Source of the DNA: Acidothermaceae bacterium
Lineage (GTDB): Bacteria > Actinomycetota > Actinomycetes > Acidothermales > Acidothermaceae
DNA length: 64,000 nucleotides
Direction of reading: 5' to 3'
Assembly (NCBI GenBank): GCA_036380925.1
Contig: DASVDW010000175.1
Location: 55 to 64,054 of the forward strand
A program made the translations under genes and the position numbers. The notes beneath the pieces were generated by a model. That model was not told the origin of the DNA. It made no database searches and saw only the letters and a list, made by a program, of their open reading frames with translations. Shown one piece after another: positions 1 to 64,000 of this stretch (positions within the stretch are counted from its first letter, which is position 1; each line of letters starts with the position of its first letter).

Positions 1-1170
1 CTGGTCGCGGGCGTGCCGCAATGGGGCCCGCCTTGGGCGCCGCTGGTCGCCTTCTTGTTCGTGTGGGCGCTGTATCTGTCGATCGTCAACGTCGGCCAGA
101 TCTTCTACGCGTTCGGCTGGGAGTCACTGCTGCTCGAGGCGGGCTTTCTAGTGGCGTTTCTCGGCTCTGACGCGGTGGCGCCGCCGGTCACCGTGATTTG
201 GCTGGCGCGCTGGTTGGTGTTTCGACTCGAGTTCGGCGCCGGGCTCATCAAGATGCGCGGCGACCCGTGCTGGCGCGACCTGACCTGCCTGTACTACCAC
301 CACGAGACGCAGCCGATGCCGGGCCCGTTGTCGTGGTACTTCCATCGGCTGCCTGGCGCGTTGCACCGGGTTGAGGTCGGTGCCAACCACTTCGCGCAGT
401 TGGTCGTGCCGTTCGCGCTGTTCTGCCCGCAGCCGGTGGCCTCGGTCGGCGCGGCGGTTGTCATCGTGACGCAGCTGTGGCTTGTGTTGTCGGGCAACTT
501 CTCTTGGCTGAACTGGGCGACCATCGTGTTGGCGTTCTCCGCGATTGACGACGCGTCGTTGAGTTGGTTGTTCGGCGGGTACACGCATCCGCGCGTCGGC
601 GCCACGCCGCTGTGGTTTGTGGCGGTGGTGCTGGCGTTCACCGCCGGTATCGTTGTCTTGAGCTACTGGCCGGCGCGAAACCTGTTGTCTCGCAGGCAAT
701 TGATGAACGCCGGCTTCAACCCGCTGCACCTGGTCAACGCGTACGGCGCGTTCGGCAGCATCACCCGACATCGGAACGAGATCGTCGTCGAGGGAACATC
801 CGATCTCGATGGTGACTGGCGCGAGTACGAGTTCAAGGGCAAGCCGGGTGACGTGCGCCGTCGTCCAAAGCAGTTCGCTCCATACCATCTGCGGCTCGAC
901 TGGTTGATGTGGTTCGCGGCGATGTCGTCACCGCAGGCGCATCGGTGGTTCACGCCGCTCGTCGTCCATCTGCTGGAGAACGACGCGCGGGTGACAAAAT
1001 TGCTGCGTCACAACCCGTTTCCCGACACGCCGCCGACGCACATCCGGGCGCGGCTGTATCGGTACGAGTTCACGACGTACCGCGAGCGGCGGGCGACGGG
1101 CGCCTGGTGGAAGCGGACGCTCGTGACCGAGTACCTGCCGACGGTGACACTTCGCGACGCGCGCCGCTGA
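1..1170 (+). CDS. lipase maturation factor (LMF1-like) family membrane protein, 5' end probably outside window
   Basis: The frame of ORF 13..1170 stays open back to base 1. Hydrophobic polytopic N-half plus C-half motifs (YEFKGKPGD, PYHLRLDWLMWFAAM) resemble bacterial LMF-family proteins. Confidence 0.7.
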   Translation: MVAGVPQWGPPWAPLVAFLFVWALYLSIVNVGQIFYAFGWESLLLEAGFLVAFLGSDAVAPPVTVIWLARWLVFRLEFGAGLIKMRGDPCWRDLTCLYYHHETQPMPGPLSWYFHRLPGALHRVEVGANHFAQLVVPFALFCPQPVASVGAAVVIVTQLWLVLSGNFSWLNWATIVLAFSAIDDASLSWLFGGYTHPRVGATPLWFVAVVLAFTAGIVVLSYWPARNLLSRRQLMNAGFNPLHLVNAYGAFGSITRHRNEIVVEGTSDLDGDWREYEFKGKPGDVRRRPKQFAPYHLRLDWLMWFAAMSSPQAHRWFTPLVVHLLENDARVTKLLRHNPFPDTPPTHIRARLYRYEFTTYRERRATGAWWKRTLVTEYLPTVTLRDARR

Positions 1171-1453
1171 CGCGCTGTCGCTGTCGCACGCACCCTTCTG
1201 TCCTAGGTATCTGTCGCGCCGTTCGGCCGCTGGCCAATCAGCACGGAAACTTCCAGCGCTAGAGCAACGAATTGTTTCCGCGGTGTCTGCAATCGGCCTC
1301 GTCGAGTTGCGCATAACGAGGTTTGCGGGTCCGCGGAGGGCGACGATCGTCTGGCAGCTCGGCCCGGCCTTGCTTCAGACGGGGGCGATCGAAAACGGTC
1401 GTGTGCGCGAAATGCTCGGCCAGCGCCTCGAGCGACGCGCCGTCGTCCGGCAA

Positions 1454-2827
1454 CTAGCGCTTCACGGCTTGGGTGATGAGCGTGCGGCCGAAGTCCCACA
1501 TCAGCCCGGTGCCGCGGTGCGCGTCGTCCATGACGTTGGTGAAGGCCTCGACGAAGAGGTCGACCTCGGCCTCGCTGGTGACCAGCGGCGGGATGAGCTT
1601 GATGATGTCGGCGTGGTCGCCGGCGACCTGGGTCAGCACGCGGTGCCGCTGGAACAGCGGCACGACCACCATCTGCGCGAACAGCCCGTGCCGCGCGGCC
1701 TGCAGCATGTTCCAGCTGGCGCGCAGCTTCATCGACTTCGGCTTGCCGAACTCGATGCCCACCATCAGCCCGCGGCCGCGAACGTCGGCGAGCAACTCGT
1801 AGCGGTCGACCAGCGGTTGCAGCCGCTCCAACAACAGCCGCCCAGTCTTCTCGGCGTTTTCGACCAGCCCTTCGTCGTCGACCACCGACAGCGTCGCCAA
1901 GCCGGCGGTCATCGCCATCGCGTTGCCCATGAACGTCGAGGCGTGCACGAAGACGCGGTCCATCGACGAGTAGACCTTGTCGAACACCGCCTTGGTGGCC
2001 ATCGTCGCGCCGATCGGCACGAAGCCGCCCGACAGCGCCTTCGCCACCGCGACGATGTCGGGCTGCACGCCCTCGTGCTCGTAGGCGAAGAACTTGCCGG
2101 TGCGGCCGACGCCGGTTTGCACTTCGTCACAAATCAGCAGCGCGCCGTGCGCCCGCAATTCGGCTTGAGCGGCAGCCATAAACCCGGACGGCGGAATGTT
2201 CACGCCCTTGCCCTGAATCGGCTCCATCAGCAACGCCGCGACGTCGCCCTTGCGCAACTCGCGGCGCAAGGCGTCGAGGTCGCCCATCTGGATCGCGGTG
2301 TCAGGCAGCAACGGCCCGAAGCCGCGGCGGAACTCCTCCGACCCGTTCACCGACAGTGTGCCGAGCGTCAGACCGTGATAGGCGTGGTCGACGTACAAAA
2401 TCCGCGGCTTCCCCGTCGCCGCGCGCGCGAATTTCAAAGCCGCCTCAACGGATTCGGAGCCGCTGTTGCAGAAGAACACCCGGTCGAGTCCTGGCGCGCG
2501 AGCGAGCAGCTTCTCGGCGAAAATCCCCGCCAACAAAGGAGCGTCGAACTGCACCATGTCGGCGAGCCCGGTGTCGAGAAGGTCCTTCAACGCCTTGCGC
2601 ACCACTGGGTGGTTGCGGCCGAGCGCGAAAACGCCGAATCCGGCGAGCATGTCCAGGTAGCGGTTGCCCTCGTTGTCGATCAGGTAGCAGCCGTCCGCAA
2701 GGTCGTAGATCTTGTCGAAGCCGATCGCCCGCAGCACCCGCGGCACCTGCTGGTTGACGTACTTGGCTTGGAGCTCGTAGTTCTCCCCGCGCCTCGCCTC
2801 GAGTAGTTCCCCCAGGTCGAACGCCAT
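1454..2827 (-). CDS. class-III PLP-dependent aminotransferase (acetylornithine/GABA aminotransferase-like)
   Basis: 457 aa ORF. FFCNSGSESVEAALKFAR and ICDEVQTGVGRTGKFFA motifs are typical of class-III aminotransferases. The long antisense ORF 1283..2806 is a GC shadow. Confidence 0.9.
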   Translation of the reverse strand: MAFDLGELLEARRGENYELQAKYVNQQVPRVLRAIGFDKIYDLADGCYLIDNEGNRYLDMLAGFGVFALGRNHPVVRKALKDLLDTGLADMVQFDAPLLAGIFAEKLLARAPGLDRVFFCNSGSESVEAALKFARAATGKPRILYVDHAYHGLTLGTLSVNGSEEFRRGFGPLLPDTAIQMGDLDALRRELRKGDVAALLMEPIQGKGVNIPPSGFMAAAQAELRAHGALLICDEVQTGVGRTGKFFAYEHEGVQPDIVAVAKALSGGFVPIGATMATKAVFDKVYSSMDRVFVHASTFMGNAMAMTAGLATLSVVDDEGLVENAEKTGRLLLERLQPLVDRYELLADVRGRGLMVGIEFGKPKSMKLRASWNMLQAARHGLFAQMVVVPLFQRHRVLTQVAGDHADIIKLIPPLVTSEAEVDLFVEAFTNVMDDAHRGTGLMWDFGRTLITQAVKR

Positions 2828-2849
2828 GCTCGATGCTCCAATCCCTGCC

Positions 2850-3968
2850 TCACACGTACCGCTCGAGGATCGACGACTCCGCGAGTCGCGACAAACCCTC
2901 CCGCACGCTACGCGCTCTGGTCTCGCCGACGCCCTCGACCGCTTGCAGGTCGTCGATGCCCGCCGCCAGCAGCTTCTGCAAGCCGCCGAAGTGGTCGACC
3001 AGCCGGTCGACCACGAGGTTCGGCAGCCGCGGCACCTTGGCGAGCAACCGGTAGCCGCGCGGGCTCACCGGCGCGTCGAGCGCGTCAGCCCCCGCCGAGA
3101 AGCCCATCACGCGGGCGATCGTGCTCATGTCAAGCAGCTCGGACGGCGAGAGATCGTCGAAGTCCCGCAGCACGTCGTCGGCCGTGCGCACCCGCTTCCC
3201 GGTGGAGGTCGGCAGGTAGTCGCGGACGACGAGCTCGCGCTCCGGCTCGACGCCCGCCAGCAACTCGTCGAGTTGCAGGCTGAGCAGCCGGCCGTCGCTG
3301 CCGAGTTCGACGACGTAACCCTCGATCTCGCTGGCGATCCGGCGCACCATCTCCAACCGCTGGGCGACCGCCGCGGCGTCGCGCACGGTGACGAGGTCTT
3401 CGATCTCCAACGCCGACAGGGTTCCGGACACCTCGTCGAGCCGAAGCTTGTAGCGCTCCAGGGTGGCAAGCGCTTGGTTGGCGCGCGACAAAATCGCGCC
3501 GGAGTCGTCGAGCACATAGCGTCGTCCGCCGACGTACAAGGCGATGATGCGCATCGACTGGCTCACCGAGATCACCGGGAAGCCCACCTGACGTGATGTG
3601 CGCTCGGCGGTGCGATGCCGGGTGCCCGACTCGCTCGTCGGGATCGTGGGGTCGGGCTGCAGATGGACGTTCGCCTTGACGATGCGCCCGCCGGTGTTGT
3701 CGAGAATGATCGCGCCGTCCATCTTCGCCAACTCGCGCATCAACGGCGCCGACGTCTCGATGTCGAGATTGAAGCCCCCCGTGCACAGCGACTCGACGGT
3801 CTTGTCGAAGCCGAGCACGATGAGCCCGCCGGTGTTGCCCCGCAGGATGCGCTCAAGCGCGTCACGCAGCTCGGTGCCGGGCGCGATCGTGGCCAAGGTG
3901 GCGCGCAGCCGCTCGTCCGCCACCCGGTCCGCGCGCTCGGCGCGGTCGGACCGTTCGTTGGCTGCCAC
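2850..3968 (-). CDS. disA: DNA integrity scanning protein DisA (diadenylate cyclase)
   Basis: 372 aa. DAC-domain motifs GGLIVLG, DGAIIL and [10 protein letters not shown], plus a C-terminal helix-hairpin-helix region ([15 protein letters not shown]). Lies next to radA as in other actinobacteria. Confidence 0.95.
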
Positions 3969-4072
3969 GGTCTCCCTTTACGGCTCGGGCCTGAACAGAT
4001 ACGCGGTCACGCGATGCCGAGATTCTATCCGTCGATCACGCGCGTTACGCGCCCGCGCAGTTGTCAGCTTCA

Positions 4073-5467
4073 TTACGGACGGCGCAGTGGGATCACCGCA
4101 TGCCGGAACGCGCTCGCGATCGCGTGCCGCAAGTCATCGACCTCTGTCACCTGGATGTCGGCGGGGGGGCGCCCGGAATGGGGCGGCGCAAGCGCGTGCG
4201 TGAAGCCGAGCCGGGCCGCCTCTGCGAGCCGTCGCTCGACTCCTTGGACCGGCCGGACTTCGCCGGCCAGGCCGACCTCGCCGACCACGACCAACCCAGC
4301 GGGCAACGGCCGGTCGGCCGCTCCGCTGGCCACCGCCAGGGCGACCGCGAGATCGCTGGCCGGCTCGGTCAGCCGCACACCGCCGACCGTGGCGGTGAAC
4401 ACGTCGGCGTTGTGCAGCGACACCTCCGCGCGGCGTTCGGTGACCGCGAGCACCATCGAAACCCGCGCGGCGTCGAGACCGGACGTCGAGCGGCGCGGCG
4501 TGGCCAGGGTTGATCGCGCGACCAGCGCCTGCACCTCGGCGACCACCGGACGACGACCCTCCAAGGCGACGGTGACGCAGGTGCCGGGCACCGGGTCGTT
4601 GCGACGGGTGAGAAACAGCCCGCTCGGGTCGGCGAGACCGACGATTCCGCGCTCCCCGAGATCGAAGCAGCCGACCTCGTCGCACGCCCCGTAGCGGTTC
4701 TTGACGGCCCGCACGAGTCGCAGCCGGGAGTGCCGCTCACCTTCGAACTGCAAGACGACGTCGACCAGGTGCTCGAGAACTCGCGGACCGGCGATCGAGC
4801 CGTCCTTCGTCACGTGACCGACGAGCACGGTGGCGATCCCGCGATCTTTGGCCACCGCGATCAACGCGCTCGCCACCTGGCGGACCTGGGTGACCCCGCC
4901 AGCGGCGCCGTCGACCTCCGCGACGGCCATGGTCTGCACCGAGTCGACGACGAGCAGGCTCGGTGCGACGTCGTCAATGTGCTTCAAGACCGCGCCGATG
5001 TCGGTCTCGGCGGCCAAGTACAGGTGTGGCGACAGGGCGCCGACGCGATCGGCCCGCAACCGCACCTGCGCCCGCGACTCCTCACCGGTGACGTAAAGCG
5101 TCGGGGTCTCGCGGGTGGCGAACTTCGCCGCGACGTCAAGCAGCAACGTCGACTTGCCAACGCCCGGCTCCCCGGCCAGCAGCACGACGACGCCCGGCAC
5201 CAGCCCGCCGCCGAGAACGCGGTCGAGCTCGTCGACGCCGGTCGGCCGGCTGCGCGCCGCTTCGGCGTCGATCTCGGCGATCGGCTGGGCGGCGGCGGTG
5301 ACGGCGGATGTCGCGACCGTTCGCAATCGCGGAGCGCCGATCTCCTCGACCGCCCCCCACGCCTGGCACTCACCGCACCGGCCGACCCACTTCACCGACT
5401 CCCACCCGCATTCGCCGCACCGATAGCTCGGACGTGGCGGGGTGGCCCTACCGGCGGTTCTTGGCAT
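4073..5467 (-). CDS. radA: DNA repair protein RadA/Sms
   Basis: 464 aa. N-terminal zinc ribbon YRCGECGWESVKWVGRCGECQAWG, Walker A GEPGVGKST, KNRFG-type motif VKNRYGA, and a Lon-like C-terminal domain. Confidence 0.95.
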   Translation of the reverse strand: MPRTAGRATPPRPSYRCGECGWESVKWVGRCGECQAWGAVEEIGAPRLRTVATSAVTAAAQPIAEIDAEAARSRPTGVDELDRVLGGGLVPGVVVLLAGEPGVGKSTLLLDVAAKFATRETPTLYVTGEESRAQVRLRADRVGALSPHLYLAAETDIGAVLKHIDDVAPSLLVVDSVQTMAVAEVDGAAGGVTQVRQVASALIAVAKDRGIATVLVGHVTKDGSIAGPRVLEHLVDVVLQFEGERHSRLRLVRAVKNRYGACDEVGCFDLGERGIVGLADPSGLFLTRRNDPVPGTCVTVALEGRRPVVAEVQALVARSTLATPRRSTSGLDAARVSMVLAVTERRAEVSLHNADVFTATVGGVRLTEPASDLAVALAVASGAADRPLPAGLVVVGEVGLAGEVRPVQGVERRLAEAARLGFTHALAPPHSGRPPADIQVTEVDDLRHAIASAFRHAVIPLRRP

Positions 5468-5631
5468 GGGCCAGACGCTAGCCGCAACCGCCGACGAAAC
5501 GCGACGACGCGCGGGCGGCTGTGGGTAAACCGCGCGGAAAGGAAAACTTGCTCATCCGCCGAGTCGCGCCGCCGATAGATGAGGCGATCAGCCAGGAAGG
5601 CGCACGACGACCACGGAAGGGCGGCGCGAAC

Positions 5632-6099
5632 ATGACGATCGATCAGCGGGCGGATGCCGCCCGCGGCGAGGCGATGGAGACCCTCGCCAGCTTGCTGTAC
5701 GACGACCTCACGGTCAGCGAGGTGATCCGTCCGGCGGCGGTGCTCTCGGAGACCAACGCGCGAGTGGTGCTGGCGGCGCTGGAGAGCAACGACGTGAGGC
5801 ACGGTGGTCGGTGGCACGCCGAACCCGGTTGCTGGCGCCTTTATGAGTCGCCGTGGTCGGGCAACGTGGAAACCGCCGCCGACAAAGAGAAGCTGATCGG
5901 CAGCATCCAGGTCGCGTACGGGATGCCGACTCGGTACGAGATCACCATCTTTCGGGCCACGGTCACTGTCATCGGCAGCCGCAAGGGCTACTCGGTCACC
6001 TCGCTGTGCGACGAGGCGCTCTCGTTCGCCGGCATCACCTTGGCGAAATGTCCGCGGGTCGATCTGGTGGCGCCGCCGAAGCCCTTCCGGATGCGCTAG
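5632..6099 (+). CDS. hypothetical protein
   Basis: ATG at 5632 preceded by GGAAGGG; 155 aa; no family recognised. The ORF-track start at 5521 would overlap the radA upstream region. Confidence 0.45.
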   Translation: MTIDQRADAARGEAMETLASLLYDDLTVSEVIRPAAVLSETNARVVLAALESNDVRHGGRWHAEPGCWRLYESPWSGNVETAADKEKLIGSIQVAYGMPTRYEITIFRATVTVIGSRKGYSVTSLCDEALSFAGITLAKCPRVDLVAPPKPFRMR

Positions 6100-6101
6100 C
6101 G

Positions 6102-6440
6102 CTACCGCGCGGTCGGCGGCTGACCGTACTGCTGCGTCGCAGGCGCCGCGTAAGGCTGCTGAGCTGACGGAAAGGTCACGTCGCCAAACGGCGGAGGAGT
6201 GAACCCGGTCGCCGGCGCCCAGGGCTGCGGTGTCGCCGCGCGCTGTGCCGCCTGCTTGCGGCCCGCCCGCTCACCGATGGCGAGCAGGAGTAAGCCGATC
6301 GGCCAGACCAAGAACAAGATGACGCCCCAGAAAATCGGGTCCCATCCCCACGGGGTGCGCCCGTATTGCTTCTCAAACCGCCGGGCTTCCTGCCATCCCG
6401 CGATGGCAAAGAGAACGCCGAGGACAATTGCGATCGGCAT
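6102..6440 (-). CDS. small membrane protein with Pro/Gln-rich tail (hypothetical)
   Basis: 112 aa with two hydrophobic helices (IAIVLGVLFAIAGW, FWGVILFLVWPIGLLLLAI) followed by a proline-rich tail. Confidence 0.5.
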   Translation of the reverse strand: MPIAIVLGVLFAIAGWQEARRFEKQYGRTPWGWDPIFWGVILFLVWPIGLLLLAIGERAGRKQAAQRAATPQPWAPATGFTPPPFGDVTFPSAQQPYAAPATQQYGQPPTAR

Positions 6441-6515
6441 GCGCTTTCCCTTCCTCCGATTTTCCTGTGTATCGGAGGGCGATGAGCTGGCCTTGATCGA
6501 CTTAGCGCTCTTTCT

Positions 6516-7307
6516 TTATGCCGGATCGGCGGGATGCGGCGCGACGGGCAATTTCGTGGAAATCCGCCGCTCACAATGCCGAACAAGCTCGGCATAAGCG
6601 GCAGCGCCCATCATCTCGGTGAGCTCGGGACCGTACGAGACGAAAACCGGCTCGCCCGCGCCATGCGCCTCCGGCGACGAGGTGCACCACCAAGAGAGGT
6701 CGTGGCCGCCGGGGCCCCAGCCGCGCCGGTCGTACTCGCCGATCGAGACGACGAGCATCTTCGTCTCGTCCGGCCGCTCGATCCACTCGAAGGTGCGACG
6801 GATCGGCAACTGCCAGCACACGTCGGGCTTCGTCTCCAGCGGGTGTCGGCCGATTTGCCAGGCGAGGCTGTGCAACGCGCAACCCGCTCCGCCCGCGAAC
6901 CCAGGGCGGTTGAGAAATATGCAGGCGCCGTCGACGCGCCGCGTGCGGCGCTTCCCGTCGTCCAATTCGGTGATGCCGCGCTGGCCCTTTTTGTAGTACT
7001 GCCAGGTCTCGGGGGTGAGTTGCGCGGCGAACTTTCGCACCCGCTGCTCGTCGTCTCTGCCGGAGTAAAAGGCGCCGTGGCTGCAGCATCCGTCATCCGG
7101 GCGGCCAGGAACGATGCCGTGACAACCGGCGCCGAAGATGCACGTCCACCGCGAGGTCAGCCAGGTCAGGTCGCAGCGGAAGAGCTGTTCCGGATCAGCC
7201 GGATCGACGAATTCGACCCAGTCGCGCGCGAAATCCAACGGAATCTCGGCGACGTGGCGCTTCGCGGGCGTGGCCTTCTTCGACCGCTGCTTCGGTGGCA
7301 TGCGCAC
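6516..7307 (-). CDS. conserved cysteine-rich hypothetical protein
   Basis: 263 aa with many spaced Cys/His residues ([39 protein letters not shown]) suggesting metal binding. Family not identified with certainty. Confidence 0.6.
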
Positions 7308-7350
7308 AGACTAGGGCTCGCCACCGCGACGGCCGACGTAGGCTCGGCTC

Positions 7351-8169
7351 ATGACGGACGACGGACCGCTGGCGCGAAGCACGCCGAAGATCGCGCTGTC
7401 GACCTCGGCGGTTTGGCCCGAACCGACAGCGGTCGCGTTCGAGATCGCGGAGCGGCTCGGGTACGACGGCGTGGAGCTGATGGTCTCCGGTGATCCGCTG
7501 AGCCAGGACACCGACACGATCCAGCGGCTGGTCGACTACCACCAGACCCCTGTCCTGTCGGTTCACTCGCCCTGTCTGCTGATCAGCCAACGGGTGTGGG
7601 GAGTGGAGCCCTGGGCCAAGTTGATGCGCTCGCAGATCGCCGCCGAACGGCTCGGCGCCAAGGTGGTGGTGACCCATCCGCCGTTTCGCTGGCAACGTTC
7701 TTACGCTCGCGGTTTCGCGAAGGGCATCGAGCGCATGCACGACGAGACCGACGTCGTGTTCGCGGTCGAGAACATGTTTCCGCAGCGCGGTCCAGGCGGC
7801 GTCGAGATCAGCAGCTACTCGCCGTCTTGGTCACTGCGCGACGCCGATTACCCGCACATCACGCTCGACATCTCTCACGCGGCCGTGGCGCGGGTGAGCG
7901 CGCTCGAGCTGATGGACGCGTACGGCGACCGGCTGGCGCATGTGCATCTGGCCGACGGCACCGGCTCGCGCAACGACGAGCACCTGGTCCCCGGCCGCGG
8001 GGGTCAGCCCTGCGCGCAAGTGCTCGAGCGATTGGCGCGCGACGGCTATGGGGGCGTCGTCGTCCTCGAAGTGAACACCCGGCGGGCCGCGACGCACGAC
8101 GAGCGAGTGGCCGATCTCGCCGAATCGCTGAGTTTTGCGCGGGAGGCGCTCGCGGTCGCGTCGGCGTAG
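7351..8169 (+). CDS. sugar phosphate isomerase/epimerase (xylose isomerase-like TIM barrel)
   Basis: 272 aa. [20 protein letters not shown] and HVHLADG motifs are typical of the AP-endonuclease-2/xylose-isomerase TIM-barrel family. Confidence 0.8.
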
Positions 8170-8227
8170 CTGTTCGCCTTCCTCCGGCGTACGGTTTCGA
8201 CGGGCGATCGCGCGCGGGAGGTGCGCC

Positions 8228-8953
8228 TTGGATGCCGTGGTTGTGCGCGGACTGCGCGTCACCCGAAGCGGTCGCGAGGTGCTTCATGGCGTCGACGCGA
8301 CGGCGCCGCAGGGCTCGATCACCGGCTTGCTGGGTCCGAGCGGTTCGGGGAAGACGACGCTGATGCGCTGCCTGGTCGGCGTGCAGATCATCAGCGCCGG
8401 GAGCGTCGAGGTGCTCGGACGGCCAGCCGGCGACCCTGAGCTTCGGTCGCGAGTCGGTTACGTGACGCAGTCGCCGTCGGTCTACCCCGACCTCACCGTG
8501 GCCGAGAACCTCCGCTATTTCGCGGCCGTGGCCGGCGCGCCGGCGACGGACGTCGAGCGGGTCGTCTCCCAGGTCGACCTGACCTCGCATGTCCGAAGCG
8601 TCGTCGGCACGCTGTCGGGCGGGGAGCGCGCGCGGGTGTCGCTCGCGACCGCGCTGATGGGCCGCCCCGAGTTGCTCGTTCTCGATGAGCCGACCGTCGG
8701 CCTCGATCCGGTGCTGCGGCGCGACCTTTGGCGACTGTTCGCGGAGTTGGCGTCGAGCGGTGTCACGCTGCTGATCTCGAGCCACGTGATGGACGAGGCG
8801 CAGCACTGCGAGCGGCTCCTGCTGTTGCGGGACGGTTCGCTGCTCGCGCAGGGGTCGCCCGAGCAGTTCCGTCGCCGGACCGGAGCCGACGATCTAGAGG
8901 AGGTCTTCCTCCGGCTCATCGAAGCGAGCGCGGCCAGCGAGGTGCGGTCATGA
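8228..8953 (+). CDS. ABC transporter ATP-binding protein (ABC-2/DrrA-like exporter)
   Basis: Walker A GPSGSGKTT, signature LSGGERARV, Walker B LLVLDEPTVGLD. The start is uncertain (TTG 8228 or GTG 8237); the ORF-track start at 8135 overlaps the previous gene. Confidence 0.85.
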   Translation: MDAVVVRGLRVTRSGREVLHGVDATAPQGSITGLLGPSGSGKTTLMRCLVGVQIISAGSVEVLGRPAGDPELRSRVGYVTQSPSVYPDLTVAENLRYFAAVAGAPATDVERVVSQVDLTSHVRSVVGTLSGGERARVSLATALMGRPELLVLDEPTVGLDPVLRRDLWRLFAELASSGVTLLISSHVMDEAQHCERLLLLRDGSLLAQGSPEQFRRRTGADDLEEVFLRLIEASAASEVRS

Positions 8954-9687
8954 GCGGAGCCGTGACCTTGGCGACGGCTCGCCGCGTGCTGCAGCAGTTG
9001 CGCCGCGACCCGCGCACGGTAGCCCTTTTGATTGTGGTGCCCGCGCTGCTCATGACCTTGTTCCGGTGGGTTTTGAACGACCAGCGGGTGGCTTTCAACC
9101 GCATCGGTGCGCCGGTGTTCGGCGTTTTCCCGATGATCGTGATGTTCGTCGTCGCGTCGGTCGCGACGCTGCGCGAGCGGCGCACCGGCACCTTGGAGCG
9201 GTTGCTGACGATGCCGATGCACAAGCTCGATCTGCTGCTTGGGTACGGGATCGCCTTCGGCGCGGCCGCGATCGCGCAGGTCGGCGTCTGTCTGCTGCTC
9301 ACAATTGGTCCGCTCGGCCTGCGGGTGAGCGGCAGCGGGTGGCTGCTGTTCTTGATCGGTGTGTGCTCCGCGCTTCTCGGCATGGCGTTGGGCCTGCTGC
9401 TTTCGGCCTTCGCGGGAAGCGAGTTCCAGGCGGTCCAGTTCATGCCCGCCGTGATGTTCCCTCAACTGCTGCTGTGCGGTCTCGTCACGCCCCGGGACAA
9501 GATGGATTCGGTGCTGCACGGCGTCTCAGACGCGCTGCCGATGACGTACGCGGTCGACGCGCTGCAACGGGTCACGAGGACGGCGCGGGTTGACGGCCAG
9601 CTTGTCGTCGACTTGGTCGTGCTCGCCCTTGTCGCCGTCGCGGCGCTCGCGCTCGGGGCCGCGACCCTGCGTCGCCGAACCGCCTGA
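8950..9687 (+). CDS. ABC-2 type transporter permease
   Basis: ATG 8950 overlaps the ATPase stop (ATGA). About 245 aa with six predicted TM helices, typical of an ABC-2 permease partner. Confidence 0.85.
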   Translation: MSGAVTLATARRVLQQLRRDPRTVALLIVVPALLMTLFRWVLNDQRVAFNRIGAPVFGVFPMIVMFVVASVATLRERRTGTLERLLTMPMHKLDLLLGYGIAFGAAAIAQVGVCLLLTIGPLGLRVSGSGWLLFLIGVCSALLGMALGLLLSAFAGSEFQAVQFMPAVMFPQLLLCGLVTPRDKMDSVLHGVSDALPMTYAVDALQRVTRTARVDGQLVVDLVVLALVAVAALALGAATLRRRTA

Positions 9688-9756
9688 GGTGCGCGCCCGT
9701 GGCGGCGCTCACCGCGTAGCCTGGGGCGGCCGGTTGGCGGAGCGGAAGGAGAACGG

Positions 9757-10686
9757 GTGCTGCGCCGCATGCTGCTGTCGGCTGCCGAGAGCGGCCGCCT
9801 GAGGAAGGCCGTCGTGCGAGCGCCGCTGTCGCGCGGCGTGGTCCGCCGGTTCGTCGCCGGTGAGAACGTCGACGCCGCGCTCGCGGCGACGCGTCAGCTG
9901 GTCGCTCAGGGCCTGCTCGCGACCATCGACCGGCTTGGTGAGGCGACCACCGACGCTGATCAGGCGCGCGCCACCGCCGACGCCTACGTCGAGCTCTTAG
10001 GGCGCGTGGCCGACGCCCAACTGTCCGCGTTCGCCGAGGTCTCGCTGAAGCTCTCGTCGCTCGGGCAGGCGTTGCCGCGCGACGGCGAGCAGATCGCGCT
10101 CGACCAGGCGCGTCGGGTCTGCGCCGCCGCAGCGGCCGCCGGCACCACGGTGACGCTCGACATGGAAGACCACACCACCACCGACAAAACCCTTGCCGCG
10201 TTGAAGGAACTGCGGATTGACTTTCCCGACACCGGCGCCGTCGTGCAGGCATACCTGCGTCGAACCGAGGCGGACTGTCGCGACCTGTCAGGTGAGGGAA
10301 GCCGCATCCGGTTGTGCAAGGGCGCGTATCGCGAGCCGGCTTCGGTGGCTTTTCAAGACCAGGCGGACGTCGACCGCTCGTACGTCCGTTGTCTGCGCAT
10401 TCTCATGCGCGGTGCGGGATACCCCATGGTGGCGACGCACGACCCGCGGCTCATCGCGATCGCGGGGGCGATGGCGTTGCAAGCCGGGCGCGAGCGCGGC
10501 GAGTACGAGTACCAGCTGCTCTACGGTGTGCGGCCGGACGAGCAGCGTCGGCTCGCCGCCAAGGGCGAGAAGACAAGGGTGTATCTGCCGTACGGCTCCG
10601 AGTGGTATCGGTACCTGATGCGCCGGCTGGCCGAACGCCCGGCCAACGTAGCGTTTTTCCTCCGAGCGGTTGCGAGCAAAGGATGA
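9757..10686 (+). CDS. proline dehydrogenase (monofunctional PutA-like)
   Basis: 309 aa with GTG start. TLDMEDH, VQAYLRR, RLCKGAY, ATHDP and LYG motifs are characteristic of the proline dehydrogenase family. Confidence 0.85.
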   Translation: MLRRMLLSAAESGRLRKAVVRAPLSRGVVRRFVAGENVDAALAATRQLVAQGLLATIDRLGEATTDADQARATADAYVELLGRVADAQLSAFAEVSLKLSSLGQALPRDGEQIALDQARRVCAAAAAAGTTVTLDMEDHTTTDKTLAALKELRIDFPDTGAVVQAYLRRTEADCRDLSGEGSRIRLCKGAYREPASVAFQDQADVDRSYVRCLRILMRGAGYPMVATHDPRLIAIAGAMALQAGRERGEYEYQLLYGVRPDEQRRLAAKGEKTRVYLPYGSEWYRYLMRRLAERPANVAFFLRAVASKG

Positions 10687-10690
10687 GGCA

Positions 10691-11482
10691 ATGATCGCGG
10701 TCATCGGCGCAGGCAAGATGGGCGAGGCGTTGATCTCCGGGCTGTTGAAGGCGGGCGCCAGCCCTGACGACCTGCTCATCACCGAGCGGTATGAGGCGCG
10801 CGCGCAAGAGTTGACTCAACGCTATGGCGTGAAGGCGGTGGCCAACGCCGAGGCGGCGAAGCTCGCCGACACCCTGGTGATCGCGGTGAAGCCGCAGGAC
10901 ATGGACGCGTTGCTCGCCGAACTCTCGACAGCGGTGACGCCCGACCGGCTCATCGTCACCATCGCGGCGGGCGTTCCGACGGCGGCGATCGAAAAGCGGT
11001 TGGTCGAAGACGTTCCCGTCGTCCGCGTCATGTCGAACACCCCGGCGCTCGTCGGCGAGGCGATGAGCGCGGTCGCCGCCGGCGCCCATGCGAAGGAAGA
11101 GCATCTGGAGCGCGCCGAGGACATCTTCCGGCCGGTCGGCAAGGTGATCCGGCTGCCGGAAAGCCAACTCGACGCGGTCACCGCGCTCTCGGGCAGCGGT
11201 CCGGCGTACGTGTTCTACCTCGTCGAGGCCATGACCGACGCCGGCATCTTGCTCGGGCTCCCGCGGTCGATCGCCCACGACCTCATCGTGCAGACCGTGG
11301 TCGGCGCGGGCGCGATGCTGCGGGATTCCGGCGAGCATCCGGTCACGCTGCGGGAGGCCGTCACCTCCCCAGCGGGCACGACGATCGCCGCGATCCGGGA
11401 GTTGGAAAACCACGGCGTGCGAGCCGCGTTCTTGGCCGCGCTGGAAGCCGCGCGGGATCGCTCGCGCGAGCTAGCGCGGTAG
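10691..11482 (+). CDS. proC: pyrroline-5-carboxylate reductase
   Basis: Starts MIAVIGAGKMGEAL (Rossmann fold), with SNTPALVGE and TSPAGTTIAA motifs. Begins 4 nt after the proline dehydrogenase stop. Confidence 0.92.
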   Translation: MIAVIGAGKMGEALISGLLKAGASPDDLLITERYEARAQELTQRYGVKAVANAEAAKLADTLVIAVKPQDMDALLAELSTAVTPDRLIVTIAAGVPTAAIEKRLVEDVPVVRVMSNTPALVGEAMSAVAAGAHAKEEHLERAEDIFRPVGKVIRLPESQLDAVTALSGSGPAYVFYLVEAMTDAGILLGLPRSIAHDLIVQTVVGAGAMLRDSGEHPVTLREAVTSPAGTTIAAIRELENHGVRAAFLAALEAARDRSRELAR

Positions 11483-12427
11483 CCGCCGCCCGTCGCCGAA
11501 CGCCTGGCGGTACTGCGACGGCGAGACGCCGACCGCGCGTCGAAAGTGCGCGCGCAGGTTGGCCGCGGTGCCCAGGCCGCTGTGCTCGGCCACCCGGTCG
11601 ACGCTTTGCCGCGTGGTCTCGAGCAGCTCGCGCGCGCGGTCGATGCGCGCGGAGAGCAGCCACTGCAGCGGCGTGACCCCGGTCTCGGCGACGAACCGGC
11701 GCGCGAACGTGCGCTCCGACACGTGCGCGTGCCGGGCCAGCTCGCGCACGGTCAGCGGCTTGCCGAGTCGCCGCAGTGCCCATTGCCGGGTCGCCGCGAG
11801 GGACGACGTCGCGTCGTCGACGGGTAGCGCTTGCTCGATGAACTGCGCCTGTCCACCGGATCGGTGCGGCGCCGCCACAATCCACCGGGCCACCTTGTTC
11901 GCCACCCGCGCCCCCAGGTCTCGCCGGACGACGTGCAGGCACAGGTCGATCCCGCAGCACACGCCGGCGGAGGTGAGCACCGAGCCGTCGTCGACGAACA
12001 GCACGGTTCGATCGACGTCGACGGCCGGAAAACGGGCGGCAAGCTCGTCGGCGAAGCGCCAGTGCGTCGCCGCTCGGCGGCCGTCGAGAACGCCAGCCTT
12101 GGCCAGGGCGAAGGCGCCGGTGCAGATCGAGACCATGCGGCGCCCCCGCGCGTGCGCCCGCGCCAGCGCTGCAGGCAGCGCCTCGGGCAAGTCTTGAGTC
12201 GGCGGCCAGAAGCCGACGACGACAACGGTGTCGGCGCGTGCGACCGTCCGCAAATCTCCCTGTGGCACAAGGGAGAAGCCGGACGTCGTGCGGGCAGGAT
12301 TGCCGTCGGCGGTGCACAGCGTGACCCGATACGGGAGCTCTTCGGCGCTGAAGATCTGCGCCGGGATCGCGACATCGAGCGGCACCACCCGGTCGATCGC
12401 AAGGATTGCCACTCGGTGCTCGCTCAT
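11471..12427 (-). CDS. GlxA-family transcriptional regulator (DJ-1/PfpI domain plus AraC-type HTH)
   Basis: 318 aa. N-terminal DJ-1/PfpI-like domain (SICTGAFALAKAG) and a C-terminal AraC HTH domain (SERTFARRF, GLGTAANLRAHFRR). Confidence 0.85.
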   Translation of the reverse strand: MSEHRVAILAIDRVVPLDVAIPAQIFSAEELPYRVTLCTADGNPARTTSGFSLVPQGDLRTVARADTVVVVGFWPPTQDLPEALPAALARAHARGRRMVSICTGAFALAKAGVLDGRRAATHWRFADELAARFPAVDVDRTVLFVDDGSVLTSAGVCCGIDLCLHVVRRDLGARVANKVARWIVAAPHRSGGQAQFIEQALPVDDATSSLAATRQWALRRLGKPLTVRELARHAHVSERTFARRFVAETGVTPLQWLLSARIDRARELLETTRQSVDRVAEHSGLGTAANLRAHFRRAVGVSPSQYRQAFGDGRRLPR

Positions 12428-12482
12428 GGCAGGAATCTATCGCACAACGGCATAACCGCCACTCGCCGTTTCCCTGAGACGG

Positions 12483-13148
12483 ATGGAGACTTCGCGCATG
12501 ACGATTCAAGAGTCAGCCGACGACCTCGCGCTTCCGAACACCCGCCTCGCGGCGGAGACCGCGCGGTTCGTGGCGACCCACGAGCCTCCTGCCATCGCGA
12601 ACCACAGCATCCGCAGCTACCTTTTCGCGCGGATCCTCGCCCGGCGGCGCGGCATGCGACCGGGGCAGGATTTCGACGACGAGCTGCTCTTTCTGGCTTG
12701 CGCGCTTCACGACATCGGCTTGACGGCGATCGCCGACAAGGAGCAGCGCTTCGAGGTCGACGGCGCCGACGCGGCCGCCGAGTTCCTCGCCGGCAAGGGC
12801 CTTTCGTCGTCCGACGTCGACGCCGTGTGGCAGGCGATCGCGTTGCACACCTCCGGCGGCATCGCCGAACGTCGCGGACCCCTCTGCCAACTCACCCGCG
12901 GCGGCGTCGCGCTCGACATCAGCGCCGACGGCGGGATCGTCGACGACGACGCCGCGCGGGCCATTCATTCCAGATACCCGCGGCTGTCGATGGCGCGCGA
13001 GCTTGTCGACGCGATCGTCGCGCAGGTCCGCGCCAAGCCGGCGAAGGCGCCCGCGTACTCGCTGCCGGCGGAGCTGGCCCGCGAGCGGCACGACCTCGGG
13101 GTCACCGGCGTCGAGCGGGCGGCCCGGTCAGGTCGGTGGGGCGAGTGA
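12483..13148 (+). CDS. HD domain-containing protein
   Basis: 221 aa with NHSIRSY and LACALHDIGL (HD motif). The start may instead be ATG 12501. Confidence 0.7.
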   Translation: METSRMTIQESADDLALPNTRLAAETARFVATHEPPAIANHSIRSYLFARILARRRGMRPGQDFDDELLFLACALHDIGLTAIADKEQRFEVDGADAAAEFLAGKGLSSSDVDAVWQAIALHTSGGIAERRGPLCQLTRGGVALDISADGGIVDDDAARAIHSRYPRLSMARELVDAIVAQVRAKPAKAPAYSLPAELARERHDLGVTGVERAARSGRWGE

Positions 13149-13172
13149 CGCCGAGGTCGGTAGCGTGAACCG

Positions 13173-14348
13173 GTGAGCAACGATCACCCGCTCAGCGTGG
13201 TGTGGGACGACGACCTGGCCGACTACGACTTCGGGCCGGGCCATCCGCTCGCGCCGGTGCGTGTGCAACTCACCATCGAGTTGGCGCGCGCGATCGGCGT
13301 GTTCGAGCACGACAACGTCACGGTGATAGCGCCGGCGCCGATTGACGACGACCAGTTGCTGACCGTGCACGACGCCGACTACGTCGCGGCGGTGCAGGCT
13401 GAGCGCCCCAGTTCGCGCTACGGCTTGGGCACCGCCGACGTCCCTGTGTTCGGCGGCATGCACGTGGCGTCGCGGCGGGTCGCGGGCGCGACGGTGGCCG
13501 CCGCGAAGGCGGTGTTGGACGGCGTCGCCGTCCACGGGGTCAACGTCGCGGGCGGCCTGCATCACGCGATGCCGGGCGCGGCGTCCGGGTTCTGCGTCTA
13601 CAACGACCCGGCCATCGCAATCCGCTGGCTGCTCGACCACGGCGTCGATCGGATCGCCTACGTCGACATCGACGTCCACCACGGCGACGGCGTCCAGGAG
13701 ATCTTCTACGACGACGCGCGGGTGCTCACGATCTCGTTGCACCAAAACGGCCGAACGCTCTTTCCCGGCACCGGTTTTCCCGAGGACGTCGGCGGACCCC
13801 GGGCGCGCGGTTACGCGGTCAACCTCGCGCTGCCGCCCGGCACCGCCGACGCCGGGTGGCTGCGCGCGTTTCACGCGGTCGTGCCGCCGCTGGTGCGCGA
13901 GTTCCGGCCGACCGTCTTGGTCAGCCAGCACGGCTGCGACAGCCATCGGCTCGACCCGCTGGCCCAGCTGGCGCTCAGCGTCGACGGGCAGCGCGCGGCC
14001 GCGGTCGCCATCCACAACCTGGCGCACCAGGTGTGCGACGGTCGCTGGGTCGCCACCGGGGGTGGCGGATACGCGCTCGCGCAGGTGGTGCCGCGCACCT
14101 GGACGCATCTCCTCGCCGAGGCGGCCGGCCACCCGATCGAACCGACCAGCCCGACACCGAAGGCATGGCAGGACCTCGTCGTCGCCCGCACCGGCGCGAC
14201 GCCGCCGATCACGATGACGGACGACGAGCCCGCCACGTATGCGGACTTCGCCGGCGGTCGCGATCCCGCCAACCCGGTGGACCGCGCGATCGTGGGCACC
14301 ATGCGGGCGGTGTTTCCGTACCACGGCATAGACGTGAGCGATCTTTGA
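13173..14348 (+). CDS. acetoin utilization protein AcuC / class-I histone deacetylase-family deacetylase
   Basis: 391 aa with GGLHHAMP, DIDVHHGDGVQEIF and GGGGY motifs of the arginase/deacetylase superfamily. Confidence 0.88.
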   Translation: MSNDHPLSVVWDDDLADYDFGPGHPLAPVRVQLTIELARAIGVFEHDNVTVIAPAPIDDDQLLTVHDADYVAAVQAERPSSRYGLGTADVPVFGGMHVASRRVAGATVAAAKAVLDGVAVHGVNVAGGLHHAMPGAASGFCVYNDPAIAIRWLLDHGVDRIAYVDIDVHHGDGVQEIFYDDARVLTISLHQNGRTLFPGTGFPEDVGGPRARGYAVNLALPPGTADAGWLRAFHAVVPPLVREFRPTVLVSQHGCDSHRLDPLAQLALSVDGQRAAAVAIHNLAHQVCDGRWVATGGGGYALAQVVPRTWTHLLAEAAGHPIEPTSPTPKAWQDLVVARTGATPPITMTDDEPATYADFAGGRDPANPVDRAIVGTMRAVFPYHGIDVSDL

Positions 14349-15205
14349 TGACGCGAGACTCGCTGGTTCGCCACCTGATCGACACCCGTATCGCCGGCGC
14401 CGTCGCCACCAGTCGCGAGAACAACCTGGCCAACTTCCGGCTGATGTCGCAGCGCGACCCCGGTTACACGTTCGGCCTGCCGCTGCGCGGGGAGTGGTCG
14501 TTCGACGACGTGCTCGCCCTGATGGCGGCCCGCTGCGGCGTGTCGGCCGACGCCATGTACGACGCCGGGGACGACACCATCGACCCGGAGCTGACCGTCG
14601 ACCGGCTCGACGCGATGGCGGACCGGTTGCGCGACGTCGCGCGCGGCCGCGGCCGGGTGCTGATCGCGACCGGCCACCCGACCGGCCTGCTGGCGGTGCA
14701 TCTCGAGATCGGCCGCGCGCTGCGCGCCGCCGGCTGCACCCTGCTCGAGCCCGACGCGGTGTGGCGGGACGTCGACCGGGCCGGCAAACCGCATGAGCGG
14801 CACATCCGGCACCTGCTCGGGGCGGCGGTCGCGAGCCAGGGGGCGAACTTGCTGCACACCCACTCGCCGGTCCCGATGCAGATCATGCTCGACTCGCTCA
14901 CGTCGTCCGGCCAACCGCTGCCCGACCTGGTGGTCGCCGACCACGGTTACGCGGGCGCGGCCGGGGCGGCCGGGGCGCCGACGGTCGGGTTCGCCGATTG
15001 CAACGACCCGGCGCTGTTCGTCGGTGAGGCCGAAGGAGACGTCGCCGTTTGCGTGCCGCTCGACGACAACGTGGCGCCGCAGCTGTACGCCCCAATGACC
15101 AGTTACCTGCTGGCGAGGACGTTCGGGTCGCGGCCAGGTGTGGATGACGTCCATCAGGGCATCGCAGGAGGGAGCTTCGTCTCACTCCACTCGGAGGTGG
15201 ACTGA
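14348..15205 (+). CDS. conserved actinobacterial hypothetical protein (putative phosphatase family)
   Basis: ATG 14348 overlaps the acuC-like stop (TGATG). 285 aa. The N-terminal extension of ORF 13856..15205 lies inside the previous gene and was discarded. Confidence 0.6.
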   Translation: MTRDSLVRHLIDTRIAGAVATSRENNLANFRLMSQRDPGYTFGLPLRGEWSFDDVLALMAARCGVSADAMYDAGDDTIDPELTVDRLDAMADRLRDVARGRGRVLIATGHPTGLLAVHLEIGRALRAAGCTLLEPDAVWRDVDRAGKPHERHIRHLLGAAVASQGANLLHTHSPVPMQIMLDSLTSSGQPLPDLVVADHGYAGAAGAAGAPTVGFADCNDPALFVGEAEGDVAVCVPLDDNVAPQLYAPMTSYLLARTFGSRPGVDDVHQGIAGGSFVSLHSEVD

Positions 15206-15328
15206 TGCCTCAGGACGTGACCTCTTCCCCACCGGCCCCAACATCGCTACTCTCAGTGACGCACGTGCGTGATCGTTGCCGCCGGAGGGGAAGCCGGCGC
15301 CCGTCGCGTGCTGAAGGTTCGGTGCGTC

Positions 15329-15544
15329 ATGGGTGCAGGTGAGCGGCCACGCGACAAGGCGCTGGCCGAGGTCCGATTTTTGACGGTGGCGGAGGTCGCC
15401 ACCTTGATGCGGGTGTCGAAGATGACGGTGTACCGGCTGGTGCACTCCGGAGAGTTGCCGGCGGTGCGGGTCGGGCGCTCGTTTCGGGTGCCTGAGCAGG
15501 CGGTGCACACCTACCTGCGAGACGCCTTCATCGAAGCCGGCTGA
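15329..15544 (+). CDS. excisionase/MerR-like helix-turn-helix DNA-binding protein (Rv0500A-like)
   Basis: RFLTVAEVATLMRVSKMTVYRLVHSGELPAVRVGRSFRV is a typical excisionase-family HTH. Its position between proC and bS22 matches mycobacterial synteny. Confidence 0.8.
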   Translation: MGAGERPRDKALAEVRFLTVAEVATLMRVSKMTVYRLVHSGELPAVRVGRSFRVPEQAVHTYLRDAFIEAG

Positions 15545-15661
15545 CCGCACTCGTTACCCTGGTCACCGCACGGGCCCACCGGATCTCACCGGGGTCAGTG
15601 GCCTCGGGTTGAGAAGACACGGGCGGTTACGGTTCGTCCGCCGATGGGAAGCAGGTTCGTC

Positions 15662-15760
15662 GTGGGCTCAGTGATCAAGAAGCGCCGCAAGCGGATGGCG
15701 AAGAAGAAGCACCGCAAGCTGCTCAAGCGCACTCGCGTTCAGCGGCGCAACAAGAAGTGA
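15662..15760 (+). CDS. ribosomal protein bS22 (AURKAIP1/COX24-like, Rv0500B-type), 32 aa
   Basis: Not in the ORF track because it is too short. GTG 15662 to TGA 15758-15760 encodes [32 protein letters not shown], the highly basic actinobacterial bS22 sequence, in its conserved position. Confidence 0.8.
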
Positions 15761-15784
15761 CCGCGCCGCGGCGTTGACCCTGCG

Positions 15785-15812
15785 GCCTGGCCGGGCGACT
15801 AGCCCGGCAGGC
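15785..15812. terminator. GC-rich hairpin between convergent bS22 and CAP-domain genes (putative bidirectional terminator)
   Basis: gcctggccgggc / gacta / gcccggcaggc gives 11 bp with one bulge and a 5-nt loop. The loop contains the CAP gene stop codon. There is no U-tract. Confidence 0.4.
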
Positions 15813-16680
15813 CGGACATGATCGTCGCGAACGTCAGCAGCTGCGACACCGGGTCGCTGGCGTTCGCCAGCGCCGGGCTGGACGCCGCCGCCACCAACTG
15901 TGAGCCGAGCGCCGACGCGCTCGGGCTGGCGTCGTGCGGCGCCGCCGGTTGGCCTGCGGGCTGCGGCGTCGCGGCGGCGTTGGCGGCGTTGGCGGTGTTG
16001 GCGGTGTTGGCGGTCGAGGGATGCGCTGGCGTGGCCGGCGCAGCGGGCTTGGCCGGCTGGTTGTGTTGCGTCGCCGGCTGCGCCGGCGTGGCCGGTTGCG
16101 CCGGTTTGGCGGGCTGGACGGGCGCCGGTTTGGCCGGCGCCGGAGCGGGGGCCGCGGCGCTGGCCGGCCGCTTGAAGTCGACGACCACCCACAGCACCCG
16201 GCAGTCGCAGCTGGGCAGGATCGAGGTGGCCGAGCCGACGCCCATCAGCGTGTACTTCGGGTTCAAGATGTTCGCCCGGTGCTCGGGGGAGTTCATGAAG
16301 GCGCGTTGCACGGAGGGGATGTCGGCGGCCATGCCGACGTTCTCGCCCAGGTTGGTCCAGTTGGTGACCTGACTGCGCAACGCGCCGTTGTGCGACAGCG
16401 TGTTCGCCGCGGCGAGGTGGTTCGCCCACGCCTGCGCGACCGAGGTCAGCTGCGCGTCGACGCGCAGGCCGGGAAGTCCGGCCGACGCGCGGGCGGCGTT
16501 GGTCGCCGCGGCGAGGTCGCCGGAGGGGCTGGCGAAGGCTGGGGCGGCGAACGCGGTGGATCCGACCACCGCGCCGACCGTCACCACGGCGGCGGTCACC
16601 AGCTTGGCCAGCCTTCGGCCGATCGGCGGGTGACCGGCGAACTGGCGGGAAACCAGCGGGAGCGACAAGCGCACGAGCAC
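15799..16680 (-). CDS. secreted CAP/SCP/PR-1 domain protein with Pro/Ala-rich repetitive C-terminal region
   Basis: 293 aa. Signal-like N-terminus ending AFASP, CAP-domain motifs (SHNGALRSQV, GENVGM, FMNSPEHRANIL), then PAKPA/PATPA and ANTANTANAANAA low-complexity repeats. Confidence 0.8.
   Translation of the reverse strand: MLVRLSLPLVSRQFAGHPPIGRRLAKLVTAAVVTVGAVVGSTAFAAPAFASPSGDLAAATNAARASAGLPGLRVDAQLTSVAQAWANHLAAANTLSHNGALRSQVTNWTNLGENVGMAADIPSVQRAFMNSPEHRANILNPKYTLMGVGSATSILPSCDCRVLWVVVDFKRPASAAAPAPAPAKPAPVQPAKPAQPATPAQPATQHNQPAKPAAPATPAHPSTANTANTANAANAAATPQPAGQPAAPHDASPSASALGSQLVAAASSPALANASDPVSQLLTFATIMSGLPG
15973..16014. repeat. 9-bp tandem repeat (ggcggYgtt, about 4.7 copies) inside the CAP-domain gene
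   Basis: Read directly: ggcggcgtt ggcggcgtt ggcggtgtt ggcggtgtt ggcggt. It encodes the ANTANTANAANAA stretch on the minus strand and is in frame (unit is a multiple of 3). Confidence 0.85.
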
Positions 16681-16869
16681 GATCCCTTCGCGGTTGCATT
16701 GGCGACAGGAATTCGCTCGGTCAGAAGGGCGCAGCGCTTGAGGAGCAAATACGAATAAATCCGGACTAATCGACGCGCGTTCACCCGGTTGGCGTAGTCG
16801 ACCGCGAGCCCTGGGCGCCCGGAGACCGCGGCGCGCGGCCCCGCGGCCCCGGGCCTAGAGTCGGGGATC

Positions 16870-17142
16870 GTGAACGCGAGGGCGGCGGACGCCGCCGAGC
16901 CGTCGGCGCGGGTGTTGCTCCTCAGCCGACCGGGCTGCCACCTGTGCGACGACGCCCGGGAGGTGGTCGCGCGGGTCGCCGCCGAGTGCGGCGAGCGGTT
17001 CGTCGAGCGCGACATCACCCAAGACCCCGAGCTGCTCGCCGAGCACGGCGAGTCGATTCCGGTGGTCTTCGTTGACGGCGTCCAGGTGGACTTTTGGCGG
17101 GTCTCGCCGCAACGTTTGCGAGCGGCCCTCGGCCGTCGCTGA
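16870..17142 (+). CDS. glutaredoxin-like thioredoxin-fold protein (DUF836/Rv0508-like)
   Basis: 90 aa with a CHLCD redox motif followed by IPVVFVDG. Conserved position upstream of rex/hemA. Confidence 0.7.
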   Translation: MNARAADAAEPSARVLLLSRPGCHLCDDAREVVARVAAECGERFVERDITQDPELLAEHGESIPVVFVDGVQVDFWRVSPQRLRAALGRR

Positions 17143-17232
17143 TCGGGCGGGTCGGCGCTTTCAAGATCGCTAGTTTTGTGCCCCCGTTGGTGCTGGCCTT
17201 ACTCTGGGGTGACCCCCAGATCCGGAGCTTGA

Positions 17233-18024
17233 GTGCGCGCCAGCAGTTCACAGGGCCAGTCGGGCCAGCCACGGGGCGCCGGTGTACCTCCATCGCAGCG
17301 CGACCCGCGGGTGGATCGCCCCGAACGCGAGCTGTCCCGCGGGATCCCCGACGCCTCGATCGCCCGACTGCCGCGCTACCTGCGCGCCCTGGTGGAGCTG
17401 GCCGAGGCGGGCGCGACCACGGTGTCGTCGGAGGAGCTGGCCGCGGCCGCGTGCGTCAACTCCGCGAAGCTGCGCCGCGACCTTTCCTACCTCGGCTCTT
17501 TCGGCACCAGGGGGGTCGGCTACCCGGTCGATTACCTGCAGTACCAAATCGAGCGCCAGCTCGGGCTGGCGCGCGATTGGCCGGTGGCCATCGTGGGCGT
17601 CGGCAACCTCGGTCGGGCGCTCGCGAACTACACCGGGTTCGCCACCCGCGGGCTGCGCGTCGCCTGCCTGCTCGACGCCGACGCCAGCCGCGTTGGCGAG
17701 ATCGTCGGCGGCCTCCCCGTCCGGCACGTCGAGGAGCTCCAGCGCCTTGTCATGAAGCACCGAATCGCGATCGGTGTGGTGGCGACCCCGCCGGCCGCCG
17801 CGCAGGAGGTGTGCGACCGCTTGGTGCGCGCCGGCGTGCGCAGCATATTGAACTTCGCGTCGGCCGTCGTCGTCGTGCCTGATGGTGTCGAGTTGCGCAG
17901 CGTCGACCTGTCGACCGAGTTGCAGATCCTCGCCTTCCACGAGCAGCGGCGGCAATCCCCGCGCGGTGGCGGGCCGATCGTGCCTGAGCAAGCAGCCGGC
18001 GCTGAGACGGTGATGCGCACATGA
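17233..18024 (+). CDS. rex: redox-sensing transcriptional repressor Rex
   Basis: GIPDASIARLPRYLRAL winged helix and VAIVGVGNLGRALANY Rossmann motif. Immediately upstream of and overlapping hemA, as in Streptomyces rex-hemACD. The N-terminal start is uncertain. Confidence 0.9.
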   Translation: MRASSSQGQSGQPRGAGVPPSQRDPRVDRPERELSRGIPDASIARLPRYLRALVELAEAGATTVSSEELAAAACVNSAKLRRDLSYLGSFGTRGVGYPVDYLQYQIERQLGLARDWPVAIVGVGNLGRALANYTGFATRGLRVACLLDADASRVGEIVGGLPVRHVEELQRLVMKHRIAIGVVATPPAAAQEVCDRLVRAGVRSILNFASAVVVVPDGVELRSVDLSTELQILAFHEQRRQSPRGGGPIVPEQAAGAETVMRT

Positions 18025-19325
18025 GCCTGCTCGTGGTCGGACTGTCGCATCGCAGCGCCCCGATGTCCCTGCTGGAACGGGTGTCGCTGCGTGACGACGC
18101 CGCGGCCAAGTTGCTTGACGACGTCGCGGCGGCGCCGGCGATCGACGAGTCGATGCTGCTGTCGACCTGCAATCGCGTCGAGCTGTACGTCTGCGTCGAG
18201 AAGTTTCACGCCGGAGTCGCGGCGGTCTCCGAACTGCTCGCGCGGCATGCCGGGCTGTCTTTCGACGAGCTTTCGCCGTTCATATACGTGCACTACGACG
18301 ACCGCGCCATCCAACACCTCTTCGCGGTCACCGCCAGCCTCGACTCGATGCTGGTGGGGGAGCACCAGATCCTCGGCCAGGTGCGCGCCGCTTTCAAGCT
18401 CGCGCAAGAGCGCGGCGACGCGGGCACCACATTGCACGACGCCGTGGAGCACGCGCTGCACGCGGCCAAGCGAGCGCACGCCGAGACCGGGATCGACGCC
18501 GCGGGGGCGACGCTCATCGACGTCGGCCTGCGGGTCGGCGCGCCTGACGGCGTCGCCGGGCGCGCCGCGCTGATCGTGGGTGCGGGCGCGATGGCGTCGG
18601 TCGCGGCCGCCACCCTCGCGTCGTCCGGTGTCGGGAGCATCGTGGTGGCGAGCCGCACCCTGCACTCCGCGGAGACGCTCGCGGCCCGGGTCGGCGGTCG
18701 GGCGACCCCGATCGAGGAGGTCGAGCAGGCGCTGGCCGACGCCGACGTCGTCGTGTCGTGCACGGGAGCGGACGGCATCGTGCTCTCCCGAGACCGCCTC
18801 GCGGGAGCGATGGCGACCCGTCCGAATCGGCCGTTGTTCGTCTTGGACGTCGCGCTGCCGCGTGATGTCGACCCCGACGCGGCGGCGCTCCCCGGCGTCA
18901 CCCTGCTCGACCTCGACCAAATCAAGCCGATGCTGGAAAGCGCGACGGCGGCGGACGACGTGCGCGAGGCGCGGCGGATCGTCGACGAGGAGCTGGCCGC
19001 GTATGTCGCGGTGCGACGGGCGTCGGGCGTGGCCCCGACGGTCGTGGCGTTGCGCGACAAGGCGGCGCAAACGGTCGACGCCGAGTTGCGCCGCCTGGAG
19101 CGGCGGCTCCCGCATCTCGACGACGTCGCCCGCGAGGAGGTCGCGGCGACGGTGCGACGGGTCGTCGACAAGCTGCTGCACGCGCCGACCGTCCGGGTCC
19201 AAGAGCTGGCCGGACTTGCCGGTCCGCAGTCGTACCCAGAGGCGTTGCGACGGCTGTTCGATCTCGATCCCGCGGCGCCGGCCGCCATCGCGGCGCCGAT
19301 GCCCGCGGACGAGGAGGCGCCGTGA
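18021..19325 (+). CDS. hemA: glutamyl-tRNA reductase
   Basis: 434 aa with MSLLVVGLSHRSAP, LSTCNRVELY (catalytic Cys) and GAGAMASVAA NADPH motifs. Confidence 0.95.
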   Translation: MSLLVVGLSHRSAPMSLLERVSLRDDAAAKLLDDVAAAPAIDESMLLSTCNRVELYVCVEKFHAGVAAVSELLARHAGLSFDELSPFIYVHYDDRAIQHLFAVTASLDSMLVGEHQILGQVRAAFKLAQERGDAGTTLHDAVEHALHAAKRAHAETGIDAAGATLIDVGLRVGAPDGVAGRAALIVGAGAMASVAAATLASSGVGSIVVASRTLHSAETLAARVGGRATPIEEVEQALADADVVVSCTGADGIVLSRDRLAGAMATRPNRPLFVLDVALPRDVDPDAAALPGVTLLDLDQIKPMLESATAADDVREARRIVDEELAAYVAVRRASGVAPTVVALRDKAAQTVDAELRRLERRLPHLDDVAREEVAATVRRVVDKLLHAPTVRVQELAGLAGPQSYPEALRRLFDLDPAAPAAIAAPMPADEEAP

Positions 19326-20347
19326 GCGCGCTGACGTCCACCGGCCTGTTGCGGCTGGGCACCAGGCGCAGCGCCCTTGCGATGGCGCAAGCCGGCCGCG
19401 TCGCCGACGCGTTGCGGGCTCGCGGGCGCGCGGTCGACATTGTCGGCGTCACGACGGAGGGCGATCGCACCGCCCGCCAGGGCGCACCGCTCGCCGACGT
19501 CGGCGGCGGTTCGGCTCAGGGCGTGTTCGTCGCCGCCTTGCGCGTGCGGTTGCTCGCCGGGGACGTCGACGTCGTCGTCCACTCGCTGAAGGACCTGCCC
19601 ACCGCGCCTGCCGACGGTCTGGTGGTCGCCGCGATCCCGCCCCGCGAGGATCCCCGCGACGCGCTGGTGTCGCGCGCCGGCCAACGGCTCGCCGACCTGC
19701 CGTCGGGCGCCCGGATCGGCACCGGCTCGCCGCGTCGAGCCGCCCAACTGCGCGCGGCGCGGCCGGACCTCGACGTCCGGCCGCTGCGGGGCAACGTCGA
19801 CACCCGGCTGGGCAAGGTCTTCGACGGCGAGCTCGACGCGATCGTCGTGGCCGCCGCTGGCCTGGCCCGGCTAGGCCGCCTGGCGGAGGCCACCGAGCTG
19901 CTCGACCCGCTCACCATGCTGCCGGCGCCCGGCCAAGGCGCCCTCGCGATCGAATGCCGGGTCGGCGATCTTGATCCCGAAGGCTCGTTCGCGGAGCTGA
20001 TTTCGAGCCTGGACGACGGCGCCACGCGCGCGGCCGTCACCGCCGAACGCACGCTGCTCGCCGAACTCGAGGCGGGTTGCACGGCACCGGTCGGCGCCCT
20101 CGCGCGAGTCGACGCCGGATCCGGTGGGGGCAGCGGGCTGGCGGCCAATTTGCATCTGGACGCGGCAGTCGTCAGCGTTGACGGCGCCACCGCTATCCGC
20201 CGCTCGGCGAGCGGCCCGATCGCGCAGCCTGTCGAACTCGGTCGCCGACTCGCGGCCGAACTGCTCGCGGCGGGCGCGGCCGGCCTCGTCGGCGGCTCGA
20301 CAGCAACAGCCACTAACCCAATCTCGCGGTCACGCGAGAATCAGTGA
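19322..20347 (+). CDS. hemC: hydroxymethylbilane synthase (porphobilinogen deaminase)
   Basis: 341 aa with LRLGTRRSALAMAQA, VVHSLKDLP, RGNVDTRL and EAGCTAPVGA (cofactor Cys) motifs. Overlaps the hemA stop. Confidence 0.95.
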   Translation: MSALTSTGLLRLGTRRSALAMAQAGRVADALRARGRAVDIVGVTTEGDRTARQGAPLADVGGGSAQGVFVAALRVRLLAGDVDVVVHSLKDLPTAPADGLVVAAIPPREDPRDALVSRAGQRLADLPSGARIGTGSPRRAAQLRAARPDLDVRPLRGNVDTRLGKVFDGELDAIVVAAAGLARLGRLAEATELLDPLTMLPAPGQGALAIECRVGDLDPEGSFAELISSLDDGATRAAVTAERTLLAELEAGCTAPVGALARVDAGSGGGSGLAANLHLDAAVVSVDGATAIRRSASGPIAQPVELGRRLAAELLAAGAAGLVGGSTATATNPISRSRENQ

Positions 20348-20362
20348 CAGGACAGGACGGCG

Positions 20363-21958
20363 ATGAGGTCAACGCCCAAGCAAGCGGGCACCGTGGCATT
20401 CGTTGGAGCCGGACCGGGCGACCCCGCACTACTCACCTTGCGCGCCGCCGAGCTGCTCGGCCGCGCTGACGTCGTGGTGACGGACACCACGCCCGTCCCA
20501 GGGATAGCGCGGCTCTTCCGCGATGGCGCGACGGTTGTCGAGCTCTCCTCCGACGGCGACGCCGAGCGCTCGCGCACACCCGCCGAGCGGGCCAAGGCGA
20601 TCACCGAGCCGGCGAAGGCCGGCAAGTCGGTGGTGCGGTTGTTGACCGGCGACCCGCTGTTCGACGGCGAGGGCGCCGACGAGGCGGCCGCGTGCGCGAA
20701 GGCGAAGTTGACGTTCGAGATCGTGCCGGGAGTCCCCGTGGCGTCTGGAGTCCCGAGTCACGCCGGCATCGCGTTGTTCGACGCGAAGCATCGCGACGTT
20801 CGGGTGGTCGACACGAGTGGCGCACCGGATTGGGCGAGTCTGGCGACCGCGCCGCAGACGCTGGTGCTGACCAAGGTGGACAACTTCGCCGGCGCCGCCG
20901 ACGCGCTCGTCAAGCATGGCCGCTCACCGCAGACGCCCGTCGCCGCGACGCGCGCCGGGGCGACCACCGAGCAGCACACCGTCGTGTCGACCCTTGCCGG
21001 ATTGGCCGCCGACGCGAAGGCCGCGGGGTTGTCAGGGCCGGGTGTGCTGGCTGTCGGCGACGTGGTGAAGAGCCGCACGGCGCTGTCGTGGTTCGAGACC
21101 AAGCCGCTGTTCGGATGGCGGGTGCTCGTGCCGCGCACCAAGGAGCAGGCGGGCGTGCTGTCAGAGAAGTTGCGGGCGTACGGCGCGGTTCCGGCCGAGG
21201 TGCCGACGATCGCGGTCGAACCGCCGCGCACGCCGCAGCAGATGGAACGCGCGGTGCGCGGCTTGGTCACCGGCCGCTACGAGTGGATCGCGTTCACCTC
21301 GGTCAACGCGGTGCGCGCGGTGCGCGAGAAGTTCGAAGAGTACGGGCTCGACGCGCGTGCGTTTTCCGGCATCAAGGTCGCGGCCGTCGGTGAGCAGACC
21401 GCGGCGTCCTTGTTGGCGTTCGGCGTGAAGCCCGACCTGGTGCCGTCCGGCGAGCAGTCGGCGGCCGGGCTGCTCGCCGATTTCCCGCCGTACGACGACG
21501 TTCTCGACCCGATCAACCGGGTGTTCTTGCCGCGCGCTGACATCGCCACCGAGACGTTGGTGGCCGGTCTGATCGAACTCGGTTGGGAAGTCGACGACGT
21601 CACCGCCTACCGCACGGTGCGCGCGGCGCCGCCGCCGGCGCCGACGCGCGAGGCGATCAAGACCGGTGGGTTCGACGCCGTGGTGTTCACGTCGTCCTCG
21701 ACCGTGCGCAACCTGGTCGGGATCGCCGGCAAGCCCCACGCCACCACGGTCATCGCCTGCATCGGTCCGCAGACCGCGAAAACCGCCGAAGAGCACGGGC
21801 TGCGGGTCGACGTGCTCGCCGACGAGCCGTCGGTCGGCGCGCTGGCCGACGCGCTCGCGTCGTTCGGGCTTGCGCAGCGGATGGCCGCCGAGGCGGCCGG
21901 GGAGTGGACCGGCAAGCCCGGCCGGCCGAAGTCCAACACTCGACGCAAGGCGAAGTAG
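20363..21958 (+). CDS. bifunctional uroporphyrinogen-III C-methyltransferase / uroporphyrinogen-III synthase
   Basis: 531 aa. N-terminal half FVGAGPGDPALLTLRAAELL (tetrapyrrole methylase), C-terminal half HemD-like (RVLVPRT, IAFTSVNAV, VVFTSSSTV). Same fusion as mycobacterial Rv0511. Confidence 0.9.
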   Translation: MRSTPKQAGTVAFVGAGPGDPALLTLRAAELLGRADVVVTDTTPVPGIARLFRDGATVVELSSDGDAERSRTPAERAKAITEPAKAGKSVVRLLTGDPLFDGEGADEAAACAKAKLTFEIVPGVPVASGVPSHAGIALFDAKHRDVRVVDTSGAPDWASLATAPQTLVLTKVDNFAGAADALVKHGRSPQTPVAATRAGATTEQHTVVSTLAGLAADAKAAGLSGPGVLAVGDVVKSRTALSWFETKPLFGWRVLVPRTKEQAGVLSEKLRAYGAVPAEVPTIAVEPPRTPQQMERAVRGLVTGRYEWIAFTSVNAVRAVREKFEEYGLDARAFSGIKVAAVGEQTAASLLAFGVKPDLVPSGEQSAAGLLADFPPYDDVLDPINRVFLPRADIATETLVAGLIELGWEVDDVTAYRTVRAAPPPAPTREAIKTGGFDAVVFTSSSTVRNLVGIAGKPHATTVIACIGPQTAKTAEEHGLRVDVLADEPSVGALADALASFGLAQRMAAEAAGEWTGKPGRPKSNTRRKAK

Positions 21959-21971
21959 ATCGGGAGTCGGC

Positions 21972-22967
21972 ATGGCAGTCGGAGCTGAGCGGCCGCGCAG
22001 GTTGCGGCGAACCCCAGCGCTACGGCGCCTGGTCGCGCAGGCGCAGGTCTCGCCGTCCGACCTGGTGCTGCCGTTGTTCGTCAAAGAAGGCATCGCCGAG
22101 CCGGCGCCCATCGCGTCGATGCCGGGCGTCCTCCAGCACACTCGCGACTCGCTGCGCAAGGCCGCCGTCGAGGCGGTGGCTGAAGGTGTCGGCGGGCTGA
22201 TTCTGTTCGGCATTCCAGAAGAAAAGGACGCCGTGGGGTCGGCCGCCGACGATCCATCGGGCATCGTGCAGGTCGCGCTCGGCGATCTGGTCTCCGAGGT
22301 GGGCGACCAGACGGTGCTCATCACCGACCTCTGCCTCGACGAGTACACCGATCACGGCCACTGCGGGGTGCTCGCTCAAACGGCGTCCGGCGCGGTCGTC
22401 GACAACGACGCCACCCTCGAGCGGTACGCGTCCATCGCGGTGGCGCAAGCCCGCGCTGGGGCGCACGTCGTCGCGCCGAGCGGGATGATGGACGGCCAAG
22501 TCGGGGCGATCCGAAGTGCCCTTGACGGCGAAGGCTTTTCTGACGTCGCGATCCTGGCTTACTCCGCGAAGTACGCGTCCTCTTTTTACGGTCCGTTCCG
22601 CGACGCCGCCGAGTGCGCGCCTCGCTTCGGCGATCGGCGCTCGTACCAGCAAGACATCGCCAACGGCGACGAGGCGCTGCGCGAGGTCGCCCTCGACCTC
22701 GCCGAGGGCGCCGACATGGTGATGGTGAAACCGGCGATGGCGTATCTCGACGTGCTGCGGCGGGTGAGCGATTTCGTCGACGTGCCGGTGGCCGCGTATC
22801 AAGTCAGCGGCGAGTACGCGATGGTCGAGGCGGCCGCCGCCAACGGCTGGCTGGACCGTGAGTCGGTCATTCTCGAGACGGTGACGTCGATTCGACGGGC
22901 GGGCGCCGACTTCGTGCTGACATATTGGGCGACCGAACTCGCGCGGTTGCTGCGATCGAAGGCATGA
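21972..22967 (+). CDS. hemB: porphobilinogen synthase (delta-aminolevulinate dehydratase)
   Basis: ATG 21972. RPRRLRRTPALRRLV, LPLFV, APSGMMDGQVGAIR and MVKPA (Schiff-base Lys) motifs. The upstream part of ORF 21666..22967 overlaps the previous gene. Confidence 0.95.
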   Translation: MAVGAERPRRLRRTPALRRLVAQAQVSPSDLVLPLFVKEGIAEPAPIASMPGVLQHTRDSLRKAAVEAVAEGVGGLILFGIPEEKDAVGSAADDPSGIVQVALGDLVSEVGDQTVLITDLCLDEYTDHGHCGVLAQTASGAVVDNDATLERYASIAVAQARAGAHVVAPSGMMDGQVGAIRSALDGEGFSDVAILAYSAKYASSFYGPFRDAAECAPRFGDRRSYQQDIANGDEALREVALDLAEGADMVMVKPAMAYLDVLRRVSDFVDVPVAAYQVSGEYAMVEAAAANGWLDRESVILETVTSIRRAGADFVLTYWATELARLLRSKA

Positions 22968-23638
22968 CGCCGCCCCGCGCGGTGCTGCTCGACGCGGGCG
23001 GCGTGCTGCTGCTGCCAAACCCGTGGGCGATCGCCGCGGTGTTGCGCGCGGCTGGCGGTCGGGTCGGCATCGACGACGCGCGCCGTTGGCACTACGAGGC
23101 CACCGCGGTGATGGACGCGCATGACGAGGTCGACTGGCATCGCTACCACGAGCTGTTCGCCTTGCGCGCCGGTGTGCCCGAAGCCAACTTCGCCGACGCG
23201 ACCGCCGCGCTGATGGATCTGTACGTCGCGCCGGCGCCGACCCTATGGAACGTGGTTCCTGACGGATTGGCTGCGCAGCTTGCCGAGTTGCACGCCACCG
23301 GTGTGGCGATCGCCGTGGTGTCGAACGCCGACGGAACGGTGGAGTCGTTGCTGCGCCGCAGCGGGTTGGTTTTCGACATCGTCATCGACTCGCAAATCGT
23401 CGGCTTTGCGAAGCCGCAGCCGGAGATTTTCGATATCGCGTTGGGGAAACTCGACGTCGCAGCGGCCGACGCTGTGCACGTCGGCGACACCGCCTGGGCG
23501 GACGTCGTCGGGGCCCGAGCGGCCGGCGTACGGCCGCTGCACATGGACCCGTTCGGCGATTGTCCTTATCCCGACGGCGACCACGAGCACGTGCGCTCAC
23601 TCGCCGACGTCGTGCAGTTGGCGGCCGGCGCGCGTTAG
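22964..23638 (+). CDS. HAD-superfamily hydrolase
   Basis: ATG 22964 overlaps the hemB stop (ATGA). AVLLDAGGVL (DxG variant of motif I), VVSNADG, and GFAKPQPEIF plus HVGD motifs. Confidence 0.8.
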   Translation: MTPPRAVLLDAGGVLLLPNPWAIAAVLRAAGGRVGIDDARRWHYEATAVMDAHDEVDWHRYHELFALRAGVPEANFADATAALMDLYVAPAPTLWNVVPDGLAAQLAELHATGVAIAVVSNADGTVESLLRRSGLVFDIVIDSQIVGFAKPQPEIFDIALGKLDVAAADAVHVGDTAWADVVGARAAGVRPLHMDPFGDCPYPDGDHEHVRSLADVVQLAAGAR

Positions 23639-23648
23639 TTCCTCGTGT

Positions 23649-25688
23649 TCAGCCGGTCCAGGGATGAGTTGGGGTTGATCCGTCGGGCGCCAACAGGTCG
23701 AAGCCGTCAGGGGTGTTGAGCAGTCCTGGCGCGGTGCCGGCCACGTCGTCCACACCGTATTGCCAGACGATTGACTTACTAGCTGGGTCGATCATCACAA
23801 CGCGGTGCCGGTAGTCGTCGTTCACGCAGATGACGCCGCTCGGCAGCACTTCTGCGAGGCTCGGGTGGTCGAGCATGCCGTGGCCGCTCGGCACGTGGTA
23901 ATCCCACAGCACGTGACCCTCGCGGTCGAACTCCACGATGCCGCCTGGGCGCGCGTAGTCGGCGACGATGTACTTGTCAGGGCCGATCTGCTGCGGGTCG
24001 GACGGATAGGTGATCGGCAGGTGCACTGTCCACACCAGCGAACCGGTCAACGTGTACTCGCTGATCCACGACCCGTCGACCTCTGATATCAGCACGTCGC
24101 CGTTCTGCAGCGGCGTGTCGCCGTTCGGGTAGCCAAGCGACTTCGGCGGCCGGTGCACGCAACTGCCGGTGGTGCCGATCTGGCCGACCTGTCGCGCCTG
24201 CGGGCTGATGATGACGACCCGGCAGTTGTTCGCGTCGGCGACGATGACCCTGCCGTCCTTGAGCAGGTAGGCGTCGTCGGGCTCGTGAAGATATCCAGAG
24301 CCTGGCCCGGCTTGGCCGGGGTGTCCGTACGACCACAGCGAATTGCCTGCAGGGTAGGCAATCTTTACGATCGTGTGATTACCCTCCTGGTTCGAGATGA
24401 TCGCCTTTCCGCCGTCGGTGAAGAACGCGTCGTCCGGAAAATAGAAGCCGGACGGCGGCGCTGCCGCGCGCGCGTTCGGGAACGTCCAGTGGATGGCGCC
24501 CCTCGGATCGACCAGGAGCAGCCGATTGTTGCCGCGATCGGCGATGAGCAGTTGGCCGCTGAAGGCGGTCTCACCGAGCCCTTCCGCGCTTGCGCGCGGC
24601 GAGACGGTCCGCGTCTTCAGCGCGACGATCGCCGTCGTCGCGGCGACCGTCTGCTCGGCGGTGAGCGCGTTTCCGCCGATCACGTAAGCGGTGTCACCGA
24701 CGACGACGGTCGCCATGTCGGAGACCGACTCGGGCAACGAGCCGACGACGGTCACGGCGTTGGTCGACGGATTGAACGCGTAGACGGTGTTTTGCAAGGT
24801 GTGGCCGTCGGTGCCGCCGATCACCAGCACTTCATCTCCAAGCGCGGCGACGGTTTCATGCGCTAGCGGGTGAGGAAACTTGGCCACCACGCTGCTGTGG
24901 CCGGTGCCGGTGTCGACGCGTTGGATGTCGGCGGTGGCGACGCCACGATGCTCGCCACCGAACATCCAAACCGAACCCTTCGCGGCGTAGGCCGCGCCGT
25001 ACCGGATCGTCTCGCCGAGTTGCCCTGCCTGGGTGAAGGTCTTGCCGTCGGTGGTGACCAGCACACCGGGGACTTCGTGAGCCCCGTCGTACCCGCCGAC
25101 GACGTAAAGGGAGTTGCCGCTGACCGCGACGGAGTCGTCTGATCGTGGTTGCGGGAGCTGCCCGACCCGAGCGGCCGCGCCGTTCGATCGAACCTCCTGG
25201 ACGGCGTTCGTGGTCGACGCCGCGCCGCCGCCCACGACGAACGCATGGCCGTCGATCACCGCCGCCGCCGCATCGTGCACGGGCGCCGCGAGCTTCCCTG
25301 CCTCCGTCACGCCGCCGGTTGACGGGTCGAATGCCTCAATGCTCGCCGTGGTTTGCTGCCTCGCGGTGAGGCCGCCGACGACGAGCACTTTTCCGCCGAC
25401 GTTGACTGCCACCACGCGTGACAACGCTTGGGGCAACCGCGCGCCGATCGTCGTCGCGGTGAGCGCAGCCGTCGGAACGGATGGCGACGCAGGGGTGGAG
25501 CTATCCGGCGACGCCGCGGTGGAGCTTGCCGCGTTATTCAACGTTGCTGGTGAGCCGGCTGCGGAGGGCGTCGCCGGGTGGTGCTTGCTCGAGGTGCAAC
25601 CGCTCACAGCAAGCGCCGCGGTGATAGCGAGCGCGGTCGCCGGGAGCACCCGCCGGGGCGCACGTGCAAGGAAGATCTCGAGCCGCAT
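23649..25688 (-). CDS. lipoprotein with N-terminal Kelch-type and C-terminal NHL-like beta-propeller halves
   Basis: Start chosen at MRLEIFLARAP..., with lipobox LAVSGC at about residue 30. Repeated GG-hydrophobic blades (VVGG, VIGG, MFGG) appear in the first half. ADRGNNRLLLVD, ADANNCRVVIIS and NDDYRHRVVMID NHL-like repeats appear in the second half. The 796-aa ORF-track version overlaps the divergent gene at 25920. Confidence 0.7.
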   Translation of the reverse strand: MRLEIFLARAPRRVLPATALAITAALAVSGCTSSKHHPATPSAAGSPATLNNAASSTAASPDSSTPASPSVPTAALTATTIGARLPQALSRVVAVNVGGKVLVVGGLTARQQTTASIEAFDPSTGGVTEAGKLAAPVHDAAAAVIDGHAFVVGGGAASTTNAVQEVRSNGAAARVGQLPQPRSDDSVAVSGNSLYVVGGYDGAHEVPGVLVTTDGKTFTQAGQLGETIRYGAAYAAKGSVWMFGGEHRGVATADIQRVDTGTGHSSVVAKFPHPLAHETVAALGDEVLVIGGTDGHTLQNTVYAFNPSTNAVTVVGSLPESVSDMATVVVGDTAYVIGGNALTAEQTVAATTAIVALKTRTVSPRASAEGLGETAFSGQLLIADRGNNRLLLVDPRGAIHWTFPNARAAAPPSGFYFPDDAFFTDGGKAIISNQEGNHTIVKIAYPAGNSLWSYGHPGQAGPGSGYLHEPDDAYLLKDGRVIVADANNCRVVIISPQARQVGQIGTTGSCVHRPPKSLGYPNGDTPLQNGDVLISEVDGSWISEYTLTGSLVWTVHLPITYPSDPQQIGPDKYIVADYARPGGIVEFDREGHVLWDYHVPSGHGMLDHPSLAEVLPSGVICVNDDYRHRVVMIDPASKSIVWQYGVDDVAGTAPGLLNTPDGFDLLAPDGSTPTHPWTG

Positions 25689-25919
25689 GCCGCCACCCTG
25701 GAGAGCCGACCTGAAAGTTCTCTGAAGATTCTCCAGTTTCACGTGCTCGTAAGGTCCGGCGGGGATCGTCGAACCGGAGAGGCGCCCAGCCGCGATGTGA
25801 CTGGGTGAATGTCTTAAGGCTCGTTCAGCTGGTTCCAAGGCGGCCGCCAGAGTCGCCGCGGACATTCGAAAGGGCGGGGCGGACACCGGCGAACAGGCTG
25901 AGCTCGAGGAGGAACGCTC

Positions 25920-26225
25920 ATGGCATCCCGAAGCGATGGGCTGCGGCGGGCGACCGCCGCCACGACCTTGCTGGCCGCCGCGAGTGTGACCGGCGTGGTC
26001 GTTGTCGGCGCGGTCGTGTCGCATCACCCAGCGACGCATGCGACAACGGGAACCACGGGCACGTCGTCCGTCTCGTCGGGCGGCTCAGATGACTCGTCGG
26101 GCAACTCGTCCGACAACCGTTCCGGTGACGACTCCAACGGCGGCGCCGTTCAACAACCGACACAGCAACCCGTGCAGCAGGCCCCGCAGCTGTCCAACAG
26201 CCACGCGGTGACGAGCGGCTCATGA
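25920..26225 (+). CDS. small twin-arginine / membrane-anchored Ser-Gly-Asp-rich protein (hypothetical; candidate ApbE client)
   Basis: 101 aa. GLRRATAATTLLAAASVTGVVVVGAVV is a Tat-like RR motif plus hydrophobic helix, followed by a low-complexity S/G/D/T/Q tail ending HAVTSGS. Its stop overlaps the apbE ATG (ATGA at 26222-26225). Confidence 0.5.
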   Translation: MASRSDGLRRATAATTLLAAASVTGVVVVGAVVSHHPATHATTGTTGTSSVSSGGSDDSSGNSSDNRSGDDSNGGAVQQPTQQPVQQAPQLSNSHAVTSGS

Positions 26226-27181
26226 ACACGGGGAAACCGAGCGCCTGCGAGTGGTCGGCGATCGGGACCACGGTCCGCGTTGTCGTGTCCTCACCCGACC
26301 GCTTGTTTTCGGCAAGGCGAATCGTGGTCGAGGAGGTGCAGGCCTTGGACCTGGCGTGCAGCCGCTTCAGGCCTGACTCCGAGGTCGCCCGGTTGGCGGT
26401 GAACGCCGGTCGTTGGACGCCGATCAGCGGCCTGCTCGCCGACGTGCTCGAATGCGCGTTGGCGGTTGCCCGTGACACCGATGGCGACGTCGACCCGACG
26501 ATGGGCGCCGACTTGGGCCGGCTGGGTTACGACCGCGACTTCGGGCAGATCGTTCATCTTCCGGCCGGATCCACGTCGTCCGCCGCGGTTCCGCTCAGCT
26601 ATCGGCTGGTGCGCCGGCCGACGTGGCGCGACGTCGAACTCGACCGCGCCGGACGGCGCGTGCGGGCGCCCGCCGGCGTCGTGATCGACCTGGGCGCGAT
26701 CGCCAAGGCGTCGTGCGCCGACCGGTGCGCCAGCCGGATTCACCACGAGCTTTCGACCGGTGTCCTGGTGAGTCTTGGTGGTGACATCGCGACGGCGGGC
26801 GCGGGACCGGACGGCGGTTGGCTGGTTCGGGTGCAAGAGCGGCCAGGCGTCGACGCCGGCCCGGCCAACACCGTCGTGCTGGCCGACGGCTTCGCGGTCG
26901 CGACGTCGAGCACGGTGAGCAGGGCATGGCAGCGTGGCGGCTCGCGGTTGCATCACATCCTCGATCCCGCCACGCGGCGTCCGGCAGACCCGGTTTGGCG
27001 GACGGTCACCGTCGCGGCGCCGACGTGCGTCGCCGCGAACGCCGCGAGCACCGCGTCGATTGTGCGCGGTCATGCGGCGCCCGGCTGGCTGGCGAGCCGC
27101 AACGTGGCGGCGCGCTTGGTCGACGAGCGTGGCGTCGTCCGCACCATTGGCAGTTGGCCAAGTGAAAGAGCAGCGTCATGA
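26222..27181 (+). CDS. apbE: FAD:protein FMN transferase (ApbE family), no recognisable signal peptide
   Basis: 319 aa with SRFRPDSEV, DPTMG, DLGAIAKA, VSLGGDI and HHILDPATRRP motifs of the ApbE family. The N-terminus MNTGKPSACEWSAIGT is not signal-like. Confidence 0.88.
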   Translation: MNTGKPSACEWSAIGTTVRVVVSSPDRLFSARRIVVEEVQALDLACSRFRPDSEVARLAVNAGRWTPISGLLADVLECALAVARDTDGDVDPTMGADLGRLGYDRDFGQIVHLPAGSTSSAAVPLSYRLVRRPTWRDVELDRAGRRVRAPAGVVIDLGAIAKASCADRCASRIHHELSTGVLVSLGGDIATAGAGPDGGWLVRVQERPGVDAGPANTVVLADGFAVATSSTVSRAWQRGGSRLHHILDPATRRPADPVWRTVTVAAPTCVAANAASTASIVRGHAAPGWLASRNVAARLVDERGVVRTIGSWPSERAAS

Positions 27182-27819
27182 CTCCCGCGCAAATCGACAC
27201 CGCGTTGTGGGACCTGGGCCGGGCAACCGGGGTGATCAGCCTGGCGTTGCTCACCGCCGTCGTCGCTCTCGGCATCGTCACCCGCTCAGGCCGGCCGCTG
27301 CCGGGGTTGCCGCGGTTTGCCGTGAGCGTGGTGCACCGAGCGGCAAGTTTGCTGGCGGTGACCTTTCTCGGCGTGCACATCATCACGCTGACGCTCGACC
27401 CGCAGTCGCAACTTCGCTGGATCGACTCGATTATCCCGTTCGGCAGCCGGTTCCGGCCGCTGTGGGTCGGGTTAGGCGCTGCCGCGTTCGACCTGATCGT
27501 CGCGCTGATTGTCACCAGCCTGTTGCGCCACCGCGTCGGGCGACGGATCTGGCGCGCAATTCACTGGACCGCCTATGCGATGTGGCCGTTCGCGATGCTG
27601 CACACCGTTGGCTCAGGCACCGACGCCCGAGCGCCGTGGATGGTGTGGTTCCTCATCGGATGCGGCGTCACCGCGTTCGTCGCTTTCGGTTGGCGAATTT
27701 CGGACCGTTTCATCGATTACGCGGAGCGGGTGGCGGGAACGCGAATTCCATCGGCGTTCACCCGCGCTGACCGCACCGTGACGGTGGGCCAGTTGACCGG
27801 AATGAGAGGGCAGCGATGA
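27178..27819 (+). CDS. ferric reductase-like (MsrQ/YedZ-type) transmembrane di-heme protein
   Basis: 213 aa with about six TM helices. Four membrane-embedded His (VVHRAAS, GVHIITL, AIHWTAY, AMLHTVG) are arranged as in the ferric-reductase transmembrane domain. ATGA overlaps at both ends. Confidence 0.78.
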   Translation: MTPAQIDTALWDLGRATGVISLALLTAVVALGIVTRSGRPLPGLPRFAVSVVHRAASLLAVTFLGVHIITLTLDPQSQLRWIDSIIPFGSRFRPLWVGLGAAAFDLIVALIVTSLLRHRVGRRIWRAIHWTAYAMWPFAMLHTVGSGTDARAPWMVWFLIGCGVTAFVAFGWRISDRFIDYAERVAGTRIPSAFTRADRTVTVGQLTGMRGQR

Positions 27820-29111
27820 TCGCCGCTGAAGACCGGTTCAAGACCGCTGCCGCGGCGACCCCGCTGATCGGCGGCTCGACCGCGGCCCAACTGTCCTTGG
27901 ACGCGCACCTGGCCGAGCACGGTTCGCTACCGACGTTGTCGGCTCGCGACGTCGTCCAGTTCGCCAAATGGGCCGGGCTCACCGGTCATGGTGGCGCCGG
28001 GTTTCCGTTGTGGCGCAAGCTCGATGCGGTCGCTCGCTCGCGCGGCCGAGCCGTTGTCGTCGGCAACGGCGCCGAAGGCGAACCGGCGAGCGGCAAGGAC
28101 CAATGGCTGCTCACCCATCGTCCGCACTTGGTGCTCGACGGCTTGCAGCTCGCCGCCCAAGCCGTCGGTGGAAGCGACGTTTTCCTTTACGCGAACGAAC
28201 TCCTTCCGCTCCGGCAGTTGAGCCGAGTGATCGCCGAACGTGACAGGGCGCAGATGGATTCCCGCTCGGTCGAGGTCGTCGCGGCGCCTGACGCTTTCAT
28301 CTCCGGCGAGGAGTCGTCGGTGGTCAGCCACCTGTCCGGCGCCGTCGCCTTGCCGCGGTTCAAGCAACCACCTGTGTTCGAGCGAGGAGTGCGCGGCCGT
28401 CCGACGCTGGTCAGCAATGTCGAGACACTGGCGCACCTGGCGTTGATCGCGCGGCACGGTCCGGATTGGTTTCGCCGTCGCGGCACTTCCGAGCAGCCGG
28501 GCACCATGCTGTTCACCGTCACTGGCGCCGTGGCAAACCCAGGCGTCGTCGAGGCGCCGCACGGCGCCCGACTCGCCGACGTCATCGACCTCGCCGGTGG
28601 CGCCACGAGTCGGCTGCAAGCGGTTCTGATCGGCGGCTATCACGGGGCCTGGCTGTCGCCCGACGTGGCGGCGCGGGCGCGTGTGTCGGCCGCCGACCTG
28701 GCGCCGGTTGGGGCGTCGCCCGGCGCCGGCGTCGTGGTCGCGTTGGGCGAACACGCCTGCGGCCTCATGGAATCCAGCCGAGTGCTTGGCTATCTCGCCC
28801 GCGAAGCGGCTGGCCAATGCGGGCCATGCCTGAACGGATTGCCACGAATCGCTGAGCTTTCTCACGCGTTGGTGACCCGGGCGGCCAACCCGGCGGCGGT
28901 CGCCGAGTTGCATCGGGTGGCCGGCCTGATCGAGCGTCGCGGCGCTTGCCACCATCCCGACGGGAGCGTGCGCTTCTTGCGCAGCGCGTTGCGCGTCTTC
29001 TGCGCGGAGCTGGAGCTGCACCATCGCGGCCGCTGCTCCCGAACCACGGACGACGCTGTGCTTCCGACGCCCCGCCGTAGCGTCCGTGACCTGCCGCGCA
29101 CGGGCAGTTGA
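27816..29111 (+). CDS. NuoF-like NAD(P)H/FMN/Fe-S protein (complex I 51-kDa subunit homologue, stand-alone)
   Basis: 431 aa. GHGGAGFPLWRKL and VVGNGAEGEPASGKD parallel NuoF GRGGAGFPTGMKW and VVNADESEPGTCKD. C-terminal GQCGPCLNG...RGACHHPDG parallels the N3 cluster region (ESCGKCTPCREG...FCALGDGA) but lacks the first Cys. Confidence 0.85.
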   Translation: MIAAEDRFKTAAAATPLIGGSTAAQLSLDAHLAEHGSLPTLSARDVVQFAKWAGLTGHGGAGFPLWRKLDAVARSRGRAVVVGNGAEGEPASGKDQWLLTHRPHLVLDGLQLAAQAVGGSDVFLYANELLPLRQLSRVIAERDRAQMDSRSVEVVAAPDAFISGEESSVVSHLSGAVALPRFKQPPVFERGVRGRPTLVSNVETLAHLALIARHGPDWFRRRGTSEQPGTMLFTVTGAVANPGVVEAPHGARLADVIDLAGGATSRLQAVLIGGYHGAWLSPDVAARARVSAADLAPVGASPGAGVVVALGEHACGLMESSRVLGYLAREAAGQCGPCLNGLPRIAELSHALVTRAANPAAVAELHRVAGLIERRGACHHPDGSVRFLRSALRVFCAELELHHRGRCSRTTDDAVLPTPRRSVRDLPRTGS

Positions 29112-29122
29112 GGAGATCCACC

Positions 29123-29362
29123 GTGAGCCCGAAATCAACAAAGACCGGGCCCTCCGCACGGCGAACCGGGCCCACGCTCGCGATCGACTGGACGGCGTGC
29201 GATGGTCGGGGTTTGTGCGCCGAACTCCTGCCGGAGCTGATCAAGCGCGATGACTGGGGTTTTCCGTTGATAGCGGACGACGCGGTGCCCGCGCACCTCC
29301 TGGCGTTCGCCGAACGAGCCGTCGACGTCTGTCCCACACTCGCGCTCAGGCTGGGTCGGTAA
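29123..29362 (+). CDS. small ferredoxin
   Basis: GTG 29123 lies 7 nt after GAGGAG (alternative TTG 29108 overlaps the upstream stop). IDWTACDGRGLCAELLPE...VDVCPTLAL is a CxxxGxC...CP single-cluster ferredoxin pattern. Confidence 0.75.
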   Translation: MSPKSTKTGPSARRTGPTLAIDWTACDGRGLCAELLPELIKRDDWGFPLIADDAVPAHLLAFAERAVDVCPTLALRLGR

Positions 29363-30417
29363 TGCGGAGGATGCGCCTCTTCGCACACCCGGTCTTCGCG
29401 GTCGCGATCCTCAGCGCCGTGGGGTTGTTGTCGGCCGCTTGTTCGTCGCACCCGGCCAAGCGCACAACCACGCCGTCGGCTGGCTCCTCGGGCGTCTCAA
29501 CGGCGGTCCCGTCGGCGCCTCCGCCGGCCGACGCGTCGTCATCAGCGCCGCCGGTCGCCTCCTCCGGCGGCACAACCGCCTCGACACCGACGCCGGGCCG
29601 ACCCGACGCCGCACGGCCGTGCGGCGTCGCGTCGTCCGGGGTGAAGGTCGAGCACGTCATCTGGATCTGGATGGAGAACAAGCCGCTGTCGGCGGTGGTG
29701 GGGAGTTCGAGCGCGCCGTACGAAAACGCCCTGGCACGGCGATGCGGATCGGCGGCCGACTACCACGGGATCACGCATCCGTCATTGCCGAATTACCTGG
29801 CGGCGACCGGCGGGTCGACGTTCGGAGTCTCTGACGACAAGAGCCCGTCGGCGCACCGCATCGGCGGCGCCTCGATCTTCAGCCAGCTCGACAGCGCGGG
29901 CAAGTCGTGGCGCGCGTACGTGGAGTCAATGCCGCAAAACTGCGCGACTTCGGCCAGCAGCCCGTACGCGGTGAAGCACAATCCTGCGGCGTACTACACC
30001 GCGCTGCGGCCGTCGTGCGAGCGCAACGACGTGCCGTTGGAGAACAACCTGCAGCGCGACATCGGCGCGGGCACGCTGCCGTCGTTCGCTTTCATCACGC
30101 CGAACCTGTGCAATGACACCCATGACTGCCCGGTGAGCACCGGCGACCGTTGGCTGGCGGGCTGGATACCGAAGATCCTCGACGGCGCCAACTACCGGGC
30201 GGGCGACACCGTGGTGGTGCTCACCTGGGACGAAGGCAAAGGGTCGAGTAATCAGATCCCCACCGTGGTGATCGCCCCCAAGGTGAAGCCGGGTGCACGG
30301 GTGTCGGAGCGGCTCGACCACTACGGGCTGCTGCGGGGCACCGAGGATTTGCTCGGCCTCCCGCCGCTCGGCAAAGCAGCCACCGCGCCGTCGTTCGCCA
30401 CTGCCTTCGGCCTCTGA
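29362..30417 (+). CDS. phosphoesterase-family (AcpA/PLC-like) lipoprotein
   Basis: 351 aa. Lipobox LLSAACSS, Pro/Ser/Ala linker, then [29 protein letters not shown] and VVLTWDEG motifs of the phosphoesterase family. The ATG overlaps the ferredoxin TAA by 1 nt. Confidence 0.8.
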
Positions 30418-30451
30418 GCGCGGACGACGCCGTCCTGGGAGAATCGGCGGC

Positions 30452-31771
30452 ATGAGCGCGCCATCCACGTCGTCCGAGCGGCTGTTCGACCGCGCCCAAC
30501 TGGTGACTCCGGGCGGGGTCAACTCGCCGGTGCGCGCGTTTCGCGGCGTGGGCGGCACGCCGCGATTCATGGCTGGCGGCCACGGGCCCTATCTCGTCGA
30601 CGTCGACGGCAACGAGTACGTCGACCTGGTCTGCTCGTGGGGGCCCCTGGTGCTGGGCCACGCGCATCCCTCGGTCATCGACGCGGTCGCCGCGGCGGCT
30701 GCGAAAGGAACCAGTTTCGGCGCGCCCACACCCGGCGAGGTCGAACTCGCGGAGGAGATCGCGCGCCGGGTGGCGCCGGTCGAGCAGCTGCGGCTGGTCA
30801 ACTCCGGCACCGAGGCCACCATGAGCGCGGTGCGACTGGCCCGCGGCTTCACCGGTCGGGCCAAGGTGGTCAAGTTCGCCGGTTGCTATCACGGGCACGT
30901 CGACGCGCTGCTCGCCAGCGCGGGGAGCGGCGTCGCGACCCTCGCGCTGCCCGACACCCCGGGCGTCACGGGCGCGCAGGCGAGCGACACGATTGTCGTG
31001 CCGTACAACGACCTCGCCGCTGTTGAGGCGGCGTTTTCCCGATACGGCGACGACATCGCCTGCGTGATCGCCGAAGCCGCCGCGGCGAACATGGGCGTGG
31101 TCCCGCCGCGCGACGGGTTCAACGCCGCACTGCGCGACATCGCACATCGGCATGGCGCGCTCTTGATACTCGACGAGGTCATGACCGGATTTCGGGTTTC
31201 GGCGAGCGGTTGGCACGGCATCGAAGGAGTCGACGCCGACCTGTTCACCTTCGGCAAAGTGATGGGCGGCGGCCTTCCGGCGGCCGCGTTCGGCGGCCGC
31301 GTCGACGTCATGCAGCGGCTTGCGCCAGCGGGGCCGGTGTATCAAGCGGGCACGCTCTCGGGGAATCCGCTCGCCACCGCGGCCGGTCTGGCCACCCTGC
31401 GAGCGTGCACGGCCGACGTCTACGCCCATATCGACGAAACCGCTGCCACCGTTGGGAAATTGGTGAGCTCGGCGTTGAGCGAGGCCGGCGTTGAGCATCG
31501 GTTGCAGACCGCGGGCAGCCTGTTCTCCTTCTTCTTCACCGACTCCGAGGTCCGCGATTACGACGCGGCACGGGCGCAACAGGCCTGGCGCTATCCGCCG
31601 TTCTTCCATTCCCTGCTGGAAAGTGGCGTCTACCCGCCGCCGTCGGTGTTCGAAGCGTGGTTCGTCTCAGCCGCGCACGACGACGCCGCGGTCGAGCGGA
31701 TCGCGGCCGCGTTGCCGAAGGCGGCCGCTGCCGCCGCCCGAGCGTCCAAGCCTCAGGAGGCGTCCAGGTGA
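30452..31771 (+). CDS. hemL: glutamate-1-semialdehyde 2,1-aminomutase
   Basis: ATG 30452. [35 protein letters not shown] and [10 protein letters not shown] (PLP Lys) motifs. Confidence 0.95.
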
Positions 31772-32403
31772 GCACCCGCACCGTCGTCCATCTCGTGCGG
31801 CACGGCGAGGTCGACAACCCCACGGGGATCTTGTACGGGCGGCTTCCTGGTTATCACCTGTCGGAGGCTGGCGTCTTGATGGCGAAACGGGCGGCCGCGT
31901 GGCTGGCGGATCGCGACGTCGTCGCCGTCGTCTCGTCACCCCTTGAGCGGGCTATCGAGACCGCGACCCCGATCGCCGAGACGGTCGCGCTGCCCATTCG
32001 CGAGGACGCGCGGCTCATCGAGGCGGCCAACCACTTCCAGGGCCGCACCTTCGGCGTCGGCGACGGCGCGCTGCGGCATCCCGGAAACTGGTGGCACATC
32101 CGCAACCCGTTCCGACCGTCGTGGGGGGAACCGTACGAGGAGATCGCCGCGCGCATGCTGGCCGCGGTGGCGGACGCCCGCGCGTCGGCGATCGGCCACG
32201 CGGCGGTGTGCGTGAGCCACCAGCTGCCCATCTGGACCGCCCGGCGGAAGATCGAGCGCAAGCGGCTCTGGCACGACCCGAGGCGTCGGCAGTGCGCGCT
32301 CGGCAGCGTCACCAGCCTGGTATTCGACGGCGACGCTGTCGTCGAGGTTCGCTACCACGAGCCGTCGGGCGCGGCAGGCGCGGGCGAGGTCGGCGGCGCC
32401 TGA
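31768..32403 (+). CDS. histidine phosphatase (phosphoglycerate mutase-like) family protein
   Basis: GTG 31768 overlaps the hemL stop (GTGA). VHLVRHGEV is the RHG catalytic motif, with VSHQLPI downstream. Confidence 0.85.
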
Positions 32404-32509
32404 GAGTTCTCTGGGACGACGCTGGGAAGCCGCGGGCGGGCCAGCCGGTTCGAGCCCTCCCGCGTCGGAGGGCGCCTCGCTCGACAGGCAGAATGGGCGG
32501 CGCAGTCTG

Positions 32510-33160
32510 ATGATGGGAAGTCACCTCGTGCCGGTCGCGCGCTCCTTTCGCATGATCGCGACGGTCGCCGCCTCGTCGCTCGCGTTCGGACTGGCCGGCT
32601 GCGCGACGTCCAACGGCAACGCGGCCACCACGGGCGACACCCGATACGTCGTGAGCGGCGCGGGTGTGGTGACCACATACGCGATGGGGCATCGCAAACT
32701 CGCGCCGGACATCTCCGGAACCGACCTCGACGGCCAGCCGCTGAGCCTCGCGCAGTTCAAGGGCCGCGTCATCGTGCTCAACTTCTGGGCGTCGTGGTGC
32801 CCGCCGTGCCGGGCCGAGGCGCCGGCGTTGCAGGCGGTGTCGACCCAGACCAAACCGCTGGGGGTGCAGTTCGTCGGCGTGGACATAAGGGAGAACGGCC
32901 CGACCGACGGCAAGGCGTTCGTCACCAACTACGGCATCGACTACCCGAGCTTCGCCGACCAGTCGGCGAAGATCGCGTTGCGGTTCCGCAGCAGCGGCGT
33001 GGTGCCGCAGACGCCTCCAACCACCCTGGTGATCGATCGCACCGGGCACATCGCGGCGCGCGGCCTGGGCGAGATGCGGGTCAACCAGTTGAAGGCGCTG
33101 GTGGAGGACATTGCCAACGAGCCGACTGACGCTTCGGGTGCCGCGGCGGGGTCGTCATGA
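32510..33160 (+). CDS. TlpA/ResA-family thiol:disulfide oxidoreductase lipoprotein
   Basis: Lipobox FGLAGC. The WASWCPPCRAE motif is a thioredoxin-fold CxxC. Precedes ccdA-resB-ccsB. Confidence 0.88.
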   Translation: MMGSHLVPVARSFRMIATVAASSLAFGLAGCATSNGNAATTGDTRYVVSGAGVVTTYAMGHRKLAPDISGTDLDGQPLSLAQFKGRVIVLNFWASWCPPCRAEAPALQAVSTQTKPLGVQFVGVDIRENGPTDGKAFVTNYGIDYPSFADQSAKIALRFRSSGVVPQTPPTTLVIDRTGHIAARGLGEMRVNQLKALVEDIANEPTDASGAAAGSS

Positions 33161-33936
33161 TGGCGAACGCGTCGGTCGCGACGTCCTTCCAGGACACCGT
33201 GCTGTCGGGATCGTTGCTCCTCGCGCTGCCCGTGGCCGCGATCGCGGGCGTCGTGTCGTTCCTGTCTCCCTGCGTGGTGCCACTGGTTCCCGGCTATATC
33301 GCGTACGTCACTGGGCTGTCGGGCGCCGACCTGGACAGCGCCGGCCGACGTCGGTTTGGGCGGGTGCTCGCCGGCAGCTTCTTGTTCGTGCTCGGATTCT
33401 CCGTCGTGTTCGTGTCGTTCGGCGCGCTGTTCGGCAGCGTCGGGGCGACCCTGAAGGAGCATGTTGACGTTCTCGACCGCGTGCTCGGAGCGTTCGTGAT
33501 CGTCTTCGGCTTGGCGTTCATGGGCCTGATTCCGGGGTTGCAAAGGGAGTTCCGCTTCCACCGGTTGCCGGTCGCCGGAATCGCCGGGGCGCCGATACTC
33601 GGCGTGTTGTTCGGAGTCGGCTGGACGCCGTGCATCGGCCCCACGCTGGGCGCCGTGCAGTCGCTGGCGCTGGCCGACTCCAACGCGACGGCGACGAGGG
33701 GCGCGGTGCTCACGCTCGCGTACTGCCTTGGGCTGGGCGTGCCGTTCATGTTGGTGGCGTTGCTGTTCCGTCACGCGCTCGGCGCGCTCGCGGTCGTGAA
33801 GCGGCATTACGCGCTGGTCACGCGGGTTGGCGGCGCGTTGCTGGTGGCGGTGGGGATCTTGTTGGTGACCGGTTGGTGGGCGGACTTCGTCGGCCAACTG
33901 CAGAACACCATCAACGGCTACTCGACGGCGGTGTGA
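33157..33936 (+). CDS. ccdA: cytochrome c biogenesis protein CcdA (thiol-disulfide transporter)
   Basis: 259 aa polytopic protein. SFLSPCVVPLVPGY and WTPCIGPTLG are the two conserved Cys motifs of the DsbD/CcdA family. Confidence 0.9.
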   Translation: MMANASVATSFQDTVLSGSLLLALPVAAIAGVVSFLSPCVVPLVPGYIAYVTGLSGADLDSAGRRRFGRVLAGSFLFVLGFSVVFVSFGALFGSVGATLKEHVDVLDRVLGAFVIVFGLAFMGLIPGLQREFRFHRLPVAGIAGAPILGVLFGVGWTPCIGPTLGAVQSLALADSNATATRGAVLTLAYCLGLGVPFMLVALLFRHALGALAVVKRHYALVTRVGGALLVAVGILLVTGWWADFVGQLQNTINGYSTAV

Positions 33937-35609
33937 TGAGCGACACGCACACCGACGTCGAAGAGACCGCCCTCAGCCCGGAGGTGTCGAAGCTCGACAC
34001 CATCCCGGAGGCGCCCGACGAGTACGGCACCCGGCAACGCGCGCATCGCACGCCGGGTGGGTCGGCGCTGTCGGCGCTGCGTTGGGCGTGGTATTCGCTC
34101 ACCTCGATGCGCACCGCGCTCATCTTGTTGTTCTTGCTCGCGCTCGCGTCGGTGCCCGGCTCCATCCTTCCGCAGCGCGGCGGCAGCGATCCGCTCCGGG
34201 TAAGCCAGTACTACGCCGACCATCCGACGCTGGCGCCGATCCTGGACCATCTCGGATTCTTCAACGTCTTCGGTTCGGTGTGGTTCGCCGCGATCTACCT
34301 GCTGCTGTTCATCTCGCTGGCCGGCTGCGTGTTGCCGCGCAGCCGCCGGCATCTCAAAGCGATGCGGCTGCGCCCCCCGGCCGCACCGCGCAACATCTCG
34401 CGGTTGCCGGTCGCCACGTCGTGGCAGACCGACCACATCCCGGACGACGTGCTCACTCGTGCCCAGGAACTGCTGCGCAGCAAGCGATTTCGCGTCGCCC
34501 GCACCGCGTCGTCCGGCAACGCCGCGTCGTCCAGCGGCACCGCGTCGTCCGTCAATGCGGAGAAGGGGCACCTGCGGGAGACCGGCAACCTGCTCTTCCA
34601 CCTTTCCCTGCTCGTGGTCCTCGTCGGTATCGCGGTGACGTCGGTCTTCGGCTTCAGCGGCAGCGTGCTGGTGAAGGAACGCGACGGCTTCAGCGACACC
34701 GTCATCAACTACGACTCGTTCTCACCGGGCCGGTTCGTCGACGTCGCGAAGCTGCCGCCGTTCTCGTTCACCCTCGATGATTTCCGCGCCACGTATCACA
34801 GGGGTGGACCGGCGAACGCGGACGCCGACAGTTTCGAGGCGCACGTCAGTTGGCAGCCCAACCTCGACGCCGACCCGCGCGGCTACACGATCACGGTGAA
34901 CCATCCGCTGAGCACCCAGGGGACGAACGTTTACCTCGGCGGTCACGGATACGCGCCGCGTTTCATCGTGCGCGACGGCTCCGGTCACACGTTCGACGAA
35001 ATGATCCCGTTTTTGCCGCAGAAGGGGACCTTCCAATACCAGGGCGTGGTCAAGCTTCCCGACGCCAAGCCGAGCGAACTCGGCATCACCGGGTTCTTCT
35101 TGCCGACGGCGGGTGTGAACCCGGCGGGCGGCATGCCGATCTCGGTCTTTCCCGCGGCCGACAACCCGGCGGTGGTCATCGGGGTGTTCGCCGGGGACCT
35201 CGGGCTGAACGACGGCGTGCCGAAGTCGGTCTACTCGCTGGACACCTCGAAGATGACGCGGCTGCTCGCCACCACCATGCGGCCGGGGGACACCGTCGCG
35301 TTGCCAAACGGCGAGGGCACGATCACATTCGCGGGCTTTGGCGAGTGGGCCTCGTTCAACATCACCCACGATCCGGGCAAGCCCGTCGTGCTCGGCGCGG
35401 TGTGCGCCACCGTCCTCGGCCTCGTGCTGTCGCTGTCGATCCGCCGCCGTCGCGTGTGGGTGCGCGCTGGCGCGGATGCCTCCGGGCGTACCTTGGTCGA
35501 AGTCGGCGGCCTGACCCGCACCGACGCCGGCGGCGGATTCGACGAGGAGTTCAACCGAATCGTCAAAGCACTGCAAGCGGCGGCCCCGCCGACCGCGCCG
35601 GAGGCATGA
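33936..35609 (+). CDS. resB: cytochrome c biogenesis protein ResB/Ccs1
   Basis: ATG 33936 overlaps the ccdA stop (TGATG). LTSMRTALILLFLLALASVPGSILPQR N-terminal signature, large extracytoplasmic domain, and a C-terminal TM helix. Confidence 0.9.
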   Translation: MSDTHTDVEETALSPEVSKLDTIPEAPDEYGTRQRAHRTPGGSALSALRWAWYSLTSMRTALILLFLLALASVPGSILPQRGGSDPLRVSQYYADHPTLAPILDHLGFFNVFGSVWFAAIYLLLFISLAGCVLPRSRRHLKAMRLRPPAAPRNISRLPVATSWQTDHIPDDVLTRAQELLRSKRFRVARTASSGNAASSSGTASSVNAEKGHLRETGNLLFHLSLLVVLVGIAVTSVFGFSGSVLVKERDGFSDTVINYDSFSPGRFVDVAKLPPFSFTLDDFRATYHRGGPANADADSFEAHVSWQPNLDADPRGYTITVNHPLSTQGTNVYLGGHGYAPRFIVRDGSGHTFDEMIPFLPQKGTFQYQGVVKLPDAKPSELGITGFFLPTAGVNPAGGMPISVFPAADNPAVVIGVFAGDLGLNDGVPKSVYSLDTSKMTRLLATTMRPGDTVALPNGEGTITFAGFGEWASFNITHDPGKPVVLGAVCATVLGLVLSLSIRRRRVWVRAGADASGRTLVEVGGLTRTDAGGGFDEEFNRIVKALQAAAPPTAPEA

Positions 35610-35652
35610 GCGCGCGGCGAGGCGAGCGCGCAAGGAGCACAGGAGGAGCACC

Positions 35653-36708
35653 GTGCCGGTGGACGTCGGACTGGCCAGGTTGTCGAACGACCTCATCGCG
35701 GGCGGCATCGTCGGCTACTCGATCGCCTTCCTCGGCTTCGCGCTTGACGCGGCCTTCGGCGAGGGATTCGACAAGCGTTCGTCGGCGGCGGCCAAGCCGG
35801 CCGCGGTCCCCGCGCAGGCGCCCGCCTTGGTCGGGGCCACCGCCGCTCGCGCGCCACTTGGGCCCGGCGCTGACGATCCTCTCGCCGACGAACCCCGGGT
35901 GACCGGAGCCGCCGGCGGCTCGCCGTCGTCCGAGAAATTCAAGCTGCCACGGCGAATCGGGCTGTTCGCGGTCGGTTGCACCATCGTCGGATGGTTGCTT
36001 GAAGGCGGCGCGATCCTCAGCCGCGGGCTTTCGGTGCGCCGGTTGCCGTGGGGCAACATGTACGAGTTCACCTTGGCGCTGACGTTCGCCGCGGTCGGGG
36101 CGTTCTTGGTGATCTTGACCAGGCAGCGCGCGCGGTTCCTCGGCGTCTTCTTGATGGCGCCCGTGGTGCTCGCGCTCGGGCTGGCCGTGTTGGTGCTGTA
36201 CGTGCCGGCCGCGCCGCTGATGCCAGCGCTGCACTCTTACTGGTTGGCGATCCACGTCTCGGCGGCGATCCTGGCCTCGGGCGTCTTCATCGTCGGCACC
36301 GCGGCGACGGTGATGTTCCTCATCGCCGACCGGTACGCCTCGGCCAGCGCGGCAGGCAAGCCGGTCCGGTTCGCCGCACTGGCGCGGATGATGCCCGAGC
36401 GCGACGTCCTCGACCGCACGGCTTACCGGGCGTACGCGTTCGCGTTTCCGATCTGGACGTTCGCGGTCATCGCCGGCGCGATCTGGGCGGAATACGCGTG
36501 GGGTCACTACTGGCAGTGGGATCCCAAGGAGACCTGGGCCTTCATCACCTGGATCGTGTACGCGGGCTACTTGCACGCGCGGGCGACCGCGGGTTGGCGC
36601 GGCCGCAAGGCGGCGTACGTGGCGATGCTCGGCTTCGCGACCATCATCTTCAACTTCTTCATCGTGAACATCTTCATCAGCGGGATGCACTCCTACGCCG
36701 GCATCTGA
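35653..36708 (+). CDS. ccsB: c-type cytochrome biogenesis protein CcsB/ResC
   Basis: GTG preceded by AGGAGG. WGHYWQWDPKETWAFITW is the WWD heme-handling motif. 351 aa polytopic protein. Confidence 0.9.
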   Translation: MPVDVGLARLSNDLIAGGIVGYSIAFLGFALDAAFGEGFDKRSSAAAKPAAVPAQAPALVGATAARAPLGPGADDPLADEPRVTGAAGGSPSSEKFKLPRRIGLFAVGCTIVGWLLEGGAILSRGLSVRRLPWGNMYEFTLALTFAAVGAFLVILTRQRARFLGVFLMAPVVLALGLAVLVLYVPAAPLMPALHSYWLAIHVSAAILASGVFIVGTAATVMFLIADRYASASAAGKPVRFAALARMMPERDVLDRTAYRAYAFAFPIWTFAVIAGAIWAEYAWGHYWQWDPKETWAFITWIVYAGYLHARATAGWRGRKAAYVAMLGFATIIFNFFIVNIFISGMHSYAGI

Positions 36709-36824
36709 CGCCCGCCGCCCCGGTTGATCACGTTAAGGACGTGTACGGGTCCGAGGACAGGCCTGTGGAGGTGTCCTCGGGCGTGTTCGCCGCACGAGGG
36801 ACGGCGGCGTTTGTCAGCCGACAC

Positions 36825-36872
36825 GTAATCCGCGTTTTACACGCCGGGCCGATCATGTAATCCACGCGTAAC
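36825..36872 (+). promoter_or_regulatory. two putative GlnR boxes upstream of amt
   Basis: GTAAT-ccgcgt-TTTAC (36825-36840) and GTAAT-ccacgc-GTAAC (36857-36872). Both fit the gTnAc-n6-GaAAc architecture known from Streptomyces/Mycobacterium amtB promoters and lie 24-71 nt upstream of the amt ATG. Confidence 0.4.
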
Positions 36873-36895
36873 AGCGGCCCGCCATTCTTGCGCCC

Positions 36896-38556
<1,661 letters not shown>

Positions 38557-38641
38557 CTCGCCTGCCGGCCCCGCCGGTGATCACGCAGAAATGTGCTGTC
38601 CCGCAACCCGTTGGTGACCCATTTGTGCCGACTCGACATCC

Positions 38642-39280
38642 ATGGGCTGCCATCATGCGTTCGTGTGGCGACTCGTGGGGGAGGCGAGCCCCCGATGGCG
38701 CGCGCCGGTGGTCGTCGTGCTGACGGCGGTGGCAGTCCTGCTGGCGATCGTCGTCGTCCAGATGATTCGCAACTACCCCTATAGCGCGGGTTCGCCGGCG
38801 GTGCGGGTGACGGTGGCCGGTGGCTGTCCGCAGTCGCTCGGCCAGGCGGTCGACGTCAACAACCCCGGGCCGACTTGGTGGCACGAACTGTGGCACCGCG
38901 ACCGCCTTGCGTTAGCTGGCGCCACTCGGGGCCTGGTGTGCGTCTACGGACAGGATGTCAACGACGCGGCGCCGACCCTTCGGTGGCACGCCGTCATGTC
39001 GGCCGACCAAGCGCGCGCCGTGTCGTCGGCCGCGCACGGCGTGAGCACCAAGCGGTCGCGCGGCACTTTCCATTGCCCCGCTCAGCTGTTCGGGACCGTC
39101 GCCATCGTCGTGCTCGGCTACCCGAGTCAGCCGGACAACGACATCTGGTGGGACTACACCGGCTGCCAAACCGTCGACAACGGCCACGTTCAGGTGTCCC
39201 AGGGGGCCAACGCGTCGTTCGGCGACTTCCAGTCGGCGGTTAGCGCACCGGTGCCGAGCGCACCGCTGCCCGGGCATTAG
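38642..39280 (+). CDS. membrane-anchored hypothetical protein
   Basis: 212 aa. One N-terminal TM helix (VVVVLTAVAVLLAIVVV) followed by a Cys-containing extracytoplasmic domain; no family recognised. Confidence 0.5.
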   Translation: MGCHHAFVWRLVGEASPRWRAPVVVVLTAVAVLLAIVVVQMIRNYPYSAGSPAVRVTVAGGCPQSLGQAVDVNNPGPTWWHELWHRDRLALAGATRGLVCVYGQDVNDAAPTLRWHAVMSADQARAVSSAAHGVSTKRSRGTFHCPAQLFGTVAIVVLGYPSQPDNDIWWDYTGCQTVDNGHVQVSQGANASFGDFQSAVSAPVPSAPLPGH

Positions 39281-39315
39281 GCGGGCCAACCCCGCGGCAC
39301 GGGATACTGATCTCC

Positions 39316-40758
39316 ATGACCTCGCTGCCCGACTTCCTCGACCGCCTTGAGCGCGACGGCGAACTCGTCCGGGTCAAGGCGCAGGTCGACCCGCATCTCG
39401 AGGTCACCGAGATCGTCGATCGCGTCGTCCGCGCCCAGGGCCCGGCGCTGCTCTTCGAAAACGTCAAAGGCAGCAAGCTTCCGTTGGCGATGAACGTCTT
39501 CGGCACCGAGGCGCGCATGGCGAAGGCCCTCGGCGTCAACAGCTTGGACGACGTCGGGACGCGGCTGTCCGAACTGCTCAAACCCGAGTTGCCGCACGGC
39601 CTCAGCGGCCTCAAAGACGCGATGAGCAAGCTCGGCCAGCTTCGAACGGTCCCTCCGAAGAACGTGCGCAAGGGGTCCTGCCAGGACGTCGTCATCAAGG
39701 GCGACAAGGTCGACCTCAACACGCTGCCCGCGTTGCACACCTGGCCGCAGGACGGCGGCGCGTACTTCAACCTCGGCCTGACGCACACCAAGCACCCGGA
39801 AACCGGCCAGCGCAACCTCGGCCTCTACCGGTTGCAACGGCACGACCGCGACACGATCGCGATGCATTGGCAGATCCACAAGGATTCCAACGCCCACCAC
39901 GCGGTCGCCGAGCGGCGGGGCGAGCGCCTTCCGGTGGCGGTCGCGTTCGGCTGCGACCCGGTCGTCACCTATGCCGCGTCAGCCCCGCTGCCGCCCGACA
40001 TCGACGAGTACCTGTTCGCCGGCTTCCTGCGCCAAGAGCGGGTCGAGATGGTCGACTGTGTCAGCGTTCCGCTGCAGGTTCCGGCCGACGCGCAGGTCGT
40101 GCTCGAGGGCTGGCTGGAGCCGGGGGAGCGTCGTCCGGAAGGGCCGTTTGGCGACCACACCGGCTTTTACACGCCGGTCGAGCCGTTTCCCGCGCTGCAC
40201 GTCGACGTCATCACGACGCAGAAGAAGCCGGTGTTCCAGTCGATCGTGGTCGGGCGCCCGCCGGCTGAGGACGGCCCGCTCGGCAAGGCGACCGAGCGGA
40301 TTTTTCTCCCGCTGGTGAAGCTGATGATCCCCGACATCGTCGACATGGACATGCCGATCGAGGGCGTCTTCCATAACTGCGTGATCGTGAGCATCGACAA
40401 GCGTTTCCCCAAGCACGCCCACAAGGTGATGCACGCCATCTGGGGCGCCGGCATGCTGTCGCTCGCGAAGCTGATCGTCGTCGTCGACGCCAACTGTGAT
40501 GTTCACGACTACCGCGACGTCGCATGGCGGGCGTTCGGCAACGTCGACTACAGTCACGACCTCGTGCACGCGGTGGGGCCGGTCGACCACCTCGATCACG
40601 CCAGTTATCAGCAGTTTTGGGGCGGCAAGATCGGCGTCGACGCGACGGCGAAGCTGCCGTCAGAGGGATACACCCGCGGCTGGCCAGACATGATTGCCCA
40701 AGATCGGGGGATCGTCGAACGGGTCACCGCGCGGTGGAAGGAGTTCGGAATCTCGTGA
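39316..40758 (+). CDS. UbiD-family menaquinone biosynthesis decarboxylase (MqnL-type)
   Basis: 480 aa with FENVKGS, YFNLGLTHTKHPETGQRNLGLYR and GPFGDHTGFY motifs of the UbiD family. Forms an operon with the prenyltransferase and UbiX genes, as at the Streptomyces SCO4490-4492 locus. Confidence 0.9.
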   Translation: MTSLPDFLDRLERDGELVRVKAQVDPHLEVTEIVDRVVRAQGPALLFENVKGSKLPLAMNVFGTEARMAKALGVNSLDDVGTRLSELLKPELPHGLSGLKDAMSKLGQLRTVPPKNVRKGSCQDVVIKGDKVDLNTLPALHTWPQDGGAYFNLGLTHTKHPETGQRNLGLYRLQRHDRDTIAMHWQIHKDSNAHHAVAERRGERLPVAVAFGCDPVVTYAASAPLPPDIDEYLFAGFLRQERVEMVDCVSVPLQVPADAQVVLEGWLEPGERRPEGPFGDHTGFYTPVEPFPALHVDVITTQKKPVFQSIVVGRPPAEDGPLGKATERIFLPLVKLMIPDIVDMDMPIEGVFHNCVIVSIDKRFPKHAHKVMHAIWGAGMLSLAKLIVVVDANCDVHDYRDVAWRAFGNVDYSHDLVHAVGPVDHLDHASYQQFWGGKIGVDATAKLPSEGYTRGWPDMIAQDRGIVERVTARWKEFGIS

Positions 40759-41666
40759 GCAGCGCAACCTGGTCGTTCGAAGGGCCGTCCGATCGCGGCC
40801 GAGTGCGGGCGTTCCTCGACCTCGTGCGATTCGAGCACTCCGTGTTCGCGCTGCCGTTCGCCTACATCGCGGCGCTGTCGGCCATGAACGCGGCGAACGG
40901 CCACGTGCACTGGATCCAGTTGCTGCTAGTGACGATCGCGATGGTCGGCGCCCGCACCTTCGCCATGGCGGTCAATCGCATCGTCGACCGGCACATCGAC
41001 GCTCGCAATCCGCGTACCCGTGGCCGCGAGTTGGTCGTCGGCGCCGTCTCACTTCGGACCGCGTGGGTGGGCGCCGTCGTCGCGCTCGCGATCCTCTTCC
41101 TCGCCGCTTACGGGTTGAACACGCTGTGCCTGGCGCTGTCGCCGATCGCGGCGATCGTGCTGGCCGGTTATCCGTACGCGAAACGGTTCACCTGGGCGCC
41201 GCACGCCGTCCTCGGCCTGGCGCAAACCATTGGGCCGATCGGCGCCTGGCTCGCCGTCACCGCGCACTGGTCGTGGACCGCGGTGGTGCTTGGCGCCGCG
41301 GTTGGGTTTTGGATCGGCGGCTTCGACATCATCTATGCGTTGCAGGACTACGAGATCGACCGCGAGATTGGCGTCAAGTCGCTGCCGGCGCGCTTCGGCC
41401 CGCACGCGGCGCTGGCCTGCTCCCGCGCCGCGCACTACGTCACCGTGCTGTTCTTGCTGTGGTTCGGCTTGCTCGCCGGCTTCGGCTGGGTCTGGACGCT
41501 CGGCGTCATCGTGGCGGCGTTCGCGTTGGCCTACGAGCAGCGTCTGGTGAAGCCGACCGACCTGTCCAACGTCAACAAGGCGTTCTTCACGGTGAACGGG
41601 TTCGTGGGCATCGGGTTGCTCCTCTTCGCGCTGGTCGACCTCGTCTCGCGCGGCCTGCGGCCGTGA
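40755..41666 (+). CDS. mqnP: UbiA-family prenyltransferase for the futalosine pathway (MqnP-type)
   Basis: GTG 40755 overlaps the upstream stop (GTGA). LVRFEHSVFALPF, NRIVDRHIDARNPRT (NxxxDxxxD) and YALQDYEIDRE (second Asp-rich motif). Confidence 0.85.
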   Translation: MSSATWSFEGPSDRGRVRAFLDLVRFEHSVFALPFAYIAALSAMNAANGHVHWIQLLLVTIAMVGARTFAMAVNRIVDRHIDARNPRTRGRELVVGAVSLRTAWVGAVVALAILFLAAYGLNTLCLALSPIAAIVLAGYPYAKRFTWAPHAVLGLAQTIGPIGAWLAVTAHWSWTAVVLGAAVGFWIGGFDIIYALQDYEIDREIGVKSLPARFGPHAALACSRAAHYVTVLFLLWFGLLAGFGWVWTLGVIVAAFALAYEQRLVKPTDLSNVNKAFFTVNGFVGIGLLLFALVDLVSRGLRP

Positions 41667-42301
41667 CGTCCGACCGTGCCCCATGGGTGGTCGGGGTGAG
41701 CGGCGCGAGCGGAACTCCTTACGCCGCAGCGGTCTTGCGCGGTCTGCTGGCGGCCGGCGAGCCGGTCGACTTGATCGTGTCGCGCGCCGCGCGACTGACG
41801 CTGCTCGACGAGACCGGCGTCGCCTGGCGTGACGACGCCGAAAGCCTCAGGCGGTGGCTGGGGTCGGCGCTTGACGCCCCGCTGCCGGCGCCGTCGGATT
41901 CCGACGTCCGGTTTTGGGCGGTCACCGATTTCGCCGCCGGGCCGTCCAGCGGCTCCTATCGCACCAAGGGCATGGTGGTGGTGCCCGCGAGCACCGCGGC
42001 GGTGGCCGGCATCGCGCTCGGCCTGTCGAAGGACTTGCTGCAGCGGGCCGCTGACGTCACGTTGAAGGAGCGCCGGCGGCTGGTGGTGGTGCCGCGGGAA
42101 GCCCCGCTGACGGGGGCGACGCTGCGGCATCTGGTGTCTCTGGACGAAGCGGGCGCCGTCGTGCTGCCGGCGAGCCCTGGGTTCTACGCCAAGCCGAAAA
42201 GCATCCAGCAGTTGGTGGATTTTGTGGCGGGTAAGGTGCTCGACGTGCTCGGGGTGCCGCACGACCTGTTCACTCGGTGGGCCGGCCGGCTCGGCGATTA
42301 G
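41663..42301 (+). CDS. ubiX: UbiX-family flavin prenyltransferase
   Basis: GTG 41663 overlaps the upstream stop. WVVGVSGASGTPYA, MVVVPASTAAVAGIALG and PREAPL motifs. Confidence 0.9.
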   Translation: MTSDRAPWVVGVSGASGTPYAAAVLRGLLAAGEPVDLIVSRAARLTLLDETGVAWRDDAESLRRWLGSALDAPLPAPSDSDVRFWAVTDFAAGPSSGSYRTKGMVVVPASTAAVAGIALGLSKDLLQRAADVTLKERRRLVVVPREAPLTGATLRHLVSLDEAGAVVLPASPGFYAKPKSIQQLVDFVAGKVLDVLGVPHDLFTRWAGRLGD

Positions 42302-42338
42302 CCTCCGAGCCGACCGGGCGTCGGCCCAGATCCGCCGA

Positions 42339-42578
42339 TCAAGAGTCGGAGACTCCGATGGCGAAGCTGCCGGCCTCGAACTCGTCTTCACCGTTGAGCA
42401 GCGCGCGAACCTCAGACTCCCGAAAACGCCGGTGGCCGCCGGGCGTGCGGATGCTTCCGATTCGCCCGGACGCCGCCCAGCGGGTGACGGTCTTCGGGTC
42501 GACCCGGAAGAGGGTCGCGACCTCTCCAGGGGTGAGCAGGCGGTCACGGTTTTCCACGTCGTCCCCTTTCCTGGACAC
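42339..42578 (-). CDS. bldC: BldC-family MerR-like developmental DNA-binding protein
   Basis: LLTPGEVATLFRVDPKTVTRWAASGRIGSIRTPGGHRRFRESEVRALL is nearly identical in pattern to Streptomyces BldC. The true start may be the internal GTG at 42557, which is preceded by AGGAAAGGGG. Confidence 0.85.
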   Translation of the reverse strand: MSRKGDDVENRDRLLTPGEVATLFRVDPKTVTRWAASGRIGSIRTPGGHRRFRESEVRALLNGEDEFEAGSFAIGVSDS

Positions 42579-42592
42579 GGCGCTCTCTCGAG

Positions 42593-42645
42593 CACTCCGG
42601 GTCTTTCGAACACTCCGGGTCTTTCGAACGTTGCAGGTCTTTCAA
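42593..42645. repeat. 18-bp tandem direct repeat (2 perfect copies plus 1 degenerate) just upstream of bldC
   Basis: cactccgggtctttcgaa at 42593-42610 and 42611-42628, then cgttgcaggtctttcaa at 42629-42645. Located 15-67 nt upstream of the bldC GTG at 42578. Confidence 0.9.
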
Positions 42646-43007
42646 CACCGAGTGGTCGGTTAACCGCGCCGTGTTTGGTCTTACGTTCGTGGACCCCATG
42701 TGATGTGTACACGCACATGTGCCATCCCGTCTGCCGTTGACGCGCGATTGTTGCCTTGTGCCAAAAAAAGTGGGGAGGATCGTCACGAGGGGAACACGCA
42801 CGGTGACAAAAGTCGGGACCTAGGACCCTGGTGCGCGCTTTCCGTCGCTTCGTCATCACGCTTGGTTATCGGTGGTCACAAACTGGGCGCCCCGCTTTGG
42901 GAGGCTCTCGCCAGCCCGTGTGCGCAGTCGTCAGAGGCACTCGTGCATGCTGGACAGGCACGTCGCGATCCGGCGCGACAGTTGGCGACAGGCAGGTGAG
43001 GGGCGAC

Positions 43008-44156
43008 GTGGACGCAGGACTTCAGCGCGAGCTCGAAGCCAAGGTGCTGGCCGGGGATCGGCTCACATATGAGGACGGCGTCGCGCTGTACGCGTCGGAC
43101 GACCTCGCCTGGCTCGGCGACCTGGCGCACCAGGTGCGCACCCGCAAGAACGGCGACCGGGTGTTCTTCAACATCAACCGGCACCTCAACTTGACCAACG
43201 TGTGCTCGGCGTCGTGCGCCTATTGCAGCTTTCAGCGCAAGCCGGGCGAGGCGGACGCCTACACGATGCGGGTGGAGGAAGCTGTCGAGCTCGCCAAGCA
43301 GATGGAGCCCGAGGGCATCACCGAGCTGCACATCGTCAACGGTTTGCACCCGACCTTGCCGTGGCGGTACTACCCGCGCTCGCTCCGGGCGCTGAAAGAG
43401 GCGCTGCCGAACGTCGCGCTGAAGGCGTTCACCGCCACCGAGATCCACTGGTTCGAGAAGATCTCCGGAATGCCCGCCGACGAGATCCTCGACGAGCTGA
43501 TCGACGCCGGCCTGGACTCGCTCACCGGCGGCGGCGCGGAGATCTTCGACTGGGAGGTACGGCAGAAGATCGTCGACCACGCCACCCATTGGGAGGACTG
43601 GTCGCGCATCCACCGCCTCGCGCACGCCAAGGGGCTGAAGACGCCGTGCACGATGCTGTACGGCCACATCGAGGAGCCCCGGCACCGGGTCGACCACGTG
43701 CTTCGGCTGCGAGAGCTGCAAGACGAGACCGGTGGGTTCCAGGTCTTCATCCCGTTGCGCTTCCAGCACGACGCGAACGGCGACCCGCGCAACCGCTTGA
43801 TGACCCAGCCGATGGCCACCGGCGCCGAGGCCTTGAAGACGTTCGCGGTGTCGCGGCTGTTGTTCGACAACGTCCAGCACGTGAAGGCGTTCTGGGTGAT
43901 GCACGGGCTGACGACGTCGCAGCTGGCGTTGTCGCACGGCGCCGACGACCTCGACGGCTCGGTGGTCGAATACAAGATCACCCACGACGCCGACCACTTC
44001 GGCACCCCCGCCACGATGCACCGCGACGACCTGCTCGAGTTGATCCGCGACGCCGGTTTCACGCCGGTCGAGCGCGATACTAAGTACAACGTGCTGCGGG
44101 TGTACGAGGGGCCCGACCGGGGTCGTCGTGACACGCCGCAGCCGATGCCGGTATGA
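43008..44156 (+). CDS. mqnE: aminofutalosine synthase (radical SAM)
   Basis: GTG 43008. VDAGLQRELEAKV..., CSASCAYCSF radical-SAM CxxxCxxC, LHIVNGLHPTLPWRYYP and GGFQVFIPLRFQH. Closely resembles Streptomyces MqnE (SCO4494) as I remember it. Confidence 0.88.
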   Translation: MDAGLQRELEAKVLAGDRLTYEDGVALYASDDLAWLGDLAHQVRTRKNGDRVFFNINRHLNLTNVCSASCAYCSFQRKPGEADAYTMRVEEAVELAKQMEPEGITELHIVNGLHPTLPWRYYPRSLRALKEALPNVALKAFTATEIHWFEKISGMPADEILDELIDAGLDSLTGGGAEIFDWEVRQKIVDHATHWEDWSRIHRLAHAKGLKTPCTMLYGHIEEPRHRVDHVLRLRELQDETGGFQVFIPLRFQHDANGDPRNRLMTQPMATGAEALKTFAVSRLLFDNVQHVKAFWVMHGLTTSQLALSHGADDLDGSVVEYKITHDADHFGTPATMHRDDLLELIRDAGFTPVERDTKYNVLRVYEGPDRGRRDTPQPMPV

Positions 44157-44167
44157 GGTAACCCGCT

Positions 44168-45372
<1,205 letters not shown>

Positions 45373-45492
45373 CCCGCCCGCGGTCGCGTTCACGCTCCCA
45401 CACCACCCGTTGTGATCAGACTTGATAACAGCGCGCGCGAGGGTCGTTCGGGCTGCGACGATCAAGGCATGTCGAGGCCTGAGGGGGAGACC

Positions 45493-45903
45493 ATGCCTGC
45501 AGCCGGCGCCCTGCCTTCCACGACGTCCGCACCCTTGACCGGGGCCGCGCGGGTGTTCAGCGTGATCGTCGCCGACGACGCGGCCGGCATTCGCGCGCTC
45601 ATGAGCACGCTGCTCTCGCTGGAGCCGGATTTCGACGTCGTCGGCCAGGCCAGCGACGGCGCCGAGGCCGTCGACCTGGTCGTGCGGCTCAAACCCGACC
45701 TGCTGGTCATCGACGTGACCATGCCGGTGATGTCCGGCTTGGAGGCGATCGAGGCGGTGCGCGAGCGCTCGCCGTCCACTCGGGTTGTGGTGTTGACCGG
45801 GGAGCGGCGTGCGCTGCCGGAGGGCGCGCAGGCGCAGATAGAGAAAGGCACGCCGAACGACGTGGTCATCGACACCCTCCGCGGCGTTTGCCGCGCCGGT
45901 TAG
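45493..45903 (+). CDS. stand-alone response-regulator receiver domain protein
   Basis: ATG 45493 preceded by GAGGGGGAG. VIVADDAAGIR (acidic pocket), LLVIDVTMPVMSG (phospho-acceptor Asp), VVVLTG and EKG (conserved Thr and Lys). No output domain before the stop. Confidence 0.75.
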   Translation: MPAAGALPSTTSAPLTGAARVFSVIVADDAAGIRALMSTLLSLEPDFDVVGQASDGAEAVDLVVRLKPDLLVIDVTMPVMSGLEAIEAVRERSPSTRVVVLTGERRALPEGAQAQIEKGTPNDVVIDTLRGVCRAG

Positions 45904-45945
45904 CTCGATCAGCGCGGGGACCGGGCGCGGGCTAGGCTTTGGCTC

Positions 45946-47124
45946 GTGGCTGATGTGCGCGCGATCCTCGACCGGGCCGCTGACGGCGGTCGCATCTCGC
46001 CTGAAGAGGCGCTGACTCTTTACACCGACGCGCCACTGCATTCGCTAGGGCGCGCGGCCGACGTCGTCCGGCGGCGTCGTTTCGGCGACACCGCCAGCAT
46101 CGCCACCTACCTCATCGACCGCAACATCAACTACACCAACGTGTGCGTCACGGCGTGCAAGTTCTGTGCGTTCTACCGATCGCCCAAGCACGCCGAGGGC
46201 TGGACGCATTCGCTTGAGGAGATCCTGCGGCGCTGCGGCGAGGCCGTTGAGCTCGGAGCCACGCAGATCATGCTGCAGGGCGGTCACAACCCCGACCTCG
46301 GCATCGAGTGGTACGAGGAGACGTTCTCGGCGATTCGCGCGGCCTACCCGCAGCTGGCGCTGCACTCGCTCGGCGGCTCGGAGGTCGTGCACATCTCGCG
46401 GGTGTCCGGGCTGTCGTTCGAACAGGTGATCCGGCGGCTGCACGCGGCCGGTCTCGACTCGTTCGCCGGCGCCGGCGCGGAGATTTTGGTCGACCGGCAG
46501 CGGCAGGTGATCGCACCGCTGAAGGAGTCGGGCGCGGTGTGGCTCGAGGTGATGGAGACCGCTCACCGGCTGGGCGTCGAGTCGACCGCCACCTTCATGA
46601 TGGGCACCGGCGAGACGAACGCCGAGCGCATCGAGCATCTGCGGTTGATCCGCGACGTGCAAGACCGCACGGGCGGCTTCCGGTCGTTCATCCCGTGGAC
46701 TTACCAGCCGGAGAACAACCATCTGCGCGGTCGCACGTTGGCCACGCCGCTGGAGTACCTGCGGTTGCTCGCCGTGGCGCGGCTGTTCTTCGACAACATC
46801 GCGCACCTGCAGGTTTCTCAGCTGACGCTCGGCAAAGAGGTCGGTCAGCTCGGATTGCACTACGGCGCCGACGACCTCGGCTCGGTGATGCTGGAAGAAA
46901 ACGTGGTGTCGTCGGCGGGCGCCCGACACCGGTGGAACCTCGCGGAGCTGATCCACCTGATTCGCGCCGCCGACCGGATCCCCGCGCAGCGTGACACGCT
47001 CTACAACCACCTACGCGTGCATTGGACGCCGGCAGACGACCCGGCGCCCGACGACCGGATTCACTCCCACGTGGCGTCGACCGCCCCCGCGTTCCGTCGC
47101 GACCTCCCACTAGTCGCCAGCTAA
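45946..47124 (+). CDS. mqnC: cyclic dehypoxanthinyl futalosine synthase (radical SAM)
   Basis: 392 aa with NYTNVCVTACKFCAF radical-SAM motif, IMLQGGHNPDL and GGFRSFIPWTYQPENN. It is a paralogue of MqnE whose sequence pattern resembles MqnC. Confidence 0.85.
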   Translation: MADVRAILDRAADGGRISPEEALTLYTDAPLHSLGRAADVVRRRRFGDTASIATYLIDRNINYTNVCVTACKFCAFYRSPKHAEGWTHSLEEILRRCGEAVELGATQIMLQGGHNPDLGIEWYEETFSAIRAAYPQLALHSLGGSEVVHISRVSGLSFEQVIRRLHAAGLDSFAGAGAEILVDRQRQVIAPLKESGAVWLEVMETAHRLGVESTATFMMGTGETNAERIEHLRLIRDVQDRTGGFRSFIPWTYQPENNHLRGRTLATPLEYLRLLAVARLFFDNIAHLQVSQLTLGKEVGQLGLHYGADDLGSVMLEENVVSSAGARHRWNLAELIHLIRAADRIPAQRDTLYNHLRVHWTPADDPAPDDRIHSHVASTAPAFRRDLPLVAS

Positions 47125-47132
47125 CCTGCTGA

Positions 47133-47183
47133 ATCCACCCCGCGTTTGGCGTGCAGTTGCGGGGTTAGAGCCCCTGAAACGCC
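47133..47183. repeat. left copy of a ~50-nt imperfect direct repeat flanking the DUF559 gene
   Basis: atccaccc...ttggcgtgcagttgcgggg(47146-47164)ttagagcccctgaa. It shares an identical 19-mer and about 85% identity overall with 48203-48245. Confidence 0.85.
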
Positions 47184-47197
47184 GGCCAGATGACGTC

Positions 47198-48118
47198 TCA
47201 GCTTCGGCCAAAGCGCGCGTGGGCTGCGGCCAGTTGAGCGATCACGACTTCGGGCAGCAATCTGATCGCAACGGTTGCAAACCGCAGCATCGGCTTGCCC
47301 GTCACGATGATGAGGTCGTTCTGCCGCTCCATGTCGTCCCAGTACCTCAAAGGTTTCAAGTGGATGGCGCCGTCGACCTCTACTGAGAACCCGTCACAGT
47401 CCGCGTCGAGCCACCGCCGACGGCCGGCGCGGTCTAACCGAAAGACCTGCCGTCGCGGCGGTGGGATATGCGCGAGTCGCGCGAGCCGACCAAGGTCGAT
47501 CTCGGCAAAGGAATCCGCTCCGCCCTGGATGTCGGCGAGCACGTGGTCGAGCAAGCCGCGATGTCTGGCGCGGGTGGCCGCGGCGAGCTCAGCTCGAAGC
47601 CGGTCACCTGTCGTCAGGCCCTGCTGCACGCCGGCCGCGAGAATCGCGCACGCCCTGCGCGGCCAAGGCGTCCACGATGCGGCGTCGATGAGCGCGCGCT
47701 CGGCCCGAACCGTCGGTAGTGAACGCGCTGGGTGGATGTCGTTGACGTCAAACCGCCGGGATTCGTGGATCCGCACGCCCTGGAGCCGTTGTGCTCGGTA
47801 TCGATGAGGAACCAGTAGATAGAGCTGCCCGTCGTCGAATCCCTGTAGCCCGTACTCCTGCGCGGAGGTGATGCCGGCCAGCGCAGCGCCGGGGTTCGCA
47901 AGCAAGGCAATCCACCGCTTTTGCAGTTCGGTGGGCGGGCCGTTGTGCAACACCACGACGCCTCTGGCTGCCAGCCGCCACTTGCCACTCAACAATCGCG
48001 CCCGAACGGCGTCGTCCGAGATGCCCAGGTCGTGGAGCTGCCGGCGCCGGACAACGCCGTCCTGCTCGGCCGCGAGAATGCGTAACGCGTCGTGCGGCAG
48101 CGCGTTGACCCTGGGCAT
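47198..48118 (-). CDS. DUF559 / AbiEi-N-like domain protein (endonuclease-like, Vsr fold family)
   Basis: Start chosen at MPRVNALPHDALRILAAEQDGVVRRRQL. The C-terminus (DADCDGFSVEVDGAIHL...YWDDMERQNDL...GKPMLRF) is the typical DUF559 pattern. The longer ORF-track version (to 48358) runs through the right repeat. Confidence 0.72.
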   Translation of the reverse strand: MPRVNALPHDALRILAAEQDGVVRRRQLHDLGISDDAVRARLLSGKWRLAARGVVVLHNGPPTELQKRWIALLANPGAALAGITSAQEYGLQGFDDGQLYLLVPHRYRAQRLQGVRIHESRRFDVNDIHPARSLPTVRAERALIDAASWTPWPRRACAILAAGVQQGLTTGDRLRAELAAATRARHRGLLDHVLADIQGGADSFAEIDLGRLARLAHIPPPRRQVFRLDRAGRRRWLDADCDGFSVEVDGAIHLKPLRYWDDMERQNDLIIVTGKPMLRFATVAIRLLPEVVIAQLAAAHARFGRS

Positions 48119-48202
48119 TCGAGCAGCGTTGCGGCAGTCGTTCTGGCCAGCTGCCGATCTCCGTCCGGTTGTGCAAGACGCCTCGGCCGGTTGTGGACGC
48201 GG

Positions 48203-48257
48203 ATCCACCCGATTGGCGTGCAGTTGCGGGGCTAGAACACCTGAAGTGCACGCCAAT
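48203..48257. repeat. right copy of the direct repeat; also forms an 11-bp perfect hairpin
   Basis: atccaccc-ga-ttggcgtgcagttgcgggg(48213-48231)ctagaacacctgaa. attggcgtgca (48212-48222) pairs with tgcacgccaat (48247-48257). Confidence 0.85.
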
Positions 48258-48297
48258 CCGGAGAGAGGCGCGGTGGCGGCCCTGACAGGATGGGCGG

Positions 48298-49263
48298 GTG
48301 AGCTACCCGAAGATCGAGCTGCACGTGCATCTCGAGGGCGCGGTGCGCCCGCGCACACTGATCGACCTGGCCAAGCGCAACGGCCTTGCGCTGCCCGCAG
48401 ACAGCGTCGAAGGCATCAGCCAGCTTTACGAGTTCACCGACTTCGCGCACTTCATCGAGGTCTGGATCCTCACCACCAACGTGATGCGCACCGCCGACGA
48501 CTTCCGGCGGATCACCGTTGACTACGCCGCCGAGGCGGCTCGGCACGGCGCCGTCTATCTCGAGGCCATCTTCTCGCCCATCGAGCGGGTGCTCCGCGGT
48601 GTGAAATGGGATGACATCTTCGATGGCTATTGCGAGGGCGCGCAGCAGGCGCAAGAGGAGCACGGTGTCGTCGTCCGGTTCACTCCCGACGCCTACCGCG
48701 GCGCCGACGTCGAGCTGGTCGAAGAGCTGGCCCGCCGCTGCGTCAAACATCGCGACCGCGGTGTCGTCGGCCTCGGCATCGGCGGCCCGGAGAAGGGCAT
48801 GCCCCCACAGCCCTACGCCAAGGCGTTCGCGATCGCCCGCGACGGCGGCCTGGGCGCGGTTCCGCACGCCGGCGAGGTGTGCGGCCCGGAGTCGATCCGC
48901 GAGACGATCGACGCCCTCGGCGCCAATCGCGTCCGCCACGGCATCTCGGCGATCGACGACCCCGAGCTGGTCGATGAGCTCATCGAGAGGCGGATCGTGC
49001 TCGACGTCTGCCCGACGTCCAATCTGCGCACCAAAGCGGTCGGGAGCCTCGACGATCACCCGCTGCCGCGGCTCGTCGACGCCGGCCTGCTGTGCACGGT
49101 CAACACCGACGATCCGGCGATGTTCAACACCGACCTCGGCCGCGAGCACGAGATCGCCCGAGGACTGGGCGTCGACCCCAAGCGGCTGTACGACGCGGGG
49201 GTCGCCGGCGCCTTGTGCGACGCGCCGACGAAGTCGCGGCTGGCGGCGAGCTGGCCGTCATGA
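48298..49263 (+). CDS. adenosine deaminase-family (cog1816) hydrolase, probably 6-aminodeoxyfutalosine deaminase
   Basis: 321 aa with [12 protein letters not shown] metal-binding motif, VPHAGE and [10 protein letters not shown]. Embedded between mqnC and menG. Confidence 0.8.
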
Positions 49264-49970
49264 CCCGAGCCGACCTTCGCAAGCAGCCGGCCGAGGTCGC
49301 CGCCATGTTCGACGGCGTCGCGGCGCGCTACGACCTGGTCAACGACCTGCTCTCCCTCGGCCAGGACCGGGTTTGGCGCAAGGCGGTCGCCCGCGCCGTC
49401 AACGCGAGCCGCGGTGAGCGGGTGCTCGACGTCGCCGCGGGCACCGGCACGTCGTCGGCGTCGTTTGTCTCGGACGGCGCGACCTGCGTCGCCTGCGACT
49501 TCTCCCTTGGCATGTTGCGGCAGGGCGCCAGGCAACGTGGCGGGGCAGACGTCGAGGGCGTGCGGTTCGTGGCCGGTGACGCGCTCGCCTTGCCGTTCGC
49601 CGACGAGATGTTCGACGCGGTGACCATCTCGTTCGGGTTGCGCAACGTGCACGACACCAATGCCGCGCTGACCGAGTTCCGCCGGGTCACCAAGCCGGGC
49701 GGGCGTCTGGTGGTCGCCGAGTTCAGCTCGCCGACCTGGTCGCCGTTTCGCGCGGTGTACGACCGCTATCTGGCGGTGATGCCCAAGGTGGTCAGCCGGG
49801 TCAGTTCCAACCCCGCCTCGTACGTGTACCTGGCGGAGTCGATCCGGGCCTGGCCGCGGCAGGCCGAGCTCGCCGATTTGATCTTCGCCGCCGGGTGGGA
49901 AAAGCTGGCTTGGCGCAACCTCACCGGAGGGATCGTGGCGCTGCACCGCGCGATTCGGCCCGCTGGTTAA
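49260..49970 (+). CDS. menG: demethylmenaquinone methyltransferase (UbiE/MenG)
   Basis: ATG 49260 overlaps the upstream stop (ATGA). [37 protein letters not shown] motif, and FGLRNV. Confidence 0.9.
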
Positions 49971-50011
49971 CACATAGACTCCAAGTTCTTCTTGACGTAG
50001 GCGGTGAATCG

Positions 50012-51343
50012 GTGAGCCAAGGACCGGCCGGGGCGCCCGCCCCGGTGCGTTCGGCGTCGTCCGTGCAAGGGCTGCCGGTCACGGAGTCGGACGTCGTGGT
50101 GGTCGGCGCGGGGCCGGGCGGATCGGCCACGGCCGCCCATCTCGCGCAAGCCGGGCTCGACGTCGTCCTACTGGAAAAGAGCGCGTTCCCGCGGGAGAAG
50201 GTGTGCGGCGACGGCCTCACGCCGCGCGCGGTGAAGCAATTGGTCAAGCTCGGCGTCGACACCAGCGCCGAGGCCGGTTGGTTGCGCAATAACGGCCTTC
50301 GCATCCTCGGTGGGGGCATGCGCCTCGAGCTGCCCTGGCCAGAGCTTGCGAGCTATCCCGATTACGGGCTGGTGCGCACCCGGCTTGACTTCGACCAGAT
50401 GCTCGCGCGGCGCGCGCAAAAGCTCGGGGTGTCGCTGCTCGAGCAGACCCCTGCGGGGTCGCCGATCACCGACGACCGATCGGGGCGGGTCGTCGGCGTC
50501 ACCGCCCGCCCGGCCGGCGCCGAGCGCGACGTCGTTTTCAAGGCCCCGGTGATCGTCGCGGCCGACGGCAACTCCAGCCGGCTGTCGCTGGCCCTCGGCC
50601 TGCACCGCCGGGAGAACCGGCCGATGGGGGTGGCCTACCGCCGCTACTACGAGTCGCCCCGACACGACGACGACTGGCTCGAGTCGTGGCTGGAGCTGTG
50701 GGACCGGGTCGACGGGCAAGACCGGCTGCTGCCGGGCTACGGCTGGGTCTTCGGCATGGGCGACGGCACCAGCAACGTCGGCGTCGGCATCTTGAACACA
50801 TCCGCGTCGTTTCGCAACGTCGACTACCGGTCGCTGTTGAAGCGCTGGGTGGCCCAGATGCCGAGCGAGTGGGCGTTCGACGAGGAGCACGCCCGCGGAC
50901 CAATCCGGGGCGCCGCGCTGCCGATGGGTTTCAACCGCAAGCCGCACTACGACCGCGGCGTGCTGCTCGTCGGCGACGCGGCCGGCATGGTCAACCCGTG
51001 CAACGGCGAGGGCATCGCGTACGCGATGGAGTCGGGCGAGCTCGCCGCCGAGGTGATCGCCCAAGCGCTGTCCCGCCCGGCCGGGCACGCCCGCGAGCTG
51101 GCGCTGCGGGCCTACCCGCGCGCGCTCAACGAGCGCTACGGCGGCTATTACACGCTCGGCCGGCTGTTCGTGAACCTGATCGGCAAACCGGGCGTGATGC
51201 GGACCCTGACCAAGCGCGGGCTGCCTCACCCGACCCTCATGCGGTTCACGCTGAAGCTGCTGGCCAACCTCACCGACCCACGCGGCGGCGACGCGATGGA
51301 CCGGATCATCAACGCCCTCACTCGGCTGGCACCCGCGGCCTGA
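50012..51343 (+). CDS. geranylgeranyl reductase-family FAD oxidoreductase (MenJ-like menaquinone side-chain reductase candidate)
   Basis: DVVVVGAGPGGSATAAHLA (FAD motif), EKVCGDGLTPRAV, and VGDAAGMVNPCNGEGI. The start is uncertain (GTG 50012 or GTG 50063). Directly upstream of nuoA, as in Streptomyces. Confidence 0.85.
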   Translation: MSQGPAGAPAPVRSASSVQGLPVTESDVVVVGAGPGGSATAAHLAQAGLDVVLLEKSAFPREKVCGDGLTPRAVKQLVKLGVDTSAEAGWLRNNGLRILGGGMRLELPWPELASYPDYGLVRTRLDFDQMLARRAQKLGVSLLEQTPAGSPITDDRSGRVVGVTARPAGAERDVVFKAPVIVAADGNSSRLSLALGLHRRENRPMGVAYRRYYESPRHDDDWLESWLELWDRVDGQDRLLPGYGWVFGMGDGTSNVGVGILNTSASFRNVDYRSLLKRWVAQMPSEWAFDEEHARGPIRGAALPMGFNRKPHYDRGVLLVGDAAGMVNPCNGEGIAYAMESGELAAEVIAQALSRPAGHARELALRAYPRALNERYGGYYTLGRLFVNLIGKPGVMRTLTKRGLPHPTLMRFTLKLLANLTDPRGGDAMDRIINALTRLAPAA

Positions 51344-51441
51344 CCCCATCGCGGAGCCTGCCGATCCGCCGCCTAGACTGCACAGCGGTTTGGGGACCAC
51401 CCGAACCACCGAAAACGACGCTTCGAACGCGAGGAGTGGCG

Positions 51442-51813
51442 ATGGTCTTCAGCTACGTTCCGGTCCTCGCCCTTTTCCTACTCGCGGGCGGCTTCGCGGT
51501 CTTCTCGATCATCGCGGGGCGGCTGAGCGGTCCGCGCCGCTACAACCGGGCGAAGTACGACGCCTACGAGTGCGGCATCGAGCCGACACCCCAGCCGGTC
51601 GGCGGCGGCCGGTTCCCGGTGAAGTACTACCTGACGGCGATGCTGTTCATCGTCTTCGACATCGAGATCATCTTCTTGTACCCCTGGGCGGTCGCCTTCG
51701 CGCAGAAGGGCGGCGCCACGGTGTTCCTCTTCGTCGAGATGGTGCTGTTCATCGTGACCGTGTTCATCGCCTACGTGTACGTGTGGCGGCGCGGCGGACT
51801 GGAATGGGATTGA
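51442..51813 (+). CDS. nuoA: NADH-quinone oxidoreductase subunit A
   Basis: ATG 51442. 123 aa with YECGIEP, YYLTAMLFIVFDIEIIFLYPW. Confidence 0.93.
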   Translation: MVFSYVPVLALFLLAGGFAVFSIIAGRLSGPRRYNRAKYDAYECGIEPTPQPVGGGRFPVKYYLTAMLFIVFDIEIIFLYPWAVAFAQKGGATVFLFVEMVLFIVTVFIAYVYVWRRGGLEWD

Positions 51814-51822
51814 GAACCTGAC

Positions 51823-52377
51823 ATGGGCATCGAAGAAAAGCTGCCCAGCGGCTTCCTGCTGACCACGGTCGAGAAGCTGGCCGGGCAGGTGCGGGCCGGC
51901 TCGCTGTGGCCTGCCACGTTCGGCCTGGCCTGCTGCGCGATCGAGATGATGTCCACCGGCGCCGGTCGCTACGACCTCGCCCGGTTCGGCATGGAGGTCT
52001 TCCGGGCGTCGCCGCGGCAGGCCGACCTGATGATCGTCGCGGGCCGCGTGTCGCAGAAGATGGCCCCCGTGCTGCGCCAGATCTACGACCAGATGCCGGA
52101 GCCCAAGTGGGTGCTGGCGATGGGCGTTTGCGCGTCGTCCGGCGGGATGTTCAACAACTACGCGATCGTGCAGGGCGTCGACCACGTCGTCCCGGTCGAC
52201 ATGTACCTGCCGGGCTGCCCGCCGCGGCCGGAGATGCTGATGCACGCGATCCTGGAGCTGCACGAGAAGATCAAGACCACCAAGCTCGGGTCGCAGGGCC
52301 GTCGGCACGCCGCCCAGGCGGAGGCCGAGGCGCTTGAGGCGGTGCCCACGCACCAGATGAAGGACTTGTTGCGGTGA
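51823..52377 (+). CDS. nuoB: NADH-quinone oxidoreductase subunit B
   Basis: 184 aa. The N2-cluster Cys motifs are [17 protein letters not shown] and LPGCPP. Confidence 0.95.
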
Positions 52378-53036
52378 GCGATCAGCCTGTGGGGCAGCCT
52401 TCCGGTGCGCCGCAGCCGTCCGGCCCGCAGGCCGAGACCGGCGAGGCCACCGGAAACCTGCCGGTAGGGGGCGCGCCCGGCTTGCCGTCGTCGCCGCGGC
52501 CGTTCGGCGGCTACTTCGACCACGTGGCGGACGCGATCGCCCGGGCTTATCCCGAGATCTCCGCCGCGATCGAGCGGACGGTGGTCGACCGGGGGGAGCT
52601 CACCTTGCACGTGCGCCGGGAGCATCTGGCCGGAGTCGCCCAGCAGTTGCGCGACGACCCCGACCTGCGCTTTGAGCTGCTGTCGTCGCTGTCGGGAGTG
52701 CACTACCCGATGGACGCCGGTCGCGAGCTGCACGTGGTGTACGAGCTGACGTCGATGACCCACAACCGGCGGGTGCGGCTCGAGGCGGTGGCCCCTGACG
52801 CCGACCCGCACATCCCGTCGGTGACCCGGATTTGGCCGACCGCCGACTTTCATGAGCGGGAGACCTGGGACCTGTTCGGCGTCGTCTTCGACGGGCACCC
52901 GGCCTTGACTCGAATCATGATGCCGGACGACTGGCCGGGCCACCCGCAACGCAAGGACTACCCGCTCGGCGGCGTGCCCGTGGAGTACAAGGGCGCGAGC
53001 GTGCCGCCACCGGATGAGCGGAGGCAATATGCGTAG
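52374..53036 (+). CDS. nuoC: NADH-quinone oxidoreductase subunit C
   Basis: 220 aa with [20 protein letters not shown] and a low-complexity N-terminus. The GTG overlaps the nuoB stop. Confidence 0.92.
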
Positions 53037-54372
53037 CGACGGAGCGCACGCCACGACGGACCCCTACGCCGGGCCCGCTGACTCAGGCGACCGCGTCTAC
53101 ACGGTGAGCGGCGGCGACTGGGACGAGATCGCGGCCGACGCCACCGAGCAGCACGCCGAACGCATCGTCGTCAACATGGGCCCGCAACACCCGTCGACGC
53201 ACGGCGTGCTTCGACTGGTGCTCGAGCTGGAGGGTGAAACGGTCACCCAGGCCCGCGTCGTCATGGGTTACCTGCACACCGGCATCGAGAAGAACTGCGA
53301 GTACCGCACGTACACCCAAGCGGTCACCTTCTTGACCCGCGCCGACTACCTGTCGCCGTTCTTCACCGAGACCGCGTACTCGATGGCCGTGGAGAAGCTG
53401 CTCGGCATCACCGAGCAGGTGCCCGAGCGGGCGAAGGTCATCCGGGTGCTGATGATGGAGCTCAACCGGATCTCCTCGCACCTGGTGTGGTTGGCCACCG
53501 GCGGCATGGAGGTCGGCGCGCTGTCGGCGATGCTGTACGGCTTCCGCGAGCGCGAGCAGATCCTCGACATCTTCGAGATGATCACCGGGCTGCGGATGAA
53601 CCACGAGTACGTCCGACCCGGCGGGGTGATCCAGGACCTCCCACCAGGGGCGGTTGAGAAGATCCGCGAGTTCTTGCAGATCATGCCGAAGAAGATCGAC
53701 GAGTATCACAACCTGCTCACCGGCCAGCCGATCTGGATCAAGCGGTTGCAGGGCGTCGGGTACCTCGATCTCACCGGCTCGGTGGCGCTCGGCACCACGG
53801 GCCCGATCATGCGCGCCGCCGGCTATCCGTGGGACTTGCGCAAGACCCAGCCGTATCTGGACTACGAGACATATGACTTCGACGTCCCGACGCATCCGGA
53901 CGGCGACTGCTTCGCCCGTTACCTGGTGCGCATGGACGAGATGCGCGAGTCGTTGAAGATCGTCGAGCAATGCCTCGACCGGCTGCGGCCGGGCCCGGTG
54001 ATGGTCGAAGACAAGAAGGTGGCCTGGCCGGCGCAACTCGCGCTCGGCGCCGACGGCATGGGCAACTCCCTCGACCACATCCGGCACATCATGGCGACGT
54101 CCATGGAAGCGCTGATCCATCACTTCAAACTGGTCACGGAGGGTTTCCACGTGCCACCGGGCCAGGTCTATGTCCCGGTCGAGTCGCCGCGCGGCGAGCT
54201 TGGCGTGCATCTGGTGAGCGACGGCGGCACCAAGCCGTATCGGGTGCACCTGCGCGAGCCGTCGTTTGTGAACCTGCAGGCCGTCGCCGCCACCTGCGAG
54301 GGCAGCCTTATCGCCGACGTCATCGCCGCGGTCGCCAGCCTCGATCCGGTCATGGGCGGGTGCGACCGATGA
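53014..54372 (+). CDS. nuoD: NADH-quinone oxidoreductase subunit D
   Basis: [14 protein letters not shown], the HLVWLATGG region, and ESPRGELG. An alternative start at ATG 53029 lies 4 nt after GGAGG. Confidence 0.94.
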
Positions 54373-55142
54373 GCGGCGAAGGAACCCAGGTGCCTATGCA
54401 ATCCGCGTCGTCCGACGAACTGCCGATGGTCACGCTCGACCCGCGGCTGGGTCCAGCCGCGGTGGCGAGCGATCCGTTGTCGGACGACGCGAAGCAGCGG
54501 ATCCGCGAGCTTGGCGCGCAAGTGATCGCCCGTTACCCGCGGCCGCGCTCCGCGTTGATGCCGCTGCTGTATCTCGCGCAGGCCGAGCAGGGTTACGTCT
54601 CGCCCGACGGCATCAAACTGGTCGCCGAGATGCTGGAGCTCACCACCGCCGAGGTCTCCGCGGTCAGCACCTTCTACACGATGTACAAGCGGCGGCCTTG
54701 CGGTGATTATGCGGTCGGCGTGTGCACCAACACGCTTTGCGCGGTGATGGGTGGCGACGCGATTTTCGACGCGTTGAAAGAACATCTCGGCGTCGGCAAC
54801 AACGGCACCACGCCCGACGGCAAGGTGACCCTCGAGCACATCGAGTGCAACGCGGCTTGCGACTACGCGCCGGTGATGATGGTCAACTGGGAGTTCTTCG
54901 ACAACCAGACCGTGGAGTCGGCCAAAGAACTCGTCGACCGGTTGCGCGCCGGTGACCCGCCGACGCCCACGCGGGGTGCGCCGTTGCGCACCCACACCGA
55001 GACATCCCGGGTGCTCGCTGGTTTTGCCGATGGCGCGGCGAACTCCGGCCCGTCGGCAGGTCCCGCGTCGCTCGCCGGCCTGCGACTCGCCCGCGAACGC
55101 AACGAGACCGCGCCGGCGATGAACCAGGAGGGCAACCAGTGA
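54369..55142 (+). CDS. nuoE: NADH-quinone oxidoreductase subunit E
   Basis: ATG 54369 overlaps the nuoD stop. The 2Fe-2S Cys pattern is VCTNTLCAV...[11 protein letters not shown]. Confidence 0.93.
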
Positions 55143-56443
55143 GCTTTAATCTCACGCCGGTGCTCACCGCGCAATGGGGCGCCGATCAGTCGTGGACGCT
55201 CGCGGCCTATGAGCGCACCGGCGGCTACCAGGCGCTGCGCCAAGCGCTGGAAATGGAGCCGGACGCGCTGATCCAGCTGGTGAAGGACTCCGGGTTGCGC
55301 GGTCGCGGCGGCGCGGGATTCCCCACCGGCATGAAATGGGGCTTCATCCCGCAAGGTGACGGCAAGCCGCACTACCTGGTCGTCAACGCGGACGAGAGCG
55401 AACCGGGCACCTGCAAAGACATCCCGATGCTGATGGCGACGCCGCACACGCTGGTCGAGGGCGTCATCATCTCCGCCTACGCGATTCGGGCCAACCACGC
55501 GTTCATCTACGTGCGTGGCGAGGTGCTGCACGTCGTCCGCCGGCTGCTCAACGCGGTCGAAGAGGCGCGCGCCGCCGGCTACATCGGAGGCAACGTCCTC
55601 GGCAAGGGCTTCGACATCGAGGTCACGGTGCACATCGGCGCGGGCGCCTACATCTGAGGTGAGGAGACCGCGCTGCTGGAGTCGCTGGAGGGCTTCCGCG
55701 GCCAGCCGCGATTGCGGCCGCCGTTCCCCGCTGTCGAGGGTCTTTACGCGTGCCCGACCGTCATCAACAACGTCGAGACGATCTCGTCGGTGCCGGCGAT
55801 CGTTCGCGGCGGCGCGCAGTGGTTCCGCTCAATGGGCACCGAGAAATCCCCTGGATTCAAAATTTTCTCGCTGTCCGGCCACGTCGCTCGGCCCGGCCAG
55901 TACGAGGCGCCGCTCGGCATCACGTTGCGGGAGTTGCTCGACGCGACCGGCGGGATTCGCGAAGGCCACGAACTGAAGTTCTGGACACCTGGCGGTTCGT
56001 CGACCCCGCTGTTCACCGCCGCGCACCTCGACGTCCCGCTCGACTTCGAGGGGCCGCCACAGCACGGCTCGATGCTGGGCACCACGGCCCTCCAGATCTT
56101 CGACGAGACCACCTGCGTGGTGCGCGCCGTCAAGCGGTGGAGCGAGTTCTACGCGCACGAGTCGTGCGGCAAGTGCACCCCCTGCCGCGAAGGCACCTTC
56201 TGGTACGTGCAGATTTACGAGCGGCTTGAGAACGGCACGGCGACGGAGGAGGACATCGAGACATTGCTCGACCTGTCCGACAACATCTTGGGCCGCGCCT
56301 TCTGCGCCCTCGGTGACGGCGCCACCAGCCCGGTCACGTCGTCCATCCAGCACTTCCGCGACGAGTACGTCGCGCACTTCGAGCAAGGCGGCTGCCCGTT
56401 CGACCCGGTCGCCTCTACCGTTTTCGCTGGAGCGAGCGCCTAA
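55139..56443 (+). pseudogene. nuoF: NADH-quinone oxidoreductase subunit F, interrupted by a single in-frame TGA (55655-55657) at the invariant Cys codon; nonsense mutation, base-call error or recoding event
   Basis: ORFs 55139..55657 and 55712..56443 are in the same frame, with no other stop between them. The translation reads GAGAYI-[TGA]-GEETALLESLEGFRGQPR, where NuoF proteins have GAGxYICGEETAL. All other NuoF motifs are intact. Confidence 0.85.
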
Positions 56444-58923
56444 TGACCGTCACGTCCAACCCACCGGCCGCCCAGCCCCCGGCGCCGCCGTCCGACCTTG
56501 TCACCTTGACGGTCGACGGGTTCGAGGTCTCCGTGCCCAAGGGCACGCTGGTCATCCGGGCGGCCGAGTTGCTCGGCATCCAGATCCCCCGATTCTGCGA
56601 GCACCCGCTGCTTGACCCGGTCGGGGCGTGCCGGCAGTGCCTGGTCGAGATCGAGGGTCAGCGCAAGCCGATGGCGTCATGCACCACCACGGTCACCGAA
56701 GGCATGGTCGTCAAGACGCAGATCACTTCCGCGGTGGCCGAGAAGGCGCAAAACGGCATCATCGAGCTGCTGCTCATCAACCACCCGCTCGACTGCCCCA
56801 TCTGCGACAAGGGCGGCGAGTGCCCGCTGCAGAACCAGACGATGACCAACGGGTACAGCGAGTCCCGGTTCCACGACGTCAAGCGCACGTACCCGAAGCC
56901 GATCGCGATCTCGGCGCAGGTGTTGCTCGACCGGGAGCGGTGCATCTTGTGCACGCGATGCACTCGATTCGCGCAGCAGATCGCCGGTGACCCGTTCATC
57001 GAGATGCTCGAGCGGTCGGCGCTTGAGCAGGTCGCGACGTTCGAAGACCAGCCGTTCAACTCTTACTTCTCCGGCAACACGATCCAGATCTGCCCGGTCG
57101 GCGCGCTCACCGGTTCGCAATACCGCTTCCGGTCACGGCCGTTCGACCTGGTGTCGTCGCCGAGCATCTGCGAGCACTGCGCGTCGGGTTGTCAGCAGCG
57201 CAACGACCACCGTCGCGGCAAGGTGCTGCGCCGTCTCGCCGGAGTCGACCCGCAGGTCAACGAAGAGTGGAACTGCGACAAGGGCCGCTGGGCGTTCAAC
57301 TACGCGTTCGCGGCCGACCGCCTCGACACGCCGCTGGTTCGCGAGAACGGCGAGCTTGTGCCTGCGTCGTGGCCCGAGGCGTTGCGGGCGGCGGCGGCCG
57401 GTCTGGCCGAAGCCCGCGGCCGGGCGGGCGTGCTGGTCGGCGGTCGGGTCACCACCGAAGACGCTTACGGGTACGCGAAGTTCGCTCGGGTCGCGCTCGG
57501 CACCAACGACGTCGACTTCCGCGCTCGGGTGCATTCCGCTGAAGAACTCGACTTCCTGGCGTCGCACGTCGCCGGTCGGTTCCTCGATGTCACCTACGGC
57601 GACCTCGAGGCCGCGCCGGCGGTGTTGCTGGTCGGTTTCGAGCCAGAAGAAGAGTCGCCGATCGTCTTCTTGCGGCTGCGCAAGGCGGCGTTCAAGAAGC
57701 GGACGGCGGTCTTCTCCATCGCCCCGCTGGCCACACACGGCTTGCAGAAGATGCGTGGCCGGCTGCTCGCCGCCGTTCCAGGCGGTGAGGCGAGCCTGTT
57801 GTCGGCGCTGAAGAACAACAAGCTGGACGACGGCGGCGGCGCGCCCGCGGGCGTCGACGACGAGGCCTACCGCGCCAACTTCGCCGCGATCGTCGAGGCG
57901 TTGGCCAAGCCGGGCGCGGTCATCATGGCCGGCGAGCGGCTGGCGGGTGCGCCGGGAGCGCTTTCCGCGGCCGCCGCGCTCGCCCGAGCCACCGGGGCGA
58001 AGCTGGCCTGGGTGCCGCGACGCGCCGGCGAGCGAGGAGCGCTCGAGGCCGGCGCCGCCCCGACGCTGCTGCCGGGCGGTCGTCCGGTCGCCGACGCCGA
58101 GGCCGCCGCGCCGGTCGCGTTGCGTTGGGCCACCACCCTCCCGACCGCCCCTGGGCGCGACACCTCCGGCATCGTCGCCGCCGCGACGGCCGGCGAGCTG
58201 GCCGCGCTCGTGGTCGCCGGCGTCGACCCCGACGACCTGCCCGATCCCGAAGCGGCACGGGCCGCCCTGCAGGCGGCGCCGTTCGTCGTCAGCCTCGAGA
58301 TCCGGCGCAGCGCGGTCACCGACCGCGCCGACGTCGTCTTCCCGGTCGCCGCGGCGATAGAGAAGGCCGGCACCTTCCTTGACTGGGAGGGCCGTTCTCG
58401 GCCGTTCGACGCGTCCTTGCGCGACACCGGCCAGCTGTCCGACTACCAAGTGCTGAACGCGATCGCCGATGAGATGGACGTCCATCTCGGCTTGCCAGAC
58501 CTGCGCACCGCGCGCGCGGAGCTCGCCGCGTTCGCCGGTGGGTACAAGGGTTCGCCGGCCGCACCCGAGGTGGCGCCACCCGCGGCGCCGCGCGCGGGCG
58601 GCGGGTCGGTCGTGCTCGCGAGTTGGCACGACCTGCTCGACGCGGGCAGTCTGCAAGACGGCACACCGTTCCTGTCGGCCACCGCTAAGCCGGTGCGGGC
58701 GCACCTGTCGCGAGCCACCGCTCGCGCGCTCGGCGTCGCCGACGGTGGTCGCGTCGCGATCGGCACCGATCGCGGCTCCATCACGCTGCCGGTCTACGTC
58801 ATCGACATGGTCGACGACGTGGTCTGGGTCCCGACCCGCGCGTCGGGCAGCGAGGTCCATCGCACGCTCGGCGTGGCGGCTGGCGCCGTCGTCCGGATTG
58901 CCGTTGCTGGAGGTGTCGGTTGA
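56443..58923 (+). CDS. nuoG: NADH-quinone oxidoreductase subunit G
   Basis: 826 aa. N-terminal 2Fe-2S/4Fe-4S Cys motifs ([47 protein letters not shown]) and a molybdopterin-like C-terminal domain. Confidence 0.95.
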
Positions 58924-60335
58924 CCGGCGCGCATGTGATGTCCGCGTATGTCGCGGCGGCCCCGCAGTTCGCTCCGCAGACCGAGCGCGACCTGTGGTGG
59001 CTGATCATCGTCAAGGCCGTCGCGGTCTTCGCGTTCCTCGTGCTCACCACGCTGTTCATGATTTGGGCCGAGCGACGGGTTGTCGCGCGCATGCAGCAGC
59101 GCATTGGCCCCAACCGGGTGGGCCCGCAAGGCTTGCTGCAGAGCCTCTTCGACGGCATCAAGCTGGCGTTGAAGGAAGACATCATTCCTAACGCCGCCGA
59201 CAAAGCGGTGTTCATCCTCGCGCCCATCTTGTCCGCGATCCCCGCGTTCATGGCCTTCGCGATGATCCCGTTCGGCCCGACCGTCTCGATCGCCGGCCGG
59301 CACACCAACCTGCAGCTCACCGACCTGTCGGTCGCCGTGCTGTTCATCCTCGCGATGAGCTCGATGGGCATCTACGGCATCGTGCTAGGAGGCTGGTCCA
59401 GCGGATCGACCTACCCGCTGCTCGGCGGCGTCCGGTCAGCCGCGCAGATGGTCAGCTACGAGATCGCGATGGGCCTGTCGTTCGTCGGCGTTTTCCTTTA
59501 CACCGGCACTCTTTCGACGTCCGGCATCGTCGACGCCCAGACGCACAAGTGGACCGTGCTGGTCGCGTTGCCGTCGTTCATCATCTACGCGATCGCGATG
59601 GTCGGTGAGACCAACCGCGCGCCTTTCGACCTGCCCGAGGGCGAAACCGAACTCGTCGGCGGCTTCCACACCGAGTACACCTCGTTGAAGTTCGCCCTGT
59701 TCTTCCTCGCCGAGTACATCAACATGGTCACCGTTTCAGCGCTGATGACCACGCTGTTTCTCGGCGGCTGGCGGGCGCCGTGGCCGATTTCGCTGTGGGG
59801 TTCGGCGAACACCGGCTGGTGGCCGCTGCTGTGGTTCCTCGTCAAGATCGGCATCGTGCTGTTTGTCTTCATCTGGCTGCGGGGAACGCTGCCTCGGTTC
59901 CGCTACGACCAGTTCATGAAGTTCGGCTGGAAGGTGCTGATCCCGGTCAACCTGGTCTGGATCCTCATCGAGGCCGGGCTGAAGATGGTGTCGCGCACCG
60001 CGCTGTACATCTGGGGTGGCTCGATCCTGGCGCTGGTGTTGATCGGGCTGTTCATCGCTGACGCGGTTCAGGCCCGCAACCAAAGGCTCGCCGAAATCGA
60101 CGCGCAAGAGGCCGCCGAGCGGCCGTTCGACCCGTACGCCGGCGGATTCCCGATCCCGCCGATGCCTGGGCAGGAACTGCCGACGCAGCGGCCGGTGCCG
60201 GTGGGTGTCGCGTCGTCCGGGCACGAGATCACCGGTTCACTTCCGCCGCACGTCATCACCGACATGAGGAGCGACGAGATCAGCGACGGCGAGACCGACG
60301 CACACGACGAGTCCGATGGAGGCCATCGTGACTAA
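58920..60335 (+). CDS. nuoH: NADH-quinone oxidoreductase subunit H
   Basis: [49 protein letters not shown], and an acidic C-terminal extension as in Streptomyces. The start may be ATG 58935. Confidence 0.93.
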
Positions 60336-60939
60336 CTTCCTGCCCGGGCCGTTGCGCGGTTTCGGCGTCACCTTCGGCACGATGTTCCGGCCGGTCAACA
60401 CTGAGCTCTACCCCGACGAGAAGAAGCCGACGATGCCGCGCTTCCACGGTCGGCACGTGCTGAATCGCCACCCTGACGGCCTGGAGAAGTGCGTCGGGTG
60501 TGAGTTGTGCGCCTGGGCCTGCCCGGCCGACGCCATCTACGTCGAGGGCGCCGACAACACCGACGAGGAGCGGTACTCGCCCGGCGAGCGCTACGGACGC
60601 GTCTACCAGATCAACTACCTGCGCTGCATACTGTGCGGGCTTTGCATCGAGGCTTGCCCGACGCGCGCGCTCACGATGAGCAACGAGTACGAACTCGCCG
60701 ACGACAACCGCGCCGACCTCATCTACACCAAGGAGCAGCTGCTCGCGCCCCTTGCGCCCGGAATGGAGTTGCCGCCGCACCCCATGCGCCTCGGCGAGGC
60801 GAAGGACTACTACCGTGGCACCCCGGCCGCGCACGTCATGAGCGGCGACGTCGAAGACAGCAGCCGGCAAGGCAGCGTGCTGCGGCAGGAGCAGGCGCAC
60901 TCCGACGTCCAAGACAAGGCAGAAGGAGTCAACCGCTGA
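60316..60939 (+). CDS. nuoI: NADH-quinone oxidoreductase subunit I
   Basis: Two 4Fe-4S ferredoxin motifs: [12 protein letters not shown] and [12 protein letters not shown]. Confidence 0.94.
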
Positions 60940-61784
60940 TGCCGACTGCCATCCTCGCGTCCGGCCTCAACGCCAGCGGCCCGGAGACCGCGGTGTTTTG
61001 GATCCTCGCGCCGATCGCGGTCATCTTCGCCCTGGGAATGGTCTTTTCCCGGCACACCGTGCACGCCGCGTTGATGCTCGGCGGCGTGATGCTCATTCTC
61101 GCCGTCTTCTATGCGGCGCAGGACGCGCCATTCCTCGCGTTCGTGCAGGTGATCGTCTACACCGGCGCCGTCATGATGCTGTTCTTGTTCGTGCTGATGC
61201 TGGTCGGCGTCGACACCAAGGACAGCCTCGTCGAGACGTTGCGCGGCCAGCGGTTCGCCGGAATTGTCGCCGCTATCGGCTTCTTGCTGCTGTTGTTCAC
61301 CGGCATCGCGAACGCCGGCATCAAGGTCAGCAAGGGCCTGCACTCGGTCAACTTCGCCGACGGCCAGCCGACGCGGGGCGTGCAAAACGCCGGTGGCAAC
61401 GTGTACCAGATCGCGAAACTGCTGTTCGACCGCTACGTGTTCGCGTTCGAGGCGACGTCCGCGTTGCTCATCACCGCCGCGCTCGGTGCGATGGTGCTGG
61501 CGCATCGGCAGCGGCATGCTCCGCGGCCGACGCAGCGCGAGCTCATGCAGCAGCGTTTCAAGTTCGGCACCCACCCGACGCCGCTGCCGGGCCCTGGTGT
61601 GTACGCGCGGCACAACGCCGTCGACACGCCTGCCCTCCTGCCCGACGGCTCGCCGTCCCCGCTCAGCGTCCCGACATCGGTTGAGTTGGTCAGCCAAAAG
61701 CACGGCCGCGAACCACGGCCAGCCGAGCTCGGCTCGTCCGCGGCCGCGCATCACCCCAGCTCAGGGAAGGGTCAGACCGAATGA
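60939..61784 (+). CDS. nuoJ: NADH-quinone oxidoreductase subunit J
   Basis: ATG 60939 overlaps the nuoI stop. It has a hydrophobic N-terminal half ([24 protein letters not shown]) and a long hydrophilic tail. Confidence 0.9.
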
Positions 61785-62080
61785 GCCCTACCTTTTACCT
61801 GTACCTGTCGGCGATTCTCTTCACGATCGGCACCCTCGGCGTGCTGTTGCGCCGCAACGCGATCGTGGTCTTCATGTGCATCGAGTTGATGCTCAACGCC
61901 ACGAACTTGGCGCTGGTCACCTTCTCACGCGTGAACGGCACGCTCGACGGCCAGGTGATGGCCTTCTTCGTGATGGTGGTGGCGGCGGCTGAGGTCGTCG
62001 TGGGGCTTGCCATCATCGTGTCCGTGTTCCGCACCCGCCGCTCGGCCTCGGTCGACGACGCGAACCTGCTGAAGTACTGA
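61781..62080 (+). CDS. nuoK: NADH-quinone oxidoreductase subunit K
   Basis: 99 aa with three TM helices and the [22 protein letters not shown] motifs. Confidence 0.94.
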
Positions 62081-62150
62081 TGATTCCGGAGAGGCAGCAC
62101 GTGACTTCACCCGAGAGCACGCGCACCCGCACCGTCGGCGGTGGCCGGTC

Positions 62151-63851
62151 GTGAACCTTGCAGCGCTTCACACCGCCGCGACGTTGAGCCCGACCGCACA
62201 CACCACCGGGGCCTTCTCCTTCACCTGGTTGCTCGTGGCAATCCCGCTTGCCAGCGCGGCGGTGCTCCTGCTTGGCGGACGTCGCACCAACCGTTGGGGC
62301 CACCTCCTTGGCGTCGCCGCGCCGCTGGCGTCGTTCGTGCTCGGCGTCGTGTTGTTCGCACAGCTGCTTGGAAAGCCGGCGTCCGAGCGCAGTTTCGACA
62401 ACCACCTGTTCAGCTGGACGTTTGTGGGGAACTTCAAGGCGCCCGCCAACTTCCAGATCGACCCGCTGTCGATCTCCTTTGTGCTGCTGATCACCGGCGT
62501 CGGCTCGCTGATCCACATCTACTCGGTCGGCTACATGGCGCACGACGCCGGTCGGCGGCGGTTCTTCGCGTACATGAATCTGTTCGTGTCCGCGATGCTC
62601 CTGCTCGTTCTCGCCGACAACTACCTCGCGCTATACGTCGGCTGGGAAGGCGTCGGCTTGGCGTCGTACCTGCTGATCGGGTTTTGGTACCACAAGCCGT
62701 CGGCCCGAACCGCCGCCACAAAGGCGTTCGTGGTCAACCGGGTTGGCGACTTCGGCCTGTCGCTGGCAATCATGTTGATGTTCGCGACGTTCGGCACGTT
62801 CAGTTTCGCCGGCGTGTTCCCGTCCGCAAGCGACGCTGACCACGCTGCGATGACGGCGATCGGCTTGCTGCTGCTGCTCGGCGCATGCGCGAAGTCCGCG
62901 CAGGTGCCACTGCAATCCTGGCTCGGCGACGCGATGGAAGGCCCGACGCCGGTCTCCGCGCTCATCCACGCCGCGACCATGGTGACCGCCGGCGTTTATC
63001 TGGTGGCCCGATCAGCGCCCATCTTCAACGTGACGCCGACCGCCCGACTCGCGGTCACCGTCGTCGGCGCCGTCACGCTGCTGTTCGGCGCGATCATCGG
63101 CTGCGCGAAGGACGACATCAAGAAGGCCCTGGCTGCCTCGACGATGAGCCAGATCGGTTACATGATGCTCGCGGTCGGGCTCGGCCCGGCCGGTTATGCG
63201 TTCGGCATCGCGCACCTGCTCACCCACGGTTTCTTCAAGGCCGGGCTGTTCCTCGGCGCCGGCTCGGTGATGCACGGCATGAACGACGAGGTCGACATGC
63301 GCCGGTACGGTGGGTTGGCCAAGTACATGCCGTGGACGTTCGCGACCTTCGGCCTTGGCTACCTCGCCATCATCGGCTTCCCCGGGCTTTCCGGATGGTT
63401 CACCAAGGACGCCATCATCGAGGCGGCCTTCCACAAGGGCGGCACCTCGGGTTACCTCCTCGGTTCGGCGGCGCTGCTCGGCGCCGCGATCACCGCGTAC
63501 TACATGACGCGCGTGATGCTCATGACGTTCTTCGGCGAAAAGCGCTGGGCGGACGACGCGCACCCGCACGAGTCGCCCGAGGTCATGAAATGGCCGATGG
63601 TGATCCTCGCGATCGGTTCGGTCGGTCTTGGCTACCTGCTCGTGCTCGGCAGTCGGTTCGCGGACTTCCTCGCGCCGGTCGTCGGCGAGGCGGAAGACAC
63701 CGCCTTCAAACCGATCGGCCTGGTCGGCGTGTTGACCTTCATCGTGATGCTGGCCGGCATCGGCGTCGCGTATCTGCAATACGGACGACGCCGCGTGCCA
63801 GCGGTCGCTCCCGCCGCCGGCCCGCTTGTGGTGGCCGCGCGGCGCGACCTG
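62151..63851 (+). CDS. nuoL: NADH-quinone oxidoreductase subunit L, first ~567 codons only (no stop; frame continues into unrelated sequence)
   Basis: Absent from the ORF track because no stop occurs before the window end. GTG 62151. My translation gives [74 protein letters not shown] and ...[10 protein letters not shown], where NuoL proteins normally continue with Y-G-D-A-F-N (start of the lateral helix). Confidence 0.88.
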
Positions 63852-64000
63852 CTCGGCCTCGCCTCCGAGCAGAGCCTGTACAACCTGGCCGCCCGCACCA
63901 TCGAGCTGGAGGTGGTCCCCGCCTGCCGCGCGTACGGCGTGGGGATCCTGCCCTGGAGCCCGCTCGCGGGCGGGCTGCTGGGCGGGGCGCTCGCGAAGGC
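63852..64000 (+). CDS. internal fragment of an aldo/keto reductase, fused in frame to nuoL; runs off the window
   Basis: The translation [49 protein letters not shown] matches the conserved AKR core (Q-x-x-YNL, E-x-E-[VI]-[LIV]-P, G[IV]G[VIL]-x-[PA]-[WY]-SPL-x-GG-x-L-x-G). Confidence 0.7.

Follow-up and report, generated by a model that had tools for sequence, protein, structure and literature searches.

A set of five genes found across the Actinomycetota, encoding a small protein with a long hydrophilic tail, the flavin transferase ApbE, an MsrQ-like membrane protein, a NuoF-like flavoprotein and a ferredoxin, is probably a route for electrons from NAD(P)H across the membrane, judging from the sequences of its products. 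We found this unit in at least 80 actinobacterial species and describe it here in the window, the whole 64,000-nucleotide stretch of DNA from an Acidothermaceae bacterium that was analysed. On the same sequence grounds, the small protein is probably the flavin carrier that the module otherwise lacks. With moderate confidence, we read the five coupled genes as an NAD(P)H-to-outside conduit in which FMN would be borne on the last serine of the small protein.

Organization of the locus

The block in the window comprises six plus-strand genes (Table 1), and an ORF listing returned every coordinate given for them in the preliminary description. The junctions reported there can be read in the sequence: ATGA at 26222, 27178 and 27816, TTGA at 29108 with GTG at 29123, and TAATG at 29360-29364. 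The stop codon of the small ORF (TGA, 26223-26225) overlaps the ApbE ATG at 26222, and the ApbE gene shares 4 nt with the Ferric_reduct gene. Upstream of the block are hemD/cobA-like and hemB (ALAD, 2.6e-137) genes and a HAD hydrolase gene, and downstream are hemL (Aminotran_3) and genes for a His_Phos_1 protein, a Redoxin protein and a DsbD_TM/CcdA-like protein. The insertion between hemB and hemL, noted earlier for the window, is shared by its nearest relatives, the Acidothermaceae metagenome-assembled genomes L083 and L084.

Third-position GC is alike in the small ORF (0.79) and its neighbours (0.76-0.88), and the block contains no promoter-like or terminator-like sites beyond what shuffled sequence gives. 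A ribosome-binding site, GGAGGA, lies 8 nt upstream of the ATG at 25920. The divergent intergenic region contains GTTCTCTGAAGATTCTCCAGTTTCAC, in which TTCTC repeats lie 11 nt apart; blocks of it are kept in L083 and L084 and in part in L002, and it is presumably the promoter/operator region, with a putative regulatory role. Of two possible ferredoxin starts, GTG 29123 is the more likely, because it is preceded by GAGGAG at good spacing and the L083 orthologue is 79 aa long.

Table 1. Positions of the module genes, the proposed tag and adjoining features in the window.
Feature	Position	Strand	Length	Remarks
Kelch/NHL lipoprotein gene	23649-25688	-	679 aa	Divergent from module
Divergent intergenic region	25689-25919	.		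Between Kelch/NHL lipoprotein gene and small ORF
Small tail protein ORF	25920-26225	+	101 aa	
Codons for heptapeptide H-A-V-T-S-G-S	26202-26222	+		Proposed tag; family logo, codon usage
ApbE ORF	26222-27181	+	319 aa	Pfam PF02424
MsrQ-like/ferric-reductase-domain membrane protein ORF	27178-27819	+	213 aa	PF01794
NuoF-like flavoprotein ORF	27816-29111	+	431 aa	Pfam and NCBIfam matches
Single-cluster ferredoxin ORF	29123-29362 (GTG) or 29108-29362 (TTG)	+	79 aa or 84 aa	Fer4_15
Phosphoesterase ORF	29362-30417	+	351 aa	PF04185

Conservation of the module and its redox proteins

Our survey covered 80 species-level genomes across Actinomycetota, with neighbour counts made on 81 loci. Nearly every locus has genes for the MsrQ-like protein, the NuoF-like protein and the ferredoxin, and about 65 have ApbE adjacent. 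Pfam searches support every domain call made previously (ApbE, Ferric_reduct, NuoF-like, ferredoxin and phosphoesterase), and gene-neighbourhood co-occurrence extends over the 80 species-level genomes for the five-gene set and fails for the phosphoesterase. The six-gene unit first proposed is thus reduced to a conserved unit of five, the phosphoesterase being a passenger of a few lineages. An OmpR-type response regulator is encoded at 46 of the 81 loci and a histidine kinase at 38. Counting against the conduit model, the neighbour genes of these loci include no terminal reductase or transporter that accompanies the module consistently. Neither the 25 largest neighbour clusters nor the Pfam families listed for flanking genes include an MsrP molybdoenzyme partner.

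Transfer from a cytoplasmic NAD(P)H/Fe-S donor to a di-heme membrane protein, as originally suggested, remains the natural reading of this strongly co-conserved gene set. The NuoF-like protein matches Complex1_51K (1e-28), SLBB and NADH_4Fe-4S (1.1e-14) in Pfam, and its NCBIfam matches all fall under the NuoF equivalog cut-offs (TIGR01959, 201.5 bits against a cut-off of 558.65). Its model (pLDDT 86.4) gives a TM score of about 0.8 to NuoF, HydB and NfnB. The FMN/NAD(P)H site is intact, with GxGGAGFP and NxxEGEP kept and G57, G59, G60, F63, P64, N84 and E87-P90 invariant. Alignment to HydB agrees with the earlier statement that most of the N3 site is retained: three of the four canonical cysteines are present (C335, C338 and C378) and the first is replaced by an invariant Ala332, leaving the protein short of the four-Cys N3 [4Fe-4S] site of NuoF. 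The family-invariant residues C315, C407, H380 and H402, all present here, could substitute for the first cysteine. There is no NuoE-like gene in the block or nearby, and the NuoF-like protein is not encoded within a nuo operon, the real nuo operon of the window lying at about 51.8-59 kb. Both the lost cysteine and the lack of a NuoE-like partner count against the electron-conduit model. The ferredoxin matches Fer4_15 (8.6e-13) and has three invariant cysteines, C31, C37 and the C75 of C75-P76 (84-aa numbering).

The MsrQ-like protein matches PF01794 (Ferric_reduct; 2.1e-9) and has five predicted transmembrane helices. Its four histidines are invariant in 78-80 of 80 sequences and lie on predicted helices 46-73 (H53/H67) and 122-144 (H129/H142), the members of each pair being 13-14 residues apart; these pairs are presumed, from conservation and spacing, to be the bis-His ligands of two b hemes. 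Its basic C-terminal tail is presumably cytoplasmic. The best fold matches to its AlphaFold model (pLDDT 76.6) are STEAP1, the NOX5 transmembrane domain, SpNOX and DUOX1, at TM scores of 0.40-0.50 and weak E-values.

A small tail protein with a conserved C-terminal heptapeptide

The small protein of the window has a basic N-flank (GLRR), a hydrophobic segment at residues ~15-33 and a 68-aa hydrophilic, low-complexity tail (85% S/T/G/A/P/Q/N/D) ending in HAVTSGS. It has no match in Pfam or NCBIfam at E up to 0.01, and so no FMN_bind (PF04205) domain, and a homology search returned one match. The same architecture, with a basic N-flank, one hydrophobic segment, a Ser/Thr/Gly-rich tail of 46-139 aa and a conserved C-terminal heptapeptide, is encoded at the same position in about 72 loci. 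The stop codon of the small ORF abuts or overlaps the ApbE start in 56 loci. Four loci have ApbE away from the MsrQ-like gene, and in all of them the small gene still lies directly upstream of ApbE; in loci without a nearby ApbE, it lies directly upstream of the MsrQ-like gene.

A terminal logo built from 73 small-protein sequences gives the consensus [H/Q]-A-T-S-G-[G/A]-S-stop, with H 21 and Q 20 at position -6, A 48 at -5, T 46 at -4, S 59 and T 12 at -3, G 50, S 11 and R 8 at -2, G 63 and A 9 at -1, and serine in all 73 at position 0. Synonymous codon choice varies, with three or four codons at positions -5 to 0 and two for His at -6, so the constraint on the heptapeptide acts on the protein. 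The heptapeptide also persists as the stop/start geometry varies among loci, with 2-20 nt between the stop and the ApbE start, and in L072 HATSGGS is present twice within one tail. The terminal serine codon is always TCN, and 72 of the 73 sequences terminate with TGA, which points to some nucleotide-level constraint (translational reinitiation) mixed in. Among roughly 12,500 unrelated ORFs at these loci, only about 20 end in a loose version of the motif.

The heptapeptide lines up in register with the seven-residue ApbE motif D-x-x-[S/T]-G-A-[S/T]. In the family consensus the [S/T], the G and the terminal [S/T] match, G mostly stands in place of A, and H or Q in place of D. HAVTSGS, in the window, agrees at just two of the five specified positions, the [S/T] at -3 and the terminal serine; at the other three, Asp is replaced by His, Gly by Ser and Ala by Gly. 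The aspartate is also missing from the motifs of FMN_bind proteins in related loci, whose first residue is Q or N (QAVSGAT, NSVSGAT and NLISGAT). For ApbE flavinylation, seven residues are reported to suffice and terminal tags to work best; serine is reportedly accepted as the acceptor, and an Asp-to-Ala change in the motif has a minor effect only (PMC12052999). From these resemblances, the last serine is the presumed acceptor, and the small protein is probably a domain-less ApbE client that would bear FMN on a flexible tail. Both it and the phosphoesterase had been named as candidate clients; the conserved C-terminus strengthens the case for the former, and confinement to a few lineages weakens that for the latter.

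ApbE, its client and the side of the tail

The ApbE of the module matches Pfam PF02424 (8.8e-49) from residue 15, over profile positions 2-263 of 266, and its alignments to the best six PDB ApbE chains begin at query residues 9-14. It aligns with the solved structures 1vrm and 3pnd, with the active-site blocks GGD, ATS and HHILDP conserved. The ORF begins at the first start codon past an in-frame stop and, as the preliminary description held, the protein has no signal peptide: the domain match begins at residue 9-15, an N-terminal lipoprotein/secretion signal, typical of extracytosolic ApbEs, is absent, and no ApbE anywhere in the family has one.

Applied to 56 small proteins, the positive-inside rule predicts an outside tail in every one; all have K/R enriched on the N-flank and the tails are net negative, predicting an N-in, C-out orientation. 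A signal-less ApbE conflicts with a tail on that side, which counts against the client model. Flavinylation before Tat export had been suggested as a way around this. It is conceivable for the window, which has the twin arginine, and does not stand as a general rule: of 71 small proteins, 47 contain RR, and 22 lack RR and KR/RK alike. In the window, GLRRATAA precedes an Ala/Gly/Thr/Val-rich segment, and the family residues after RR are A/T/A, not the x-F-L of the Tat S/T-R-R-x-F-L-K-like context.

Alternatively, the conduit would be real and the small protein unflavinylated, with ApbE modifying an unlinked protein (for instance an FMN_bind protein elsewhere) or a cytoplasmic target; we regard this as a tentative and rather unlikely explanation. 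The C-terminus might then dock to the MsrQ-like protein or the linked histidine kinase, direct processing or sorting, or owe its conservation in part to reinitiation at ApbE. A cytoplasmic ApbE has a precedent in Klebsiella, where it serves a cytoplasmic fumarate reductase (PMC12052999), and the departure of HAVTSGS from the canonical motif and the nucleotide-level constraint suggested by the TCN-TGA ending also favour this reading. FMN_bind proteins occur nearby in a few loci (L001/L004, L016 and L048) and could be the true clients there, and about 15 loci keep the small gene without a nearby ApbE. Most loci, however, lack an FMN_bind gene within 10 kb, and the window has none in the block or its flanks, as first reported. 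The alignment of all seven terminal positions with the ApbE motif, and the Q/N first position shared with local FMN_bind proteins, also argue for flavinylation of the tail. Synonymous variation, varied stop/start geometry and internal heptapeptide repeats indicate selection on the peptide, and the small gene accompanies ApbE when the latter is detached from the module.

A doubtful alternative puts the tail, its flavinylation and the tethered flavin all on the cytoplasmic side, where the tail would swing between the inner heme and the NuoF-like protein with its ferredoxin. Such an arrangement removes the topology paradox, as ApbE, the NuoF-like protein and the ferredoxin would all be cytoplasmic, but it runs against the N-in, C-out prediction and the signal-peptidase-like sites found just past the hydrophobic segment in many members, and the ferredoxin already supplies a cytoplasmic carrier. 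Ser/Thr/Pro/Gly-rich linkers are moreover typical of exported actinobacterial proteins.

Lineage-specific additions

The phosphoesterase (Pfam PF04185, 7.4e-29), a secreted protein and probably a lipoprotein, follows the ferredoxin gene only in the window, L083/L084 and L003; confined in this way, it is unlikely to be a client and does not belong to the core. That it is integral to the system, as a flavinylated client or as the conduit's terminal enzyme, is very improbable: it is indeed coupled to the ferredoxin gene through TAATG, the gene is kept in L083, L084 and L003, and another phosphatase (an alkaline phosphatase) adjoins the module in about seven Actinoplanes loci, but the phosphoesterase is missing after the ferredoxin in 76 of 80 genome loci, the Actinoplanes genes are on the opposite strand, and PF04185 enzymes are, to our knowledge, hydrolases without a known redox cofactor. 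The partner in the window's own clade is a divergently encoded Kelch/NHL lipoprotein with a lipobox (LAVSGC), a Kelch beta-propeller and an NHL/PQQ-like propeller. Such a lipoprotein is seen in seven of the surveyed loci as well as in L083/L084, and it is a possible extracytoplasmic partner. It and the phosphoesterase are add-ons confined to a few lineages.

Proposed mechanism and relation to known systems

From the observed gene order, coupling, domain identities, ligand-residue conservation, position and conservation of the tag, and predicted topology, we infer the following path. The NuoF-like protein would oxidize NAD(P)H at FMN and pass electrons through its Fe-S cluster to the three-Cys ferredoxin, which would reduce the heme nearer the cytoplasm in the MsrQ-like cytochrome b, a protein of five helices. 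The two bis-His hemes would take the electrons across the membrane to an outer acceptor, FMN put by the co-encoded ApbE on the last serine of the 101-aa protein. This flavin, tethered, or released if the N-terminal segment is cleaved, may in turn reduce an external acceptor. In the window's lineage, the Kelch/NHL lipoprotein and the secreted phosphoesterase would have been added beside the module.

As a concept, such a conduit is not novel: 31 MsrQ-like clusters with a NuoF-like donor have been catalogued (Méheust et al. 2021, eLife, PMC8238504). They are mainly actinobacterial and experimentally uncharacterized, in agreement with the preliminary description on the latter point. As in the window, a PF01794 cytochrome gene adjoins apbE, and a NuoF-like protein with PF10589 is the presumed NAD(P)H-oxidizing donor. 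The catalogued clusters "typically include" an FMN_bind gene, unlike the block described here, and the ferredoxin, the small tail protein and the linked two-component system of our module are not described in that work. The survey's definition asks for a PF01794 gene with a gene for ApbE, FMN_bind, DUF2271 or DUF3570 no more than five genes away, and the window fits it in this respect. With regard to a further requirement, the only target gene at the locus is that for ApbE, which has no signal; we infer that loci of this type would have been excluded because their ApbE is signal-less and FMN_bind is absent.

The core of the MsrQ-like protein resembles that of NOX, FRE and STEAP proteins and E. 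coli MsrQ, in which a two-heme, four-His core leads from a cytoplasmic nicotinamide-linked flavoprotein to the outside. It has five helices rather than six and no fused FAD/NAD domain, the donor being a separate NuoF-like protein with a ferredoxin.

Two precedents bear on the tail. In ApbE-associated FMN_red proteins, flavinylation on a disordered C-terminal extension has been confirmed experimentally (Huang et al. 2024, mSystems, PMC11334425), a parallel for a candidate tag on an unstructured tail. There the flavin folds back into the flavin-binding domain of the same protein, whereas the small protein has no folded domain, so any docking of its flavin must be on another protein. The engineered Flavin-tag of Tong, Fraaije and colleagues (PMC9400968, reviewed in PMC12052999) likewise shows that a short terminal peptide suffices for FMN attachment by ApbE, with a minimum of seven residues and the acceptor Ser or Thr last. 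That tag is artificial, of the DGLSGAT type from NqrC; the small family is natural, has H/Q for Asp and G for Ala, and, unlike the tool, apparently consists only of a membrane segment, a linker and the tag. The new part of the system is this small tail protein.

Organization and spread of the module

All six plus-strand open reading frames (ORFs) of the preliminary description are present at exactly the coordinates it gave, and the start/stop overlaps and short junctions reported between them hold. The ferredoxin most likely starts at GTG 29123, since this codon has a well-placed GAGGAG before it and the closest relative encodes an orthologue of 79 aa. Pfam searches identified the expected domains in the products, namely ApbE (8.8e-49), Ferric_reduct (2.1e-9), Complex1_51K/SLBB/NADH_4Fe-4S, Fer4_15, and Phosphoesterase; the 101-aa small protein had no match in Pfam or NCBIfam. 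The block is inserted between hem genes as described, with hemB and a HAD hydrolase gene on one side and hemL and cytochrome c maturation genes on the other, and its exact arrangement is common to two Acidothermaceae metagenome-assembled genomes. No internal promoter or terminator signal beyond shuffle expectation was found in the block, and an Rfam scan of the window gave zero matches.

Positions of features in the window and in three related loci (L001, L078, and L083)
Feature	Locus	Position	Strand
Divergent intergenic region upstream of small ORF	window	25689-25919	
Small-protein ORF	window	25920-26225	+
ATGA overlaps	window	26222, 27178, 27816	+
TTGA before ferredoxin	window	29108	+
GTG, most likely ferredoxin start	window	29123	+
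TAATG junction	window	29360-29364	+
Phosphoesterase gene	window	29362-30417	+
Canonical nuoF	window	55139-56443	+
In-frame TGA in nuoF	window	55655-55657	+
FMN_bind protein paired with PQQ_2-like propeller	L001	4056-5512	-
PQQ_2/NHL protein	L083	4276-5442	+
PMT_2-family glycosyltransferase	L078	467-2317	-

We scanned one genome per species with the NuoF-like alignment and retained the best 80 of at least 574 candidates (46-65% identity). These 80 relatives span Actinomycetota, including Actinoplanes, Amycolatopsis, Mycolicibacterium/Mycobacterium, Streptomyces, a Frankia symbiont, Dermatophilaceae, Nocardioidaceae, Solirubrobacterales, and many uncultured lineages. BLAST of the window's proteins against all ORFs of the loci, used together with clustering, placed the MsrQ-like, NuoF-like, and ferredoxin genes together in nearly all loci, with an ApbE gene directly upstream in about 65. 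The phosphoesterase, which had been counted in the unit, is restricted to the window, its nearest relatives L083 and L084, and L003 as the gene following ferredoxin, and it is a passenger gene of a few lineages. The earlier interpretation is partly supported. The 101-aa protein is the likely client of ApbE, on the strength of a C-terminal feature not noted before, and the phosphoesterase is not a core component.

Redox proteins

In the MsrQ-like membrane protein, H53, H67, H129, and H142 are invariant in 78-80 of 80 sequences, and H118 is not conserved. Its AlphaFold model (pLDDT 76.6) has five long helices, two of which (46-73 and 122-144) bear the His pairs. The closest structures are STEAP1, the NOX5 transmembrane domain, SpNOX, and DUOX1, with TM values of 0.40-0.50 and E-values that are weak. 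In the NuoF-like protein, the glycine-rich FMN/NADH motifs form invariant columns of the family alignment, and C315, C407, H380, and H402 are likewise invariant across the family. The N3 Fe-S site, said to be mostly intact, keeps C335, C338, and C378, but an invariant Ala332 stands in place of its first Cys. Superposition of the NuoF-like model (pLDDT 86.4) with NuoF, HydB, and NfnB gives a TM of about 0.8; the protein scores far under the NuoF equivalog cut-offs, and the genuine nuo operon of the window sits apart from its gene. The ferredoxin has three invariant Cys. ApbE aligns with solved ApbE structures from residue 9-14 on (best six chains), has no room for a signal peptide, and retains the conserved active-site blocks.

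The canonical nuoF, in the nuo operon, contains an in-frame TGA that falls exactly at the conserved NuoF Cys of GAGAYICGEETAL, where the window reads GAGAYI*GEETALLESLEG. A TGY-to-TGA error or a pseudogene could explain this, as could, with lower likelihood, a recoded codon. We rejected a selenocysteine reading, as the downstream hairpin is not unusually stable (z-score -0.27 versus shuffles). No tRNA gene was found in the window.

The small protein and its terminal peptide

Homology searching fails to detect relatives of the small protein beyond one weak match (1.6e-5) among 5.8 billion clusters. Its build is uniform in 56 non-redundant loci, where an ORF ending at the ApbE start encodes a basic N-terminal flank (with a median of four K/R), a single hydrophobic segment, a tail of 46-139 aa in which S/T/G/A/P/Q/N/D typically make up at least 85%, and a C-terminus that is conserved. 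In fifteen additional loci the small gene immediately precedes the MsrQ-like gene (in L015, L023, and L053 it precedes ApbE instead), and three additional small genes were found through frame scanning or inspection. The member in L006 is present with an aberrant end. The ends differ by lineage, from HAVTSGS in the window's clade to [IV]T[IV]SRGS in mycobacteria, and a loose form of the motif ends just about 20 of about 12,500 other ORFs in the same loci.

Terminal logo of 73 small-protein sequences (number of sequences with each residue)
Position	Residues
-6	H 21, Q 20
-5	A 48
-4	T 46
-3	S 59, T 12
-2	G 50, S 11, R 8
-1	G 63, A 9
0	S 73

Four observations place the constraint on the peptide: three or four synonymous codons occur at -5 to 0 (two where -6 is His); the next start is arranged in different ways, as ATGA, TGATG, TGAnATG, or after a gap of as much as 20 nt; the L072 tail contains HATSGGS twice internally; and the L012 protein has four SGAT repeats. 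At the nucleotide level some signal persists, as the ORF invariably ends in a TCN codon, followed by TGA in 72 of 73 sequences. That the C-terminus is an artefact of the ApbE ribosome-binding site or start overlap is nonetheless rejected as the sole cause, given the codon variation, the survival of the motif across differing stop/start geometries and gaps, and the internal copies in L072. Fusion of the small protein to ApbE via frameshift or readthrough is rejected because ApbE lies in frame -1 in some loci and +1 in others, and apparent MsrQ-like/tail fusions, seen as longer MsrQ-like homologues, come down to N-termini that were miscalled or to unrelated extensions rich in Pro.

ApbE recognizes the motif D-x-x-[S/T]-G-A-[S/T], with the last residue as acceptor; seven residues are enough, terminal tags work best, and Ser is tolerated as acceptor (2025 review, PMC12052999). 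An Asp-to-Ala change has a minor effect, and Gly-to-Ala and Ala-to-Val changes halve flavinylation (PMC12052999). The family consensus of the small protein aligns in register with this motif. The FMN_bind proteins of a few related loci also lack the Asp, as their motifs read QAVSGAT, NSVSGAT, and NLISGAT. Flavinylation of an unstructured C-terminal extension has been demonstrated for FMN_red proteins (PMC11334425). In four loci (L015, L033, L059, and L072), ApbE is detached from the MsrQ-like gene, and in all four the small gene is still immediately upstream of ApbE. The preliminary description had named the 101-aa protein as a candidate client, and its case gains from both the conserved tag-like C-terminus and the linkage to ApbE; on these grounds we infer that the small protein is the flavin carrier of the module.

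Proposed flavinylation and export

The enrichment of K/R in the N-flank of 56 of 56 small proteins, together with acidic tails, predicts an N-in, C-out topology, which is in tension with an ApbE that has no signal in any member of the family. Flavinylation before Tat export, as suggested earlier, is conceivable for the window's protein, which has GLRR, but cannot hold generally, since a twin-Arg is found in only 47 of 71 members and neither RR nor KR/RK in 22. Many members have signal-peptidase-like sites just past the hydrophobic segment (AAHA↓AD, AAYA↓SD, LAYA↓DT). In about ten loci (L011, L012, L017, L025, L034, L050, L056, L065, L066, and L070), [A/T]LPG[S/A]T directly follows this segment and might serve in processing or docking. 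Given sites of either type, the tail may be released and not stay anchored. In nine loci, genes for membrane glycosyltransferases of the PMT_2 family (protein O-mannosyltransferase-like) are found no more than about 5 kb from the module, and these enzymes could glycosylate the Ser/Thr-rich tail.

The small protein might tentatively be regarded as a natural flavin tag that is flavinylated in the cytoplasm and exported, although we consider this somewhat less probable than its being otherwise. ApbE, signal-less across the whole family, would modify the small protein straight after coupled translation, avoiding the need for FAD export; we speculate that tight termination-reinitiation coupling between the two genes favors an encounter of enzyme and tag right after synthesis. 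The flavinylated protein would then be exported and either tethered or cut at the signal-peptidase-like site and released, and its tail would serve as a flexible or diffusible peptide-bound flavin shuttle from the MsrQ-like cytochrome to external acceptors. As such, it would be the first ApbE client with nothing but a targeting segment, a disordered tail rich in Ser/Thr, and a seven-residue acceptor peptide at its end. Flavin-tag sequences have been published (PMC9400968); whereas those engineered tags are artificial, the one proposed here would be natural.

Neighboring genes

The module is otherwise most often accompanied by genes for an OmpR-type response regulator (46 of 81 loci) and for a HAMP/HisKA histidine kinase (38 loci); both score under every NCBIfam equivalog cut-off. 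No two-component pair lies near the module in the window. Upstream of the small ORF, the divergent intergenic region carries GTTCTCTGAAGATTCTCCAGTTTCAC, in which TTCTC-like repeats recur at a distance of 11 nt. L083 and L084 retain this region, and L002 retains part of it. It resembles direct-repeat sites of OmpR-family regulators, the type encoded beside the module in roughly half of the remaining loci.

The alkaline phosphatase PhoA is encoded just downstream of ferredoxin on the opposite strand in about seven loci (L010, L019, L026, L039, and other Actinoplanes). Two unrelated types of secreted phosphatase thus adjoin the module by lineage, PhoA and the PF04185 phosphoesterase of the window's clade and L003, which hints at a link to phosphate acquisition and could also be coincidence. 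A Kelch/NHL lipoprotein occurs in seven of the clustered loci and in L083 and L084; against the PDB, it gave generic propeller matches and nothing more specific. Beside it in two close relatives lie, in L001, a canonical FMN_bind protein (QAVSGAT) paired with a PQQ_2-like propeller and, in L083, a PQQ_2/NHL protein. With these extra extracytoplasmic propeller genes, beta-propeller proteins may be external partners in the window's clade. Among the families listed in the neighbor census, there was no terminal reductase or metal transporter such as MsrP, VIT1, or similar.

Relation to known flavinylation systems

The putative conduit is of a kind already catalogued by Méheust et al. 2021 (PMC8238504). 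That survey defines MsrQ-like flavinylation systems, mostly actinobacterial, reports 31 clusters with a NuoF-like protein, for which NAD(P)H was taken as the donor, and leaves several hundred orphan apbE genomes, concluding that some substrates are still unidentified. Loci like the window's would probably fail its signal-based filter, which may explain the small number of NuoF-like clusters found. New relative to the catalogued clusters are a predicted domain-less tagged client, a separate ferredoxin, and a linked two-component system. Literature searches returned no description of the small protein and no experimental study of the module. Under the natural-tag reading, held with the same reserve, the small-protein family would be widespread in Actinomycetota and unseen by both homology searches and signal-peptide-based flavinylation surveys.

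The module is carried by cultivable genera (Actinoplanes, Amycolatopsis, Mycolicibacterium, and Streptomyces), and the dedicated two-component system to which it is often linked gives access to the signal and the acceptor that matter in its physiology. If true, a domain-less client with a terminal heptapeptide would account for some of the orphan apbE genomes in Actinomycetota. It would also show that natural clients, like engineered tags, can do without the folded FMN_bind domain, and would represent a new way of carrying a redox cofactor outside the cell, attached to a peptide that is flexible or released.

Follow-up and report, generated by a model that had tools for sequence, protein, structure and literature searches.

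The nuoF gene in the 64,000 nt stretch of Acidothermaceae DNA analysed here (the window) carries a single in-frame TGA in place of a conserved cysteine codon, and we conclude that this triplet is very probably an ordinary stop without recoding, whether it arose by mutation or as an error in the assembled consensus. Our leading interpretation, which we hold to be evenly balanced between right and wrong, is that a private C>A substitution (TGC to TGA) has given rise to a real and very young nonsense (null) allele of nuoF. The premature stop is thus of an already known kind, either a strain-private nonsense allele or an assembly error, and the nuoF TGA should not be carried on as a candidate selenoprotein or recoding event.

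The nuoF reading frame and its operon

The nuoF frame (55139..56443, forward strand) comprises 435 codons and, when the window was translated, proved to be interrupted only by the TGA at 55655-55657, with no frameshift, as the original prediction had stated. The surrounding sequence is tac atc TGA ggt gag gag acc, the translation reads HIGAGAYI*GEETALLESLEG, and the triplet constitutes codon 173, where it splits the FMN domain (Complex1_51K) at position 110 of the 150-position Pfam profile. The part of the gene 3' of the stop retains the end of the FMN domain together with the SLBB and NADH_4Fe-4S (N3 cluster) domains, all matched in Pfam, which bears out the earlier claim that the conserved motifs beyond the TGA had been kept. 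At its 5' end the GTG start codon overlaps the stop codon of nuoE as GTGA and at its 3' end the TAA overlaps the ATG of nuoG in a TAATG junction, so that the overlapped and coupled arrangement described for the neighbouring nuo genes was seen on both sides.

With the exception of codon 173, the window NuoF has the same amino acid sequence as the uninterrupted NuoF (434 aa) encoded on a conspecific contig, and its best solved homologue is Mycobacterium smegmatis NuoF (8e9g_F, E = 7.8e-221). The Complex1_51K, SLBB and NADH_4Fe-4S architecture is found across both fragments, which are positioned between nuoE and nuoG. By architecture, operon position and similarity the locus is therefore a bona fide nuoF, although it does not possess an open frame for the full subunit. 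The NCBI record for the source contig (64,098 bp, from a third-party Acidothermaceae assembly derived from a metagenome) carries the same TGA, and annotates the 5' piece as a hypothetical protein of 172 aa (HEX7106660.1, locus tag VF218_11890) and the 3' piece as a 217-aa product (HEX7106661.1) of a CDS starting at GTG 55790. Each of these two fragments was found on exactly one contig among ~15 billion proteins. The record was reached through the protein clusters, whereas NuoG, NuoB and both fragments gave no exact hit in the contig index.

The operon order nuoA-L is compact and unbroken in the window, the junctions from nuoA to nuoE being short overlaps or gaps of no more than 23 nt. The features of the operon and of the interrupted gene are as follows.

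51442-51813, forward strand: nuoA, intact
51823-52377, forward strand: nuoB, intact
52374-53036, forward strand: nuoC, intact
53029-54372, forward strand: nuoD, intact
54396-55142, forward strand: nuoE, intact; its stop is TGA and overlaps the nuoF start
55139..55657, forward strand: N-terminal nuoF fragment, 172 codons plus stop; Complex1_51K profile positions 1-110 of 150; HEX7106660.1
55655..55657, forward strand: in-frame TGA, nuoF codon 173; Cys in every relative, TGC in conspecifics, private C>A at 55657
55658..56443, forward strand: nuoF remainder, 261 codons plus TAA; FMN-domain end, SLBB and N3 4Fe-4S; differs from the intact conspecific gene by two synonymous changes only
55697..55710, forward strand: short GC stem cgcgg/ccag/ccgcg; ordinary coding sequence, not a SECIS
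56443-58923, forward strand: nuoG, intact
58920-60335, forward strand: nuoH, intact
60316-60939, forward strand: nuoI, intact
60939-61784, forward strand: nuoJ, intact
61781-62080, forward strand: nuoK, intact
62151-63857, forward strand: nuoL, cut off by the apparently chimeric contig end

The block from nuoG to nuoL (56443..63857, forward strand) is 99.8% identical to the conspecific contig L081. From 63858 the window diverges from L081, after nuoL codon 569, and the final stretch (63858-64000) continues in the same open frame as nuoL with an aldo/keto-reductase fragment (PF00248 profile positions 159-199). To judge from this comparison, the junction at 63858 looks like a chimeric, misassembled end of the source contig, at which nuoL is truncated and as a result of which nuoM and nuoN are missing here. 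The approximately 50 other genes of the window are intact and have full-length Pfam matches.

Codon 173 in conspecific contigs and wider relatives

Codon 173 is covered by conspecific contigs from three other metagenome samples, namely L081/L087 (JGI sample 3300047677), L088 (3300047108) and L089 (3300047153), and is TGC in all three. The TGA is accordingly a third-position, one-base change from a Cys codon, as had been proposed, the base concerned being the C>A at 55657. Over the 12 kb shared with L081/L087 (window 51840-63857) the identity is 99.825%, with 21 mismatches and no gaps; 19 of the 21 differences from L081 are synonymous, one is missense (nuoG A553E) and one is the nonsense change to TGA. 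If single bases of these genes were changed at random, 25.6% of the changes would be synonymous, 71.6% missense and 2.8% nonsense, so that a ratio of 19 synonymous to 1 missense was observed where approximately 1 to 2.8 would be expected at random. Purifying selection on the nuo operon is therefore strong in this population, and the stop is either very recent or artefactual. The nuoG A553E difference was considered as a second suspicious C>A change and set aside, as this position is variable, the relatives having A, T, E, D, Q, S or still other residues.

Over the part of the window that all three contigs cover (~54.26-55.92 kb), no base other than that at 55657 is private to the window. The window alleles at 54282, 54707 and 54710 are common to L088 and L089, and synonymous variants private to the window are located at 62633, 62834 and 62879. 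On the 3' side of the TGA, the first difference from the window is at 56092 in L081 (435 nt downstream) and at 55813 in L088; two of the three conspecifics are thus identical to the window over the 150 nt or more that follow the codon. L089 has, at window position 55701, a Gly to Ala change in the otherwise conserved EGFRGQPR, along with a cluster of nearby substitutions, and may represent a divergent strain or a low-quality contig.

Cysteine is equally constant further afield. Of 80 species-level relatives, whose NuoF identity is 74-91%, 73 have TGC at the codon, seven have TGT and none has TGA, and in the protein cluster (90% identity) to which the C-terminal fragment belongs, 14/14 members read GAGAYICGEE. 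A Cys also occupies the homologous position in the solved structures of M. smegmatis NuoF (8e9g_F) and plant NDUFV1, so that the earlier assertion of a conserved Cys in characterised subunits holds for these and for every relative examined. The proposed inspection of the codon in the closest relatives consequently speaks for a private change, with TGC in the three conspecifics and TGC or TGT elsewhere, and against recoding.

When 241 million metagenome records were scanned for GAGAY[I/V]-TGA-GEETA, the motif was recovered from four contigs only: L090 (TGA at 683), L091 (7445), and L092 and L093 (both on the reverse strand). These belong to four unrelated lineages, their NuoF sequences being 75, 42, 50.5 and 49.6% identical to that of the window and their G+C contents 0.53-0.71, and no downstream structure is shared among the four. 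For the two contigs whose names record assembler coverage the values are 1.8x and 5.0x, and L093 has an odd Leu-to-Arg change three residues after the stop (GEETARLES). On these sequences, TGA codons at the NuoF Cys in metagenomes appear to be sporadic and do not form a clade. Two NuoF database entries from metagenome assemblies, P0001 (574 aa) and P0012 (516 aa), contain internal duplications of ~80-140 residues, the duplicated part of P0001 coming from a different strain; both are assembly chimeras that inflate homology scores.

Selenocysteine, the genetic code and the downstream RNA

Bacterial insertion of selenocysteine (Sec) depends on a SelB-binding hairpin, the SECIS, immediately 3' of the UGA (PMC13449736). 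The 81 nt of RNA starting at the codon were predicted to fold with -38.6 kcal/mol (z = -0.93 relative to dinucleotide shuffles), while the homologous segments of the 80 Cys-coding relatives averaged -36.1 ± 6.2 and 37.5% of them were at least as stable as the window; the TGC version of the same segment was more stable than the TGA version (-42.5 vs -38.6). The best hairpin has its apical loop starting 38 nt 3' of the UGA. No Rfam family matched anywhere in the window at gathering thresholds, nor did any of the Rfam SECIS families match 55600-55800 at E <= 10, and with the unexceptional fold this agrees with the original prediction, in which no convincing SECIS had been seen. The short cgcgg/ccgcg stem reported at 55697-55710 was found there; it is unchanged in the TGC-carrying L081 and L088 and broken by two substitutions in L089. 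Since L081 and L088 encode Cys by TGC and have the same downstream RNA as the window, no insertion signal was acquired with the change. Searches of the 64-kb window revealed no tRNA, tRNA-Sec included, and Pfam searches found no SelA, SelB, SelD or formate dehydrogenase among its approximately 50 genes. Alignment of the UGA with Cys was thus the one selenoprotein characteristic observed; a distinguishable SECIS and conservation of the UGA in orthologues were not.

UGA is moreover the normal stop codon in this organism, because TGA ends approximately 35 of the 51 high-GC3 reading frames in the window, that of nuoE included (window G+C 68.8%). No internal TGA was detected in the other window genes. 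We accordingly rejected genome-wide reassignment of UGA (codes 4 or 25), TGA being the main terminator in the window and no other in-frame TGA being present. Two further sets of suspected in-frame stops, one joining 44467-45372, 45373-45903 and 45904-47124 and the other joining 8689-9687 and 9688-10686, turned out to be separate complete genes.

Programmed insertion, in which UGA173 would be read by Sec-tRNA(Sec) and SelB with a downstream SECIS to yield Sec-NuoF, draws on the exact alignment of the UGA with the conserved Cys of a redox enzyme and on the fact that some actinobacteria possess Sec machinery (PMC13449736; PMC5029168). We nevertheless consider it extremely improbable. Conspecifics 99.8% identical to the window encode Cys by TGC, two of them with the same downstream RNA; the fold is matched in stability by many Cys-coding homologues and exceeded by its own TGC version; the apical loop starts 38 nt from the codon and the small stem is broken in L089; no SECIS family was matched; the window is devoid of tRNA-Sec, selA, selB and selD; and the motif TGA occurs only four times in the metagenome records scanned, each time in an unrelated lineage. 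Further, NuoF is absent from the top-20 bacterial selenoprotein families (PMC5029168) and the formate dehydrogenase alpha subunit is the predicted sole selenoprotein in mycobacteria (PMC13449736), and our search of the literature on Sec-containing NuoF and on selenium use in Acidothermus returned nothing relevant. Selenocysteine at codon 173 was rejected on these grounds, and the suggestion of a Sec-containing NuoF is not supported by the comparison with conspecifics and orthologues. The same very low probability is given to the broader proposition that the TGA is real and read as sense, by Sec insertion or by efficient read-through, so as to produce a working NuoF that has Sec, or some other amino acid, next to the FMN. 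Were the TGA decoded as Sec, respiratory complex I would gain its first example of a selenoprotein subunit, arising from one base change without a dedicated SECIS.

Known systems place these results in perspective. The nuoF TGA resembles SelB/SECIS-dependent insertion of the fdhF/fdhA type in having an in-frame UGA at the position of the homologues' Cys in a redox enzyme, but differs from it in that nuoF is without a SECIS and without a conserved UGA, and that no Sec machinery was seen in the window. A second comparison concerns RnfC, which we presume to share the NuoF-type Complex1_51K domain. If it does, the nearest documented Sec case in a NuoF-related protein would be PrdC, which belongs to the PrdC or 'RnfC-like' selenoproteins of Clostridia, described as homologous to RnfC (PMC3091704; PMC5029168 Table 3). 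However, the Sec of PrdC is located in a C-terminal CxxU redox motif and not at the FMN-site Cys (PMC3091704), and PrdC-type proteins occur in Sec-rich anaerobes as part of the proline reductase system and not in complex I. In high-GC actinobacteria, finding UGA where a Cys is conserved does not on its own amount to evidence for selenocysteine.

Origin of the stop codon and genes elsewhere in the window

The original prediction had also named a recent nonsense mutation or a sequencing or assembly error as simpler explanations, and the private C>A together with TGC in three conspecifics supports that view. Our current working hypothesis is that the C>A substitution arose in the strain dominating the one soil sample behind the assembly. 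Translation would then end after residue 172, inside the FMN-binding domain, and the 172-residue product would have neither the FMN/NADH site nor the N3 cluster. Ribosomes would no longer reach the TAATG junction, with loss of translational coupling from nuoF to nuoG, and complex I would be deprived of its NADH-input module, leaving the cell dependent on other NADH dehydrogenases. Such a loss can be tolerated in an actinobacterium, because a nuoF deletion strain of M. smegmatis is viable and in liquid culture grows without noticeable defect; the authors of that study suggest that the type II NADH dehydrogenase Ndh may supply enough activity (PMC10068793). That strain is a close parallel, in that the FMN subunit of an actinobacterial complex I is disabled and this is tolerated alongside another NADH dehydrogenase (PMC10068793); it differs from the present case, in which a putative allele has a single point change and no further decay in an operon that is strongly constrained. 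A decaying pseudogene within an eroding operon was rejected, given the single lesion, the ratio of 19 synonymous to 1 missense differences and the intactness of all other nuo genes.

A null allele and a consensus error, which cannot be separated by sequence alone, have the same biology at the site. Under the second of these, the organism has TGC, and a third-party short-read assembly has called the consensus base at 55657 wrongly as A, with no biological feature behind it, and we regard this as a serious possibility that falls somewhat short of being probable. The change is a singleton, absent from three conspecific contigs of other samples; its two protein fragments occur on one contig only in the 15-billion-protein collection; the same contig has an apparently chimeric end at 63858; the four other motif TGAs lie in unrelated lineages, two of them on contigs of low recorded coverage and one beside the GEETARLES oddity; and the preponderance of synonymous differences argues that a functional NuoF is needed. 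In these respects (a singleton, a chimeric junction on the contig, similar TGAs on low-coverage contigs) the case is like the consensus errors and chimeric ends of short-read metagenomes. It departs from typical assembly errors in that the window contig is long and otherwise clean and its variants are like real polymorphisms: the other differences from conspecifics are almost all synonymous, several are common to other samples, none of the approximately 50 other window genes is broken, and at the depth that a 64-kb contig would usually imply, errors in single reads should be out-voted by a de Bruijn assembler. The same observations weigh in favour of the null allele, since the contig's other variants look like genuine selected polymorphism, several of them recurring in other samples, the contig looks well assembled save for its last ~140 bases, with no other gene broken, and its length of 64 kb would suggest reasonable read depth. 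Against the null allele, a high-frequency null in a core respiratory gene is a priori uncommon under very strong purifying selection, the contig end at 63858 is misassembled, and the allele is without an independent sighting (one contig among ~15 billion proteins).

UGA is the leakiest stop codon in bacteria, and this general property is what speaks for a leaky allele, in which a near-cognate tRNA (Trp or Cys) would read the UGA at a low level and complex I would be reduced but not abolished; nothing specific in the sequence points to it. We consider this alternative unlikely: no stimulatory structure or context sets the site apart from Cys-coding homologues, Trp, the usual UGA misreading, would replace a Cys found without exception in the relatives examined, and termination of most window genes by TGA argues for efficient UGA termination. 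Should the null allele be real, it is one more young loss-of-function allele and would show that the NADH-input module of complex I is dispensable, at least for a short time, to an uncultured Acidothermaceae strain of the soil, which fits with what is seen in mycobacteria; should it be an artefact, it illustrates that an internal stop in a metagenome-assembled genome needs read-level confirmation.

A second NuoF-like protein is encoded elsewhere in the window, at 27771-29108, and has Complex1_51K, SLBB and NADH_4Fe-4S domains and the motif FISGEES, with Ser where NuoF has Cys. Its gene is overlapped by that of a Ferric_reduct (PF01794) membrane protein (27166-27816), and the NuoF-like protein may work as a stand-alone NADH/FMN module that feeds a haem reductase of the membrane. 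As a replacement for NuoF this paralogue was rejected, being distant, having Ser at the motif and lying beside a ferric-reductase-type membrane protein; in our view it is no subunit of complex I. The region just upstream of nuoA-L (39244-47124) contains UbiD- and UbiA-family genes, two radical-SAM genes of the CofH/MqnC type and an MqnA-like gene, the last recognized by eye from its translation, and together the genes of this region look like a cluster for the futalosine route to menaquinone. Within the cluster, the gene at 45373-45903 is in the same frame as both of its neighbours and appears, by eye, to encode a response-regulator receiver domain. At the beginning of the window (1-1167) is a gene for a bacterial protein with both the LMF1 and LMF1_C lipase-maturation-factor domains, a family better known from animals.

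Follow-up and report, generated by a model that had tools for sequence, protein, structure and literature searches.

A very probable assembly chimera at a contig end: nuoL joined in frame to a foreign aldo/keto reductase fragment

Chimeric DNA molecules arise in vitro when the polymerase changes templates at a short homology in the course of amplification, as in PCR-mediated recombination and the chimeras of MDA. Contigs that combine sequences from different species are also described in short-read assemblies, especially those made by MEGAHIT (bioRxiv 10.64898/2026.10.15.759294; metaMIC, PMC9661791). In CAMI benchmarks, interspecies chimeric contigs occur in 69.4% of near-complete MEGAHIT MAGs, and detection and correction of chimeras leave aside the outermost 1 kb at contig ends (bioRxiv 10.64898/2026.10.15.759294). 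A further class of error is treated by Chen et al. (2020, Genome Res, PMC7111523), who describe local assembly errors and non-unique scaffold ends in MAGs, and also contig ends that overlap by n or n-1 nucleotides, where n is the largest k-mer.

The structure considered here lies at the end of contig C175 of a draft genome (MAG), where nuoL runs without interruption into part of an aldo/keto reductase (AKR) gene. Like the interspecies chimeric contigs, C175 shows an abrupt switch from Actinomycetes to Myxococcota-like sequence within one contig, a gene cut at the switch, an intact locus in another assembly, and a draft built with k = 141. It differs from them in the very small size of the foreign piece (187 nt) and in its position right at the end of the contig, inside the ignored outer 1 kb, where a chimera would go unnoticed. 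It differs also in its product: as nuoL and the AKR gene have eight codons in common, in the same frame, an open "fusion protein" takes the place of two truncated genes. As in the cases of Chen et al. (PMC7111523), a consensus presumably unsupported by reads has led to a wrong public protein, and contigs of the bin can be linked again by way of a related assembly, as that paper recommends. Here, however, the wrong sequence is drawn from another phylum, and neither a repeat nor a strain variant within the genome is involved. With chimeric molecules formed in vitro the locus has two things in common: the templates resemble each other over a short stretch where they are joined, and the foreign part is about one fragment long. 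From the comparison of sequences I conclude that the last 187 nt of C175 are almost certainly an artefact, a scrap of a foreign AKR gene joined to nuoL, and not a biological fusion.

The contig end and its reading frame

By the window I mean the whole stretch of DNA that was analysed, 64,000 nt in length, comprising bases 55-64054 of C175 (64,098 nt); the contig ends 44 nt beyond it. The draft from which it comes consists of 242 contigs totaling 3.28 Mb, is 88% complete with 1.5% contamination, and contains no Ns anywhere in the assembly. A comparison of all contig ends found 31 pairs that overlap by exactly 141 nt, and on this basis the draft is a short-read metagenome assembly, made by an iterative de Bruijn procedure with a largest k of 141, the default of MEGAHIT. 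Examples of these pairs are C75/C89, C73/C112, C66/C184, C64/C201, C45/C159, C212/C230 and C109/C131. Six further pairs of contig ends overlap by 63-109 nt. The overlapping contigs are probably joinable, which would leave considerably fewer than 242 pieces.

The contig end can be compared with a contig from a JGI metagenome, L107 (23,767 nt), which carries an uninterrupted nuoH-I-J-K-L-M-N and encodes a NuoL of 645 aa, P0242. With about 0.2-0.3% of positions different from those of the MAG, L107 represents a near-identical population, formally not the same genome. The features at the end of the window are as follows.

60939..61784, plus strand: nuoJ; coordinates carried over from the gene table of L107 (PF00499 Oxidored_q3, 281 aa) through the 99.8% identical, gap-free alignment, with the open reading frame present.
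61781..62080, plus strand: nuoK, 99 aa; an open reading frame whose equivalent in L107 has PF00420 (Oxidored_q2).
62151..63857, plus strand: genuine 5' part of nuoL, 569 codons; recognized by its Pfam domains, by the identity of aa 1-569 to P0242, by a gap-free DNA alignment to L107 (99.81%) that stops at 63857, and by homology in seven relatives that ends there too.
63834..63857, plus strand: 24 nt encoding AARRDLLG, a stretch found in either parent gene family; from a codon-by-codon comparison, with the breakpoint inside the stretch or at its 3' edge.
63858..64000, plus strand: foreign AKR fragment, an internal piece with a total length of 187 nt, whose last 44 nt lie between the window end and the contig end; recognized by Pfam Aldo_ket_red, by identity, by GC, and by its absence from L107.

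The open reading frame that starts with the GTG at 62151 continues to the window end with no stop, encoding NuoL for 569 codons and AKR sequence thereafter. The original prediction had called this frame NuoL correctly but had given it about 567 codons, two short of the point, 63857, to which it actually extends. Its product has both the N-terminal and the central domain of NuoL, Proton_antipo_N (PF00662) at aa 89-139 with 74.3 bits and Proton_antipo_M (PF00361) at aa 155-438 with 255.6 bits. The NuoL part is 65-97% identical to proteins named NuoL, and its named relatives come from Acidothermaceae, Actinomadura, Actinoallomurus and Streptomyces, which makes the MAG that of an uncultured actinomycete. 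The surroundings are those of a nuoK-nuoL-nuoM-nuoN locus: the window contains nuoJ and nuoK ahead of nuoL, nuoM and nuoN lie on another contig of the bin, C95, and all are collinear with L107. Compared with NuoL of other Actinomycetes, then, residues 1-569 are normal, as is the operon order nuoH-I-J-K-L, and the difference is confined to the C-terminal 76 residues, which have been swapped for foreign sequence and which are unaltered on C95. The NuoL domains are followed by Aldo_ket_red in one and the same open reading frame, bearing out the predicted in-frame switch into an AKR core without stop or frameshift.

To place the join, the last 746 nt of the contig were compared with thirty relatives. 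Homology to nuoL stops at base 559 of this query, which is window position 63857, and matches of AKR type start around 63830-63854. The switch point is thus put at 63857/63858, 187 nt before the contig end and 143 nt before the window end. At this site nuoL of the relatives reads GCG CGC CGC GAC CTG CTC GGC GAC GCG TTC AAC GAG. C175 agrees with them through GAC CTG CTC GGC and then goes on CTC GCC TCC GAG CAG, encoding LASEQ.

A shared AARR had been proposed at 63834-63845, where C175 has gccgcgcggcgc (A-A-R-R). The place was right, but the similarity extends further, over 24 nt (63834-63857) and eight codons, AARR(D/N)LLG, read in the same frame in both genes. AKR proteins have AARRNLLGL, AARRGFLGL or AARRHLLGV at this site. 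Within the 24 nt, C175 matches nuoL of the relatives at 21-22 positions and Anaeromyxobacter-type AKR genes at 20-21. On either side the affinity is to one parent only: the 30 nt before AARR are nuoL-like (19-22/30, as against 11/30 for AKR genes), and the 186 nt after the shared stretch are AKR-like (90.3% identity to the gene of Anaeromyxobacter sp. K, about 35% to nuoL).

A join of this kind might also have come about in the cell, by rearrangement or horizontal transfer. DNA from an Anaeromyxobacter-like source would then have entered nuoL through recombination at the microhomology; NuoL would stop short of its lateral helix, and nuoM and nuoN would be parted from it. Short homologies do give rise to illegitimate recombination, and the deposited sequence does have an open, in-frame fusion. 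The open frame might be taken as a sign of selection, an idea I reject: the frame is uninterrupted across the join because the shared codons lie in the same frame in both parents, and this accounts for it without selection.

Affinities of the last 187 nt

The AKR sequence at the contig end is far from a complete domain. In place of some 290 residues with the catalytic N-terminal half, it covers only about positions 154-213 of the 291 in the profile. The Pfam match in the product of the open reading frame (Aldo_ket_red, PF00248) takes in profile positions 155-199, at aa 568-612, and the last 50 residues, tested by themselves against this model, reach 26.7 bits, above its cut-off of 24.

The tail is closest to an AKR of Anaeromyxobacter sp. 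K, with 93% identity in amino acids and 90.3% in nucleotides. Among 5.8 billion protein clusters, its best full-length relatives are that protein (93%), followed by those of Polyangiaceae, Binatia and Roseiflexaceae (80-87%). When each species is represented by one genome, the best are from Polyangiaceae (87%), Anaeromyxobacter (83%) and MAGs labeled "delta proteobacterium" (81%). AKRs from actinobacteria reach about 70% at most. The MAG has its own intact orthologue of the tail's AKR subfamily, on C45, and this is 62% identical to the tail in amino acids.

Composition changes along with affinity. GC content in the tail is 75.8% and GC3 is 100% over 62 codons. Of 10,594 equally long coding windows in the MAG, only 7 (0.07%) reach both values. 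Across the join GC3 goes from 0.88 to 1.00, and the homologous segment of the C45 gene has a GC3 of 85.5%. Relatives and composition therefore switch sharply at one point, as in a chimeric contig.

The original prediction had proposed looking for an AKR 3' half beyond base 64000, where the contig comes to its end after 44 nt, and for a 5' half elsewhere in the assembly. Neither half is there: the rest of an Anaeromyxobacter-type AKR, whether N-terminal or C-terminal, was not found in the bin. The affinity of the tail to Anaeromyxobacter, and hence to Myxococcota, was not foreseen by the original prediction. That just 187 nt of the AKR gene are present, with no other part in the bin, speaks against its having been acquired by the cell.

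Four AKR fragments at contig ends of the same draft (on C81, C201, C124 and C226) were considered as the missing halves and rejected, since their identity to the AKR of Anaeromyxobacter type is only 35-42% and they have no overlap with the tail. A scan of JGI metagenome contigs for an exact 42-nt piece of the tail gave 0 matches, as did the positive control, an exact 60-nt pattern from nuoL of L107, so that the empty scan for the tail does not count as evidence of its absence.

The native continuation of nuoL

A Pfam search of the whole draft found Proton_antipo_M four times: in nuoL on C175, in two adjacent genes at the start of C95, and once on C109. C95 begins tC AAC GAG TCG... and encodes the rest of nuoL, 73 residues that end in LLLVRG*, then nuoM and nuoN. 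The 3' end of nuoL and the genes nuoM and nuoN, which the original prediction had suggested might be sought elsewhere, are thus found in the same bin. The contiguous C-terminal extension of NuoL (lateral helix and last TM helix) is missing from C175 as deposited; it is on C95, in 73 residues identical to those of P0242.

The NuoL parts encoded by C175 and C95 are respectively 93.5% and 94.5% identical to their counterparts in a genome of the same genus, and in seven of seven relatives the two parts are separated by exactly 9 nt, the codons for D-A-F. The genuine end of C175 and the start of C95 must therefore be 7 nt apart. Of the continuation that had been expected for an actinobacterial NuoL, YGDAFNE, the D-A-F is what is seen in the lineage, with YGDAINE in one relative.

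L107 provides the same order in one piece. The last 4,707 genuine bases of C175 correspond to L107:1-4707, with 99.81% identity and no gaps; L107:4708-4714 is GACGCGT; and C95:1-3224 corresponds to L107:4715-7938, with 99.69% identity. The 187-nt tail of C175 has no counterpart in L107 by DNA alignment. The proteins agree: aa 1-569 of P0242 are identical to the product of C175, DAF comes next, and the remainder is identical to all 73 aa of the piece on C95. An uninterrupted native locus is thus represented in the near-identical population by L107 and P0242, and in the MAG itself by C95 from the same bin, as would be expected if C175 is chimeric. In the organism nuoL is complete; it is in the record that the gene is split. 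The prediction that NuoL lacks its lateral and last TM helices, with nuoM and nuoN displaced, is refuted by the content of C95 and by the intact operon of L107. The alternative that had been offered, namely that the assembly was mis-joined or a contig boundary lies where the two genes share a short sequence, draws support from both and from the foreign nature of the tail.

The fused product of 631 aa, P0123, constitutes a cluster of one member, on one contig, among the 5.8 billion protein clusters. Of all the hits to a query region across the join, P0123 alone covers both sides, every other match being to the AKR part only. One protein from a JGI metagenome, P0002, was examined as a possible second fusion of nuoL with AKR and rejected: part of the interior of this AKR is present in duplicate and was matched twice, and there is no NuoL part. 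P0002 (362 aa, on a contig of 1,593 nt) begins with the duplicated internal AKR fragment, which is fused directly to its own N-terminal region (LCLGTMNFG). It too was probably created by faulty assembly, at the conserved AKR motif involved in C175.

These results bear directly on the idea that the recombination took place in the cell. The bin itself contains the remainder of nuoL together with nuoM and nuoN, beginning 7 nt beyond the break and free of foreign sequence; a population 99.8% identical has the operon intact; and the fusion is a singleton. Furthermore, C175 and C95 both dead-end within 7-187 nt of the shared stretch, which argues against a real clonal junction, since such a junction would assemble straight through. 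Reads would be needed to exclude it directly, and the case, including the presumed lack of read support across 63857/63858, is built on comparing sequences. Even so, a real rearrangement seems very unlikely. One might still suppose a minor strain that truly has nuoL fused to acquired Anaeromyxobacter-like AKR DNA at the eight-codon microhomology, and hence a complex I without the lateral helix of NuoL, the assembler having caught the first 187 nt of this allele. I consider that extremely improbable.

The fourth protein with Proton_antipo_M, at C109:6778-7659 on the minus strand, belongs to an open frame of 616 aa that lies outside the nuo operon. It may be a subunit of an Mrp-type antiporter or a second NuoL-like protein.

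Routes to the join and its consequences

The native chromosome almost certainly has the order nuoL(1-569)-DAF-nuoL(573-645)-nuoM-nuoN, with C175 followed by GACGCGT and then C95. The tail very probably derives from an Anaeromyxobacter-like organism (Myxococcota) present at low abundance in the same sample, the scrap having become attached to the actinobacterial nuoL during construction of the sequence, where both genes encode AARR(D/N)LLG in frame.

Two routes to this end may be envisioned. In silico, a local coverage gap in nuoL would have produced a dead end, a short shared k-mer would have linked this to the path of the rare organism at low k, and the iterative assembler would have carried the chimeric contig forward like a read, up to k = 141. 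In vitro, template switching at the shared stretch would have given a chimeric library molecule. It would take reads to separate the two, although the in vitro route gains some weight because the closest AKR genes share only 20-21 of the 24 nt. A mis-join in the graph at k = 21 would need an exact run of at least 21 nt, and Anaeromyxobacter sp. K matches at 20 of 24 positions, with the proviso that the closest AKR gene found is 90% identical in nucleotides and is not the actual parent.

The same final picture, a foreign scrap at a contig end, would result from an error in handling after assembly, unrelated contigs having been concatenated during scaffolding, binning, polishing or deposition with neither a graph error nor a chimeric molecule. 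Scaffolding or editing of the ends is at odds with the absence of Ns and with the native 141-nt overlaps kept at 31 pairs of ends. The position of the join is also telling: it lies inside a stretch similar in both genes, which is expected of a join guided by sequence and not of blind concatenation. I regard such an error as barely credible, and the junction as the work of one or the other of the two sequence-guided routes.

The matter is one of data quality only. The public record has a false "NuoL-AKR fusion" of 631 aa, and complex I of the MAG looks truncated. A normal nuoA-N operon is restored if the last 187 nt of C175 (everything after window position 63857) are trimmed and the contig is linked to C95 across 7 nt. 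C175 provides a clean example of an in-frame chimera that lies within 1 kb of a contig end, where current misassembly detectors do not look. Surveys of fusions or domain architecture among the proteins of MAGs should accordingly be wary of any gene that extends past the end of its contig.

Other AKR genes in the draft are cut as well. Four of the 15 other AKR paralogues in the bin are interrupted by contig ends, at C81:7359-7733 (plus strand), C201:25-366 (minus), C124:10425-11018 (minus) and C226:5-844 (plus). By a rough estimate this is double the rate expected from the density of contig ends, and it may be that this assembly breaks repeatedly at conserved AKR motifs.
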